A stretch of DNA of 64,000 bases from positions 12,648,001 through 12,712,000 of the forward strand of contig CP158635.1 of the NCBI GenBank assembly GCA_050273025.1, given 5' to 3'. Below, in pieces: positions 1 to 64,000 of the stretch (its first letter is position 1; every line of letters starts with the position of its first letter). This stretch comes from Cenococcum geophilum (lineage: Eukaryota). The position numbers were made by a program, and so were the translations under genes. Below the pieces are notes generated by a model, which had not been told where the DNA came from, ran no database searches, and saw only the letters and a program-made list of their open reading frames with translations.

Positions 1-3000
1 TAGGGAGAAAACGGGGTAGATCCTTATTGACTCTGGTAGCTTAACCTTAAAAGAGTATCCTACCTTTTAAAGAATCTTATATGGGCCAGCCATTTGGTAG
101 TTTAGCTTGCGGCTTAGCCTCTAGATTTTCTAGTTCTTTATTAACACCTATACTTTATCTCCTACTTAGAAGTTTACTTTATAATAATATTGGTTTATAT
201 CGGACTCCTTCTTCTCTTACGCCTTTTTTATAATTATTTAAGCGGTCTCCTAGGCTCCGTGTATTCTCTTAGTAAATGCCTAGGCCTCTTTATAGCTAAG
301 GCGGTCGCGGGCCGTAGTGGGTTTAGTAGGCCTATCCCAATTAAAGGACGTTTATAGTGTATATCTATAAAGCAGTTTAAATGGCGATATCCCTATACTA
401 TTATGGGGGAGTATAAGCTACGCGTATTTTATTATAGGTAGTAGTTCTAACCAGTTGTCCTAATAGTAGTCTATAAAGGGACGTAGTCGCTAGTTAAGGT
501 ACTGGTTTATAATCTCGGTTTAGCTATTAGTTTAAGGGTAGAATATAGTAGAGAGCTTAATCTTAATCCTAAGGATACGGCAGAATTTGTTCTAGAAATC
601 TGATATAAACTAGGGATTATAGTTAGAGACAATTAATTCAGGGGCGCCGTAGAATTAATAGATGTTGTTAATATAGAGGTGGGCTATATCCTTCGCCGTT
701 GTAGTCTTAAAATAAGGGAAGGAGACGGATTACTTATATAGTTAGTCGATTATAATAAAGGCCGCATTATAGCCGTAGGCGTCCTTTAGAAATAACTTAA
801 AGTCTATTATAATATATTGCTAAGGGCGTTCTAGAACTAGTAGTAATTATAGCTATCCAGTTATTTAATTCCTAGGGGCATCTACGCGTCTATAGGCGTG
901 GCAGTTTTTAATAAATTAATCTATATCTAATAAAAGCCCTCGCTAGTAGTAACGGGGCGTTAATAGTTAGTAGGTTTTGTCTTAACTAGGGTATACCGTA
1001 GAGACTTAACAGTGGGCTTTACGGATTAGCTCTATCCGTAGGTTGTTAATATCTAGAATTATAAGCCGTTCTTAGTATAGAAGTAGTCCTTCTTCTATTT
1101 CTAAATTGGGGTTACCTTTTATAGCTTGGTCGCGGAGGGCCTTTAGGGAGTTAGCTGTGCGGTTTACATTTAGGATACAATTAATTAGCCCTATTAGTTC
1201 GTCTAAGACTTTTTCTATAGGTGCTAAATTATTCTACTTAGAGTCTAGCTCCTTAAGGATCCGCAGGTTAAGCTATTTAGGGTAAAGAAGGGCGCGTGTC
1301 CAGTATTAGGCTTTTAGCTTATTCTAAGGTCCTATATCTTATTTCTTTTGGGTTAATATATTAGCCTAAGAGTTTTACTTACCAGAACGATATATAATTA
1401 TAAAAAAGAATTAGGAGAGTATTTTAGCCTAATAAGCTTATTTTTTAGTATGCTGCTTTATAGTTATAAAGTACTCTAGGGCTTTATAATCTATATATAT
1501 CTTAATCCGGAAGTTCGTACTTTTAAGCTCTATATACTATTAGGACAGCAATTAGATAATAGCTAGCATTTCTTTATTATATACCTTGTAGTTACACTTA
1601 ACCAGGTCTATTATTTTTAAAAAGGAGGTAATAGGGTACTATTTACCGTCTAGCTGTAACTGTAATAGGATTCCCGCTATAATTCTATTAAAAGCGTCCG
1701 TTTTTAGCATTAACTTAAGGTCCAGGTTATAGTAATAAAGAATTAAAGAGGAGATAAGCTAATCTTTTAACTCTTTAAAGGCTTTTATATAATTATTATT
1801 AAAGATAAAAGGCGTGTCTTTCCGGGTAAGTCGTATAAGAGGCCTTACTATAACTCTATAGTTATAGATAAACCAGTAATAGAAATTATAAAACCTAAGG
1901 AAGGACTAGATCCCTTTTACTATATAAGGGGGCTTCTAGTTACGGATTGCCTCCACCTTCTTAGGGTTAACTTTAATTCCTTTTATAGTTACAATAAACC
2001 TAAGGTACTTTATACGTTTTACCCTAAACTTATATTTCTTAATATTAACTTATAAGCCTATATTCTATAGTCTCTCTAGGACCTCCTTAATATAAACTTA
2101 ATATTTAAGTTCGTTATCTAAGTATATAAGAATATTGTCTAAGTATACCGTACAGAATTCGTCTAGGTAATTAAAAAGAACGTTATTTATATACCTTTGG
2201 TACGTAGCTAGTCCGTTTATTAGTCTAAAAGGAAGAACTTTATATTTATAGGAACTATAGCGGGTATAAAATGTTGTTAAATCTTTAAATATAGGGTCTA
2301 TTCTAATTTAGTAAAAAGCTTAACGGATATTAAGTTTGGTAAAGATCTTTACCCAGCTTAAACGTATAAGGGTCTTATTAATTAAAGGAATAGGATACCA
2401 ATCCTTTTAAGTAATAGCGTTTAGCTTCTAGTAGTTAATGTAAAAATAAAGGCCTTTACTAAGCTATTTTATAAATAGGATAGGAGAAGTAAAAGGGGCT
2501 TAACTTAGCTTAATAAACCCTTTATCTAAGTTATTAATTAAGTACTGCTTTATCACTTTTAGCTTATCCATTAATTATTAGTAGAGGGGGCTATAACCTA
2601 GCGAGTTATTAGCTTCTAATTAAATCTTATAATTATACATCTAGTAGGGGGGTAACTTATTTAAAGCCGCCCTTAAGAATATATCCTTGTAATTTATATA
2701 GATAGTAAGAAGGAGACGTTTAACTAGTTCCTCGTCGGTTTCCTTAGCTAGCTCTTTCTCCCTATTATTAATAATTCGGTTAATTTTATATAGGCTTATT
2801 GTAAAGACCTTATTGTCCTTTTAGTATATATTAAAGCGGAACGCTATAGCGCTAATTACGGCGATATTTATAGTAGGGGGGTTATATAATAATAGGGGCG
2901 TATATAACTTTAGAGACTTCTAAGGTACTAGCGTTACTATTATTCCTTTTAGCTCCTGTTATATCTTTTAGAGGTTATCCCTTATATTCTATTAATGCGT

Positions 3001-3453
3001 TCTTTTCTATACCGGTTAAATCTACGCGATTTAGACGTCGCCTATATTACTATCTGTCCCACTTCTATATATAGAGTCTTTTTTAAATATAGCGCTTTAG
3101 GAGAGTATCTTTATTAGTATAAAGTTCTTTCCAGCTTCGCGGTAGGCGTCTTCTTAAGTAAAGGCTAGGTTACAGGCCCGGATATCCTACTAGTAGGTAG
3201 GGTCCGCCCTTACGGCTAGTGTCTTATAGTTAGTTTAAATTTCCCCAATAAAAGAGGGTAGCTTTAGTCTATCCTCTAGCTAAATAAACTTATCTTTATT
3301 GCATATTTAGCCAAATATTAAAATAAGATATCTATTTTTATTCAAGGATTATATTATAGGACCCTAGGTCTAAGATATAAAAAGGGATACTATATTAACG
3401 TTGTCCGTTAAGGGCAATATATAACTTTAAGATATAGGTAAGTAGCTAACTAG
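1..3453 (-). mobile_element. RIP-degenerated Ty3/Gypsy (chromovirus-type) LTR retrotransposon, family A, pol fragment (PR-RT-RNaseH-IN-chromo)
   Basis: The minus strand at ~2130-2290 reads as RT motifs DEFCTVYLDNI (YLDD with a RIP change) and SYKYKVLPF. RNaseH (~1500-1760), integrase (~450-1000) and chromodomain-like text lie nearer position 1. Many TAA/TAG stops arise from C>T/G>A changes. Confidence 0.9.
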
Positions 3454-3496
3454 TGTTATGGAACCCTACCGTAGGGGCATCTATAGGAGAACCCCG

Positions 3497-3692
3497 TGTT
3501 ATAGTACTGTAATAAAGTAGACTAAATAACTACGTTATAGTATAAAGAGGAGAAGAAGGTAAAAGGGGGTATTATATATAAATAGTAGGGCCAGCCGCTA
3601 AGGCGCTAGTGGTGGGCTAGCTAATAGTAGGAAATAGTATAAGATAGTACGAGATATTATAAAACAGTATATGTTAGGTTAGTGCTATAATA
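3497..3692 (-). repeat. 3' LTR of Gypsy B copy 1
   Basis: Direct repeat of 22532-22727, adjacent to the polypurine tract. Confidence 0.92.
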
Positions 3693-6600
3693 GTACTCCC
3701 CTCCCTAGAAGGTTTAGTCCCTAAATTAAATAGCTTATTTTTACTATAAAGATATTACTTCCGCTTACCGCTCTTAACCGAGCTAATAGCGATTTTCTAT
3801 ACCGGGCATAGAAAATCCTAATTAGTTAGTTTAATGAATAAAGTCGGCAGAACTCTATACTGCCACTATATAGCGCTTCTTAGTAAAAAACTAACTAATT
3901 AAACAACTTTAACTAGCTGTTAAAGTTCTATAAGATCTCAACTACTATAAATTATTTTTATAGTCGGCTAAGGTTTTAGTATAACTCTCCCTTATTTTGT
4001 GCCCAGTTTAGGGGTCTTAGCTTCTTAGGGTATTGTTTATAGAACTTTAGTAGTACGCGCCCGCACCCTTTTAGGGATTTCTTAGGTTCCTAGGTTTCCT
4101 TATTATAATACTTCCACTTAATATAATATATTAAGCCGTACTCGTCTATTTATTTATTATATATATTAAGGATCTTTTTTAATTCCTACTTGTCTGTAAT
4201 ATTGCCGTTATTATCCTTTTTAGCTATCCTACCTATAATATTATAACATTCCTTTTTGTTAATATATGCTTAACTAGGGATCTCTTTAGGGAACTAAAGG
4301 CGGACTTTTAAAGTATAAAAAAAACTTATTAATATAGATGTAGTCCGGGAGGTTAACTATAACTACTCCTTTATAGATAGCTAGGACGGGCCAGGGTCCG
4401 TCCTAGTTATTATTTTACTTCCTCTTAGGCCGGTTAGTCTTTATATTTTTAAGGCTAACTATAACTATATTATCCTTTTTAAATATTATACCTTCGTCTC
4501 GTTTTATATTAGCGTTATCTTTATAGCGTTACTAGGAGATATAAGCTAGGGCTTTAAGCTGGGTTAAGATGCGCTTAAAGCAGTTAGCAATAGTATTAGC
4601 TTATAAGTACTCCTTTTTTATATATATAGATAGGGCTAATGGCTAGGGGCCTGCTAGTTTGATACCTAGACGTGGGTTATAGCTATAGTTAGTAAAGAAT
4701 GGTAAGATTCCTGTGGTCTTATTAACCTAGTTATTTATAGCAAACTTAATAAGGGGGAGCTAATCTACCTAGTTATCTTAGGTAAAGCTTATAAAGGCGC
4801 GTAGGTACTTATTTATTACTATATTAACAATCTTAGTTTAACTATCTATTTTAGGGTGCTAGGGCTTAGGGTTACCTTTAGGCGCTAGTTTAGGTAACGC
4901 TAGAAGTTAAAAACAAATAAAGAGCCTCTATTAGAAACGATAGTATTTAGAGCGCCGTATAGCTTATAGATAGTATAGATAAATGCTTTAATAAGCTTCT
5001 TAGTATTTAGGCTAGTAATATAAACAAAGTGTTTTATCTTTATTAGGCGATTAACAACAATAAAGATATATCTATATATTTTAGAGTTATAAAAGCACTT
5101 AGGTAGGTTAATGACGTAGTTAATAAAGATATTAGTTTATGGGCGGACTAGTAGTTCTAGTAGTTTTAGGAAACCAGGTGGTATTAAGCGTGGGGTCTTT
5201 ATACGGAAGTAGAGAGCGTAGTCTCTTATAAAGGTAGCCGTAAACTATAAAATACCTAGCTACTAATACGTTTAATTAAGGAGGTTTAATGTTTTAACGC
5301 GGCTTAGGTAACCTATAGGGCCTAAACTATATATGCGGTATATAACTTCTAGTTAAAGTTTAGATAAATTAGGGACAAATACTTAATTCCTATAGTAGAT
5401 TAGGCCGTTAATAATTAAATATTTAGATTTATTATAGCGGAGTAGCTTCCTAATCTGCTTAGGCTAACGGCATACTTTATAGTCTTCCTATTCGCGTAGC
5501 GCAGCTAATATATTCCTAGCAAGTTTATTCTCTATATAGGCATTTTTAATAAGCTCCTTAAGGGGTTTTTTCTTAGGTTCTGGGTCTATTACTATAATAA
5601 AGTCTTTAATGCTCTGGTCTTGGGATTCGCTTAATAGTTCTTCTAAAATAGTAGGGTTAACTTTTTTTGGTGGTAAGATAATACGGTCTTAGTATTATAG
5701 ATATTTATTATTAGCATTAGCAGGTATAATACCTAGGAGGCGGCTAAGAGCGTCTAGAATTATAGCTTTAGTGCTAGGCCTATAGGTAATAATAAAGTTA
5801 AATTAGGAAAGGAACTTAGCCTAGCGGACTTAGCACTAGTTTAATTATTTTATTATTATAAAGGTTTAAAGGTTCTTATAGTCCGTAATAATTTTAAACG
5901 GCTATTTAGTTCCTTATAGTTTAGGGCACTATTTTTTTTAATATCTTAACAATTGCTAGGAGCTCCTTATTATATATTTTATAGTTATATTTAGGGGCTA
6001 AGTGCTTAGCAGAGAAGAATATAACTAGCTTAAGCTTATTACTTTTATTAGCTTAATAGAGCACTCTACCTAAAGCCTAGTTTAAGGCGTCTGTCTCTAC
6101 TATAGTCTTCTTTATATAATTATAATACGCTAGAACCGGTACTATAGTAAATGCTATTTTTAGGGTTTAGAACGCCTATATTTAGTTAGGGCCCTATAAC
6201 TAGCTAATACTCTTCTTTAGTAGCCTAGTTATGGGCTTAACTACCTTAGAGTAGCCTTAGATAAATTATTAGTAAAGTTTGCAAAGCTAAGAAATTGCTG
6301 TAGTTCCTTAACTAATGTTAGGTCCTTTTATTTCTATAAGGCCTATACCTTCTTAGGGTCTATAGTTATACCATTAGTTAAGATAATTAAGCTAAGGTAT
6401 TTTATTTTAGTAGTATAAAACTTAGACTTATTAATATTAATTTAGAGTCTAGTATTACTAAGTCTTTAGATAATTTTATTTATATATTTCGTGTGCTTAG
6501 CGTATATTTTTAAGAAGATAAGGATATTATTAAGATACGCAGTGCAGTAGTTATTAAGGGCGTTGTGTAGAATATAGTTAATATAGTTCTAAAATATAGT

Positions 6601-9600
6601 GGGTGCGTTATAGAGACTAAATAGTATAACTAATATTTTATAGAGCCCAAACTAGGTAATAAATGCTATAAGCTACTTATAGCCTTTTGTAATCCAGATC
6701 TAGTTAAATATAGTAATTATATTAAGCTTAGTAAAGTACTTAGCACTATAAAGTGCGTTAAGTGTCTTATAGACTAATAGTAGTAGATACCAATTCTTAA
6801 TAGTAACTATATTTAGGCCTTAGTAGTTATAGCAGATTTATATACCGCCATTAGGTTTTATAGTAAGGAGAAGTAGTACGGCGGCTAGTAAGGTTAATTT
6901 ACGGATAAAACCCTTATCTAGTATTTTGTTAATCTACTTCTTTATATAACTAAGTTTAGTAGGTAAAAGTAGTCTATTTTTATAATACGGGGCCTATTTT
7001 CTGGGTATAATCTTAATTTATAGTCTTATAGTTGGTAAGGGGGCAGCTTATCTACGTTTTTAGGGAGGAAGTGTTTAATATATTCGCGAAACTCTTTTAG
7101 TAAGAATTATAAAATGTTTTTATAGGTTAATCCTAGTTTACCTTTTAGAAATTTCTTAGTATTAGTATTAACTATCTTTCGGCGTAGAGACTTATACTTT
7201 ATTTTTAGGTTTATTTTAAGGAAGTTATAAAAATAAAGGGGTAGTGCTTTACGGGCTTTATTTATTATATAATCGCCTTTTACTAGCTAGCAAAAAGACC
7301 TTTTTAATAGGTTTAAGATTTCTATTAGGCCTATAGGCAGCTTCTTAAGCAGCTATTAATACTCTTTTTATTTAACCAGTTCTACTAGCTCCGCTATATA
7401 GATCCTTATTACCTTTACGTCTTTTTATTTATAGAACTAGGTAAAATTAACGGTATAAGTGTATCTAATGTTATCTAGGTTGGGGCGTATTTAGTTCTTT
7501 AGTGCTATAGCTAGGCTAGCACAGCTTAGTTAGCCTAGGGGGGTAGAATTAAGGCGGCGGCCTTATACGGTACGCGTAGGAGATAGGTATAAGGTTAGGC
7601 GTTATAGGGAGAAGGTCTTAATTACTCTGGTTTTAGTCTTAGCTATAACGCCCTTAGCTATTATACGTGTAGTCGTATATGCGTATAGCAAATAACTTAA
7701 GGTTAAGTATTTTATTAGCTAACCTAGGTTAAGCAGGTATATATAGTGGGCTTAGGGTTCTAGCGGTATTTATTTTTTAGGGGATAGAGTAGTGGTTTAG
7801 TCTTCTAAAATCTCTACTTAGTTTACTACGTATATTAGCTTACTAGTATTAGGCACCTCTTTTACTATTAGCTAACAATATCTAAGTATTAGCCGTATAA
7901 TGCGTCTGTATAGTATTACTCGGTTATAGTTAGGAATATACTATAGGAGATAGTTATAGGTATAGTAATTAGAGTTAAACTTAAGCTCTAGGGCGGGGAA
8001 GTCTACCCTTAGGTTATACTTTTTAAGCTAGGGTATTCTAAGAATTACTAGTATAGAGGGTAATAACTTTATAATGTAAAAGAGTATAGATTTTATATAG
8101 TGGCTAATTATTATTATTACTATAAAGTAGTGGGTAATAAACCTAGATAGGAGTCTATTGGTAAGGCGGAGTAGTTTTAGAATTAGAAGTCTTTTTATTA
8201 TAATATTATGCTTTTTTATAAGTCTTTACCTATAAACACTAGTGCTATACTATTAGTATTAATAAGGCTTATTATTTTAATAAGAACTTATAGGGGTAGG
8301 TTACGTAGTAGGGAGAGGTAGGTCTAAATAAGGATGGCATTCCTATTACTATTTACTATTTTAAGGTTAAGTAGTAGCTGGCTTAAAATAAGGTTTAACT
8401 AATTTAGTAGCATAGATCTAATCCTTTTATCCTCCTCCCCGTATAGTTCTAACCCTTAAAGGTAACTTAGTTTAAGAGTTAGCCTTTTAATAGCTAGATT
8501 ATAGGGCTTAGCTAGTAGCTATAATCTTAGCTAGTATATCCTAATATATTAGTCTCTAACGGTGTATATATGCTAGAGGGTACTTTACTAATAATATAGC
8601 CGGTTTTATAATTAGTAGTAATATAGAGCACTTATCCGTAATTTACGTACGGGACTATTAGCTAAGGCCGTATTAGGGAAGGGAATTATAGGGGGGGTCT
8701 CTATGTCCGAACCCACGTCCTTATCTACGGTTACCGCCTTAATTACTATCCCCTCTATTAAAGAATCTACCGCGGCTAGAAGGGGGTTAGCGCGGTAGTA
8801 TTAAAAGGGGGTTTAGGTTCTTTTAGGGGTTATAAGTATCTTTTTAGTAGCTAGGTTAACTATACGCTATATAAAGTCTATTATCTATATAATATCTTTA
8901 GACGTTATTAGGGAGACTATTACTACTACTACTGAACTTAACAGCGTTAAGGTCTATTAGGTCATTCTATAATAATATAGGTTAATAGCCGCTAGCAATA
9001 CTTAGCTTAGCGGTATTTAGCTTAGTATAGTAGGTATAGTTTTATAGGTTATAAGCAAATATATTTATTTACTTACTTTAGCCTTTATAGTTAGCATTGC
9101 CAATTTTACGGCTAAGGGTAAGGGCTAGGTCCTTTATCTTAGAGGAAATATTCTTCTTAAGTAGATCTACTTTTTATTTCTTAGTCTTATTTACTTTAAT
9201 TATTAACTTATTAAGCTTTACTTTCCAGGACTAGTAGTTACGCTCGCCTTAGCTTAAGGTATCTAGCTTATTTTTAGCTGCTTAGGTTATATCTATAGTC
9301 TTATAGTGCTTCCTTATATACCTAAATATAGACTTTTAGTTAGAGAAGGTCTATTTACTTAAGTCGTTTAGGTATATGCGTAGTATATTAAGGCCATACT
9401 TAATTGACCCGAGGTACGAGTGGTCTATTACTTTTAGGTGTATAAGTGTCCAAATTTTCAAACCCTCGCCAAGCCAGCCTTTAATTGGTTAAAAAAAAAC
9501 TTGCGCGCGGTAAGTTATAGCAGAATCCACGTAACAAACTTTAAAACCTTAAGTTCTTTAACTCAGTATGCTCAGACCAAGAAACAGATAAATATCCGCT

Positions 9601-9899
9601 GCGCGGATAATTAAATATCCGCAAGCTAACCTATTCAATCAATCCATCTATTTCTTGGTCTGAGCCACTTTAGCAAGCTTTTAGAAGCCAAGCCGGTCTG
9701 TTTGTATAAGACAAACCATTAACTTTAACGAAATTAATATAAGCAACCGCTACGTCTATTATCCTGTCAATACCTGCATTAGAATTGCCTTAATCAGCTC
9801 TCTAATTAATAGATTTTCTAGAACCAACTGCCAGCCATAGGCGCATCTAAAAGGCGTCGAAGAAACCCCTCTATTTTGTCTAGCAGGAGCCAGTCTTCT

Positions 9900-12617
9900 T
9901 AAGCTTTTAATAATAAACTACCCTCTCTATTAACCAATACCGCTAGAGGATTAAGAGATACAGCGGATATAGTGCCCGAGGGCATTAGCCGTCTTGTCCT
10001 ACCCCCATTATCTCCCCTATCGTCTCCCCCGTCGTCTTCCCTATTGCTATCCGCAGCTTAATAGCGGTCCTTAATAGCCTATTTACTACTGCCAAACTAC
10101 ATAGATCCCCAAGAGGATAAAGAAGTAGAAGTTAATAAAATACCCGCAATATCCGCAATATCCGCCGAGAAGATATCCGCTATAGAGAAGGTCCGGGTAA
10201 TTATTAACCGTCTTAGGCTATAGTGGATGTCTATAGGAGACCTAGCGCTTAAATGGATTATAATGGCTAAAGGTTCACACAAGGCACTAAAGAAAAAAAG
10301 AGTAAGGGAGCTCCTTAATAAACTCCTAGAGGATGCTGATATCCTAAATATCTATACTAAAGAGATAGAGAAGCGCGGCATAGTAGGTGCTAGTGTTGCT
10401 CTTACTATCTAGGGAGAGCTTAAAGAGCTAAGGGAGAAAGAGTTACTATTTAGCAGCTTTAACCAATATACGGATATTAAGCAGCTTAACCTTAGGTAGT
10501 GCTATTAAGCCGTAAAGACTTACGCACCTATACTAGAGTATATAATTATAGTATGTTAAGAGGGTTAACGCAAATATTCTCCGCATAAAGGCCGTGTGGT
10601 TCTAATAGCTTTTACGCTTATATTTAGCCTTTTACAAAACTTTGCAAACTATATCCTACGGCTGCTAGGGATATATCTCTAAGCCAACGGCGTTAAGCGC
10701 CGTGTGCTTTCTGTGCTCTATGGGCTTGGATTAATTAATAGTTATACCACTTTAAACCAGCAAAAGGAGCGGATAGCCTAGGAATTAAGGTTTAGCCCAT
10801 AATCTCCGCGGTGTAGGTATATACTAACCTATATATAGGTAAAAATCCGCTTAATAGGTATAGCTTCTAATACTATTATTATCTATAATAACTTTAACTA
10901 CCTCTAACGAGTTTAGCATTAAACACTTAGGGATACTGGGACGTTCTATTCGCGCATAACTGGCAAGCTTGTCTTTAGTATAAGTATACCTAATAGTAGG
11001 CTTTAATAGAGTATGCTTTATGTGGATATTCTAATTAAGTTCTTAGATATTATAGAGGCTCTAGGTAATTTATAAGACAAGATACAAAAGCAGATCTCGA
11101 CAGCTTTAATCTATAAAGCTATTATAGAGGCGTACCCAGGCCTTAATATATTACTTAGTAAAAACCCGCGGTTCAAACATCCACGTATGCCTTCTATTAA
11201 TGTAATACCCGCTATGCGGACGTCTAGGTTTAACCTAGAACCTATTATAACTAAAGAGGCTTCTATATCTGAAACCTATAAGGTACTAGACAACATTTTT
11301 CTCTATTAAATAAATCTATAACGCACTAATAAAGTATTTAAGGAGCGACTGTTTCTAATCTATAGTGATTAAAAGACCGCAAAGCTTATTCGGTTATGTC
11401 AGGGAGAACGTACTAAGTCAATATCCGCCTATAATAGCCTGCGTTGGGCTCTGCCTATTCTAGCTCTTTAGCACCTAAAGCTAAACTACCTATATATGGT
11501 TATACGGTATTACTATAGTGGCAAGCAATTAGCCTAAGAGTACTCTACGCTGTACACCTATATGAACCACCTAGGTCAAAGAAATATCCCAGCCGAGCGC
11601 GCGCCGTTTTATTATATGGAGGAGCTAATTCTCCATAGCTTCGACGCTTATATCATAGCGTTGCTCTATACTTAGATTAAGGAGTCTTATAATACCAAGT
11701 CGCCTATAGATATTAAGCGGTACCTTAAAAGCCTATCTCCGCAACGTCTATTAGCAGTAGTTAAGGATATCCGCACAGCGGTTTTCGGTTAGGAAGTCTC
11801 TTGGGCGGCCAACCATGCCAGCCAGCCTGCGGAACCACGGCAAAAGGGTTACCTTAAGCAGGCTAGCAGTGCTGTATCCTTATAAATACTTTCTAAGCCT
11901 GCTAATGCAGAGTTTCTAATGTATATCCGCTTTTTACAACTAGTAGAGACGTATAAGGTCCTTAAGCACGCCATTAAGCTTGCGGATATTGGCCTGCTTA
12001 GCCATATACTCCCCCGTATTTATATCTATTTCGCAAGTGGTTAAAATAAGAACTATTTACTAGAGATATTACGTTTCTTCTAGTTAACTTTAACAGATGC
12101 TTATTTCCCTAAGCTCTAGCAAGCTATCCTAGTAAATAGTCTAGTGAATATCCGCGGCGAATAGGATAGTTACTATCTGATAGATCTTAACAACGAGCTA
12201 CTTAATGGGGAGCTAAAGCAGCTTATATATACTTGTGGTAATTCGATATTTAACCTAAACTTACTCTTCCGCTAAAGTATTTATATAACTAATTATACAG
12301 GGCCACTATATATAAAGTTTGAGATTACATTTGGCGAACGGATGTCTACTCAACATACTGTTAAATCTCCTATAGCGGATATTTAATCGCTTACTAATGC
12401 AATTGCCGAAGGTTCTATTATCCGCCGTTAGGCACAGCGAGCAAAGATGGAAGCGCCGCCTCTACTATAACTAGGTATTAAACGACTTAATTAATCTACC
12501 CTTAACGAGTTTAATTTACGGCTAGGCGGTAATCTTTCCGCTATGTTTAATGAGCTTAATCTTTATGACGATAATAATAAGCTAGATGGCTTTGTACTCC
12601 CTACCGACTTTACTTAA
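9900..12617 (+). pseudogene. Academ-type DDE transposase (DUF6589-like), RIP-inactivated
   Basis: Readable motifs IIIYNNFNY (~10875; YDNFD before RIP), LFLIYSD*KT (~11350; GDQ), AL*HLKLNY (~11465), HYMEELILHSF (~11610) and IDLNNELLN (~12180). Probable intron ~10790-10838. Start is approximate. Confidence 0.72.
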
Positions 12618-12769
12618 ACCTAGCTTTAACCTATATATGAGTTGCTCGATAAGTAATATAAGATATTAGCTATAAGCTATTACTATAACCGTTTAATATC
12701 CGCTATAGTTAGTAGCACTGGTATATATTCCCAAGTAATTGATATTATTAATTAATTAATCTATTTAGT

Positions 12770-15510
12770 TCCTAGGCCGTGCTTGCTAGGGGTATAAGGT
12801 ATAAGGGGAAGGGGGGGCGTCATCCTAATAGATATTAGCTACTATGGTTGCAATATCCGCTTAGCGGATATAAGGTAAACTTACCTAGTATTAGCTAACC
12901 CCGCCTAATATTAACTAACCTCGCCTAATATTAGCCCGCTATATACTAATTGGCGTTGCCGTTAATTTCCTATAGTGCTTTTTGTATACGTTTGCCTCTG
13001 TTTAATTGCGCCAACTACCTTTATAGTACTAATAAAGACGTATCCAACTAGCGGGTTGCTGGCGGTATAGATATATCTAACGGCTAGTATAAGGGTAATA
13101 ATAGAGGAGTAGGAGCTGGAGACCCAAGAGTTGGCGAAGGCATAAGTATATCCTCTTCCTAAGTTATTGGCAAAAGGTCTATAGCTAACTATTAACTAGC
13201 CTATAATATATTAGCGCCACAGTAAGGCGCTAATTGCTATAGCGCTAATATTTTAAATCTCCTATCTAAAACCTGCGAAGCCTGTATAAGAGCCTATAAT
13301 AAGCGCTCATCTATAGTAGCGTACTGCTCTAACGCTTGGAAAAACCGCTCTAATATCTATATAATTAACCCAGAAGAACCTAAGAGTTGCCCTATTTCTT
13401 TCTATTTCTGCTTTTATTTTTTATCTACTAAAAGCTTAATAAGGGACGGAAGCTCCTTACCGAGGATATTAGGATCCCACTTAGGCATTACTTACCTTAA
13501 TAATGCCGCATCTAGAACCCACCCTATATTACAGAGGCGACAAAGCTGCTTATCTGGTATAACATAATTAACTATAGGCGTCTATAATGTATCCTAATAC
13601 CTAGCCTCCGCCCATTACGTAAACCACTTCTATATATTGCTTAACATAGGCTCCCAGTAGGTTTTCGCAATATCCGCACTATGGCTAGTGCGGATATCGT
13701 ACTTATAATCCATAAATATTACTAGGTTGCAGTTACTGTAACACAAGTCTTTACTAACAGTAGACTGTGGGTCTCCATAGTATATAAGTTATATTACTCG
13801 TAAGCATACCTAATTCTCATTAACTAGCCGCCATAGGGTGAATGGCAGTTTACTATATAACTGCGCATTAGTTAACCGCTTCTTTAGGTGTAGGGTTGGT
13901 ACAATAAGCTCTTTAGGTAGGCGTACTATAGAACTACTAGGGCTTAACCTACGCCCACTTCTTATATCTACTAACTGCTTAGTACTAACTAACGCTATAA
14001 ATAAAGCATCGCCCGCAATATCCACAGTCTCTGCGTTTTGTCGCCCGCGGATATTATTACGTAGCGCGCTTGCGCGAAAATCGCCTATATACTAAGGTTG
14101 TATATACTTAGAACTACCTAATTTATTATAAGGACCCCACCAGCGGCTCTTAACTATAAAGATTGCTTCGCCTAAGAGGCCTTCTCCTCGGCCTACCCGG
14201 CCAAACCGCTATGCCAGCATATTATAGGATTTGTGGTAAGGTATTCCATATTAGATTAAATAATAGATATCTAGGACATCTGTACTATATGCTACTGCAT
14301 CTAATATAACAAAAATTCGAATTTGAGACATTAGGCGCACGTATTCGGCGTATAAGCGGTCTTTATTAATATCCGCAAGCGTTGCGTGGTAGCTCTATAC
14401 CACTTCTCTAGCAACAGCAGCATCGTAGCCGCGATAGATTAACTAGCTGCGAATAGTATTACAATAGGCAGCTATCCACTCCTTAGAATTAAAGAAGATG
14501 ATCGTCTTTGGAATTAGCTAAAGTTGATTAAACTGTTGGCGGTATGTCTACTATGCGGATATTAAGCGGCTTCTTAATTGCTCGCCTTCTCCTTAGTTAC
14601 TATTACTAGCAGTATACGAATACACTAGAGTAGTAGTAATAGTAAAGTAAAGAGCTTGAAAGTCCTTCTTCTCTAACACAGTTATAACCCTCCATATAAT
14701 CTTTAGCTCCGGCCGATTAATTGGGGTTTTAATAACTTATATATTAGGTTTAAACCTAGCTAGCTTACATACAGTCCAAAACGTAAATAGGTTTAGTGTT
14801 ACGGTATATGTAAACCAAGGCTTATTAACTAAGACTAAACATACTTTAAAGAGTTGTGTATACGCTATACGGAAGGTCTCTCCCCAATTAGTAAGTAGGT
14901 GTACTTTATTAACCACTATAAGGGCAATATAGGAATAAAATATCGGGTCTATCAGAACCTTATATAGCTTATCACTAACTAAAAGCTCTAGGGAGATAAG
15001 GATATATATATAGCTGCCCATACGGATATCCTTAATCAGCTCGGCGGATATTGTTTTCTCCTATATATAAACAGGTCGAACATAAGGTAGCTTTATAATC
15101 TTTTTTACTTACTCTAACCTAATCGCGTTAAGTAGAAGAACAATAATAATAACTACATTAGGTACAAGACATAGTAGTGCTTGTATTATTATACTTTTAC
15201 CAAAAGACGTCTTTACCACAAGCATAAGATCTCGCCGCTCAAATATCAGCACCCTTAGGGCCTTAAGCTGCTCCGTATAACCGCGGTACGGATATATCTC
15301 CACAATAGCTTTATCTAGCTTGCTTATTTAAAGTTTATAAGAGCTGCTTATAAGCTAAAGTAGCTCCCTCCGCAGGCTATATAGCCGTGGAGACCGCTAG
15401 AGATCCATTTTAATATAATCCCTAGCCCATTGCGTACTGCCAGCTTATTAATCTGCTTAACTAGCTTATAGTTTACGACCTCTTTGCCTTATTTACTTTA
15501 ATGGAGGCAT
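12770..15510 (-). pseudogene. RecQ-like SF2 helicase of the AcademH element, RIP-inactivated
   Basis: Motif I LVVKTSFGKS (ORF 15109-15303), motif II VVNKVHLLTNWG (DEVH before RIP; ORF 14737-15021), motif VI *RFGRVGR (~14195). ATG at 15510. The 3' end is approximate. Confidence 0.88.
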
Positions 15511-16009
15511 TAGTAGATAGCGCTTAAAAGCAACAGAGGGAGAATAGAGGGTTAGATAAAGGCAGGGAGGACTTAAACACGTTATAATAGATAGATCTTA
15601 ATAGGTTTTAATTATTAGATTATAGATATAATAGATAGAGAGTAGGTGGTTAAGATTAACGCGTCGTTAGTGCGGATATTGCTAATTATTTACTTTAGCA
15701 AACCGCGTTACGGCTATTTTAAAATTAATATTAGGAATAGAAAGGCGAGGAGACTTCTTACGTAAACCATTTGATTCGCCAGAGCCTAGTGTATAATCAA
15801 TGGATTTTTTAAGCTGCCTAAACTTGTCGTAAGAATAAGAAGTAAATATCCGTAATATCAGCCATGCGGATATCGCAACGTGCTTTACAAACGTCGGCCA
15901 AAGTGTCTCAGACCACACAGGGACAGATGGCCTAAACTGGTTTAGTGCCATCGGGCCGGATTTATCCGGCGTCCTATGTGGTCTGAGCATGCTGAGACAA
16001 TTAAGTTCT

Positions 16010-18145
16010 ACTAAAGCTCTGCAAAAGCTCTACCAAAAGCTCTACTAAAGGCTTTGCAGCACCTCTGCCCACCCAGTATACTGGCTGGAGCACACAGTGC
16101 GCAGTGGGGTCTAAGAGGGTCCCCCTTAAAGCTCTGCTCGAAGCTCTGCTTAAAGCTTTACTTAAAACCCTATACGGAGCTCCAAAGCTCTACTAACACA
16201 CAGCACTAATATACCAGGAAGGTTCTGCAATCGGCCGTATAACCGCCCATACGGTCAATCGCCGTATAATCATCTCTACGAACGGCTCCACGAACGGCTC
16301 CACGAACGGCTCCACGAACGACTCCACGAACGGCTTTACGAACGGCTCTACAAACGTCTACACGATCGCCCGTACGAACGTCCATACAACTGCCCATGCG
16401 ATCGTCTCTACAAACGTCTACTACAATTGATCACCCGTACGAGCGTTTGCACCCTACACGCCTATACGTGGCTCTATAGAAGCTCTACACAAAGCTCTAC
16501 ACAAAGCTCTGTAAAAGCTCTACTAAAGTCTCTACCAAAGCCTCTATAAGAGCTCTGCCCACGCAGTAAATAGAGCACGTAGTGCGCAGGGGGGTCCAAG
16601 GGGGTCTCCCCCTTAAAGCTCTACTCAAAGCTCTGCTCGAAGCTTTGCTTGAAGCCCTATACAGAGCTCTAAAGCTCTACTAACTCGCAGCACTAATATA
16701 TTAGGAAGGTTCTGCAATCGGCCGTATAACCGCCAATACGACCAATCGCCGTACAATCGTCTCTACGAACGGCTCTACGAACGGCTCTACGAACGGCTCT
16801 ATAAACGTCTACACAATCGCCCGTACGAACGCCCGTACGAACGCCCGTACGAACGCCCATACAAACGATCAATTAAACGTCTATACAATTGCCTATACGA
16901 TCGTCTCTATAAACGTCTCTACAATTTATCGCCCGTACAAACGTCTACACGCCTACATATAGCTCTATAGAAGATCTATACGAAGCTTTACACGAAGCTC
17001 TACACGAAGCTCTGCAAAAGCTCTACACGAAGCTCTGCAAAAGCTCTACCAAACGCTCTACCAAAGCCTCTGCAAGAGCTCTGTCTACGTTATAAATGGA
17101 GCACGTAGTGCGCAGGGGGGGTCCAAGGGGGTCTCCCCCTTGAGCTTAAAGCTCTACTCGAAGCTCTACTCGAAGCTTAATACGGAGCTCTAAAGCTCTA
17201 CTAACACGCAGCACTGATATACTAGGAAGGCTCTATAATCGTCTACACGAACGGCTCTATAAACGGCTCTACGAACGTCTGCACAATCGCCTGTACGAAC
17301 GCCCATACAATCAATCAATTAATTAAACGTCCATGCAATTACCTATACAATCGTCCCTACAAACGTCTCCGCAGTTAATCGCCTGTGCGAACGCCTGCAT
17401 GTGGCTCTACATAAGGCTCTGCACGAAGCTCTACCGAAGCTTTGCATAAAGCTCTACCAAAGCTCTGGACAAAGCTCTACCAAAGCTCTACACGAAGCTC
17501 CACTAAAGCTCTACACGAAGCTCCACCAAAGATCTATACGAAGCTCTGCAAAAGCTCTACCAAACGCTCTACTAAAGCCTCTGTGAGAGCTCTGCCTACG
17601 CGGTAAATAGAGCACGCAGTGCGTAGGGGAGGGGGGTCCAAGGGTGTTCTCCCCCTTGAGCTTAAAGCTCTACTAACATACAGCACTAATATACTAGGAA
17701 GGCTCTATAATCATCTATACAAACGGCTCTATAAACGGCTCTACGAACGTCTACACGATCGCCCGTATAAACGCCCATATAATTAGTCAATTAATTGATT
17801 AATTACCTATATAAACACCAATACAATTAATTAATGAACTAACTAAACGCCCGTATAAACGTCTCTATAAACGGCTCTACAAACGTCTATATAATTGATT
17901 AGTTAATTAATTGCCTACACAAACGCCCGTACGAACGATCGATCAAACGCCCATACAATTGGATATACAATCGTCTCTATAAATGTCTCTGCAATTAATC
18001 GCCAGAACAAACGACTGCACGTCTGCACGTCTGCACGTCTGCACGTAGCTCTACCAAAGCTCTGCACGAGGCTCTACCAAAGCTCTACGTAAGGCTCTAT
18101 TAAAGCTCTGCACAAGGCTCTGCCTAAAGCTTACCCCCTACTACA
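16010..18145 (+). repeat. Complex satellite: about four ~500-bp units built from AAGCTCTRC and GAACGGCTC/AACGCCCGTAC subrepeats
   Basis: The block GAGCACGYAGTGCGCAGGGGGGTCCAAGGGGGTCTCCCCCTT...AAAGCTCTACTAACACGCAGCACTAATATACTAGGAAGG recurs at ~16090, 16575, 17100 and 17612. Confidence 0.9.
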
Positions 18146-18445
18146 AAGCACGACGGGGGTATAGAATTTACGAAACAAATCCATACCTACTAGTATATGT
18201 TAATTAAGCTCTATACAATGGGGCTCTAAATTAAAGCTTTGGGTTAATTAATCGGCTTATTAATCATAAAGTCGGGTCAAAATTTTCGTTGGGGGGTACC
18301 AACGATCCGCATGTTATAGTTATAAGCCTTATTTATTAGCATATTTAATATATAGAGGACTTTATCTATTAGGGTCTTAAAGCACTTTATATCCCTTTAG
18401 AAAACGCCTTAGATCTTTATTTCCTATATTTTAAAATTCTCTTAC

Positions 18446-21400
18446 GCCCGCGAAGCCCTACTGCACGCGTCCACGTCGCCGTGGGTGGAAACATCATCAG
18501 GAATCAATTCCTTTTGATGGCCAAGTGCAGAGGCGATGGTAGAGAGCCGCCGCAGCGCGTGCAGCGCGCTGTCGTCGCGGTTCTGTGGTGTTGAGCTCGC
18601 GACGCGTACGATATATTGTACAAAGCTTCGCACAAAGCATCGCCCTTAACAACACCAGGAGCCTTACTGCCTCCGCTTAAGGCTCCTGCTCTACCACCTA
18701 GGGAGGCCTATTAAGGGAAACTGGGATACGAAAACTACCCGATGTACGACTACCTGGCTCGTAGCCAGGCCCGAAACTGGCCTTATTAGCCAGTTAACGT
18801 GGACGCGTCCTAGGCGTACGATAGGATACCCTTGGGCTTGCACTAGCTCTGAGACCGTAGGGACACGGCGAGGGCGTAGGGAACCTCTTTTTATAAGAAC
18901 TTGTTAAGGTTAACGCGTTGCAGATACCTTGTACGAAACTTATTAAGGCCCTAAGGCCACCATAAAGAACTTGTTAAGGCCCCTACCTAGAGAACTCGTT
19001 AAGGCCCCTCTACGAGGGCCTATCTGGTATCCGGTACTCCCAGGTAACTCAGAAGAGGGTCTTAATAGGCGTGGTGCGCGCGACCTGGACGCGACAGCGA
19101 CGCGATAGTGACGCGACGGCGACTAGACGGCTCGACGAGGTGGAAATATGGGTAAAGCTCTAGGCAGCGGAAACACAGGCCAGCTTCGACGGCCCTATGG
19201 CGACCAGGTGACTTATAGGAGGGTCTTAATAGGCGTGGTGCACGCAACCTGCGCATATATATATGGGGGAGGCTCTAAGGAAACACAGGCTAGTCGTACG
19301 AGGTCTCGATAGTTAGAGACACAGGCTAGCTTATAAAAAGGGGGGATACAAGCTTGGTTAGTAGGAGAGGGTAGAGCAGGTTGCCTGGCGCGGGACTGAG
19401 CATCTACGACCCCTCCTGCAAGACACGGTCGGCCTGTTATGAGGAGACTCTTACAGGCAACGTGAAACGGAGACTAGTAGTATATAGGGTGTTGCGCCCC
19501 TATACTACTACTAGCCCCCATGGGGCGTAGTGCGTAGTAGCCACTGCTGGCTCTAGGGACCTTACCCCTTAGCTAGGCTCTGACCCCTAGTGCACCTAGT
19601 AGGCAGGCAGGATCACGTCCTGGCCGGAGAGACTACTACGTGGCTTAAGAGAACGGATGCGCGTGTCGGTGTACTAATAGACAGGACTGCTCGCTAGGGC
19701 AGTACGCTAGTGAGGTACGCTTAAGGAGCAAACAGGAGTTACTTAGGCGGGAGAGGTTTGGCAGGCCTTAACTGTAGAAGGTGCACCTACTCTATACTGC
19801 AGGATGCAGCCACGACGCCCTTGTAGGATTACGCCAGTAGGCGCGTAAGATGGGAGTTATAACCCCTGCAAATGGCAGCTTATGCCCGTGCCAGCAGAAA
19901 TAATAAAGAGAGGCGTGAAACTAGAGGCTATGGAAGGCTCCTAAGCCGTGCGAAAGCGTACTAACTCTAGGAGGAAACTCTTATACAGACTGCTAGGGGG
20001 CAGACTGGTACTTAGGCTAACCCTATTATAAGATATCCGTAAAAACTGGTGAGAATCCCTGTGTAATTAATAGTGGTAGCTAACTGCTTGTGGCTGGGAT
20101 AAAGTACTGGAAAACTGAGGTAGAGGCCTAGATAAGCAGGCATAGTAAACTCTACTGTATTATTAGTACTACTAGTATATATAACTACCTGCTTTTCTTT
20201 CTCCTCCTAGCTTGTCTAAGAAGGGAGAGAAAAGAGAACATCCTCAAACTTCTCCTGAAAAAGAAAACCAAAAACCTGTAAAAAAGAAACTAATAACTAC
20301 TACGGATGGCACACCTAGTACACCTATACCTTTTCCTCCCCTTTCTCTAGAACAATACCTACAAAAAGCTCTAGAAAGCCTAACCCAGGTATATAAAGGG
20401 CTAGAAAAAGAAGAAGAAAAAGAACAAGTTAAACAGCTAGAGGACTATACAAGGAGTATCCTAGTAGGAGAAAACCCCTTTATAAAAGGAAAAGAAAAAG
20501 AAAAGATAAAAGATGTCCTAAAAGGACTAGTCGAAGAAGTAAGAGCTCTCTGTAAGGAGGTAGCCCCTACTAAAGAAACCTACGCAGAGAGGCTAAAGAA
20601 GGACCTCCCTACTTCGTCCTCTCTACCCTCCTCGTCACTACCATTTCCTACTCCTTTTACTTCTACTAAAAGTAAGAAAAAGCAGCTATAAGAAAGAAAG
20701 CTAGTCCTAATTACAGACCAAAAGGACCAACCTTTAGATACCTTCTCTATACGAAACAAAGTTAATTAACTATTTGCATCAAAACTGCAAGTAGAAAAAC
20801 CTGTTTTAGCATCTATAGCTAGAACTAAGGGAAAACAAAATATCCTCCTTACGACTACGGAAGAGTATAATGCGGATTTCCTAGTTAAATATAAGGAAAT
20901 CTGGCATAACTGCTTTACCTTTTAAAGAGAACAAAAACTAGAACTATGGGTTTAAATTATAGCCTATGGGGTTCCTACCCTACCTTTCCTAGGAGAAGGA
21001 GGCTCTAAGCTTCTAAAAGAAGAAATTGAGACCTTTAATCCTATAAGGTTATAAGGACTACCTAGATGGATCTCATTTAGTGTAAAAAGACACGATCTAT
21101 AGACCAGATTTGGCTTTATAGTTTTTACTATAGAGAACGAAGAAAAAAGACAAGAAATCCTTAAGTAAAAAGAGATATCAATTGCAGGTACAGCTACTAA
21201 GGTAGTAAAATACCTCGAAGTCTCTCCTACTACGCAGTGTACGAGCTGCCAAAAATTTGGCTATATAGGAGACAGGTGCTCTACTAGGGCCTACAGATAC
21301 TGTGCAGCTACATATTTATCTAAAGACTATTCCTGTTCTACCTGTATAATAACAGGCAGGCCTTGCCAGCATACCACCCCTCTTTGCATTAATTGTAAAG

Positions 21401-21837
21401 AAAAACACTTTGCTAATAGTAAAGACTGCGAGACTCTTAAAGCTACTAAACTAGTACGCGAAGAAGATTCTATGGAAGAATAAATCAGATAGGATTCTAG
21501 AAGGGGGTAACTCCTACTAGGCTCTTAAAATGATATTAGAGAGCAAAAGGACAGAAATAAATTGCAAAAGGACAGGGACAGGGGTTAGGATTTCTTATAG
21601 TTTTTCTTACCATTTTCTTATTCCCTAGTAGTTGTAGTATCTTAGTATTTTACTAGGAAACTATAAACTCCTAATTTAGGAGTTTATAAACTACTAGGAC
21701 ATAGCTACTAGTACATATTAAGCTGCCTAGAAAGGATTTATGTATATAGAACTATAGCGCCATAGCTCAAGGCTGCATGCGTAGTATTGTACGTAGTATA
21801 ATACAATGGATAAAAAAAAAAAAAAAAAAAAAAAAAA
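18446..21837 (+). mobile_element. Non-LTR (LINE-derived) retroelement encoding ORF1 only, with poly(A) tail
   Basis: TSD TCTCTTAC (18438-18445, 21838-21845). 26-nt poly(A) at 21812-21837. One gag-like ORF1, and no endonuclease/RT text between the ORF1 stop and the poly(A). Confidence 0.88.
20181..21483 (+). pseudogene. LINE ORF1 (gag-like, zinc-knuckle) with RIP stops
   Basis: ORF 20212-20691 continues in frame through a few RIP stops to QCTSCQKFGY..DRC and PLCINCKEKHFANSKDC, typical of Tad1-like fungal ORF1 C-termini. Stop at 21481-21483. Confidence 0.85.
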
Positions 21838-22531
21838 TCTCTTACTTTTTAGTTAGTGATCCCTTACCATTAAATAGGGTTAGATCTTTTACTTTACGCT
21901 TTTTTCTATAGGGCTTAGTTAGAAAAGGAGAGCTAGTAGTGGTATTCTTGTTGGTAATAGTCTAGGTAAGTGTGGTAATCTAAAGGCTTAGGCTTTATAT
22001 AGTCTGAGTATTTATAAAGGCTTGCTATTTATATTGTTGTATATATAGTTTAAGCATTTTAAGGGAGTCGATTCTATGCTAAGCTTCTTTAAGTTAGGAC
22101 TTTATAGTTCGGCCTTTATTATAGACGGCTTAGAGACCGCTCTTAACGCTAGTTAGGAAAGTTATATATATAAAGAGGTGCTAGAAGGTTCCTACTATAT
22201 TAAGGTTCTTAGAGTACTTTAGGCTACTTTTAATTACCTAGGTAATATAGGTATAAGAGGTATTAAAAAGGCAGGCGAGTGCTTTGCGTGTGTTTATTAA
22301 CGGGGTATTATTTATATTATAGTCGCCCATTTTAAGGGATCTATATAAGGCAATTAAAGTCTATAAGGCTGGTTGTAGTACTAAGATTATCTATAACTGT
22401 ACTAGGGTTATCTAGGACTTATAGTATGGTGTTATCGGTTACACTAGGTTGTAATTACACTAGAAAAACGGAAATAATAGACTAGGAAAAAACAAAGGTT
22501 ATAATAGGGCGCAATTAGGGATACTATAAAC

Positions 22532-22727
22532 TGTTATAGTGTTGTAATAAAGTAGACTAAATAACTACGTTATGGTATAAAGAGGAGAAGAAGGTGAAAG
22601 GGGGTATTATATATAAATAGTAGGGCCAGCCGCTAAGGCGCTAGTGGTGGGCCAGCTAATAGTAGGAAATAGTACAAGATAGTACAAGACAGTATAAAAT
22701 AGTATGCGTTAGGTCAGTGCCGTGACA
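22532..22727 (-). repeat. 5' LTR of Gypsy B copy 1
   Basis: TGT...ACA termini; matches 3497-3692. Confidence 0.92.
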
Positions 22728-24029
22728 CCCTATACTCTCGCGTATACCTTACGTACAGCTTATACCAGCTACGCGTAGGTATATTACCTCCTTATACCCT
22801 TAACCCTTACAATTAATCGCGTAACGTCTTATAAACTCCTCGAATATATACGCTCTATAGCCACTACCCCCGTCCTATAATATTACGTTACGCCTTTTTT
22901 ACTACTAATACTTAGCCTATAACTAATTCTACGTCTCTATAATACCGCAGGCGCTGCTAAAAGCAGCGTATTTATAAATTACCTTACTTTATACTTCTAA
23001 GGAACCTATAATAGTAAGATAATATTCCTTATTAGCTACTATATTAAACCCAAAGAATAATTTAATACCTATACTTAACCTATAACGCCAATTAATCCTA
23101 GGAGAATTTAATTTATCAGCCCTAGCCTTAACCCCTAAAGAGATAAACACTAATAATATCTTATCTTTTATTAACTATATAACTACGGACAAGTAAATAG
23201 AAGAGCTACTACCTATTAAAATCATAATATAAGACGCTAAGATATTTGCAAAAATAGTAGCACGAGACCCTAATAAATACTACTACCTTTTACAAAACTA
23301 CTACCTAAAGCTTATACAAGCTAAGATGCATACTACCTAAGATTATAATATTATCTAAGGCCTACAAGCTTATAAGGTGCTCGCTAATAACATATATTAA
23401 GAAACTAAAGATAACCTCTATATATCTAAATGTAATATCTAACAGTTAAAGAAAAATAAGATTATACTAATTACTACAGTTACTAAAAAAGAAGGCATAA
23501 TTAAATACCTATAATCTTAGCTTAATAAGTATATTTATAACAACGCTAGATACCTCTTTACTATATATAACGCCACTTAAGTCTCTATACCCCTAGTAAC
23601 TTCACCTACTTAACACTTAATAGAGGGTTAGCGCTAAGCAGCTTTACCTAATAGGAACCCCTACTAAAGTAGTAATAATAAAAGCCATAATAATTGGACC
23701 TAAATTACTACTATAGGGTCTAATATATGCTACCTTAACCCCTTAGTCTTTTAGGAAGACCGTAAGGAATATAGCTACTAGAAGATACAAATCTATAAGA
23801 AACTAACTTAAAACGCCTACCTTATTCCTATAGAAGACACTAAGATTAGCTATATTATTAGGCGAATAAAGGGTATACTATTTAATAGACTCTTTGCCTA
23901 ATAGGAGACTAGTAGCCCCTAAAAGTAGCAGTCTTACTAAGAAACCCTTAACAATTTTAACTTAATATACCGTAACTATAACCTACTAGCCACTAACCGA
24001 GCTAAACTATAAGCCCTAAAGATAAGCCC

Positions 24030-27000
24030 TGTTACGGCACTGACTTACCATATACTGTTCCATACTGTCTTATACTGTTTCCTACCGTTAGCTGGCCCAC
24101 TACTAGCGCCTCGGCGGCTGGCCCTACTATTCGTATACAATACCCCTTTTCACCTTCTTCTCCTCTTCATACCACAATATAGTTATTTGGTCTACTTTAT
24201 TACAGCACTATAATAGTTTATAGTATCTCTAATTGCGCCCTATTGCGATCTCTGCTCTTCCTAGTCCACTGTCTCCGTTTTCCCAGTATAATCGCGACCT
24301 GGCGCAACTAATAATACTATACCACAGTCCCAGACAATCTTAGTATAATCCTAAATAATCTTAGTATTATAGCCAGCCTCACAGATTTTAATTGCTCTAC
24401 CTAGACCCTTTAGAATGGGCGACTATAATATGGATAATACCCCGTCGGCGAATATACGCGAAGCACTCGCCTGCCTCTTTAATACCTCCTATAACTATAT
24501 CGCCTGGGCAATTAGGAGTGGTCTGGAGTACCCTAAGGACCTTAACGTAGCAGGAACCTTCTAGCACCTCTTTATATGTACAACCTTCTTAACTAGCGTT
24601 AAGAGTGGCCTCTAAGCCGTTTATAACGAAGGTTAAACCGTAAAGTCCCAACTTAAAGAAGCCCAGTATAGGATTAACTCCCTTACGACGCTTAAACTAC
24701 GTCTATAACAATATAAACAGTAAGCCTTAATATATACTACGACTATACAAAACTTAAGCTCTTAGATTACCACACTTACCTAGACTATTGCCGATAAGAA
24801 TACAGCTACTAGCTCCTATTCTCTTGCCGAGCCCTATAGGAAAAAGCGTAAAGCAAAAGATCTAACCCCGTTTAATGGTAAGGGATCACCAACTAAAAAG
24901 TAAGAAAAATTTGAAATATGGGAAATAAAGGTCTAAGGCGTTTTCCGGAGGGATGTAAAGTGCTTTAAAACCCTAATAGACGAAGTCCTCTATATATTAG
25001 ACATGCTGATAGATAAGGCTTATAACTATATTAAGCATAGCCTTAATATGCTACGTATATACCTAAGCAACCTAAGTAAATAGATCTTCTCTAACTAAGA
25101 GTCTATGCTTATATATATAAGGAAGTACTATAAGACTATAGATATAACCCAAGCAGCTAAAAATAAGTTAGATACCCTAAACTAGGGTAAGCGTAACTAC
25201 TAGTCCTAAAAGGTAAAGCTTAATGAATTAATAATTAAAGTAAATAAGACTAAGGAACAAAAAGTGGATTTACTTAAAAAGAACATTTTCTTAAAGATAA
25301 AGGACCTAGCCCTTACCCTTAGCCGTAAGATTAGCGATGCTAACTACGTAGGATGGAGTAAGTAGATAAATATATTTGCTTATAACTTATAGAACTACGC
25401 TTACCACACTAAGCTAAATACCGCTAAATTAAGCACCGCTGGCGGCTATTAACCTATATTACTGTAGAATGATCTAATAGACCTTAACGCCGCTAAATTC
25501 GGTAGCGGTAGCGGTAGCCTCCCTAATAACGTCCGAAGATATCGTATAGATAACAGACTCTGTATGGCATATAGTTAATCTAGCTACTAGAAAGACGCTT
25601 ACAACCCTAATAAGAACCTAAATCCCCTTCTAATACTACGGCGCTAACCCCTTCCTAGCCGCAGCGGATTCTTTAATAGAGGGGATAGTAACTAAGGCGG
25701 TAACTATAGATGGGGACGTAGGTCCGGATATAGAGACCTACCCCTATGATTTCCTTCCCTAATATAGCCCTAGCTAATAGTCCTGTATGTAAACTACGGA
25801 TAAATACTCCGTGCTAGTACTAACCGTAAGACCAGCTATGTCCTTAGTAAAGTACCCCCTAGCATATATACACCATTAGAGACTAATACGTTAGGATATA
25901 CTAACTAAGACTATAGCTACTAGCTGAGCCCCATGATCTAGTTATTAAAAGGCCAACCCTTAGACTAAGTCGCCTCTAAGGGTTAAAACCATACGGGGAG
26001 GAGAATAAAAGGATTAGATTTATACTACTAGATTAGTTAGACCTTATTCTAAGCTAGCTGCTACTTAACTTTAGAACAGCAAATAATAACAGAAATACCA
26101 TCCTTATTTAGACCTACTTCTCCTTACTACGTAACCCACTCCTAGAAGTTTTTATTAAAATAGTTAGCCTTATTAACAATAGTAGTATAGCACTAGCGTT
26201 TATAGACGAAGACTCGCTTATAAAAAAGCATAATATTATAATAAAAAGACTCCTAGCCCTAAAAATACTCCGCTTTGCTAACGGACTCCCGTCTAGCTTT
26301 ATTACCCATTACTTTATAGTAAAAATAATAATTAGCCACCACACAGAATCCATGCTTTTCTATATTATGAAGTTATTACCCTTAATACTAGTAATTCTTG
26401 GAATGCCCTAGCTTAAAAAGTATAACCTAAGAATAGACTTCCCTGTCCTAGAGCTTAAGTTTAACTCTAATTACTATGCCTATAACTGTCTCCTATGGCA
26501 CATCCCTAACTGTAACTAAGTAGTACTAAGCGGACGCATTATATAGCCAATGCTTAGATACCAATAGCTGATAGTAGAAGAAGTGCCTAATACTAGTAAA
26601 CTAATATACGTAGTAAACGAAGCGGAGATTTTAGAAGACTAGACTACCGCCCCGTCCCTAAGAAAATAACTTTCCACTAAGTCCTACCGCAACTGTCTAC
26701 TAAGTTCCACCGTAACTATCTACTAAGTTTTACTATAACTATCTACTAAGTTCCACCGCAATCTACCGTCTCCTACCTATACTATAACACTACTAGAACT
26801 ATAAGTCTCCCGTATATACCCGCTTAACCTAGGTTAGGTAATAAGACACCTAACTTTAAGATATTTGCTATACGTATATATGACCGTATATATAATAACT
26901 AAGGCCGTTATAGCTAAGGCCGAAACTAGAGCAATTAAGACCTCCCCCCTATAACGCCTAACCTTATACCCGTCTCCCGCGCGTACCATATAGGGCCGCC

Positions 27001-30000
27001 GCCTTATTTCCGTCCCCCTGGGCTAACTAAGTCATACTAGCCTAACCGTAGCACTGGGGAACTAGATACGCCCTAACCTGGATAACATTAAATGTACTTA
27101 TACCGTTAATTTTACCCAGTTCTATAAATAAAAAGGCGTAAAGGTAATAAGGATCTATATAGCGGAGCTAGTAAAACTAGTTAAATAAAAACACTAACGG
27201 CTGCTTAAGGAGCTGCCTATAGGCCTAATAGAAGTACTAAACCTGTTAGAAAGGTCTTTTCGCTAGCTAGTAGAAGGCGACTATATAATGGAGAAAGCCC
27301 GTAAAGCGCTACCCCCTTATTTTTATAACTTCCTTAAGATAAACCTCAAAACCGAGTCCGAGCTCCTACGCTAAAAGATAGTTAATACTAATATTGAGAA
27401 GTTCCTAAAAGGCAAGCCAGGATTAACCTGCGAAGATATTTTATAATACTTACTAAAAGAGTTCCGCGAACATATTAAATACTTTCTCCCTAAAAACGTG
27501 GATAAGCTACCCCCTTACCAACTATAAAACTATAAAATTAAGATTATACCTAGAAAGCAAGCCCTATACTATAAAAACAGACTACTCTTACCCGCTAAAC
27601 TTACGTGCGTAAAGAGGTGGATTAACGAAATGCTGGATAAGGGTTTTATCCGCGAGTTAACCTTACTAGCCGCTATACCACTCCTCCTTGCTGCGAAACC
27701 TAGCGGCGGTATATAAATCTGCTATAACTACTAAGGCCTAAACACAGTTACTATTAAGAATCGATACCTATTGCCACTAGTCCGTGAGACACTTAATGTA
27801 CTCTATAGTGCTAAGTACTTTACCAAGCTTAATATAATCGCTGCGTTTAACTAGATCCAGATCGCGGAAGGCTATAAATAGCTTATAGCATTTATCACCC
27901 GATTTGGACTCTATAAGATATTAGTTATACTATTTGGTCTCTATAACGCGCCCGCTATGTTCTAAAACTATATTAACCATGTCTTATATAACGCCCTCGA
28001 CGACTACTGTACTGCGTACCTTAATAATGTCCTTGTCTTCTTTAAAACACGTGCTAAGCACATAAAATATATAAATAAAATTATCTAGAGACTTGGTAAT
28101 GCTGGACTCTAGATTAATATTAATAAGTCTAAGTTTTATACTACTAAAATAAAATACCTTGGCCTAATTATCTCGACTAACGGCATAATTATAGACCCTA
28201 AGAAGGTATAGGCCTTGCAGGAATAGAAGGACCTAACGTTAGTAAAGGAACTATAGCAGTTTCTTAGCTTCGCGAACTTCTACTAACGATTTATCTAAAG
28301 CTATTCTAAGATAGTTAAGCCTATAACTAGGCTACTAAAGAAGAGCACTAGCTAGTTATAGGGCCCTAATTAAGCAGAAGCGTTCCAGACCCTAAAAATA
28401 GCGTTTATTACAGTACCGGTCTTAGCATATTATAACTATATAAAGAAGACTATAGTAGAGACAGACGCCTTGAACTGGGCTTTAGGTGGAGTACTTTACT
28501 AAGCTGACGAAAACAACAAGCTTAAGTTAGTCGTATTCTTCTCTGCTAAGCACTTAGCCCCTAAATATAACTATAAAATATACGACAAGGAGCTCCTAAT
28601 AATAGTTAAGGCACTAGAAGAATGGCGCCCCGAACTACAAGGAACTAAGTAGCTGTTTAAAATTATTACGGACTATAAGAACCTCTAGACCTTTATAATA
28701 ATAAAATAACTAAACTAGTGCCAAGTCCGCTAGGCTAAGTTCCTTTCCTAATTTAACTTTATTATTACCTATAGGCCTAGCACCAAAGCCACAATCCTAG
28801 ATGCTCTTAGCCGCCTCCTAGGCGTAATACCCGCTAATGCTAGTAACGAACGTCTACGATACCAAGACCGCGTTGTCTTACTACTGAAGAAAGTCGACCC
28901 CGCTATTCTAGAAGAGCTACTAAGCGAATTCTAAGACTAGAGCGTTAAAGACTTTATAGCAGTAATAGACCTAAAGCCTAAGAAAAAACCCCTTAAGGAG
29001 CTTATTAAGAATGCCTATAAGGAGAATAAACTCGCTAGGGATATGTTGGCTGCGCTATGTAAATAGGAAGGCCGTAAAGTACGCCGTTGGCCTAAGCAGA
29101 TTAGGAAGTTACTCCGCTATAATAAATCCGAATATTTAATTGTTAACGGCCTGATCTACTATAGGAATTAAGTATTTGTCCCTAATTCGCCTAAACTCTA
29201 ATTAGAAGTTATACATCGCATGTATAGTTTGGGTCCTACGGGCCACCTAGGCCGCGTTAAGACACTAGACCTCCTTAATTAAACCTATTAGTGGCTAGGT
29301 ATTTTATAGTTTACAGCTACCTTTATAAAAGACTGCGCTCTCTACTTCCGTATAAAGACCCTATGCTTAGCACCGCCTAGTTTCCTAAAATTACTAGAAC
29401 TACTAGTCCGCCCATAGACTGATATCTCTATTGACTATATCGTTGACCTGCCTAAGTGCCTTCGCAACGGCAAAATATATAGATATATCTTTGTCGTTAT
29501 TAACCGCCTAATAAAGATAAGACACTTTATTCCTGTTACTAGCCTAGACACTAAGGAGCTTGTTAAAGTATTTATCCACACTATCTATAAGTTATATAGT
29601 GCTCTAAATACTATTGTTTCTAATAGAGGCTCTTTATTTGTTTCTGACTTCTAGCGTCGCCTAAACTAGCGCCTAAAGGTAACCCTAAGCCCTAGTTCCG
29701 CATAGCACCCTAAAATAGATAGCTAAACTAAGATTATTAATGCAGTAATAAATAAGTACCTATGTGCCTTTATAAGCTTTACCCAAGACGACTAGGTAGA
29801 TTGGCTCCCCCTTACTAAGTTCGCTATAAATAACTAGATTAACGAGACCACGGGATTTTTACCGTTCTTCGCCAACTATAGCTATAACCCACGTCTGGGC
29901 GTCGAACTAGCAGGCCCCTAGCCATTAGCCCTATCCGTATATGTAAAGAAAGAGTACCTATAAGCTAATACTATTATAAACCGCTTTAAGCGTATCCTAA

Positions 30001-31022
30001 CTCAGCTTAAGGCCCTAGCCTGCATCTCCTAGTAACGCTATAAAGATAACGCCAATACGAAACGGGACAAAGGTATAATATTCAAAAAGGATAATATGGT
30101 TATGGTTAGCCTTAAAAATATAAAGACTAACCAGCCTAAGAGGAAGTAGGATGATAATTGGGATAGACCTTGGCCCGTCTTAGCTACCTATAAAGGGGTA
30201 GTTGTAGTGGACCTCCTAGACCATATTCGCGTTAATAAGTCTTTCTATATATTAAAAGTCCGCCTCTAGTTCCCTAAGGAGATTCCTAGCTAAGCACGCA
30301 TTAATAAGAAGGAACGTTATAACGTTACAGGTAGGATAGCTAAAAGGGATGATAACGGCAATATTATAAATAAGTAGGAATTTAAGAAGATCCTTAATAT
30401 ACACGATAAATAAAGGGATAAGCATGGCTTAATATACTGTATTAAGTAGAAGTATTATAATAAAGAAACCTAGGAACCTAAGAAATCCCTAAAAGGGTGC
30501 GAGCGCGTACTACTTAAGTTCTATAAGCAATACCCTAAGAAGCTAAGACCCTTAGACTGGGCACGAGATAAGGGAGAGTTATTACGCCGAGGTTAATTAT
30601 ATGATGGTTAAGATGTTATAGAACTTTAACCGCTAGTCAAAGTTGTCTAATTAGTTAAATTCTTATAAAAGGCGCAGCGCTAGACCAATTTAGATGGTGG
30701 TGTGGAATTCTACTAACTCCATTTACTAAGCCGACTAATTAGGATTTTCTATCCCCGGGATAGAAAATCGCGTATTGCCTGTTTTTAGAGTTATCTATTC
30801 GGTTTGGGGACCAAACCTTTTAGGGGAGGGGAGTATTGTTATAACACTAACTTGCCATATACTGTTCCATACTATCTTATACTATTTCCTACCGTTAGCT
30901 GGCCTACCACTAGCGCCTCGGCGGCTAGCCCTACTATTTATATACGATACCCCTTTTCACCTTCTTCTCCTCTTTATACCACAACATAGTTATTTAGTCT
31001 ACTTTATTGCAGCACTATAACA
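24030..31022 (+). mobile_element. Ty3/Gypsy family B copy 2 (full length, RIPed), inserted in gag of element C
   Basis: 186-bp LTRs at 24030-24215 and 30837-31022, TSD AGCCC on both sides, PPT AGGGGAGGGGAG before the 3' LTR. RT TAYLNNVL ~28010, RNaseH VETDALN ~28455, integrase and chromodomain follow. Confidence 0.95.
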
Positions 31023-34000
31023 AGCCCTACTAAATTATTTAATAAGTTTTATATTAAATTCTAGGAATATACTAAAGCCCTTACCTAAGACAATATTAAA
31101 GACTAGTAAGAGAATCTCCTTAAAAAAGTTACTTATTGCCTTAGTTACGCAGCCGCTAGCTATAACTATAACGATGTCTATAAAATAGTAGTAGCCCTAT
31201 AAAATATTAAACAATAACTAAATTAGATTACCACTACTAACCCTTACTTAAAGACCTCTTTATAGAAGCCCTCTGGGCCTACTAAACCTATATATACTAA
31301 GCCACCAACGCCTACTACCTTAAGTACCACTAGAGCTAATATTAACCTCTCTATACTAACCTTTTTATAAAAACTCCTAGATAGAGAGCGTAAGCTACTT
31401 TAGAAACTAGGATACTACTATAGATACTATTAAAAAGGCTATTATTATAATAACCCAAACTACCTAATAGCTAGGTTTAGTACCTACTGCCTAATACTTA
31501 ACCTAATACCTTAAATACTAAATATATTATTATACGCCACTACTATATAAAATAAAGATATAATAATAGTAGTAGAATTAGATACGGAAGCGGAAAACGC
31601 TAAGTCCCTACCCTAAGTCGTGGGTTAGGACGCCCTTATAATAAAGGGATCTATATATTAGCCTACTTAATAAATAACTTAGTAAAGATAAACGGACGGA
31701 AATAAATAGTTTTACCTATAATAGGAACTACTGCCAAAAAATAATATAAAAGCTATTCTATAATTAACTGCGAAGCTACTAATAAATTTATAAATACCTA
31801 ATTCGTGCGTACTTATAGCCTACCTACTTTACCCCTTACTAAAGCCCGCGCCCTATAACTCGCTAATAGTAATTCTATTACATAGAAGATTACCTATATA
31901 GTATAACTCTACTTAGATATAAATAGGCACTAGGAAGAGCTCTAGGCCTATATTATACTACTTACTAACTACCCTATTATCCTTAAAATAAGCTAGCTTA
32001 AATAATACAACCCCGCTATTAACTGAAAAAAGAAAAAAGCAACCTTTAACTTTAAATACTATAGAGAGACTTACCTAGGACATAGCCTAGCCACCTTTAT
32101 TTACTTACTAGGATATTAACCTAAGAAACCCCTTATTACTCCACTTATAACTAACTACCACTATATAAGTGCCGCGGCCTTCTACCGTATAGAACGTAGG
32201 AAAGGCTAAACCGTTGCTGTAGCCTCCTAATTATAACTATATAAGCTTAATTAAGAATAAAACTACGTCCCCTATAGTAATAGGATAGATATAGTTAACC
32301 TTTTAAAAGATAACGCCCCTATAGAACTCCACGGACTTTTACCTTTAAACTTTAAGAAGTTTATAAAGCTTAAAAAAGGACTTACTAATAAGGAACTCTA
32401 TAAGCTCCTCCCTAAGAGGTACTACAACTTTATTAATATATGCTTATAAAAGAGCGTAGATATACTCCCCCTATATTAACCTAATAACTATACTATTAAC
32501 ATTAAATAAGGAAAAATGCTACCTTATAAGAGACCCTACTTAATATTAAAAGACGAACTTCTAGTTATAAAAAAGTATATTAACAAACACCTTAATAAAA
32601 GATTTATCCGCCCCAGCATATCCCTAATAGCCGCCCCTATCCTTTTTACTAAGAAGCTAAGAGGAGGTATTTAATTTTACGTTAACTATAGAGGACTTAA
32701 TACTATTACGATTAAAAACTGATACCCTATACCGCTTATACGTAAGACTTTAAAGCGGCTTAGTTAAGCTAAAATCTATACTAAGCTTAATATTATCGCC
32801 GCCTTTAACTATCTCTAAATATAGAAAGGTAATAAATAGAAAACTGTATTTATATTACGCTTTAGCCAATTTAAATATACCGTTATACCCTTTAGCGTAT
32901 ATAATGGCCCAGGCACCTTCTAAAGCTATATTAATAACGCCTTATAGGACTACCTTAATAACTTCTACTCTGCGTACCTAGACAATATACTTATCTATAG
33001 CGATAACCCTTCTAAGCATACTAAGCACGTTAAAAAAAGTCCTAAAGCGCCTTAGGGACGCAGGACTTTACATTAATTTAAAGAAGTGTAAATTCTTAAT
33101 TATAGAAGTAAAATACCTTAGACTAATTATTACTACTAAGGGTGTCCGTATGGACCCTAAGAAAGTATATATAATTACTAAATAGTAAGCCCCTAACTGC
33201 ATTAAGGACGTATAAGCCTTCCTTAGTTTTACTAACTTCTATTAAAAATTTATATATAACTTTTAAGGCGTAGTAGCACTACTTATAGTAATAATGTAAA
33301 TAAAGGGCCTTTCTATAAAAGGAAGAAAAACGCACCTATATTTTACCTAGACGCCTAAATATAAGAAGGCATTCTAAGACCTTAAAAACGCTTTTACTAA
33401 AGCACCTATCCTAGCTTACTTTATACTAGGATAATAACTCTACCTTAAAACCGACTCCTTAGACTACGTTAATATAGGCATCCTTTCCTAAATAGGTAAC
33501 GATGGGCTCCTCTACCTAGTCGCATTCTACTTACCTAAGCTTATACTATAAGAGTGTAACTATAAGATCTATAATAAGGAACTTCTCGCGATTATATAAG
33601 CGTTTAAGGAATTCTAACTAGAACTCTTCTTAGTAAAAACTAATTAGCTAACTAAAGTCCTTACGGACTATTATAATCTTAAATACTTTATAACTATAAA
33701 GCAGCTAAACTAACGCTAAGTACGCTAGAACGAGTTCCTCTCTAGTTTTAACTTTAAAATTATATATAGACCAGGAGTATAAGGTACTAAGCCTAATAGC
33801 CTAATACGCCGCTCGCAAGACCTTCCTTAGTCTAAAGATAACTCTTATAATTAGTTTTAATAATAGACGATCCTAAAAGCACGAAATTTAGCCCTAGGTA
33901 TACTACCTATAATAGAGCTAACTATACCTTAGCTTTATACTATAGAACTAGAGTTACCTCCTAAAATTAATATGCTTATTATTATAGTATATAATACCTC

Positions 34001-36792
34001 TATTAACCTATTACTATATTAACTTATTACTATAAAGACCGCTAGCGCCTATATACTACCTACTAACCTTTAAAGCTTAGGCTAGATTAATATAGCAGCC
34101 TTAAAAGTAAAAGAGAATAGGCTCTATTATAGAGGCCGCCTATTTATCCCTAACTTAAAAAATCTACAACGGTAACTAATCTAAATGGCCTACAACCTCT
34201 AATTAAGCGGCTACTTAGGTAAAGGAGGAACCTACGAGCTTCTTAGCCGATACTACTTCTGGCCAAAAATAATAGACTTAGTTAAACGCTTTATAGGCGC
34301 CTACTACGATTATAAGCGCGCTAAGGCTTTTAATATAAAGTATTAAGGACTACTATACCCTTTACTAGTACCTATATAATAATGGGCAGATATCGCCATA
34401 GATTTTATTATTAACCTACTACCCTATAAATAATATGGCCGTACCTATAAGAATATCCTTATAATAATATACCAACTTATAAAAGAGCGCCACTACGTCC
34501 TAACTAAAGGCGTAGCTATTAGTAACGTTACTAACGCCTTTCTTTATAAAGTTTACTAACTATATAGGTTACCTAACTTAATTACGTCCAACTAAAGCAT
34601 ATAATTTAACTCTAATATATAGAGACGAATCTGCTAACGCCTTAGCATCTCCGTTAAAATGTCTATATCCTTTTACTATAAAACTATTAAGTAACCAGAA
34701 AACACTAATACCAGTACAAAAGTGTACCTATAATAGGTAGTCGCCTATAGTTAAAATAACTAGGTAGATTACCTCTTACTTGGTAAATTTATAGCGAATA
34801 ATTATATCTTAACTACAATAGGACTTACCCCATTCTTTGCGAATAAGGGTTATTACCCCTAATCTAGTATAAAGCTACTAAAACCTATTAATAAAAAACT
34901 GCTATATAGAAAACGCCTTAAGATACTACTTACTAACTAGTATGCAAACTGTATAAAAAATCTACTTAACTACTATAAGGGAGAAATGGCCTAGGCTTAA
35001 GTAAAGTAGGCCTACTTCGCCAACTGTTATAGAACGCCACCGCTAGAGATGCGTGTTAGCGACTAGGTATAGCTAGATATATATAATATCTCTACGTAAA
35101 GGCCTATAAAGTTACTTAATTATAAGAACCTTAGCCCCTATTTAATTAAACAAGTTATTAATAGGGGAGCTATATATAAACTAGAACTCCTACCTACCTT
35201 AACCACCTATGGGATATAGCCTATATTTCACCTATAGCTACTACACCTTTATTAGCTTAACCCCTTACTAGGGTAAATATAGCCTAAACCCCTACTAGTA
35301 CTAATCTAAAATAAGAACGAAGACAAGAACTATAAGGAGTGGACCGTTAAACAAATTATTAACTCTAAATACTTTAGCAAAGGTAGAGGATAACGGCTCT
35401 ACTATAGAGCTATATACATAGGATTTAACATAAATTAGCCAGAATGGCAACTATAGGAAGACTTGAAAAATATAAAGGATTTAATTAGCGACTTTTACTA
35501 TATAAACCCATATAAACCGGGCCTAAGTAGAGATTTTATACCTAATCCTCTATAAAAACCCTTATAGAGTTAAACCGTTATATATTACCACGTAAGGGCA
35601 AATTGCTATTAAATTACGGTAAAGTGCGATTATATAACTGGAATATTGTTAAGATATCTAGGAACTTTAACTAGCGGTTAAAGTTATTTAATTAGTCGAA
35701 TTTTTAGATGCTAAGCCCTATTATATAACATTATTTTAAGCCTTTAGCAATACCCCCCTTTCTTCTTTTCTATACCTTAAGTGTCCCTTTTACATTATTA
35801 GTAAAGCTACTAAAGGGCGCTTTAAAGACCGTGGAAAGATAGAATTATTATTAATAGTTTTTAAGGTAGGCTCAAAGGGTTAGTGGCCGCAAAATAGTTA
35901 TACTTTGCGCCGTTGGCCTAGGGTAATCTTTAGTCGCTAGTATAAGGGATTATAATAGGCTCTTGCTTCCTTTAGAATTTAAAAGGTATAAAAGCGCTTA
36001 TTAGTGCAATATCCTTAGAAATATAGTTAAGAAATACTTTATAAAAGGTATAGAAGACTATAATACTCTTAAGGTTCTATCGTTTAATTACTTTAAAAAG
36101 CCCTATAGATCCTCCGCTAGTATAGCTAGTGTTACTTATAGGGGATATCTATAAGCTTATAGTTACTAACGCTTAAGGTATAGTTATATCTAATTACCTT
36201 AGAGGCTAAATATACTTAATACATATATATAGAGTAGAGTCTGCGCTATTTATTACGATTCCTATTTTAAGGGAGCTTAGCGACTATTTCGCTATATAGC
36301 GTTAGTAAATAATATAGTAAGTCTAAAACATATCCTACTTCTTCTTAATATACGCCAGCCTAGTAGATCCTATACTATAGTAATACTAATTATTACTCTA
36401 AGGAACTATTATTATATATCCTTAGTCCTTTATTCTAACACTACCTTTATATTTACTATCTCGCCTTTTATAGATTAGTACTGCTTTAATATTATTTTAT
36501 ATATTATTAATAATAGTAACAGTGCTATTTGGGGGTTAGTTTATATACTATCCGGCTTTATCTAATTAGGCGCTTTATAGTCGCCGCAATCGGTCTAAAG
36601 CTATGGTTAGATCCCACTATTATAAGCCTAGGGAGTTTTCTACTTCTTTCTTATACTCCCTTATAAGCGCGTTGTTTAAATTATCTTTAACTCTAGTTTT
36701 CCTAATTATACTAGCTATAGTATAGTAATCTATAACAATTAAAGTAAGTTATAATTAGTGTCTCCGTCGCGTAATATATATGCTATTTATTA

Positions 36793-37037
36793 GGATTTTT
36801 TTTGGGCAAGCGAAAATCGGGGTCTCCAAAACCTGCGTAAGTCGCAATTTTGGCAATTTGCGGCGATTTGCAGCAATTTGCTACAAACACATAGGCTACC
36901 TATACACGCGCCTGCCCTATCTATGTGTTTGTAGCAAATTGCTGCAAATTGCCGCAAATTGCTAAATTGCGACTTACGCCTGCAGGTTTTGCAGACCCCG
37001 ATTTTCGCTTGCAACAACGTGCCTAAAAAAAAAATCT
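36793..37037. repeat. Long un-RIPed inverted repeat (fold-back MITE, or two abutting TIRs)
   Basis: Arms of ~100-115 bp (36793-36894 and 36921-37037) are near-perfect reverse complements around a ~26-bp spacer. Confidence 0.85.
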
Positions 37038-37811
37038 TGATAAAGGCGGCTACCCCCCTACTCTCGTCCCACTTTAGCGTTGTTATAGGACACTCCCGTA
37101 ACACCTTATACACGTCCACCTGTTTTCACTAACTTAGCAACTAAAGACCGACCACTAGACGGCAATCTACTACATTCTACTATATTCCGCCAAGTTCTAC
37201 TAAATTCTGCTATATTCCACTAAGTTCTACTAAGTTTTACTAAGTTCCACCAAATCCTACTAAGTTCTGCTAGGACCACCACCTAAATCCTATTCTGCTT
37301 TATATATGTATTAATTAAGCAACTAAGTCTATAATATATACCCATTCTTCCCATTTTCCTACCTTTCCTCCTTACGTAATGTCTTAACCTCCTTATACAG
37401 TTTATGTATATAGCTTAATAATATCTACCTTGCTATATATTACCGCCGCTTATACTTACTCCGTAATAAGTATATAATATCCCTACTTTAGTACTATAGG
37501 CCTTATTAGCTAATAGAATACCACGCTACCCTTACTACTCCTACTATCTTTAAAATTCCTCTATAAAGCGTTTAAGAGGTTATAAGTATACGTTTAATAT
37601 AAACTAGGTCCATTTTCTAATATATATTAGTTTTAAATGACTTTAGCGGCGTAAATATACTAGCTATAGTCTTAATACGCAATATATTTAAATTATAATA
37701 ATTATAACTAGCTAACTACCGTATTAGGGGGTAAGATATAGCCTTAAGTTTAAAGATATATTTTTAAAACTAGTTCCTCTTTGCTAGCCGTATTAAAATA
37801 GCGGCCGTACT

Positions 37812-37901
<90 letters not shown>

Positions 37902-37908
37902 CTACTAC
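37812..37908. repeat. (CTA)n microsatellite
   Basis: About 30 CTA units in a row. Confidence 0.95.
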
Positions 37909-38024
37909 TCTATTTACTATTAAATTTAATAAATTACCTCTTATACCCTATTATAAATAGCTTACCTAATTATACTATACTTATGCTAGTAGGTATAGAT
38001 TTGCTTTATAATAGGGGGGAAGTT

Positions 38025-38400
38025 TTAGGTAGAGGCTTATATAGAGCTGTAGTAGAGCTTTATATAGAGCTATATATAGAGCTATATATAGGTATATAAA
38101 TAATTAAATATAAAGACGTTTATAGAAAGGATTATAGAGGTAATTATTTAAACGTTTATACAGGCGTTTATATAGATAATTAATTAATTAATTATATAGA
38201 CGTTTATAGAGCTATTCGTAGAGACGTTTATATAGGCGTTTATACTAGCATTTATATAGACAATTATAGTCTTCTTAGTATATAGAACTTATATTTAGGC
38301 TTGTTTTTAAAGACCTTATAAATGGCTTTATATAGGCATTTATATAGGTATTCGTATAGGCGTTTATATAGGCGTTCGTATAGACGTTTATAGAGACCTT
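38025..38400 (-). repeat. Heavily RIPed inverted copy of the AAGCTCTA/AACGCC satellite
   Basis: TAGAGCT and GGCGTTTATA subrepeats are the reverse complement of those at 16010-18145. Confidence 0.7.
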
Positions 38401-39380
38401 TTTAGAGATATTAGGGGAATAATTAGGTTCTATTACGGATGTAATATATAGAGTAAGAAATAAGCTTTTAAATAGAGGTATTAGTAAGTTAAGTAGCGGT
38501 GTATTAGGGGCGATATACCGCGTTAAAGGCGATATAACTATTGTCTATTAGGTAGGCTAACCTACCTTTATAAATCGCGCCTATTTTCCCTTAGACCCTT
38601 AGAGAGGAATCTACCTTGGCGCTCTATAATTGGCTACTAAAGCTAGCGCAAGCACTAACGCCTACGGCGTACGTTAGGCTACAGCGCTGGTTACTAATTA
38701 GCTTAGGAGTTTATAGGAGGTGAGGTAGATTTTCTTCCGAGGGTCTAAGTTAACTAAAATAACTTGATACCTAAAAAGGCTTAGGATATCTACCTCGCGG
38801 GCCAAATAGGGCCCTCTTCCATACAAATTCTGTAACCGACTACCGACACTGTGCTGAGACACAAGATAACCGCTAGGAAGGCTCCAAGACAGCGTCAGCG
38901 CCACCCTATATATTGATTGCAGATCAATATTGCTTGCAGATCACCGTTCCCATTTCAGTTACCTATTACCCTGTTATGTCTTATTACCTCCACCTTCTTC
39001 GTGTATATATAGAGGCTTTAGGGCTACATTTACAATCAAGTCGTTCATGCAATTCCTCACACTGCAAAGCTTACAAATTCTCTACTGATTATACCGATAT
39101 TGGTAGTAGGTGCTTAACGATATTGCTAAAAGTTAGATTATCGTAATATTACACCAAAAAAGGCTTGATCAAGGGTGTAGATTGTAATGTAGAGGGTATC
39201 GTTATATACCCCATATCGTATTAAGGAGGTTTGACTGTACTGTGCATTCTATGGTTTATGTAAAATATCTCACCGCGAATGGGTATACTTCCCTATATGC
39301 ATTTAAGGAGCGGATCAGTTCCTAGACCCAAAGGAAAATAGGTCTACCGCATCGAGGGATTATACCATTTTTCACAATTT

Positions 39381-42300
39381 CTATCGAAGCCGATCCTCCC
39401 GAGCTAACTCATCATCGTCCAACCCTTCGTTCACGTTTCTCAGATATTTATCGAACTTGCTCGACACGTTTATGACGTGGCGTAATGAGATAAAATCCAG
39501 TGGTTTGCCTTTGTACATAGCGAGCTGCCGGGCAGTGGTAACAGCATTCCGAATTTCCCTACCATTCATGTCGAACTTGGAAAGATCATTCCGATGACTC
39601 CACAAGTTATCGATGTCAATGCCGTCTGTCTCGAACGATTTCAGGCGATTGATGAAGTTCTCCCAGACTCTCTTTCTAGACGATTGAGTTAACTTTTCGT
39701 AGTGTAGTGCAAGCTGTATGCGAGACTTGAAGGCTTCGTCGAAGGTACCAACACGATTACTCGTAAGGATAAGGATGCCTAAGGCAGGTTTAAAAAAAAA
39801 TTACACATAGTGCGAATGTCGAAAGAGTGTGTACCATCGTAATATTCCAGAACGCGTAGGAAGACTGCCAGAAAATGATCAGTATTTAAGTATCCTACAT
39901 GTCGATTACGGAACGCACCTGATACCAGAGCATTCCGTTGTAAGTCTTGTAAAGACCTCTCTTGCAGAAAGACTTCCGCTTCATCCAAGAGCACGACTGT
40001 AAGATATCAACCATGACCTTGGAGGCTTTCCTTGACGGGTCAACGTACCACAATCCCACATTTTCCCAAGCTGAAGAACAATTTTGAGGTACTTTTCGAC
40101 ATTTTCTGGTGTTGTCCCTATATCACCACAGGTGACACGGTACAGTGGCTTTTTAGCATACTCTGCGACGCTATCGAAGAAGTCAGTCGCGAGTCCAGGT
40201 CGATTTTAACAGTTCTGCACTCCTCAGAAACTACACCTTTCGGCTGTTAACGTTTTGCCTGTTCCTGGTCCTCTGTTCCTGGTCAGCAAACATCAAAATC
40301 ATTGCAATCATTTGTGATTAGAAGTTCGGGAAATCCTTTTACCCATGAAAAAGTATAACCAGCCCACTTCCCTTGCCACCTATGAGATCAGTACTTTTCG
40401 AAGGATCAATTTTGTTGGTTACAAGTGCCATGATTAACTCCTTAGTCTCATCGTCAATTACTAATGATTTGAAAGCATCTTGGTCCCAGCACACAGGACT
40501 CGTATTTTCAATTAACAGTAGTCCTGCCATTGAATGGTCAGTAGATGTTCTCACTTCAAGGCTGACCAAGAATCGGAAGAATATACGCCATTTTTTGTCC
40601 TGCATATTGAAGCCCATCACGCAATATGGTAGCAGAAGAGTGAAATCTTCACTAGGGGGCTTTTTGTTTCCCATGACTTCAGGACCAAGCTCATCTTTGA
40701 GTTGCAATTTCGAAATGGGTGCTTCAGGCTGGTATCTTTTGACAGCCACAGTGTCAATCATGAACCGCATGTCGCGCTATTGTTTCACAGCTTCTATTAA
40801 TGCGAGAACTACATCCCGCTGCAGGATTACACTTACAAACTTTTCAACCTTCCCAAAGTCCCATCCATTGTATGAGACAAATTGAGTATAACGGCAGTCC
40901 CAAAACTTTCTCCCTCTACTGGCGAACAACTCTTGCGTACCATCTTTCGCGTAGCGAAGCGGATAGGTCAACAAGTCCCGAATGGGAAAAGGCTTGTCGG
41001 TATCCGCACAGTGAGATATCACGTGCGACTTTGTCACACTCTGGAACACGCCGTCATAATCCCATATCATCACGTTAAACGAAAACTTGCTCGTCAAGCT
41101 AATCAAGGGATTTGAGCCCCCGTCGCTCATTTTCGAGGCCCATGCTTGTGTAATATCCGGCCACGTTACTTGCTTAGCGCCGCGACAATAAGAGAGATCC
41201 GTGCCCTTGTCACTTATGATCAACACTTCGGTTGGCACCTATATGCGTCAGGCATAAACAGCCATAATATGCGAGAAACTTGGGAATGGAGAAGTCTGAA
41301 GACTGAGGTTACTGACAAAGAGGTATTCCAGATATTCTCTCGAGATAACCTTTTTAGAGAGCTGTTTTTCGAGTACGGCAAACTCATTCCCTTTATCCGA
41401 GATCATATATTCCATAAACAGCGCAAGATGCTCTCCGTGAGCTTGGTTTATACCTTCTAATGCTGAAATGAAACTTGCTTTCTCGTGGAAGAACCATATA
41501 TGAGGATTCCTAGCCTTTCCGTTGAGTTTGAACTCTGGAAAGAGCTTCCCCCGAGTGGATAATTCTTTTACAATATCGAGAACTTCGCACAGATCTTCAT
41601 GGAGTATTTGCAGCATTTCAAAGGAAGGAACAGGCTGCTCCTCGGGCTTCAGTAGGTTTGATCCAGGAACGCAACAGTTGTACTCTTTGATGATGATGAA
41701 TGACAGTCCCCGATGTCGCTCAATGAGCAGCTCCATATTGGAAACCTTATCTCTTCCTCCTAGATGGTACGGCCTCTGCCCGTAGCCAACCATGTGAGGT
41801 TGGTCGAGAAAAATAGCTTTAGATCCATCTGCGTGGCAGCGAGTCCTGTGGAGAACTTGATAGGAGACTTTCACGGGTTCTTCTTGCAGTGGCTCCTCCA
41901 CTGGAGCGACGAGAGGCTTCAGCACCTTACTCACACGGTTAAGACAGTCCAGTAATGCGCTATCGGCAGTCTCCGGCCCTGCTCCAACTAATTCGCATAA
42001 TCGATTTCTCCAATCGACTTTGTCGCAAGAAACCTCGTCCCAAAAGTCTAAGATGGGTTTCTTACTCCCGAGTTCAATATGAGACGCCTTTATCTGCTTC
42101 GCTCTTTTGGATCCCATTTCAACCTCATCGCTAAGGCGCCTTTTCGAGGGCACATTAGCTGTAAAGCTGTCATTAGACGCGCAGCTTGATGGAGAAAAAA
42201 CGTGTGGCTGGGAATCCGCCGTCTCATTCCCGGAAGGGATTGGTTTTAGAGAGGCCTGCAAAGAGAACATAAGGAACAGCGCCCGACCACTCAAGTATGG

Positions 42301-43254
42301 TTAACTTACGAAATGTATATAGCCATCTTTCGCGAAGCGGTCATTCTGGTTCTCATCACGTCTGCAGGTCTGGTCGAAAAGGGTTTCTTCTACGCTTCGC
42401 GGTGCCCCTCCCCTCTCTTTATGAACAAGAATCTTCTTCACACCGGAATCATGCCCCGTAGACGCAATGCCAGTTTGTGTTCGCTCGTTAATCGCACCGT
42501 GCTCAATGGACCAGAGTTGTGAAGGCTTAGGAAAACCTTGCAGGCTTGTTACTCAATCAATTCAATTCAATTGAGGCCTTGAATTGATTGAATCGAAAGC
42601 TTTGTAAGCAGAAGGTTCGGTTAATTGAATTGATTGATTCAATATTGAAACGATCGCAATTAATTGCAACTACGTAGTAGTTAGTAATTATCACGAGTCT
42701 CGGCATAGTGTTGATGCAGGGGGCCTACCTGGCGGCGCCCGAATCGCTTTCTACCATCGTTTCCGTCGCTCCTGCCGTTAATATAGGTCTATCGCGAGTC
42801 TTGGCATAGTGTTGAGTTACTATCCTGTTGTGTACCCCCTGTTCATAGTGGTAATAGAATTGATATTGTTGGTGGGCAAATCTAGTTATAAAACTTTTCT
42901 TACCTGCCAAGATCCCGGCGATAATGTGATAGTGTAAACAACGAGTAATGCTCGGGTAACCCTTTTTTGGTAAGGGGGTCTAAGAACAATAAGGTTTAAA
43001 GCATTATTATATGTTATGTTCAGCATATTTCTATATAATATTAAAAGATTCAATATTTATCAATCAATTCAATTCAACTAGAACCCCTATATTGATTGAG
43101 TTGCCAAGCCAGCGAGCTCTCAGTTGATTGAATTGATTGAGTCTTGGCATTCAATTCAATTCAATATTGAAACCTGGGTGATTGAATAACAAGCCTGTAA
43201 ACCTTGTGACTGTGACCAGGCCATAAGCGATCTGCTAACACTCTCAAGGGACAT
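39381..43254 (-). CDS. Multi-exon fungal AAA+ ATPase (DUF7025-type N-terminal region plus AAA domain); exon 1 interrupted by a MITE
   Basis: Walker A ILFHG|GPGTGKTLTAE (~40240-40350), Walker B VLLDEAEVFL (~39980), NALVS..FLRVLEYY, DEAFKSRIQLALHY and NGREIRNA. Canonical GT-AG introns (e.g. 42309-42256). Removing the MITE and one TSD joins ATG 43254 (MSLESVSRSLMAWSQSQGFPKPS...) in frame to exon 2. Confidence 0.88.
42541..43197. mobile_element. Non-autonomous hAT-like MITE
   Basis: TIR CAGGCTTGTTAYTCAATCA with many subterminal TCAAT/ATTGA repeats. Duplication AAACCTTG at 42533-42540 and 43199-43206 (8 bp plus one extra base, or 9 bp with one mismatch). Confidence 0.9.
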
Positions 43255-43694
43255 CTAGATTGTGATTCTGGCCTCTGTAATTCGCTTTACGACACCGCAC
43301 AACTTCCAGTTGCGCGCAGTTGTGCCGTTAGGCCGATAATTCAAGACTACCTCACGAATTGCAGCACCGGGGCTCGCCTATAAGGACCTAATTCAGAGGC
43401 TGAGAGTTCGCTGATAGTTGTGACAGTTGATTTATTGTCTTGAGTGAACGCGGGTTTGGAGCAGGTTAAATACTTGAGCAGTTGAGGTGGAACTAGGAAG
43501 AGAGAAACGTCGCATTTTTGCGAACCGCGCATTTGTTTCTGTGACCGGTCGGTGGCTGAGTTTAGTAGGCAACGAATACGTGTAAGAAGTCCGTACATTG
43601 TAGAACCGTTATCGCTCCACTGCTGTGCGCCCTTTCCACACTTCCGACATGCCTTTTAGAAGGGACTCTGTCTTAAGATCTCTTCTCCTCAAAA
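43255..43694. promoter_or_regulatory. Putative bidirectional promoter of the divergent gene pair
   Basis: 440 bp between the two divergent ATGs; inferred from position only. Confidence 0.5.
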
Positions 43695-46636
43695 ATGAAC
43701 TCAAGGACGGTGATAGATCACCCGGCAACCTCTGGATGGCTAAATGATCAGCATGAAGGCTCGTAAGACCCACCGTAGTACCCTTGCATCTCAAGGCTGG
43801 CTGCTGGTGGCTAACAGCTCATCCCAGGATTTCTGGGCCTGCGAAAGAAGCCTTCAAGGAAGCCGTCGCACTTTTTGACACCAATTTCACAGAGGACGAA
43901 CGCAGACGCATATGGCTCTACGAGAAGAACGCCATGGATGCTGTACAAGAAGTCATCGATAACGCCAAAGCTCGATATGAGGAGGGCAAGCGCTCAAAAG
44001 CCCGCAAATGGCTTGCCTTGTTATCTACTAGAGTCTTGTTATACGGGCGAGTCTTGGATGTGCTTGCGCAGCAACATCCTGAGTACGTTTCTCTAGTATG
44101 GGGTGCCATAAAGTTTTTCTTCATCGTTGGTCGTCCTCTCCCTCCGATGTGGTCGACTGTGAAGCTTACAATTTTCTACGAACAAAGGGAGTTATGAATC
44201 ATGAGGAACTCATCAAAGAGCTCGCCAAAGCACTTTGCCGGATTGCGGATGCGTTGCCACAGGCTGAGCTGCAAGTATTTCTATATCCAACCAACAATAT
44301 AAGGCAGCTAGTTGTTACTCTTTACACCCAAATCGTTAAGTTTGTACAACGAGCAGCAACCTGGTACAGCGGGGGTAAGGCAAAGCACTTCGTTACGGCG
44401 TTTACCCGTCCATACAATCTCCGCTTCAAGGATCTTGTCGAAGAGATCACCGAAACATCAGGCAAAATTGACAGGCTCGCTCTGAGCATGGCTATGGCCG
44501 AGCTTCGAGTAATTCGTACTGAACTTGAAGAAGCTCGCATCGAACAACGCTCTACACATAGTGTTACTTTGGAGGTCAGGAAAACCTTGGAAGGTTGTAC
44601 TCCATTCTAGGCGTGGCTGATATGGTTCAGCTAACCTCAACACATAGAATACCACAAATTGCAATACTTCAGCTTACTCGATACAAGCAGAAGGGTGTGT
44701 GAAGTTCAATTTTCACAAATTCTAAGCTTCATTGCAGCGTCTCCGCTACCGGGTCCGGAACTAAGCCGGCAATTCTATACTTCGAGAAGGAATCGGAGGC
44801 GTAGGAAAAACGGCAGTAGTGGGGAGATTGCTGCGCTTGGGAACGCAGTGCAGCTGCATGAATGGGCCTTAGACAGATCCTCGTCAATGATTGCCGTCCG
44901 CGGCTCTTTTTCCACCAGACACACTGTGCGGGATTTCGCAGCCGATGTGATTGACAGCATCAGCGTCACGAACAATCCAGTCGTTTGGGCACTAAATTCT
45001 GGGAACAATACCACTATCGACTATACGCCAATAGACGTGTTGAAGCAGATTGTCTCTCAAGCCCTACAGCAAAACCACACCTTACTGAATGAGCGCTCTG
45101 CTGCTCTGAACGCAGCTCGCTTCCAGAGTGCAGTAACGGAAAACGAGTGGTTCAGCTTGGTCGGCTCTGCGCTTGAGGGATTACAGACGATCTACATCGT
45201 TATTGACCTGGAGGTTATCGCCCATGCCATCAGTACCGATACGTCATGGTCTGAGGCATTCCTGCAGCTCTTCGATGAGTTTCAGGCGCGCAGTGTGTCC
45301 AAGAGTCAGCGACGCTGTCAGCTTCGCTGCCAAGAGGCTGCTAATGTAAGCAGTCAGCTAGCTGACTGAGTTGTGACAGTCAGTCAGCTATAAGACTGCA
45401 GCTAGCTGACAGCTCGCTGTCTTGGCGGTAAGATTTGGTGGTGAGTTGAAGCTTTTGGTAGAAGTTGAGGATATTCGGATGATCTGGTTGGTTAATTATA
45501 CGCCAAGCGATGGGAAACCCATGGGAAACTCTCGCTTAGCCATAGTAAATGAAGCATTTTCCCCAATATCTCCATTGCGCGCCGATACCCGTGCTAAAGC
45601 TTACCATTTTATTACCCATACAAAATGCAATATACGTTGCATTTCACGCGTCAGCCAGGCAGTAGAGCTTCTTCGTCTGCTTCCTCCTCTACTTCTTCCT
45701 TATTTAATTCACAATCTACGCGTCATTCAGCTCCTTCAGCACCGCGTAGGGTTCGTGGATCAACTGCTTCCTCTCCCCTTCCGATTAACGATGATACCGA
45801 ATCGGGCGATCAAGACGATTACTGATGAGCGTAATCGACTATTGGCCGACATAATTGAAGCAGATTAATGTTAAAAGTGGTGGTTAATTAAAGGCCTTTT
45901 ATCAAGCAGTTTAATCGACTGTATTAACTCCGATAGAGGTTCAACTACACCTTAGTTGACGAGCTTGGATATTGATCTTAGCCAACTACAGAGGGAGAAA
46001 AGCCAGCTTGGTAAGATACATTCAACGGAGCTTCGTATTTGATCAAATCTGGCATAGAAATAGAGCCTCCGGAGCCCTCGCCGATGCCTTCTTTCTGACC
46101 TTGCCACTGACGTCACCACCAAACGTTCTACCTTTTTAAACCTCTGTGGGTGCGCAGGACGAATTTAGCCATATTTGAATACCATATCGGGTGAATTGGG
46201 GTTGGATTTGATCGGGCAACGTTAATATTTGTATATAGAGAGGTGCTGCCAAAAATCCGCAATGAAACACCATAAAGTCTATATCGCTTTCCTAATTGGG
46301 ACAGCTAGCTGACAGCGTGACAGTCAGCGTACCTTACCTTGCAGTCAGCGGACAGCGAGCGGTCCAATTGACGCAGTCAGTCAGCTATAAAAGCTGAAGC
46401 TCGCAGCTAGCTGACTGTTGGACACACTGCAGGCGCGCAATCTCCGAATTAGGGTCAAGGTACTATTTGTGAGCTCTCGAGGGTCTCAGTCTTGCCATCT
46501 ATCAAGCTGCGAAAGACGCAATGTCCTCGGAATCCCGAGACATAGATCGCCGAGGGTGACGAAGCAAACACATTCTAACCAAGGCAGGAAGCGGCGTCAA
46601 CGACTTTCTGATGTATTTAAAAGAATAGAAGGGTAA
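43695..46636 (+). CDS. NACHT-like protein (DUF7708-type N-terminal helical domain plus degenerate P-loop); last exon interrupted by a hAT element
   Basis: Exons 43695-43762, 43828-44125, 44188-44593 and 44648-45290 plus 46438-46636 join in frame. Motif YGRVLDVLAQQHPEYVSLVWGAIKFF is typical of fungal NACHT N-termini. The Walker A position reads MIAVRGSFSTR (no GK[ST]); Walker B-like IYIVIDLE; KVLFVS after the insertion. Confidence 0.82.
45291..46429. mobile_element. Non-autonomous hAT element
   Basis: TIR CAGTGTGTCCAA..AGTCAGC / GCTGACT..TTGGACACACTG, perfect 8-bp TSD CAGGCGCG (45283-45290, 46430-46437), subterminal GTCAGC/GCTGAC repeats. Confidence 0.93.
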
Positions 46637-47473
46637 TTAAGATAATGGCCCGTTTCACTGATTTTTGAAACGAGTGCGGGACTCACCAGAGCGTCAAAGT
46701 ACAACATAGCCGCAATATCCCCAAGCCGCAAATCCAGCAAGTGTACTCCTCGTGGATGACCCGAAAGAATACTTCACCTGCGTCCATATCTACCATACGA
46801 CGTACATTTCTACTTGACCGCATTGCCATCACAGATGACAGAGATGGCGTTGCATGCCGCATCCCTTGCACTCGCACTGGTTTGTGCAGAAGTAGCGATT
46901 GAGAACGAGGTCACCCCCAAATTCGGTGGTTGAGAAAGCCTAATCGTACTCGTAGCTAGAGTTTTCGATAGAGTGCCCGCCTGGCCCCACAACGTACGGG
47001 CCGGCTGGCTAGGAAGTGGAAAAGAAATATATTGTCGGGTTGGGAGTAAGGCATTATGACCAGAGGGCTTTAACTATTTCTATGATGTTGCTTTCTTGAG
47101 AGGGTTTAAATGTAGAGAGTATCTTGGATGGCTTGGGGGTAAAGTTCAATTTTGACTGATGCGACGTTGATTTAATATACGAAAGAGATATTGGGAATTT
47201 GTAGTTTATGATTTCGTAGCGCGTTCTTTGCCTATAACTGGCGGAAATGACAGATATGCCCTTTGGGCCGGCTCTTGTGATCCCTTAACTAAGATCATGG
47301 TCCTCCAAAATGTTAATAACCTAGAAGGTGACTTCTTAGCTGGATGAACAACGTTTTCCATTGGATCGCAACTCAGAAAGTGCTCGCACGAAAGAAACGA
47401 ATCTAGAGTGGTATTCAATGCTCGTTATCTCAGTTGACTCATCCGCTTCGCCGAGGAATTTGAGGAGGCGGCC

Positions 47474-48074
47474 TTACCTCAGAAGCTCAGACTAAGAAAT
47501 CGATTGCGCTAGCGCGCTAATCTCCTTCGGATATTTGATCGATTTCTTGGTCTGAGGCACTTTGGCGAGATTTGTATGGAAACATAAGCATTTTTAGTAA
47601 GGAAAACTCACAAACCCCAACAAAATTAATCAACATCCCCACAACATATTTTAAGGTAAAAATTATATTAAATTACTCAGGAGATTGAGCTCTATAGATT
47701 ATGAGATTTTAGGCTTTTTATATTTTTATATGGGCCCGTACGGGCCTATACAAAAAGTGCTTATGCTTTTAACAATAGGAATTTTAACTTTAACGAAATT
47801 AATCTCAGATTCGGGAGGGGATAATGCAATTTAAAGCCCTTTGATGTATAAAGTAGCGCCCTAAAATTTATATATTAACTTTTAGAGACTTAATTTTATT
47901 ATGTCGTGGAGGAAATCCCCTTATAAAATTGCCAAAACTAAGATTTTTGCTTATGCTTTTAACAAAACTCGCCAAACGCTCTCAGACGTGATTTTGGTGG
48001 ATGTTAGTCAACTTGTTGACGGGCCGAAGGAACATCCGCTCCAATCAAATTCACGTCTGAGCTCGCTGAGGTAA
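47474..48074. mobile_element. Non-autonomous Academ-type element (601 bp)
   Basis: TIR TTACCTCAG..GCTCAGAC, perfect 9-bp TSD GAGGCGGCC (47465-47473, 48075-48083). End architecture is shared with 9558-16000. Confidence 0.9.
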
Positions 48075-48173
48075 GAGGCGGCCACCCCCCTCTCCCGCCC
48101 CACTTTCAGCGTGCCACAGGCCCACTCTAGTGCCACAGGCCTTATTAGCTAATACAAGGGGGTAACCTGAACG

Positions 48174-49838
48174 TTACCTCAGAAGCTCAGACCAAGAAAT
48201 CGATTGCGGATATAGGAATATCCGCACCGTCCGCTAAGCTGATTTAGGACGGTAACTAATCGTTTTCGTGGTCTGAGAGACTTTGGCGAGATTTGTAGGA
48301 AAAACCTAAACACGGTTTATATAAGAAGACCGTATTAACTTTAACGAAATTGATCTACCCTTCTACAATACCTATTAACATAAAAATTACACTAAATTAT
48401 AGAGAAAAGCCTACTCTATAAGTTATGAGATCTTTAGCTCCTTATACACGCGCAATGTTAAGAGGAGTTCGTTGTCGCAGAGGCTCCAATTCCACTGCCC
48501 TACTGTCGACCTGAATCGGATTTTGCCACCTTGACTCGGTCACTGACCCCTTGACTCGGTCACCGACCCCTTGACTCTGTCATCGACTCAGTCACCTTCA
48601 TGTATTTATAGAGGCTCTAGAGCCACATTCAATAGACAGACTTCTCATTCTTGACCTGCGCACGGACCTACGATTGACACCTACTAAGGCGCGTAGTAAA
48701 CACGCATACGCCTACGCCACCAGCCCTCTTTGCAACCAGTGGGTATTCCATCTGCTATATACCTATTTAATTTATTTACTTTACAGCCCTTTACAGGTTA
48801 TGGTGTAGGCCCTAATAGAGTTGTAAGCTCCGCGTCTGTGTAGAGCTGTAGAGCTTTGCGAGGGCTCTGCAGAACGAAGCTTAGGGGGAGACCTGCACGG
48901 AGCTCTGCACGGAGCTCTACTAAGGCTCTGCGGAGGCTCTGCACGAAGCTCTGTAAAAGCTCTACTCGAAGCTCTGCTCAAAGCTCTGCTTGAAGCTCTG
49001 CTTGAGGCTCTGCTCGAGGCTCTGCTCGAAGCTCTGCTCGAAGCTCTGCTCGAAGCTCTGCTCGAAGCTCTGCTTAAAGCTCGAAGCTCTGCCCGAAGCT
49101 CTGCCCGAAGCCCTATATAGAGCCCCAAAGCTCTACTAACACGCAGCACTAATATACCAGGAAGGTTCTACAATCGCCCGTATGAATGCCCGTATGAACG
49201 CCCATACAATCGTCTCTACAAACGTCTCTGCAATTGATCGCCCGTACGAACGTCTACACATCTGCACATCTACATGTCTACACGTCTGCACGCCTGCACG
49301 AAGGTCTACTAAGGCTCTGCACGAGGCTCTGCGCGAGGCTCTGCGCTAGGCTCTGCCCAAATCTTACCCCCTAGTAGTAGCAGAGGCTCTCCGGGCTAAG
49401 GGAGGATATTTTCAAGGAAGGACCCAACTATAGCACCTACTAGGTGTTGCAATAGCTTTAAGTAGTAGATGTCTACATATCTATATAGTTTTATTAATAT
49501 TAGCAGACTATTTAATAGGATACAATACGTGCTTAGGCTTTTAATAACGCGTTTTTTAACTTTAACGAAATTAATATTAGGACTAAGCAATAGCCGTATT
49601 ATAAAATTTATACCATTTAGAAGCCCTAAGTCTTAAAAATAATGTATGAACTTTTGGTAATAATAACGCGTTATATAAATAAATAAATTAGATATCCGCA
49701 ATCTCCGTTTTGCAGATTTTGCTTAGGATTTTAACAAAACTCGCCAAACGCTCTCAGACGTGATTTTGCAAGAAGGAGACGGCGTAGCTGTTATTCTGAC
49801 GCTAGCCAAAAAAATCACGTCTGAGCCCGCTGAGGTAA
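48174..49838. mobile_element. Non-autonomous Academ-type element (1665 bp) with internal cargo or nested repeat
   Basis: Same TIRs; 9-bp TSD ACCTGAACG/ACCTGAGCG (48165-48173, 49839-49847). Confidence 0.9.
48840..49375 (+). repeat. Partial copy of the AAGCTCTGC satellite unit
   Basis: (GAAGCTCTGCTC)n and AAAGCTCTACTAACACGCAGCACTAATATACCAGGAAGG match the units at 16010-18145; ends CTTACCCCCTA like 18130. Confidence 0.85.
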
Positions 49839-50129
49839 ACCTGAGCGGGCTGCTCGCCCTCCCTGCAAGTGCCTCCGTCAGTGCTTACAATTGCCACATC
49901 GCCATATAAAAACACGTTTAAAATTATGCACCTTAGCAGGAGAGTAGATTTGATTTTCCATTTCTCTTGTAATGCGGCAAGTAACAGTAGTCTTTACTAA
50001 CGAGAAATCCGTTAAATTTTCCAAGGAAAATTTCCAATTTGCGGACCCATAGCCCGCAATTTGGGTCCTTGGATAAATTTAACAGATTTCTCGCGCCTGC
50101 GGCGGGCTTTTGTCCTTTTTAACTAAGTA

Positions 50130-50586
50130 CAGTCAGTGCCGAAATATCGTGGACTCGGGCCGGAGTAAGTCCGCGCACCCCTCACCGCTGTCAAAACAAT
50201 ACACCCCCTATGGCCCCACTAATATGGCTTTACATTTTATAAATAAAGACCTATTTTATAGCCCTTATTTATATATTTTAGGGCTATTTTAGTGGAGTTA
50301 TTGGGGGTGCTTTTTTTGGAGGGAGGAGGGTCGGATTAGTCAGCGCAGAGCCTCAATTCAAATTTTGCAGCCGTTTTAAAGCACCCTGCATAATTCCACT
50401 AAAACCAGCCCAATTTATATAAATGAGGGCTTATTTTGTAGCCCTAGAATAGGGCTATAAAATAGGTCTCTATTTATAAAATATAGAGCCACATTAGTGG
50501 GGCCATAGGGGGTGTATTGTTTTGACAGCGGTGGGGGGTGCGCGGACTTACTCCGGCCCGAGTCCACGATATTTCGGCACTGACTG
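50130..50586. mobile_element. Tc1/mariner-type MITE with long TIRs
   Basis: TA TSD (50128-50129, 50587-50588). TIR starts CAGTCAGTGCCGAAATATCGTGGACTCGGG and complementarity extends well over 100 bp. Confidence 0.93.
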
Positions 50587-53500
50587 TATTGCCCTATTAC
50601 CGCCTTAATACTACTTTACTATTTCTATTACTTTTACTACTTCTCTTTTAGCTACTATTCTAATTTCTTTTTTATTTACTCTTTTTCTATTACTTTTACT
50701 ATAACCTTACTAATTTATGGCTATCTTTATTACTGCTTATATACTATTATTTTACTATTACTTTATCTACTATTTACTACTACTACTTTAGTTACTTATT
50801 TAATATTATAACTTTTTTTATCTTTATCTTTACTATTATTATTATTACTATTACTATTACTTCTATTACTATTACTACTTTATTACTACTTAGCTATAGC
50901 CTTTACTTTTACTACTTTTTTTTTCTATCCCTATTTTTATCTATATTACTACTACTACTTCTATTACTATTTAATCTTTACTTTTATTTCTATCTCTACT
51001 TTTACTTTTCTTTACTATAGAGATTACTACTTTAGCTCTATAACGACTTTATAATAGCTCTACAATCGCCTATATAATTATCTATATAAATGGCTCTATA
51101 AACGGCTCTACAATCGTCCATACGGACAGTTCTACGACGGCTGTACGACGGCCATATGACGGCTAAGCTCCGTGTACGGCTCCCCCTTATTCCGCAGAGC
51201 TCTTATAAGCTCTATATCTATCTATCCTTAAGATATTTAAATAAAAGTAGTACCATTTTAAAGCGCTTTATAAGCTCTATAAATCTATCTAAATAGAAAT
51301 TTTATTTAGGCAATATTAGGGGGTGTATCGTAAGTGTAGAAGGGCCGCGAATTTAATAGGGTAGTACGGTCTTTACTACGTAACCATTACCAATTCTTAA
51401 CCAATCTTAGAGGTTAAAAAAAGTTATTACAGTATATTTATAGACAAGAAATTTACTTATTTCTCGCGCCTGCGCCAGGCTTTTGTCCTTCTAAACTAAG
51501 TCTACCCTACTATTACCCTACTACTGCCCTGCTACTGCCCTACTACTACCCTACTACTACCCTACTACTGCCCTACTATTGCCCTACTGCCCTACTACTG
51601 CCCTACCGCTGCCGCTGCCGCTGCTGCTATACTGTCCCCGCTAGAGTCTAGCAATACCTCTAGATATATAATATTAGTAGTAGTAGCATTACCTCCTTAT
51701 GGTAGTAATAGCGAAAGCCCGCGTATATCTGTTACTCTTAATAGTGCAATATATAGCTGCCTATGCGTAAAGACTCGTATACGCAAATTAACCCCAATAA
51801 AGTTAAAAGACTGCCCCTGCGACTTGGTTATAGTTATAGTAAAGTATAGCCGGATTAGAAACTGCCTTCAATTAATAATAAACGGCAGTTCTCCCTCTAT
51901 AGAGGTAAGCTTAATGCAAGGGATTAGCCGTAGCTAGCTATAAAAGCTACTGCTAAGCATCTAAGCTTTAATATAGTGGCGGCCTAGGCGCGTAATAACT
52001 ATACGGGTGCCGTTATAAATCCCTTCCTTAGGGTAGAGGTTCGGTAAAAGGATTATAAACGCGCCTATTTTTAGGGAAAGCTTTAACGGGGGTAGGCTAT
52101 TAGAGTTAAATAACTGCAGGAGCTTTACTGGCGGCAGTTCTATATAACCCTCTTTTTCTCTATTTTGCTCTATAGAGTCTATAGAATAAAAGGTGCTTAG
52201 GGAGCTATAAAGCTACGTAAGAATAGCCTCGTTAATATTAGCAACAGTATTATTCTAAATAGTTAGGATAATATAATTGTGGAAGGCATCTAAATTATAG
52301 TGTGCCCGCGCAAGTAGATATAGAGGGTATATATACTTATAAAAGGATTCTTAGGACCGGAACTGGGCTATACTAGGTAGAATAGTAACGCTACTAGCTA
52401 GGGACGTATTATAGGATAAGCTTCGCACCTAAGCGGTAAACTGCTAGTTTATTCTACCCTAGTAAATACATATATTTAACTATAGAAAGAGAATATAGAA
52501 GGTAGGCTAGAGGAACAACTGCTGTAGGTAGGCACCTATAATAGCTATACGGTTTCCCCGTGGGACGATAGGTAGTATTTAAGCAAAGTCGCCGCCTAAG
52601 ATAGTAGGGAGCCTATTAAAAGTAGAGTTGTTAGAACGGACGTCTATAAGTATATAGTGCACGGCTTTAAAGCGGTAGCGGTGCTATATTAGTACCTTAT
52701 CTTAAATAAGCAGAGAGGTATAGTGTAGAAGCTTGGCTAGATTTAACCTTTTAAAGATATTATAAGTAGACTCTTTATGTAGATTAATAGGTATCCAAAA
52801 ATAGGAGTAGGCAGTATAGCTACTGGGTAGTAGGAGGGCCGCGATATTAGAAGAAGCTATATAAAGGACAATCTTACCGCGTAAGTAGTAGTAGTAGTAG
52901 AGTTAGCGATAGAGAAACGTTTTACCGGTGCTTATAGGGCCCTAAAAGAAGAAGCGGGCCGTTTGCGGATTAGTATTTATAGCGGAAATAACAGTATTAA
53001 AGCACGCTGCTTGGTCTGTATTTAGCTGCTAGCATAACTTAGTAAACTAGTATTCTTCCTCTATAGGGTTATATTGTAGTAGCTTCGCCATAAAAAGTAG
53101 GTTACTTTCCTTCGTAACAACATCCTACTAGTGCTAGAATTGGGGTAGGCTATAGTCCGTAAGCGTTTTTTGCTAATTAGTAAGTATCTAATAGATAAGG
53201 TATAGGCGTTATTGTCCTTAGCGATAGTAGGAGGAGCATTAGGTTGGCGGGCTAGAAAGTAGAGTAAATTATCGTAAATAGACTATTTAAAGTAGTCCTA
53301 TAAGGCAACTAGCTTTATAATAGGGCTGTAAAGTAAAGCGGTTATAAATAAGGAGCGTAGCTAGGGGCTAATAGTAAAAACGGCGGCCTCTATTAAGCAA
53401 CAAATCTACTTATAATTATTCTCTAGTAGTTTTAGGGCCATGTAGGCGGTCTAGAAGGTTAGATAAATTGTACTAATAATGGTATGGAGGTTTTTAAAGG

Positions 53501-54662
53501 AGATAGGGCTGGGAACGAACGTTGGTAGCAGCCGTAAGTAGAACCTCTTTTCTGTAATAGGGCTGTAGTAATATATATAGCCTATTGCGGTACTTTACTA
53601 GCGAGGACGCTATTCCTACCGCTTTATATAAAAGATGTACCGCTTAGGGAAGTCTTAATATAGGTAGTTACAGCTATCCTTATACTCCGTATTATACTTA
53701 AAAAAGGCCGTTAATATAAAATAGGAGAGCTTAAGGCGCTACTGGATCTTCTATATAGACTAGTCGGGCTAAAGTATATAGGCTGCTTGCCTAGAAGGTA
53801 TATTATAAGCTAGATTATAGGGGGAAATTCCTTATAAATAGGAAACCTAAACAGCCGCTAGATAGCCTTAGAGGGGCTAATATAACGGCCCTATAGATAC
53901 TAGCTTACCTTATTGCCGTCTATAAGCCGTAAAGTAATACGGTCGCTCCCCTTATATATATACTTATAAATATACTTAACGGATCGCACGGAGGCGCAGA
54001 CCCTAATATTTATATACGTATAATACTTTATAGTTAGATATAGGCAGTACGGAATAATCTAGCGGTTATCTATTTTAAATATAGCCCCCCTTAATAAGCA
54101 GATAAACTATAACCGTAGATTATTATAATAGTGGTATTTTAGATAGCTGTCCTTATATACAACAGTAGTAGGGTTAAAAGGCTTAGGGTACCGCTTTAAG
54201 TAGGTTAGTAGAAGGCCTAGGCCTAGGGCAACTATATAGGGGGCTTACGGATTCTAGGAGCTATAAGGGCTGTAAACTATTATTGACTTTATAATATTAG
54301 TAAGACAGCTAGTAAAATCGTCCTTAGGCTATAAAAGCTTAGTAGATATAAAATAGTTAATAATAGCTAGGTTTAGCAGCTTATCGCAGTTATATAGATA
54401 TAGAAAGAGCAGTAAGTATAAATAGGGCAGGCCCTATTTCTAGTACTTAATAGTCTAAATAAAGCTATAGTACTAGCTAAAGATCTACTTCTGTTTTAGG
54501 TTGTGTAGGAAGTAGGTAACTTTTATATAAAAGACGTGTATAACCAGATTAGGGCTATCTATAATAGTTTTGCTAAGTAATAGCTTATAAGTAATTTCGT
54601 CCTACTTAGGGTTAGTAGTAAATATAATAATTAGGCTTAAATAGCCGTATTTATAGATAATA

Positions 54663-57600
54663 TATTACGGCACTGACCTAACGCATACTGTTTTATACTA
54701 TCTTATACTGTTTCCTATTATTGGCTGGCCTACTACTAGTACCTTGGCAGCCGGCCCTACTATTTATATACAATACCCCATTTCCACCTTCTTCTCCTCT
54801 TTATACTATAACGTAGTTATTTAGTCTACTTTATTGCAGCACTGTGACAGTTTGTGGTATCTCTAATTGCACCCTATTGCGATCTTTATTTTTCCCAGTT
54901 TACTATCTCCGTTTTCCCAGTATAATCGCGACCTGGCGCGACTGATAACACTATACTATAGTTCTAGATAATCTTAGCACAGTCTTAGTATAGCCTTAGT
55001 ACAGTCTTAGTAATCTTAGTATTATAGTTAGCCTTATAAGATTCCGATTGCCTTACCCAGATCTCCTAGAATAGGCGACTATAATATAGACAACGTCCCG
55101 CTAACGAACCCTTGCGAAGCGCTCGCCTGCCTTCTTAATACCTCCTATACTAATATTGCCTAGGCAATTAGGAACGGTTCTGAATACCTAAAGGACCTTA
55201 ATATAGCAGGAACCTTTTAGTAACTCTCTATATATACAGCTTTCTTAACCAGTATTAAGAACGGCCTTTAAGCCGTCTATAGCGAAGGCTAAGCTATAAA
55301 GTCCTAATTTGAAAAAGCTTAATATAGAATTAACTCCCTTAAGATACTTAAACTATATATTAAGCAATACGAACAGTAAGCCCTCGTATATACCGAGACT
55401 ATAAAAAACTTAAGCTCCTAGATTACTATACTTACTAAGACTATTGCCGATAAGAACCCTATTACTAGCTCCCCTCTTTTAACTAAGCCCTATAGAAAAA
55501 AGCGTAAAGCAAAAGATCTAACCCCGTTTAATGGTAAGGGATCACTAATTAAAAAGTAAGAAAAATTTAAAATATGGGAAATAAAAATCTAAGGTGTTTT
55601 CCGGAGGGATATAAAGTGCTTTAAGACCCTAATAGACGAAATCCTCTATATGTTAGATATGCTAACGGATAAGGCTTATAACTATGTTAAATATAGCCTT
55701 AATACGCTACGTATATACCCAAACGACCTAAGTAAATAGACCTTTTCTAACCGAGAGTCTATGTTTATATATATAAGAGGATACTATAAGATTATGGATA
55801 TAACCTAAGCGGCTAAAAATAAGTTGGATACCTTAAGCTAAGGTAAGCGTAACTACTAGTCCTAGAAAGTAGAGCTTAATAAGTTAATAATTAAAGCAAA
55901 TAAGACTAAGAAATAAAAAGTGAATTTGCTTAAGAAGAATATTTCCTTTAAAATAAAGGACCTAGCCTTTACCCTTAGCCGTAAAATTGGCGATGCTAAC
56001 TATAAAGGCTAGAGTAAGTAGATAGATATATTTGCTTATAACCTATAGAACTATACCTACTATACTAAGTTAAATACTGCTAAGCTAAGTGCCGCTAGTG
56101 GCTATTAACCCGTATTACTATAGAATGACCTAATAAACCTAGACGCCGTTAAGTTTAGTAGCGGTAGTAATAGCCTCCCTAATAATGTCTAAAGACATTA
56201 TATAAATAATAGACTCTATATAGTGTGTGGTTAACCTAGCCACTAGAAAAGTACTTATAACCCCTAGTAAAACCTAAATCCCCTTTTAATGCCACCGCGC
56301 TAACCCCCCCTAGCCGCGGCGGATTCTTTAATAAAGGGGATAGTAATTAAGGCGGTAACTATAGATAAGGACGTGGGTTCGGATATAAAAACCTGCCCCT
56401 ACAATTCCCTTCCCTAACATAGCCCTAGCTAATAGTCCCGTACGCGAACTATGGATAAGTACTCTATATTACTACTAACCGCAAGACCGGCTATATTATT
56501 GGTGAAGTACCCCCTAGCATATATATACTGTTAGAGACCGACACGTTAGGATATACTAGCTAAGACTATAGCTACTAGCCAAGCTCTATAACGCAGCTAT
56601 TAAAAGGCTAACCCTTAGACTAAGTTGCCTTTAAGGGTTAAAACTATACGGGGAGGAGGATAAAAGGATTAGATCTATATTACTAGATTAGTTAGACCTT
56701 ATTTTAAGCCAGCTATTATTTAATCTTAGAACAGTAAACAACGATAGAAATTCTATCCTTATTTAGACTTACCTCTCCTTACTATATAACCTACTCCTAG
56801 AAGTTCTTATTAAAACAGTAAGCCTTATTAATAGTAGTAGTATAGCACTAGCGTTTATAAACGAAGACTCGCTTATAAGGAAGCATAATATTTTAATAAA
56901 AAGACTTCTAGTCCTAAAACCACTCTACCTTACTAACGGACTCCAATCCAGCTTTATTACCTATTTGTAAGAGTATATATATTAGGTCCCGCCGCGCTTG
57001 CAACAAGTTCGCAAGCACTCTCAGTCTTTTTGGCCGTATGGCGACGTGGAGGCGGGCCACGTTACACTATTACTTTATAGTAAAAATAATAATTAGCCAC
57101 TATATAGAATCTATGCTTTTTTATATTATAAAGTTATTACCTTTAATACTAGTAATTCTTAGAATGCCCTAGCTTAAAAAGTACAACCTAAGTATAAACT
57201 TCCCCGTTTTAGGACTTAAGTTTAACTCTAATTACTATACCTATAACTATATCCTATGGTATATCCCTAATTGTAACCAAGTAGCACTATACGGATATAT
57301 TACACGGCTAACACTTAGATACCGTTAGCTAATAGTAAAAGAGGTACCTAATACTAGTAAGCTAATATATATAGTAAATAAAACAGAGATTCTAGAAGAC
57401 TGGACTACTACCCTACCCCTAAGAAATACCGCCCCGCCCCTAAGAATATAATCACCGCTAGAACTATAAGTCCCCTATATATACTCGCTTAACTTAGGCC
57501 AGCTAATAAGATACCTAACTTTAAGTTATTTGCTATACGTATATATAACCGCGCGTATAATAGCTAAAGGCGTTATAGCTAAGACCAAAACCAGAGCAAT

Positions 57601-60600
57601 TAAGACCTCCCCCCTGTAACGCCTAACCTTATATCTATCTCCCGCGTATACTATATAGGGCCGCCGCCGCGTTTCCGCCCCTTGGGGCCGACTAAGCTGC
57701 GCTAGCTTAGCCGTAGCACTAGAGAACCAAACACGCCCTAAACTGGACGATATTAGATATACTTATGCCGTTAATTTTACCCAGTTCTATAAATAAAAAG
57801 GCGTAAAGGTAATAAGGATCTATATGGCGGAGCTAGTAGAACTAGTTAAATAAAAAGAATACCGATAGCTGCTTAAAGAGCTACCTATAGGCCTAATAGA
57901 AGTACCGAACCTGTTAGAAAAGTCCTTCCGCCAGCCGGTAGAGGGCGACTATATAATGAAAGAAGCCCGTAAAGCGCTACCCCTTTATTTTTATAATTTC
58001 CTTAAGATAAACCTAAAAACTAAGCCTAAGTCTCTACGCCGGAAGATAGTTAACACTAATGTTAAAAAATTCCTAAAAGGTAAACTAGGATTAACCCGTA
58101 AAGACATTTTATAACGCTTATTAAAGGAGTTCCGCGAATATATTAAGCACTTTCTCCCTAAAAACGTAGATAAGCTACCCCTTTACCAACTATAGGACTA
58201 TAAAATTACGATTATCCCTAGAAACTAGGCCCTATACTATAAAAACAGACTACTCTTACCTGCTGAACTTAGGTGTGTAAAAAAGTAAATTAATAAGATA
58301 CTAGATAAGGGTTTCATCCGCAAATTAACCTTACTAGCTACTATACTACTCCTCCTTACTGCTAAGCCTAGTGGCGGTATATAAATCTACTATAACTACT
58401 AAGGCCTAAATATAGTTACTATTAAAAATCGGTACCTACTGCTACTAATCCGTAAGATGCTTAACGTACTTTATAGTGCTAAGTACTTTACTAAACTTAA
58501 TATAATTACTGCGTTTAACTAAATCCGGATTATAAAGGGCTATAAGTGGCTTATAGTATTTATTACCTGGTTCGGACTTTATAAGATGCTAGTTATACCA
58601 TTTAGCCTCTATAACACACCCGCTATATTCTAAAATTATATTAATTATATCTTATATAACGCCCTTAATAACTACTATACTGCCTACCTTAATAATATCC
58701 TTGTCTTTTCTAAAATACGTACTAAACACACTAAGTATATAAATAAAGTTATCCGAAAACTCGGTAATACTAGACTTTAGATTAATATTAATAAGTCTAA
58801 GTTCTACTCTACTAAAATAAAATACCTCGGCTTAATTATTTTAATTAATAGCATAACTATAAACCCTAAGAAGGTATAGGCTTTATAGAAATAGAAGGAC
58901 CTAATATTAATTAAAGAACTATAATAATTTCTTAGCTTCGCAAACTTCTACTAATAATTTATTTAAGGCTACTCTGCTATCGCTATACCTATAATAAAAC
59001 TCTTAAAGAAGGATATTGGATAGCTATAGGGACTAAAATAAGCTAAATTGTTTAAGGCCCTTAAGGGAGCCTTTACCTTAGCACTAGTATTAGCATACTA
59101 TAACTATATAAAGAAGACAGTAGCAGAGATAAACGTATTAAATTAGGCTTCTGGCGGAGTCCTTTCCTAGTATAATAATAATAGTAAATTAAAACTAGTC
59201 GCATTCTTTTCTATAAAGTACTCTACGCTAGAGTATAAATATAAGATCTACGATAAAGAACTCTTAGCTATTATTAAGGCTTTAGAGGAATGGCGTCTTA
59301 AGCTATAAGGGACTAAGGAGCTATTTAAAATTATTACCGACTATAAGAACCTATAGACGTTTATAACTATTAAGTAGCTAAATTAACGCTAAGTCTAGTG
59401 GGCAGAGTTCCTTTTATAGTTTAACTTTATACTTATATATAGACCTAGTAGTAAAGCTATACTCCCTAACGCCCTAAGCTAGCTACTAGGAATAAGGCCT
59501 AAGGACACCAATAATAAACGCCTCCGCCACTAAGCCTAAGTCGTTATACCGCCCTAGAAAATTAACCCTATAATTTTAGAAGAATTGCTATATAAGTCCT
59601 ATAACTCTAATAATGCGGAGTTTATAGCCGCTTTAGACCCTAAAATAGCTGAAAAGTTACTAAATAAGTTAATTTAGTTGGGATACTAGGAGAACAAACT
59701 TATAAGAGATATAGCAGCGGCCCTACGTAATTAAAAAGCTCGCTATTAGCTAAAGAAGATTAGGAAATTACTCTATTACAATAAGTTAGAATATAGTATT
59801 ATTAACGGATAGATCTACTTCCGCTAATACCTCTTTATCCTTAACGCCCTAGACCTCTACCTAGAAGTTATCCATTACTTTTATAGCAGCGGCCCCGCTA
59901 ATTACCCCGGCTAGGTTAAGACCCTTAACTTTTTAAACCAAATATACTAGTGGCTAGGAATCTCCTAATTTACAGCTACTTTTGTTAAAGACTATGCCCT
60001 ATACTTTTATACTAAGACCCCCCGTTCTGCCCCGCTTGGTTTCTTAAAGCTATTAAAACTACCTGCTCGCCTATAAACTAATATTTTAATTAACTATATT
60101 ATAGCGCTGCTGGTATGCCAACGCTATAGTAAGGTATATAAATATATCCTTATTATTATAGACCGCCTAACTAAAATATAATACCTTATTTTAGTAATAG
60201 GACTCTTAACAGAGGAGCTAGTTAATGGCTTTATTAATAATATATATAAGCTCTACGGTGCACTAAGTATAATTATCTCTAATTATAGTATATAATTTAT
60301 TAGCGACTTCTGGCGACAACTAAGTAAACGCCATAAGATAACCTTAAGACTAAGCTTAGCCTAGTACCTAGAAACAAACGGCTAAACTAAAATTATTAAC
60401 GCTGCCGTAAATAAGTACCTATAGTAATGCTATAAAAATAATGCTAATACTTATAGGGATAAGAGCGCGTTATTCTATAAAGGTAATATAGTTATAGTTA
60501 GCTTAAAAAATATAAAGATAAATAGACCTAAGAAGAAATGGGATGATAAATAGGACGGCCTATACCCCGTACTTGCAGTATATTAAGGGGTAGTTATAGT

Positions 60601-61489
60601 AGACCTCCTAGACTATATCTGAGTAAATAAATCCTTCTATATATCTAAGGTCCGCCTCTAGGCTGCTAAAAAGACCCCTAGCTAAGTAAATATTAATACT
60701 ATAGAATGCCGTAATATATAAGGACGAGTAGTAAAGAGAGATAATAATGGTAATATAGAAGATAAATAGGAGTTTAAGAAAATCCTTAATATATATAACG
60801 AAGACCCCTAAGGCCTAACTTATAAGATTAAATGGAAATATTATAAGGATATAACCTAGCAGCTAGAAGAAGACCTAAAGGGTTATAAATAGGCTATATA
60901 GCGCTTTTATAAGCAACACCCTAAGAAGCTAGAACCCCTAGACTGGGTATAAGATAAGGAAAAGTTACGCTAAGGTTGTAGCCAACTACCGTGTTAAAAT
61001 TTGTGGTGGTTAAGATGTTATAGAACTTTAACCAGCGGTTAAAGTTGTTTAATTAGCTAGATTCTTGCCAAGAAACGCTATACGGATTGATTTAGGTAGC
61101 GGTATAGAGTTTTGCTAATTTTACTTACTAAACTAACTAATTAGGATTTTCTATGCCTAGTATAGAAAATTGCTATTAGCTTAGTTAAGGGCGGTAAGCG
61201 GAACTAATATCTTTGTAGTAAAAAACAGGCGACCCCAAATACTACCTATTTTAGAGTTATTTATTCGGTTTAGGGACTAAACTATTTAAGGAAAAGGAGT
61301 ACTGTTACGGCACTGACCTAACGTATACTGTTTTATACTATCTTGTACTATTTCCTACTGTTAGTTAGCCCACTACTAGTACCTTGGCGGCCGGCCCTAC
61401 TATTTATATATAATACCCCATTTCCACCTTCTTCTCCTCTTTATACTATAACGTAGTTATTTAGTCTACTTCATTGTAGCACTGTGATA
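54663..61489 (+). mobile_element. Ty3/Gypsy family B copy 3 (RIPed, chimeric 3' half, internal deletion)
   Basis: 187-bp LTRs at 54663-54849 and 61303-61489, TSD TAATA. gag-PR-RT is colinear with copy 2; part of the integrase C-terminus is missing at ~60420. Confidence 0.94.
56966..57066. mobile_element. 101-bp solo LTR of an unrelated family
   Basis: TGTAA...TTACA termini, TSD CTATT (56961-56965, 57067-57071), absent from B copies 1 and 2. Confidence 0.85.
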
Positions 61490-63383
61490 TAATAGCTATT
61501 AAATTTTAATAGCACTGGCTAATAAAGCAAGCTCCGCTAAGGAAACTTAATAAAAGGATTATGTGGCGGCCTAGTAATTTAGGATCTAAATTATTATAGG
61601 TAAAAGTATCCGTAATACTGTTATATAGCTCTATATAAAGGGTAGTTTAGTTAAAGCGGACCTAGTTAAGCTTATTTTAATTATATAGCGCCTATATATC
61701 TATAACATACTACTAAAATAGCCGGCAGTAGGTAAAAGGTACTAACCTAGAGTTAAGATAGACGTATTGGTAAAACTAAAAGTATGCCTATTATATTAAA
61801 CGGGTTTACTAGCGGGCTTAATTAGAGTCGCGTAGCTAAAGACCCTAGTACTATCTAGTATAACCGCGATGGAAGAGCAGTATATAGTGGAGCGGTATAT
61901 ATACGGTATGCGTTAAGTTAATACGGTAGTATTACGGCTACTTATTAGGCGTATAACGCTCCGCAAGTATAATATTGCGGAAGGTAGTATTACCGTACCT
62001 ATTTAGTATAATAACGGCCATCTTATTACTTATTAGGAGGTTCTTACAATAGTAATTAGCACTAGCCTTTAAGATAAGCCGTATTTATAGGTTTAAGATA
62101 ATTTATAATAGGGTTATTATAGGCTAAGCCTAAAGCTATTTCTTTAGAGTTTAATAGAGGGCGATAAAAGGGTTCCGTACTTTAGATAGTATAGTAGTAA
62201 GGTACTATAGAATAGCTATATCTAGCTAGGTATTTGGACGGGCCTATAGGTAAATATCTATAGTATAACTAGGGTTATAAAAGTATAGCTAGGCATACTA
62301 CGGAGTAATATCAGTAGGAGGCTTTAGCGGGCTCTATAGATGGTAAAGCTTATTATATATTTAGAAGCAATTTAGGCTGCCCTAGGCTACGCTATGGTTA
62401 GTAATAGTATAGTTTACGGATATAAAAGCTAATGCTGCATTATATAAGCGAAGCCGCTCCTTAAACTGCCTAGTAGAAGTAGTACTAGACTCTAAAAGAT
62501 CGCGTAGATATTCTAGCAAAGGCTAGAATAGAGGGAGGGTTATATTATCGTGCTTATAGCAGGCTTTAAAGCGTAGATTACTAGGCTATAATATACTAAC
62601 ACGTTTATTAATCCAATGTAGAGCGGTGTAGAAGTTATAGGTAACGTCTATAGGACTAAGATTTAGCTGCTCTATAATATGGCAGATAGTAGTAATAGGG
62701 CCACAATCTAGCTGCTCGGCGATAGGGCGGACGGTAGTAGGTCGCGGCTAGATTAATATAGGCGGTCGCGGCTGGATTAATACGGGCGGTATAAGGGGAG
62801 AAGCAGCGGCAGAAGCAGCGTCGGAAGTAGTAGTAGCTATATTTTAGGGTATAGGCCGTAAAAGGCCTGCTAAAGGTTATCGTCAGGACCGTTCCTTTCT
62901 TTTCTCCTATATATAGAGTTAGAAAGACAGTAAATAAAAAAAGGATAAAAAGGATTAACCCTATAAGATTTACAGATCTTATACGGAGCTTTTTGGCAGT
63001 TATTTAGTATAAAGTTAGTAAAAGGGTAATACCCCTTATAGGTAGTACAGAATGTATAATTAGAAGGCATTTAGGCGATAGGTAGAGTAGTAACTGGGGT
63101 AAGGTAGGATTTAGGGATAGGGTTTTTTTAATAGTGAGGTAGTATGTCCCCCATTAGGTGACCAGACCAAATTTTAACTAATATATCTCTTAGGTTGGAT
63201 CCAAATTTAGTATAACGTAGATTTATAGATTATAGATATTAAAATAACAAGCTGAAAATCTTTAACGTGTAAGATATATTTGGTATAAAGATTAGCTATT
63301 ATATCACTATATATACTAAGTATTTTTTTAAAATATATACTAATGGATTAGTAAGGTATTAAAGAATATCTTTTTAGTAGGTA

Positions 63384-63935
63384 ACGTCTTAGCCACCCAA
63401 TTGACCTACCTGCTAATTACGATTTAAATTACCCCTTTTCTTATATATCTTACCTTTCCTATACCACAACTATAGATTCTACGGCTGCCGCACTGCTTAA
63501 ACTTAATTAAAAAGCTTGAATGGAAATTATAATTAAGCCTTTAGAAGCTAACCCTAACTAATCTGTTCGTAAGCTTGCTAAAACTTCCTACCTACTATAA
63601 TCGACTCTTAACTACTGTTAGAGAGGACGCCGATTATATAAAGAGGCCCATTAAGCCTAACAAAAACTTATAGTCTTTAAGGAGTATTTTATTGTTAAAT
63701 AGATTAATACTATAAAAAGCTAGGGGTGGCTACCCTAAATCTAATACCTTAAATCTATAGGCAAAGATATTCTTAAAGTAAAGAATTGTTCTATAGAGCT
63801 TGGCTAATACTAGTATAAGAACTTCCTTAAATGCTACCTAGAACTTAAAGCTTAATTTACTAAAGGCCTTAATTAAAAGCAAAAGGGTGCTAAAGACCCC
63901 AAAATTATTAAGGATTGGTTTAAGTTATATATAGC
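63384..63935 (+). mobile_element. Fot1/pogo-like DNA transposon, 5' part, RIPed
   Basis: TA followed by an ACGT terminus. Transposase HTH text SVRKLAKT..STL, *GWLP*I, ELG*Y*YKNFLKCYLELK and KDPKIIKDWF. Confidence 0.8.
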
Positions 63936-64000
63936 TATCCCTTAGCACGGTAGGGTCCTTGGAATTAGTGGTCCGTATAAGAATACTAAAATTAAGGCTA

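Follow-up and report, generated by a model that had tools for sequence, protein, structure and literature searches.

In fungi, clusters of NLR and effector genes, such as the amyloid pairs of the NWD2/HET-S type, place a STAND protein next to a co-inherited partner, and these genes often lie in variable, transposon-rich regions in which pseudogenisation is polymorphic among strains (PMC9815663, PMC13449251, PMC4344463). In plants, sensor/helper NLR pairs are arranged head-to-head and divide sensing and signalling between two proteins (10.1101/2024.11.26.625400). In the present study, we analysed a 64-kb stretch of DNA from Cenococcum geophilum (hereafter, the window), in which an AAA ATPase gene stands in divergent orientation to the gene of a STAND-like partner. 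The likeness to the NWD2/HET-S type lies in a STAND-type protein that adjoins a working partner and is inherited together with it; here, however, the STAND-like protein has neither a P-loop nor repeats, and its neighbour is an AAA ATPase instead of a HeLo or other effector. With the plant pairs, the locus shares the divergent orientation, and a division of roles between two proteins is proposed here. In the plant pairs, each protein is an NLR with a nucleotide-binding domain and repeats, whereas the fungal pair combines a classical AAA protein with a repeat-less pseudo-NTPase and is convergent in one third of cases. A literature search found no publication on a pair of an AAA protein and a P-loop-less STAND-like protein.

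An open-reading-frame scan of the whole window showed that long open frames were confined to positions 39381-45868. The island holding the gene pair had a GC content of 42-49% within surroundings of 29-40%, and a frame check of the other GC-richer stretches in the 64 kb found only low-complexity repeat frames. With long frames nowhere else in this RIPed, transposon-rich region, the two P-loop-type genes are the sole reconstructable genes of the window, as the original prediction had stated. Both genes were present as spliced RNA in public RNA contigs, and the six minus-strand and three plus-strand introns in these contigs verified the divergent arrangement. The start codons were located at 42270 (AAA) and 43695 (partner), giving a separation of 1425 bp instead of the 440 bp claimed before; the separation is 767 bp in alleles without a 658-bp intergenic MITE. 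The earlier observation of the gene pair was thus partly confirmed: two real genes, both transcribed and spliced, stand in divergent orientation.

The AAA ATPase gene (39381-42270, minus strand) was reconstructed from RNA contigs and splice-site prediction as nine exons encoding 796 aa (41317-42270, 40837-41238, 40587-40776, 40343-40523, 40237-40272, 40049-40170, 39919-39996, 39835-39864 and 39381-39778, the last including the stop). RNA contigs of runs X5, X6 and X16 contain six of its introns as CT..AC joints; the introns 41239-41316 and 40171-40236 are predicted only, with canonical GT..AG ends and a restored frame, and are retained in the RNA contigs shown. The frame is likewise open in the alleles L020 and L050, in which every indel falls in introns or UTR. 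On the minus strand, the spliced translation contains the Walker A motif GPGTGKT (residues 577-583, 40251-40271), which does not vary in the family alignment A5 and was found in 110 of 120 database relatives. It is followed by the Walker B motif VVLLDEAE (residues 629-636, 39974-40049), interrupted by the intron 39997-40048, with its D and E invariant in A5, and by sensor-1 and the second region of homology LTSNRVGTFDEAFKSR (from residue 669, 39720-39767), conserved in A5, with sensor and arginine finger assigned by motif position. The AAA_lid_13 domain comes next (Pfam on the window's last exon, E 3.2e-15, 56.8 bits against a cut-off of 27). The Pfam AAA domain (PF00004), which in the window is split over small exons, was scored on homologues and reached 54.7-67.3 bits (cut-off 21.2). 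DUF7025 (PF22942) reached 18.3 bits on AAA exon 2 of the window and 28.6 bits in the relative P0024 (cut-off 27), and the spliced protein aligns with DUF7025-bearing proteins from about residue 85. The product thus carries intact Walker A, Walker B and SRH motifs, in agreement with the original prediction, and motifs and Pfam together identify it as a predicted classical single-domain AAA ATPase.

The nearest solved sequences of the AAA protein were NVL, Msp1/ATAD1, VAT, p97, Rpt2, spastin and Vps4 (E 8e-10 to 1e-6). An aromatic-hydrophobic-Gly pore loop 1 is an established motif of threading unfoldases. In the family member P0106, the aromatic pore-loop-1 residues of Msp1 (KWYGES) and VAT (KYYG and KWVG) aligned to the non-aromatic 'digtkpe-d', and the same position of the window's protein reads GDIGTTPENVE. 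Because the family lacks these aromatic residues, a threading-unfoldase mechanism is doubtful, and the designation of the AAA protein as an unfoldase was not supported. Client-dedicated AAA remodellers (Msp1/ATAD1, Vps4/ESCRT-III tails and the TRIP13-like Cap6/HORMA in CBASS) are similar in their single AAA domain and large N-terminal region; unlike them, the fungal protein has no aromatic pore loop 1, its lid is the fungus-specific AAA_lid_13, and its client is putative. The C-terminal docking tails borne by clients of AAA remodellers may be an analogy for the tail of the partner. Across three alleles, dN/dS was 0.03-0.13 in the AAA core and 0.55-2.4 in the N-terminal 575 codons, a range that rests on few changes (e.g., 2 synonymous against 17 non-synonymous), and relaxed constraint fits the high N-terminal values equally well.

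The 5' part of the partner gene (43695-45290, plus strand) consists of the exons 43695-43762, 43828-44125, 44188-44593 and 44648-45290, and its three introns were observed as GT..AG joints in RNA contigs. It encodes 472 native residues, comprising DUF7708 and most of a P-loop-less nucleotide-binding-like domain. DUF7708 (PF24809) was matched on two exons (E 3.3e-35 and 3.2e-15, 121.5 and 56.7 bits, cut-off 25) and in 15 of the 16 members of the partner alignment A1. The former P-loop site, where Walker A would be expected (AVRGSFSTRHTVR, plus strand, at approximately 44890-44928 as computed from the exon frame), reads GSFSTRH and lies between strand 80-85 and helix 88-107 of the structure model mddfd64627629. 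At this site, a GK[ST] Walker A occurred in 0 of 63 loci and in 0 of 149 top library representatives of the partner family; since it was absent from both counts alike, the missing P-loop characterises the family as a whole and is not local decay. The Walker B strand reads YIVIDLE, and of 33 diverse members at least 90% have its strand-final Asp. NACHT and NPHP3_N remained below the cut-off (NPHP3_N, 14.9 bits against 24.8 on the window piece), NPHP3_N matched 4 of 16 partner-family members (best E 8.9e-5), and the nearest Atlas clusters of the partner bear this domain. C-terminal WD40, ANK, TPR or LRR repeats were not detected by Pfam in the window or the family, and the protein stops about 60 residues past the fold. 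Pfam and the alignments therefore agreed with the earlier description of a partner with a NACHT-associated N-terminus (DUF7708) but without a GK[ST] Walker A or repeats. Canonical fungal NACHT/NPHP3_N NLRs with DUF7708 have the N-terminal domain in common with the partner, whose NPHP3_N similarity over the same region is sub-threshold; it differs from them in having no Walker A and no repeats, in its total length of about 540 aa and in its linkage to an AAA gene. The partner family comprised 1130 representatives at E<=1e-3.

The C-terminal domain of the partner was modelled as a three-layer P-loop NTPase fold of the STAND/AAA+ type (pLDDT 84.9). Foldseek matched this domain to ORC4/5, Cdc6, MalT and NRC2 at E 6e-4 to 1e-2, and VIA-align yielded Z scores of 8.6 for Avs3, 7.6 for ZAR1, 6.2 for CED-4 and 5.9 for Apaf-1; as these structural scores are middling, they assign the domain to a fold class only. 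ORC/Cdc6 complexes are built from AAA+-like subunits of both kinds, ATPase-active and inactive, and such a mix is the logic that we propose may apply to the fungal pair. ORC5, ORC4 and Cdc6 were the best structural matches (Foldseek E 6e-4 to 5e-3), but TM-scores were modest (0.34-0.44), and the partner has no sequence-level membership in this group and no winged-helix after the fold. The modelled relation to ORC/Cdc6 may be one of fold only.

The partner gene had been taken to run uninterrupted to 46636, and the transposon that splits the window's copy had been overlooked. We found that a 1139-bp element (45291-46429) breaks the last exon. Its inverted ends, CAGTGTGTCCAA[G/C]AGTCAGC, agree at 19 of 20 positions, it is flanked by the 8-bp target duplication CAGGCGCG at 45283-45290 and 46430-46437, and the corresponding site is empty in the allele L020; it is a hAT-type non-autonomous transposon (MITE). 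The window's element contains no transposase frame, no second copy was found within the window, and RNA contigs have loose ends exactly at 45290/45293 and 46429. The last 65 native residues are encoded by the severed 3' end (46430-46636, plus strand) and include the strand RVKVLFVS, a run of basic residues and a final helix. This 3' end agrees with homologues at their C-termini and is contiguous with the upstream exon in L020. As it stands, the frame stops at 45367-45369 inside the element, giving a product of 472 native and 25 element-encoded residues from which the 65 native residues are lost. Because this product is without the core strand and the tail, the window's partner allele is probably null or altered. 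The perfect target duplication and the nearly perfect inverted ends indicated that the insertion is recent.

The MITE-like insertion between the genes (658 bp, 42541-43198) has the terminal inverted repeat CAGGCTTGTTA... and inverted arms of 22 nt that are 91% complementary, and is flanked by the 8-bp target duplication AAACCTTG at 42533-42540 and 43199-43206. It is missing from L020 and L050, where the empty site shows the 8-bp overlap, and RNA-contig depth over it was high and repeat-like. In the metagenome allele L020, both insertion sites are empty and the partner is intact. In L050, the partner is interrupted by another hAT insertion, located 42 bp from the window's site; this insertion is 3.1 kb long, is related to the window's element and contains a hAT dimerisation domain (E 2.9e-7). 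Transposons thus disrupt the partner in two of the three alleles, and the strains concerned, at least, can do without it; the AAA frame is unbroken in each of the three.

It could be argued that the locus in this genome is a decaying remnant, that is, a once functional pair now becoming pseudogenes in a transposon sea, in which case there would be no present function to seek here. The MITE that ends the partner frame and the second MITE in the promoter region are consistent with such decay, as are the RNA contigs, which retain the two AAA introns and bear a 55-nt antisense GT..AG intron inside AAA exon 1 (41652-41706, plus strand, GTAGGT...ACAG, joint in contigs of X5, X6 and X16), and run X21, the sole raw-read RNA run examined, which had 0 reads on either gene. 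However, the AAA frame is open in three of three alleles with a constrained core, the insertion is recent, one partner allele is intact, and RNA shows the splicing of six AAA and three partner introns. We therefore consider decay of the locus unlikely.

To place the pair in a wider context, we analysed its linkage in other genomes. An AAA gene of this type was found within 4 kb of partner relatives in 43 of 80 metagenome loci, corresponding to 29 of 51 dereplicated groups. Among the 16 dereplicated groups flanked by at least 3 kb on both sides, 15 contained the AAA gene, and the exception was a single group (L018/L019/L029/L030). The 22 groups without AAA include 16 in which both flanks were short, three searched over at least 3 kb downstream only and two over at least 3 kb upstream only. 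The arrangement was divergent in 19, convergent in nine and tandem in one of the 29 linked groups, with gaps between matched segments of 471-3462 bp (divergent) and 25-656 bp (convergent). No other neighbouring family recurred in more than three groups among 1520 flanking ORFs. Consecutive GenBank protein accessions were found for the pair in Xylaria scruposa, X. curta, Geoglossum umbratile (locus tags 005669/005670) and Phlyctema vagabunda, and accessions two apart in Phyllosticta capitalensis; in these five species, accession adjacency is a proxy for gene adjacency and not a coordinate. The original prediction had named generally unlinked homologues as evidence against itself, and these results showed the homologues to be linked. 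A quick tree of the partner has AAA-linked members in each of its two major clades. Between the two proteins, pairwise distances were correlated over 20 pairs (r 0.54, reached by 0 of 5000 permutations); a common species history, instead of co-evolution, may account for this.

Two neighbouring genes may also be co-regulated or simply co-inherited, with separate functions and no physical interaction, owing to shared regulatory DNA or low recombination. The prevalence of the divergent arrangement with a short spacer would agree with this, and the contig depth of the two genes, which differed about tenfold in two runs, does not suggest stoichiometric partners. However, the nine convergent groups exclude a shared promoter there; as adjacency outlasts a switch in orientation, it is not explained by a shared promoter alone. 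In addition, linkage persists although the partner sequences diverge at 35-87% of their aligned positions, while all other neighbours have changed. Unconnected functions thus appear improbable. A co-inherited two-gene unit is well supported by the metagenome linkage, the accessions in named genomes and the family-wide loss of the P-loop. Like the gene structures, the family traits and the insertion polymorphism, the conserved linkage was observed here.

The same linkage could be that of a toxin-antidote pair with a selfish or conflict role, for example a spore killer or incompatibility factor, in which DUF7708 would be harmful and the AAA protein its neutraliser; linkage would then be kept tight because separation of the two genes is lethal. 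The linkage is indeed tight, independent of orientation and without a third gene, the window's copy lies among RIPed transposons, and the family is distributed over six classes. Inactivation of the partner alone in two of three alleles is expected if toxin loss is tolerated and antidote loss is not. On the other hand, purifying selection acts on the partner (dN/dS 0.25-0.35 in the three alleles), no activity has been demonstrated for DUF7708, and the AAA family seems far larger, with 1890 against 15 partner matches in a comparable word-indexed search. Locus L007, among others, also has extra AAA copies that lack a partner. We regard a toxin-antidote pair as quite unlikely.

On balance, we lean towards the reading that the locus is one copy of a two-gene module conserved across Pezizomycotina, which acts like an NLR split over two polypeptides. 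In the two-component interpretation of the original prediction, the co-inherited unit with a family-wide P-loop-less partner was upheld, but the unfoldase was not; immunity, allorecognition and toxin-antidote action stay candidate roles. One half of the proposed module is the single-domain classical AAA protein, with a long, fast-evolving N-terminal half and a strongly constrained ATPase core. The other half consists of DUF7708, a STAND/ORC-type fold without a P-loop and a basic tail, with no sensor repeats. The partner would be unable to bind ATP and would bear the N-terminal output domain on a pseudo-NOD scaffold, and the AAA protein would supply the ATP-dependent switch, by assembly or remodelling, and perhaps also recognition through its variable N-terminal region. 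We infer the physical interaction, the direction of control and the biological role of the pair from these features. In the window's copy, the AAA gene is the intact half, the partner being truncated by the recent hAT-like MITE. Collectively, the linkage of an AAA ATPase to a P-loop-less partner points to an undescribed two-part switch.

The window had a GC content of 29-40%, rising to 42-49% in an island at 39-47 kb. All stop-to-stop frames of at least 130 aa lay within 39381-45868, except two low-complexity frames, and the GC-richer stretches elsewhere in the window held tandem-repeat frames only; thus the two genes are the sole reconstructable ones in the window, as the original prediction had stated. 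The GC-richer tandem repeats at 16166-16970 and 48781-49167 carried long low-complexity frames, built from YERL/HERL and SRAS/LEAL units, and were not genes. Two further readings were observed: a solitary 168-aa Lys/Glu-rich open frame amid AT-rich sequence at 20185-20691 (plus strand), and a long poly-Leu reading of a CTn-type simple repeat at 37797-38099, just upstream of the GC island.

Among the public RNA runs listed, 20 of 24 contained at least half of the window's sampled words (14 studies), and runs X22-X24 contained about 3% of them, which is no sign of absence. Four runs were aligned to the region, as contigs of X5, X6 and X16 and as raw reads of X21. Among the joints listed from the contigs, six with CT..AC ends marked introns of the AAA gene on the minus strand (39778-39833, 39865-39918, 39997-40048, 40273-40342, 40523-40585 and 40777-40836), and three with GT..AG ends marked introns of the partner gene on the plus strand (43763-43827, 44126-44187 and 44592-44645), which starts at the ATG at 43695. 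Three of the listed joints were moved by 1-2 bases onto canonical splice sites. Two more AAA introns on the minus strand, 41239-41316 (GTCAGT..TAG) and 40171-40236 (GTGTAG..TAG, with an unusual donor), were predicted because the AAA frame stays open only with both; their splice sites are canonical, and both were retained in the RNA contigs shown. This retention may reflect inefficient splicing, or antisense RNA dominating the assembly. Removal of all eight introns gave an AAA product of 796 aa. A 55-nt intron joint with plus-strand GT..AG ends (41652-41706) lay within AAA exon 1, indicating a spliced antisense transcript that apparently spans the 5' half of the AAA gene and heads towards the partner gene. 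The contigs with this joint spanned 40343-42570, and the minus-strand intron 41239-41316 was unspliced in the same contigs. The raw reads of X21 included none on either gene and matched the flanking repeats only, at 95-99%, so this run says little. Contig depth, a poor measure of expression, was 53-403 for the partner and 11-37 for the AAA gene.

The motifs of the AAA protein (GPGTGKT, VVLLDEAE and LTSNRVGTFDEAFKSR) were all intact in the spliced 796-aa product, as had been predicted. Pfam searches with single exons detected AAA_lid_13 on the minus strand (E 3.2e-15) and a weak DUF7025 match (18.3 bits against a cut-off of 27); the homologues combined AAA with AAA_lid_13, and some also carried DUF7025. 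The first exon retrieved no relative in a word-indexed search. This reflected a limit of the index, since blastp with the spliced protein produced alignments to many relatives, extending from about residue 85 to its C-terminus. A total of 1890 relatives with E<=0.001 were found among 2213 candidates, and identity to the database relatives P0016, P0106 and P0074 was 59%, 44.5% and 43%, respectively. The nearest solved sequences were those of NVL, Msp1/ATAD1, VAT, p97, Rpt2, spastin and Vps4 (E 8e-10 to 1e-6). Where Msp1 and VAT carry aromatic residues in the pore loop, the AAA family has non-aromatic ones; a canonical threading unfoldase is therefore not supported for this protein, which was first proposed to be an unfoldase.

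The partner was recognized on the plus strand by DUF7708 in two single exons (E 3.3e-35 and 3.2e-15). Its homologues are 430-543 aa long, with DUF7708 as the sole annotation. At the Walker A position, the family carried GSF[KS]xRH or variants. We found GK[ST] at the P-loop site in none of the 63 loci, out of 80 metagenome loci, whose match covered the site. Across 33 aligned, diverse last exons, the P-loop site varied, and the strand-final Asp that follows was nearly invariant. A profile of this alignment matched 1130 library representatives at E<=1e-3 (497 at E<=1e-30), and a P-loop was present at the site in none of the best 149 of the 1130. GxxxxGK[ST] strings in 5 of these 149 were rejected as P-loops, being chance matches in Gly/Lys-rich tails or linkers, away from the P-loop site.

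NPHP3_N matches were sub-threshold, at 14.9 bits for the partner piece of the window and in 4/16 family members (best E 8.9e-5), and a protein atlas placed the partner piece nearest to NPHP3_N clusters (score 0.94). The partner-family profile gave a chance match only (E 1.5) against PDB sequences, and Foldseek with a model of the truncated window piece (214 aa, pLDDT 76) gave no match below E 0.9. VIA-align with the truncated model ranked STAND and initiator ATPases first, with Avs3 (Z 8.6), ZAR1 (7.6) and Cdc6/Orc1 (7.5) at the top, followed by NRC2, MalT, Avs4, CED-4 and Apaf-1. The complete domain of the allele on metagenome contig L020 was modelled at pLDDT 84.9, and Foldseek matched it to ORC5, ORC4, Cdc6, MalT and NRC2 at E 6e-4 to 1e-2. 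On the sub-threshold NPHP3_N matches, the atlas and the structure matches, the C-terminal domain of the partner is predicted to be a P-loop-less STAND/ORC-type nucleotide-binding fold. The "degenerate NACHT" of the original prediction was thus borne out in its missing Walker A motif (present in 0/63 loci and 0/149 representatives) but not in strict NACHT membership, for which NPHP3_N stayed below threshold. Most members of the family alignment (A3) end in an Arg/Lys-rich stretch (columns about 385-420), and in many a short amphipathic helix (LxxxLxxG-like) follows, which the predicted structure of the L020 domain (model 2) renders as a helix with modest confidence. This basic stretch and helix may serve as a docking tail or as a localization signal.

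The C-termini of the homologues diverged from the window frame beyond residue 472 and matched the frame at 46430-46636. This mismatch arises because a 1139-bp element splits the partner at 45291-46429, as the junction sequences showed. Its ends are inverted (CAGTGTGTCCAA[G/C]AGTCAGC), and it is flanked by a perfect 8-bp duplication, CAGGCGCG. RNA contigs had loose ends exactly at 45290/45293 and 46429, so further copies of the element lie elsewhere in the genome. As it stands, the partner product has 472 native residues followed by 25 from the element, and 65 native residues are missing, among them a core strand, RVKVLFVS, and those of the basic terminal helix; the partner allele of the window is probably non-functional. 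The basic stretch and helix discussed as a possible tail are those cut away here. Between the genes, we found a second, MITE-like element of 658 bp (42541-43198), with 22-nt inverted arms that are 91% complementary and an 8-bp target duplication. This insertion places the two ATGs 1425 bp apart, in place of the 440 bp originally given. It occupies the upstream region common to both genes, where RNA-contig depth was very high. Neither MITE had a further copy in the window; a long-seed repeat search missed both, and they were detected from the RNA-contig loose ends and by allele comparison.

Two metagenome contigs, L020 and L050, matched the locus at 95.5-98.3% identity, and the 658-bp element was absent from both. 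In L020, the coding site was empty too, so that the partner is an uninterrupted 537-aa frame. L050 lacked the 1139-bp element of the window and had instead an insertion of its own, about 3.1 kb long (11410-14485) and 42 bp upstream, with perfect 20-nt inverted ends and the duplication CGTCATGG; it contained a hAT dimerization domain (E 2.9e-7) and hAT transposase remnants. This insertion is independent and lies in the same exon, a second hit within the last 80 partner codons. All indels among the three alleles fell in introns or untranslated parts, and the AAA frame was intact in all three. The dN/dS values across these alleles were 0.03-0.13 for the AAA plus lid core, 0.25-0.35 for the partner, and 0.55-2.4 for the first 575 AAA codons, the last value being based on few changes. 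The live AAA is thus conserved in its core and variable in its N-terminal half. The interrupted partner of the window would fit a locus undergoing local decay here; considered together with the three intact AAA frames and the uninterrupted L020 partner, this explanation seems improbable.

The partner family was sought in metagenome contigs using an alignment built from ten full-length proteins. The scan matched 196 stretches, 122 of them confirmed relatives, and 80 loci were retained; their flanks were searched with eight AAA proteins, and groups were dereplicated at 90% identity. Unlinked homologues, which the original prediction had named as evidence against the pair, were not the general pattern: this AAA type lay within 4 kb at 43/80 loci, in 29/51 dereplicated groups, and in 15 of the 16 groups with at least 3 kb on both sides on one contig. 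Among the 22 AAA-negative groups, 16 had short flanks on both sides, 5 had one long flank only, and 1 was fully flanked; this last group (L018/L019/L029/L030) was truly without this AAA type. Orientation across the 29 linked groups was divergent in 19, convergent in 9 and tandem in 1, so the predicted adjacency held and the predicted head-to-head arrangement did not hold throughout. Of the families represented in the 1520 other flanking frames, none occurred in more than three groups, and no third conserved neighbour was therefore found. A second AAA of the same type without a recognizable partner beside it was observed in L007 (10639-11731), L014 (1314-2335) and L056 (285-774), indicating that not every AAA of the family is paired. 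In L059, a partner relative at about 11010-11489 had four stop codons in the matched segment and an AAA fragment 656 bp downstream; from its sequence, it looks like a pseudogene.

In named species, the pair had consecutive GenBank protein accessions in Xylaria scruposa, X. curta, Phlyctema vagabunda and Geoglossum umbratile, the last with consecutive locus tags too, and accessions two apart in Phyllosticta capitalensis. Those AAA proteins of Xylariaceae sp. AK1471 and X. acuta that ranked among the best 120 were not adjacent to the partner. Named members came from Sordariomycetes, Dothideomycetes, Leotiomycetes, Geoglossomycetes, Lecanoromycetes and Arthoniomycetes. In a quick tree of the partner domain, both major clades contained AAA-linked members, and all 7 sampled convergent pairs fell within one of them. 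Pairwise distances of partner and AAA were correlated over 20 pairs (r 0.54; reached by 0/5000 permutations), a correlation that could come partly from shared species history. L016, with only its conserved C-terminal 215 residues, and L075, a wrong fragment, were left out; before they were dropped, r was 0.26 (4/2000 permutations), distorted by L016. The linkage thus persists through deep divergence and orientation change. The divergent groups would suit two genes that are merely co-regulated neighbours; given the convergent pairs and the span of the linkage, we consider that explanation unlikely.

Taken together, the real genes, the family-wide dead nucleotide site, the live AAA, the lasting linkage and the lack of a third gene suggested that AAA and partner form a putative functional two-protein unit. 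Linkage of two genes would also accord with a toxin-antidote or incompatibility element; with the partner under purifying selection (dN/dS 0.25-0.35) and some AAA genes of this type lacking a partner, such an element appears improbable. By analogy, the logic of the two-protein unit resembles that of an NLR divided in two. A widespread fungal "split NLR", an innate-immunity or allorecognition switch with three NLR functions distributed over two obligately linked genes, is a tentative and rather doubtful extension. In such a switch, the fast-evolving N-terminal half of the AAA would sense and the AAA would supply ATP-driven oligomerization; its P-loop-less partner would be recruited through the pseudo-NOD or the basic tail, and DUF7708 would execute the response. 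On this reading, the transposon knock-outs of the executor in the window and L050 would count as natural loss-of-function alleles, maintained under balancing or relaxed selection.

Fungal NLR-like genes are numerous and their function is mostly unknown; the two-gene units known so far combine an NLR with an effector. Our literature search on fungal NLRs, AAA, NACHT and gene pairs found no description of such a pair in running text; supplementary neighbour tables may list AAA neighbours of this kind without comment. No mention was found of DUF7708, DUF7025 or AAA_lid_13 by Pfam name or number, or of the Botrytis gene ids. In the parts available, fungal NLR papers treat NLR-effector and NLR-NLR neighbours, and describe transposon-driven pseudogenization of fungal NLRs as common and strain-variable (PMC9815663, PMC13449251, 10.1101/2024.11.26.625400). 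The present unit differs from NLR-effector units in that a large partner family of about 1100 sequence clusters has lost its own nucleotide site and stands beside one AAA type almost always (15/16 fully flanked groups; 43/80 loci overall). Metagenome fungal contigs can thus replace a synteny search where a fungal genome set is lacking. The three alleles, one intact and two hit by different hAT elements, provide ready material for strain comparison. DUF7708 and DUF7025, Pfam domains of unknown function, gain a concrete, testable partner relationship, and the pair offers a natural test of whether another ATPase can drive a STAND scaffold in trans.
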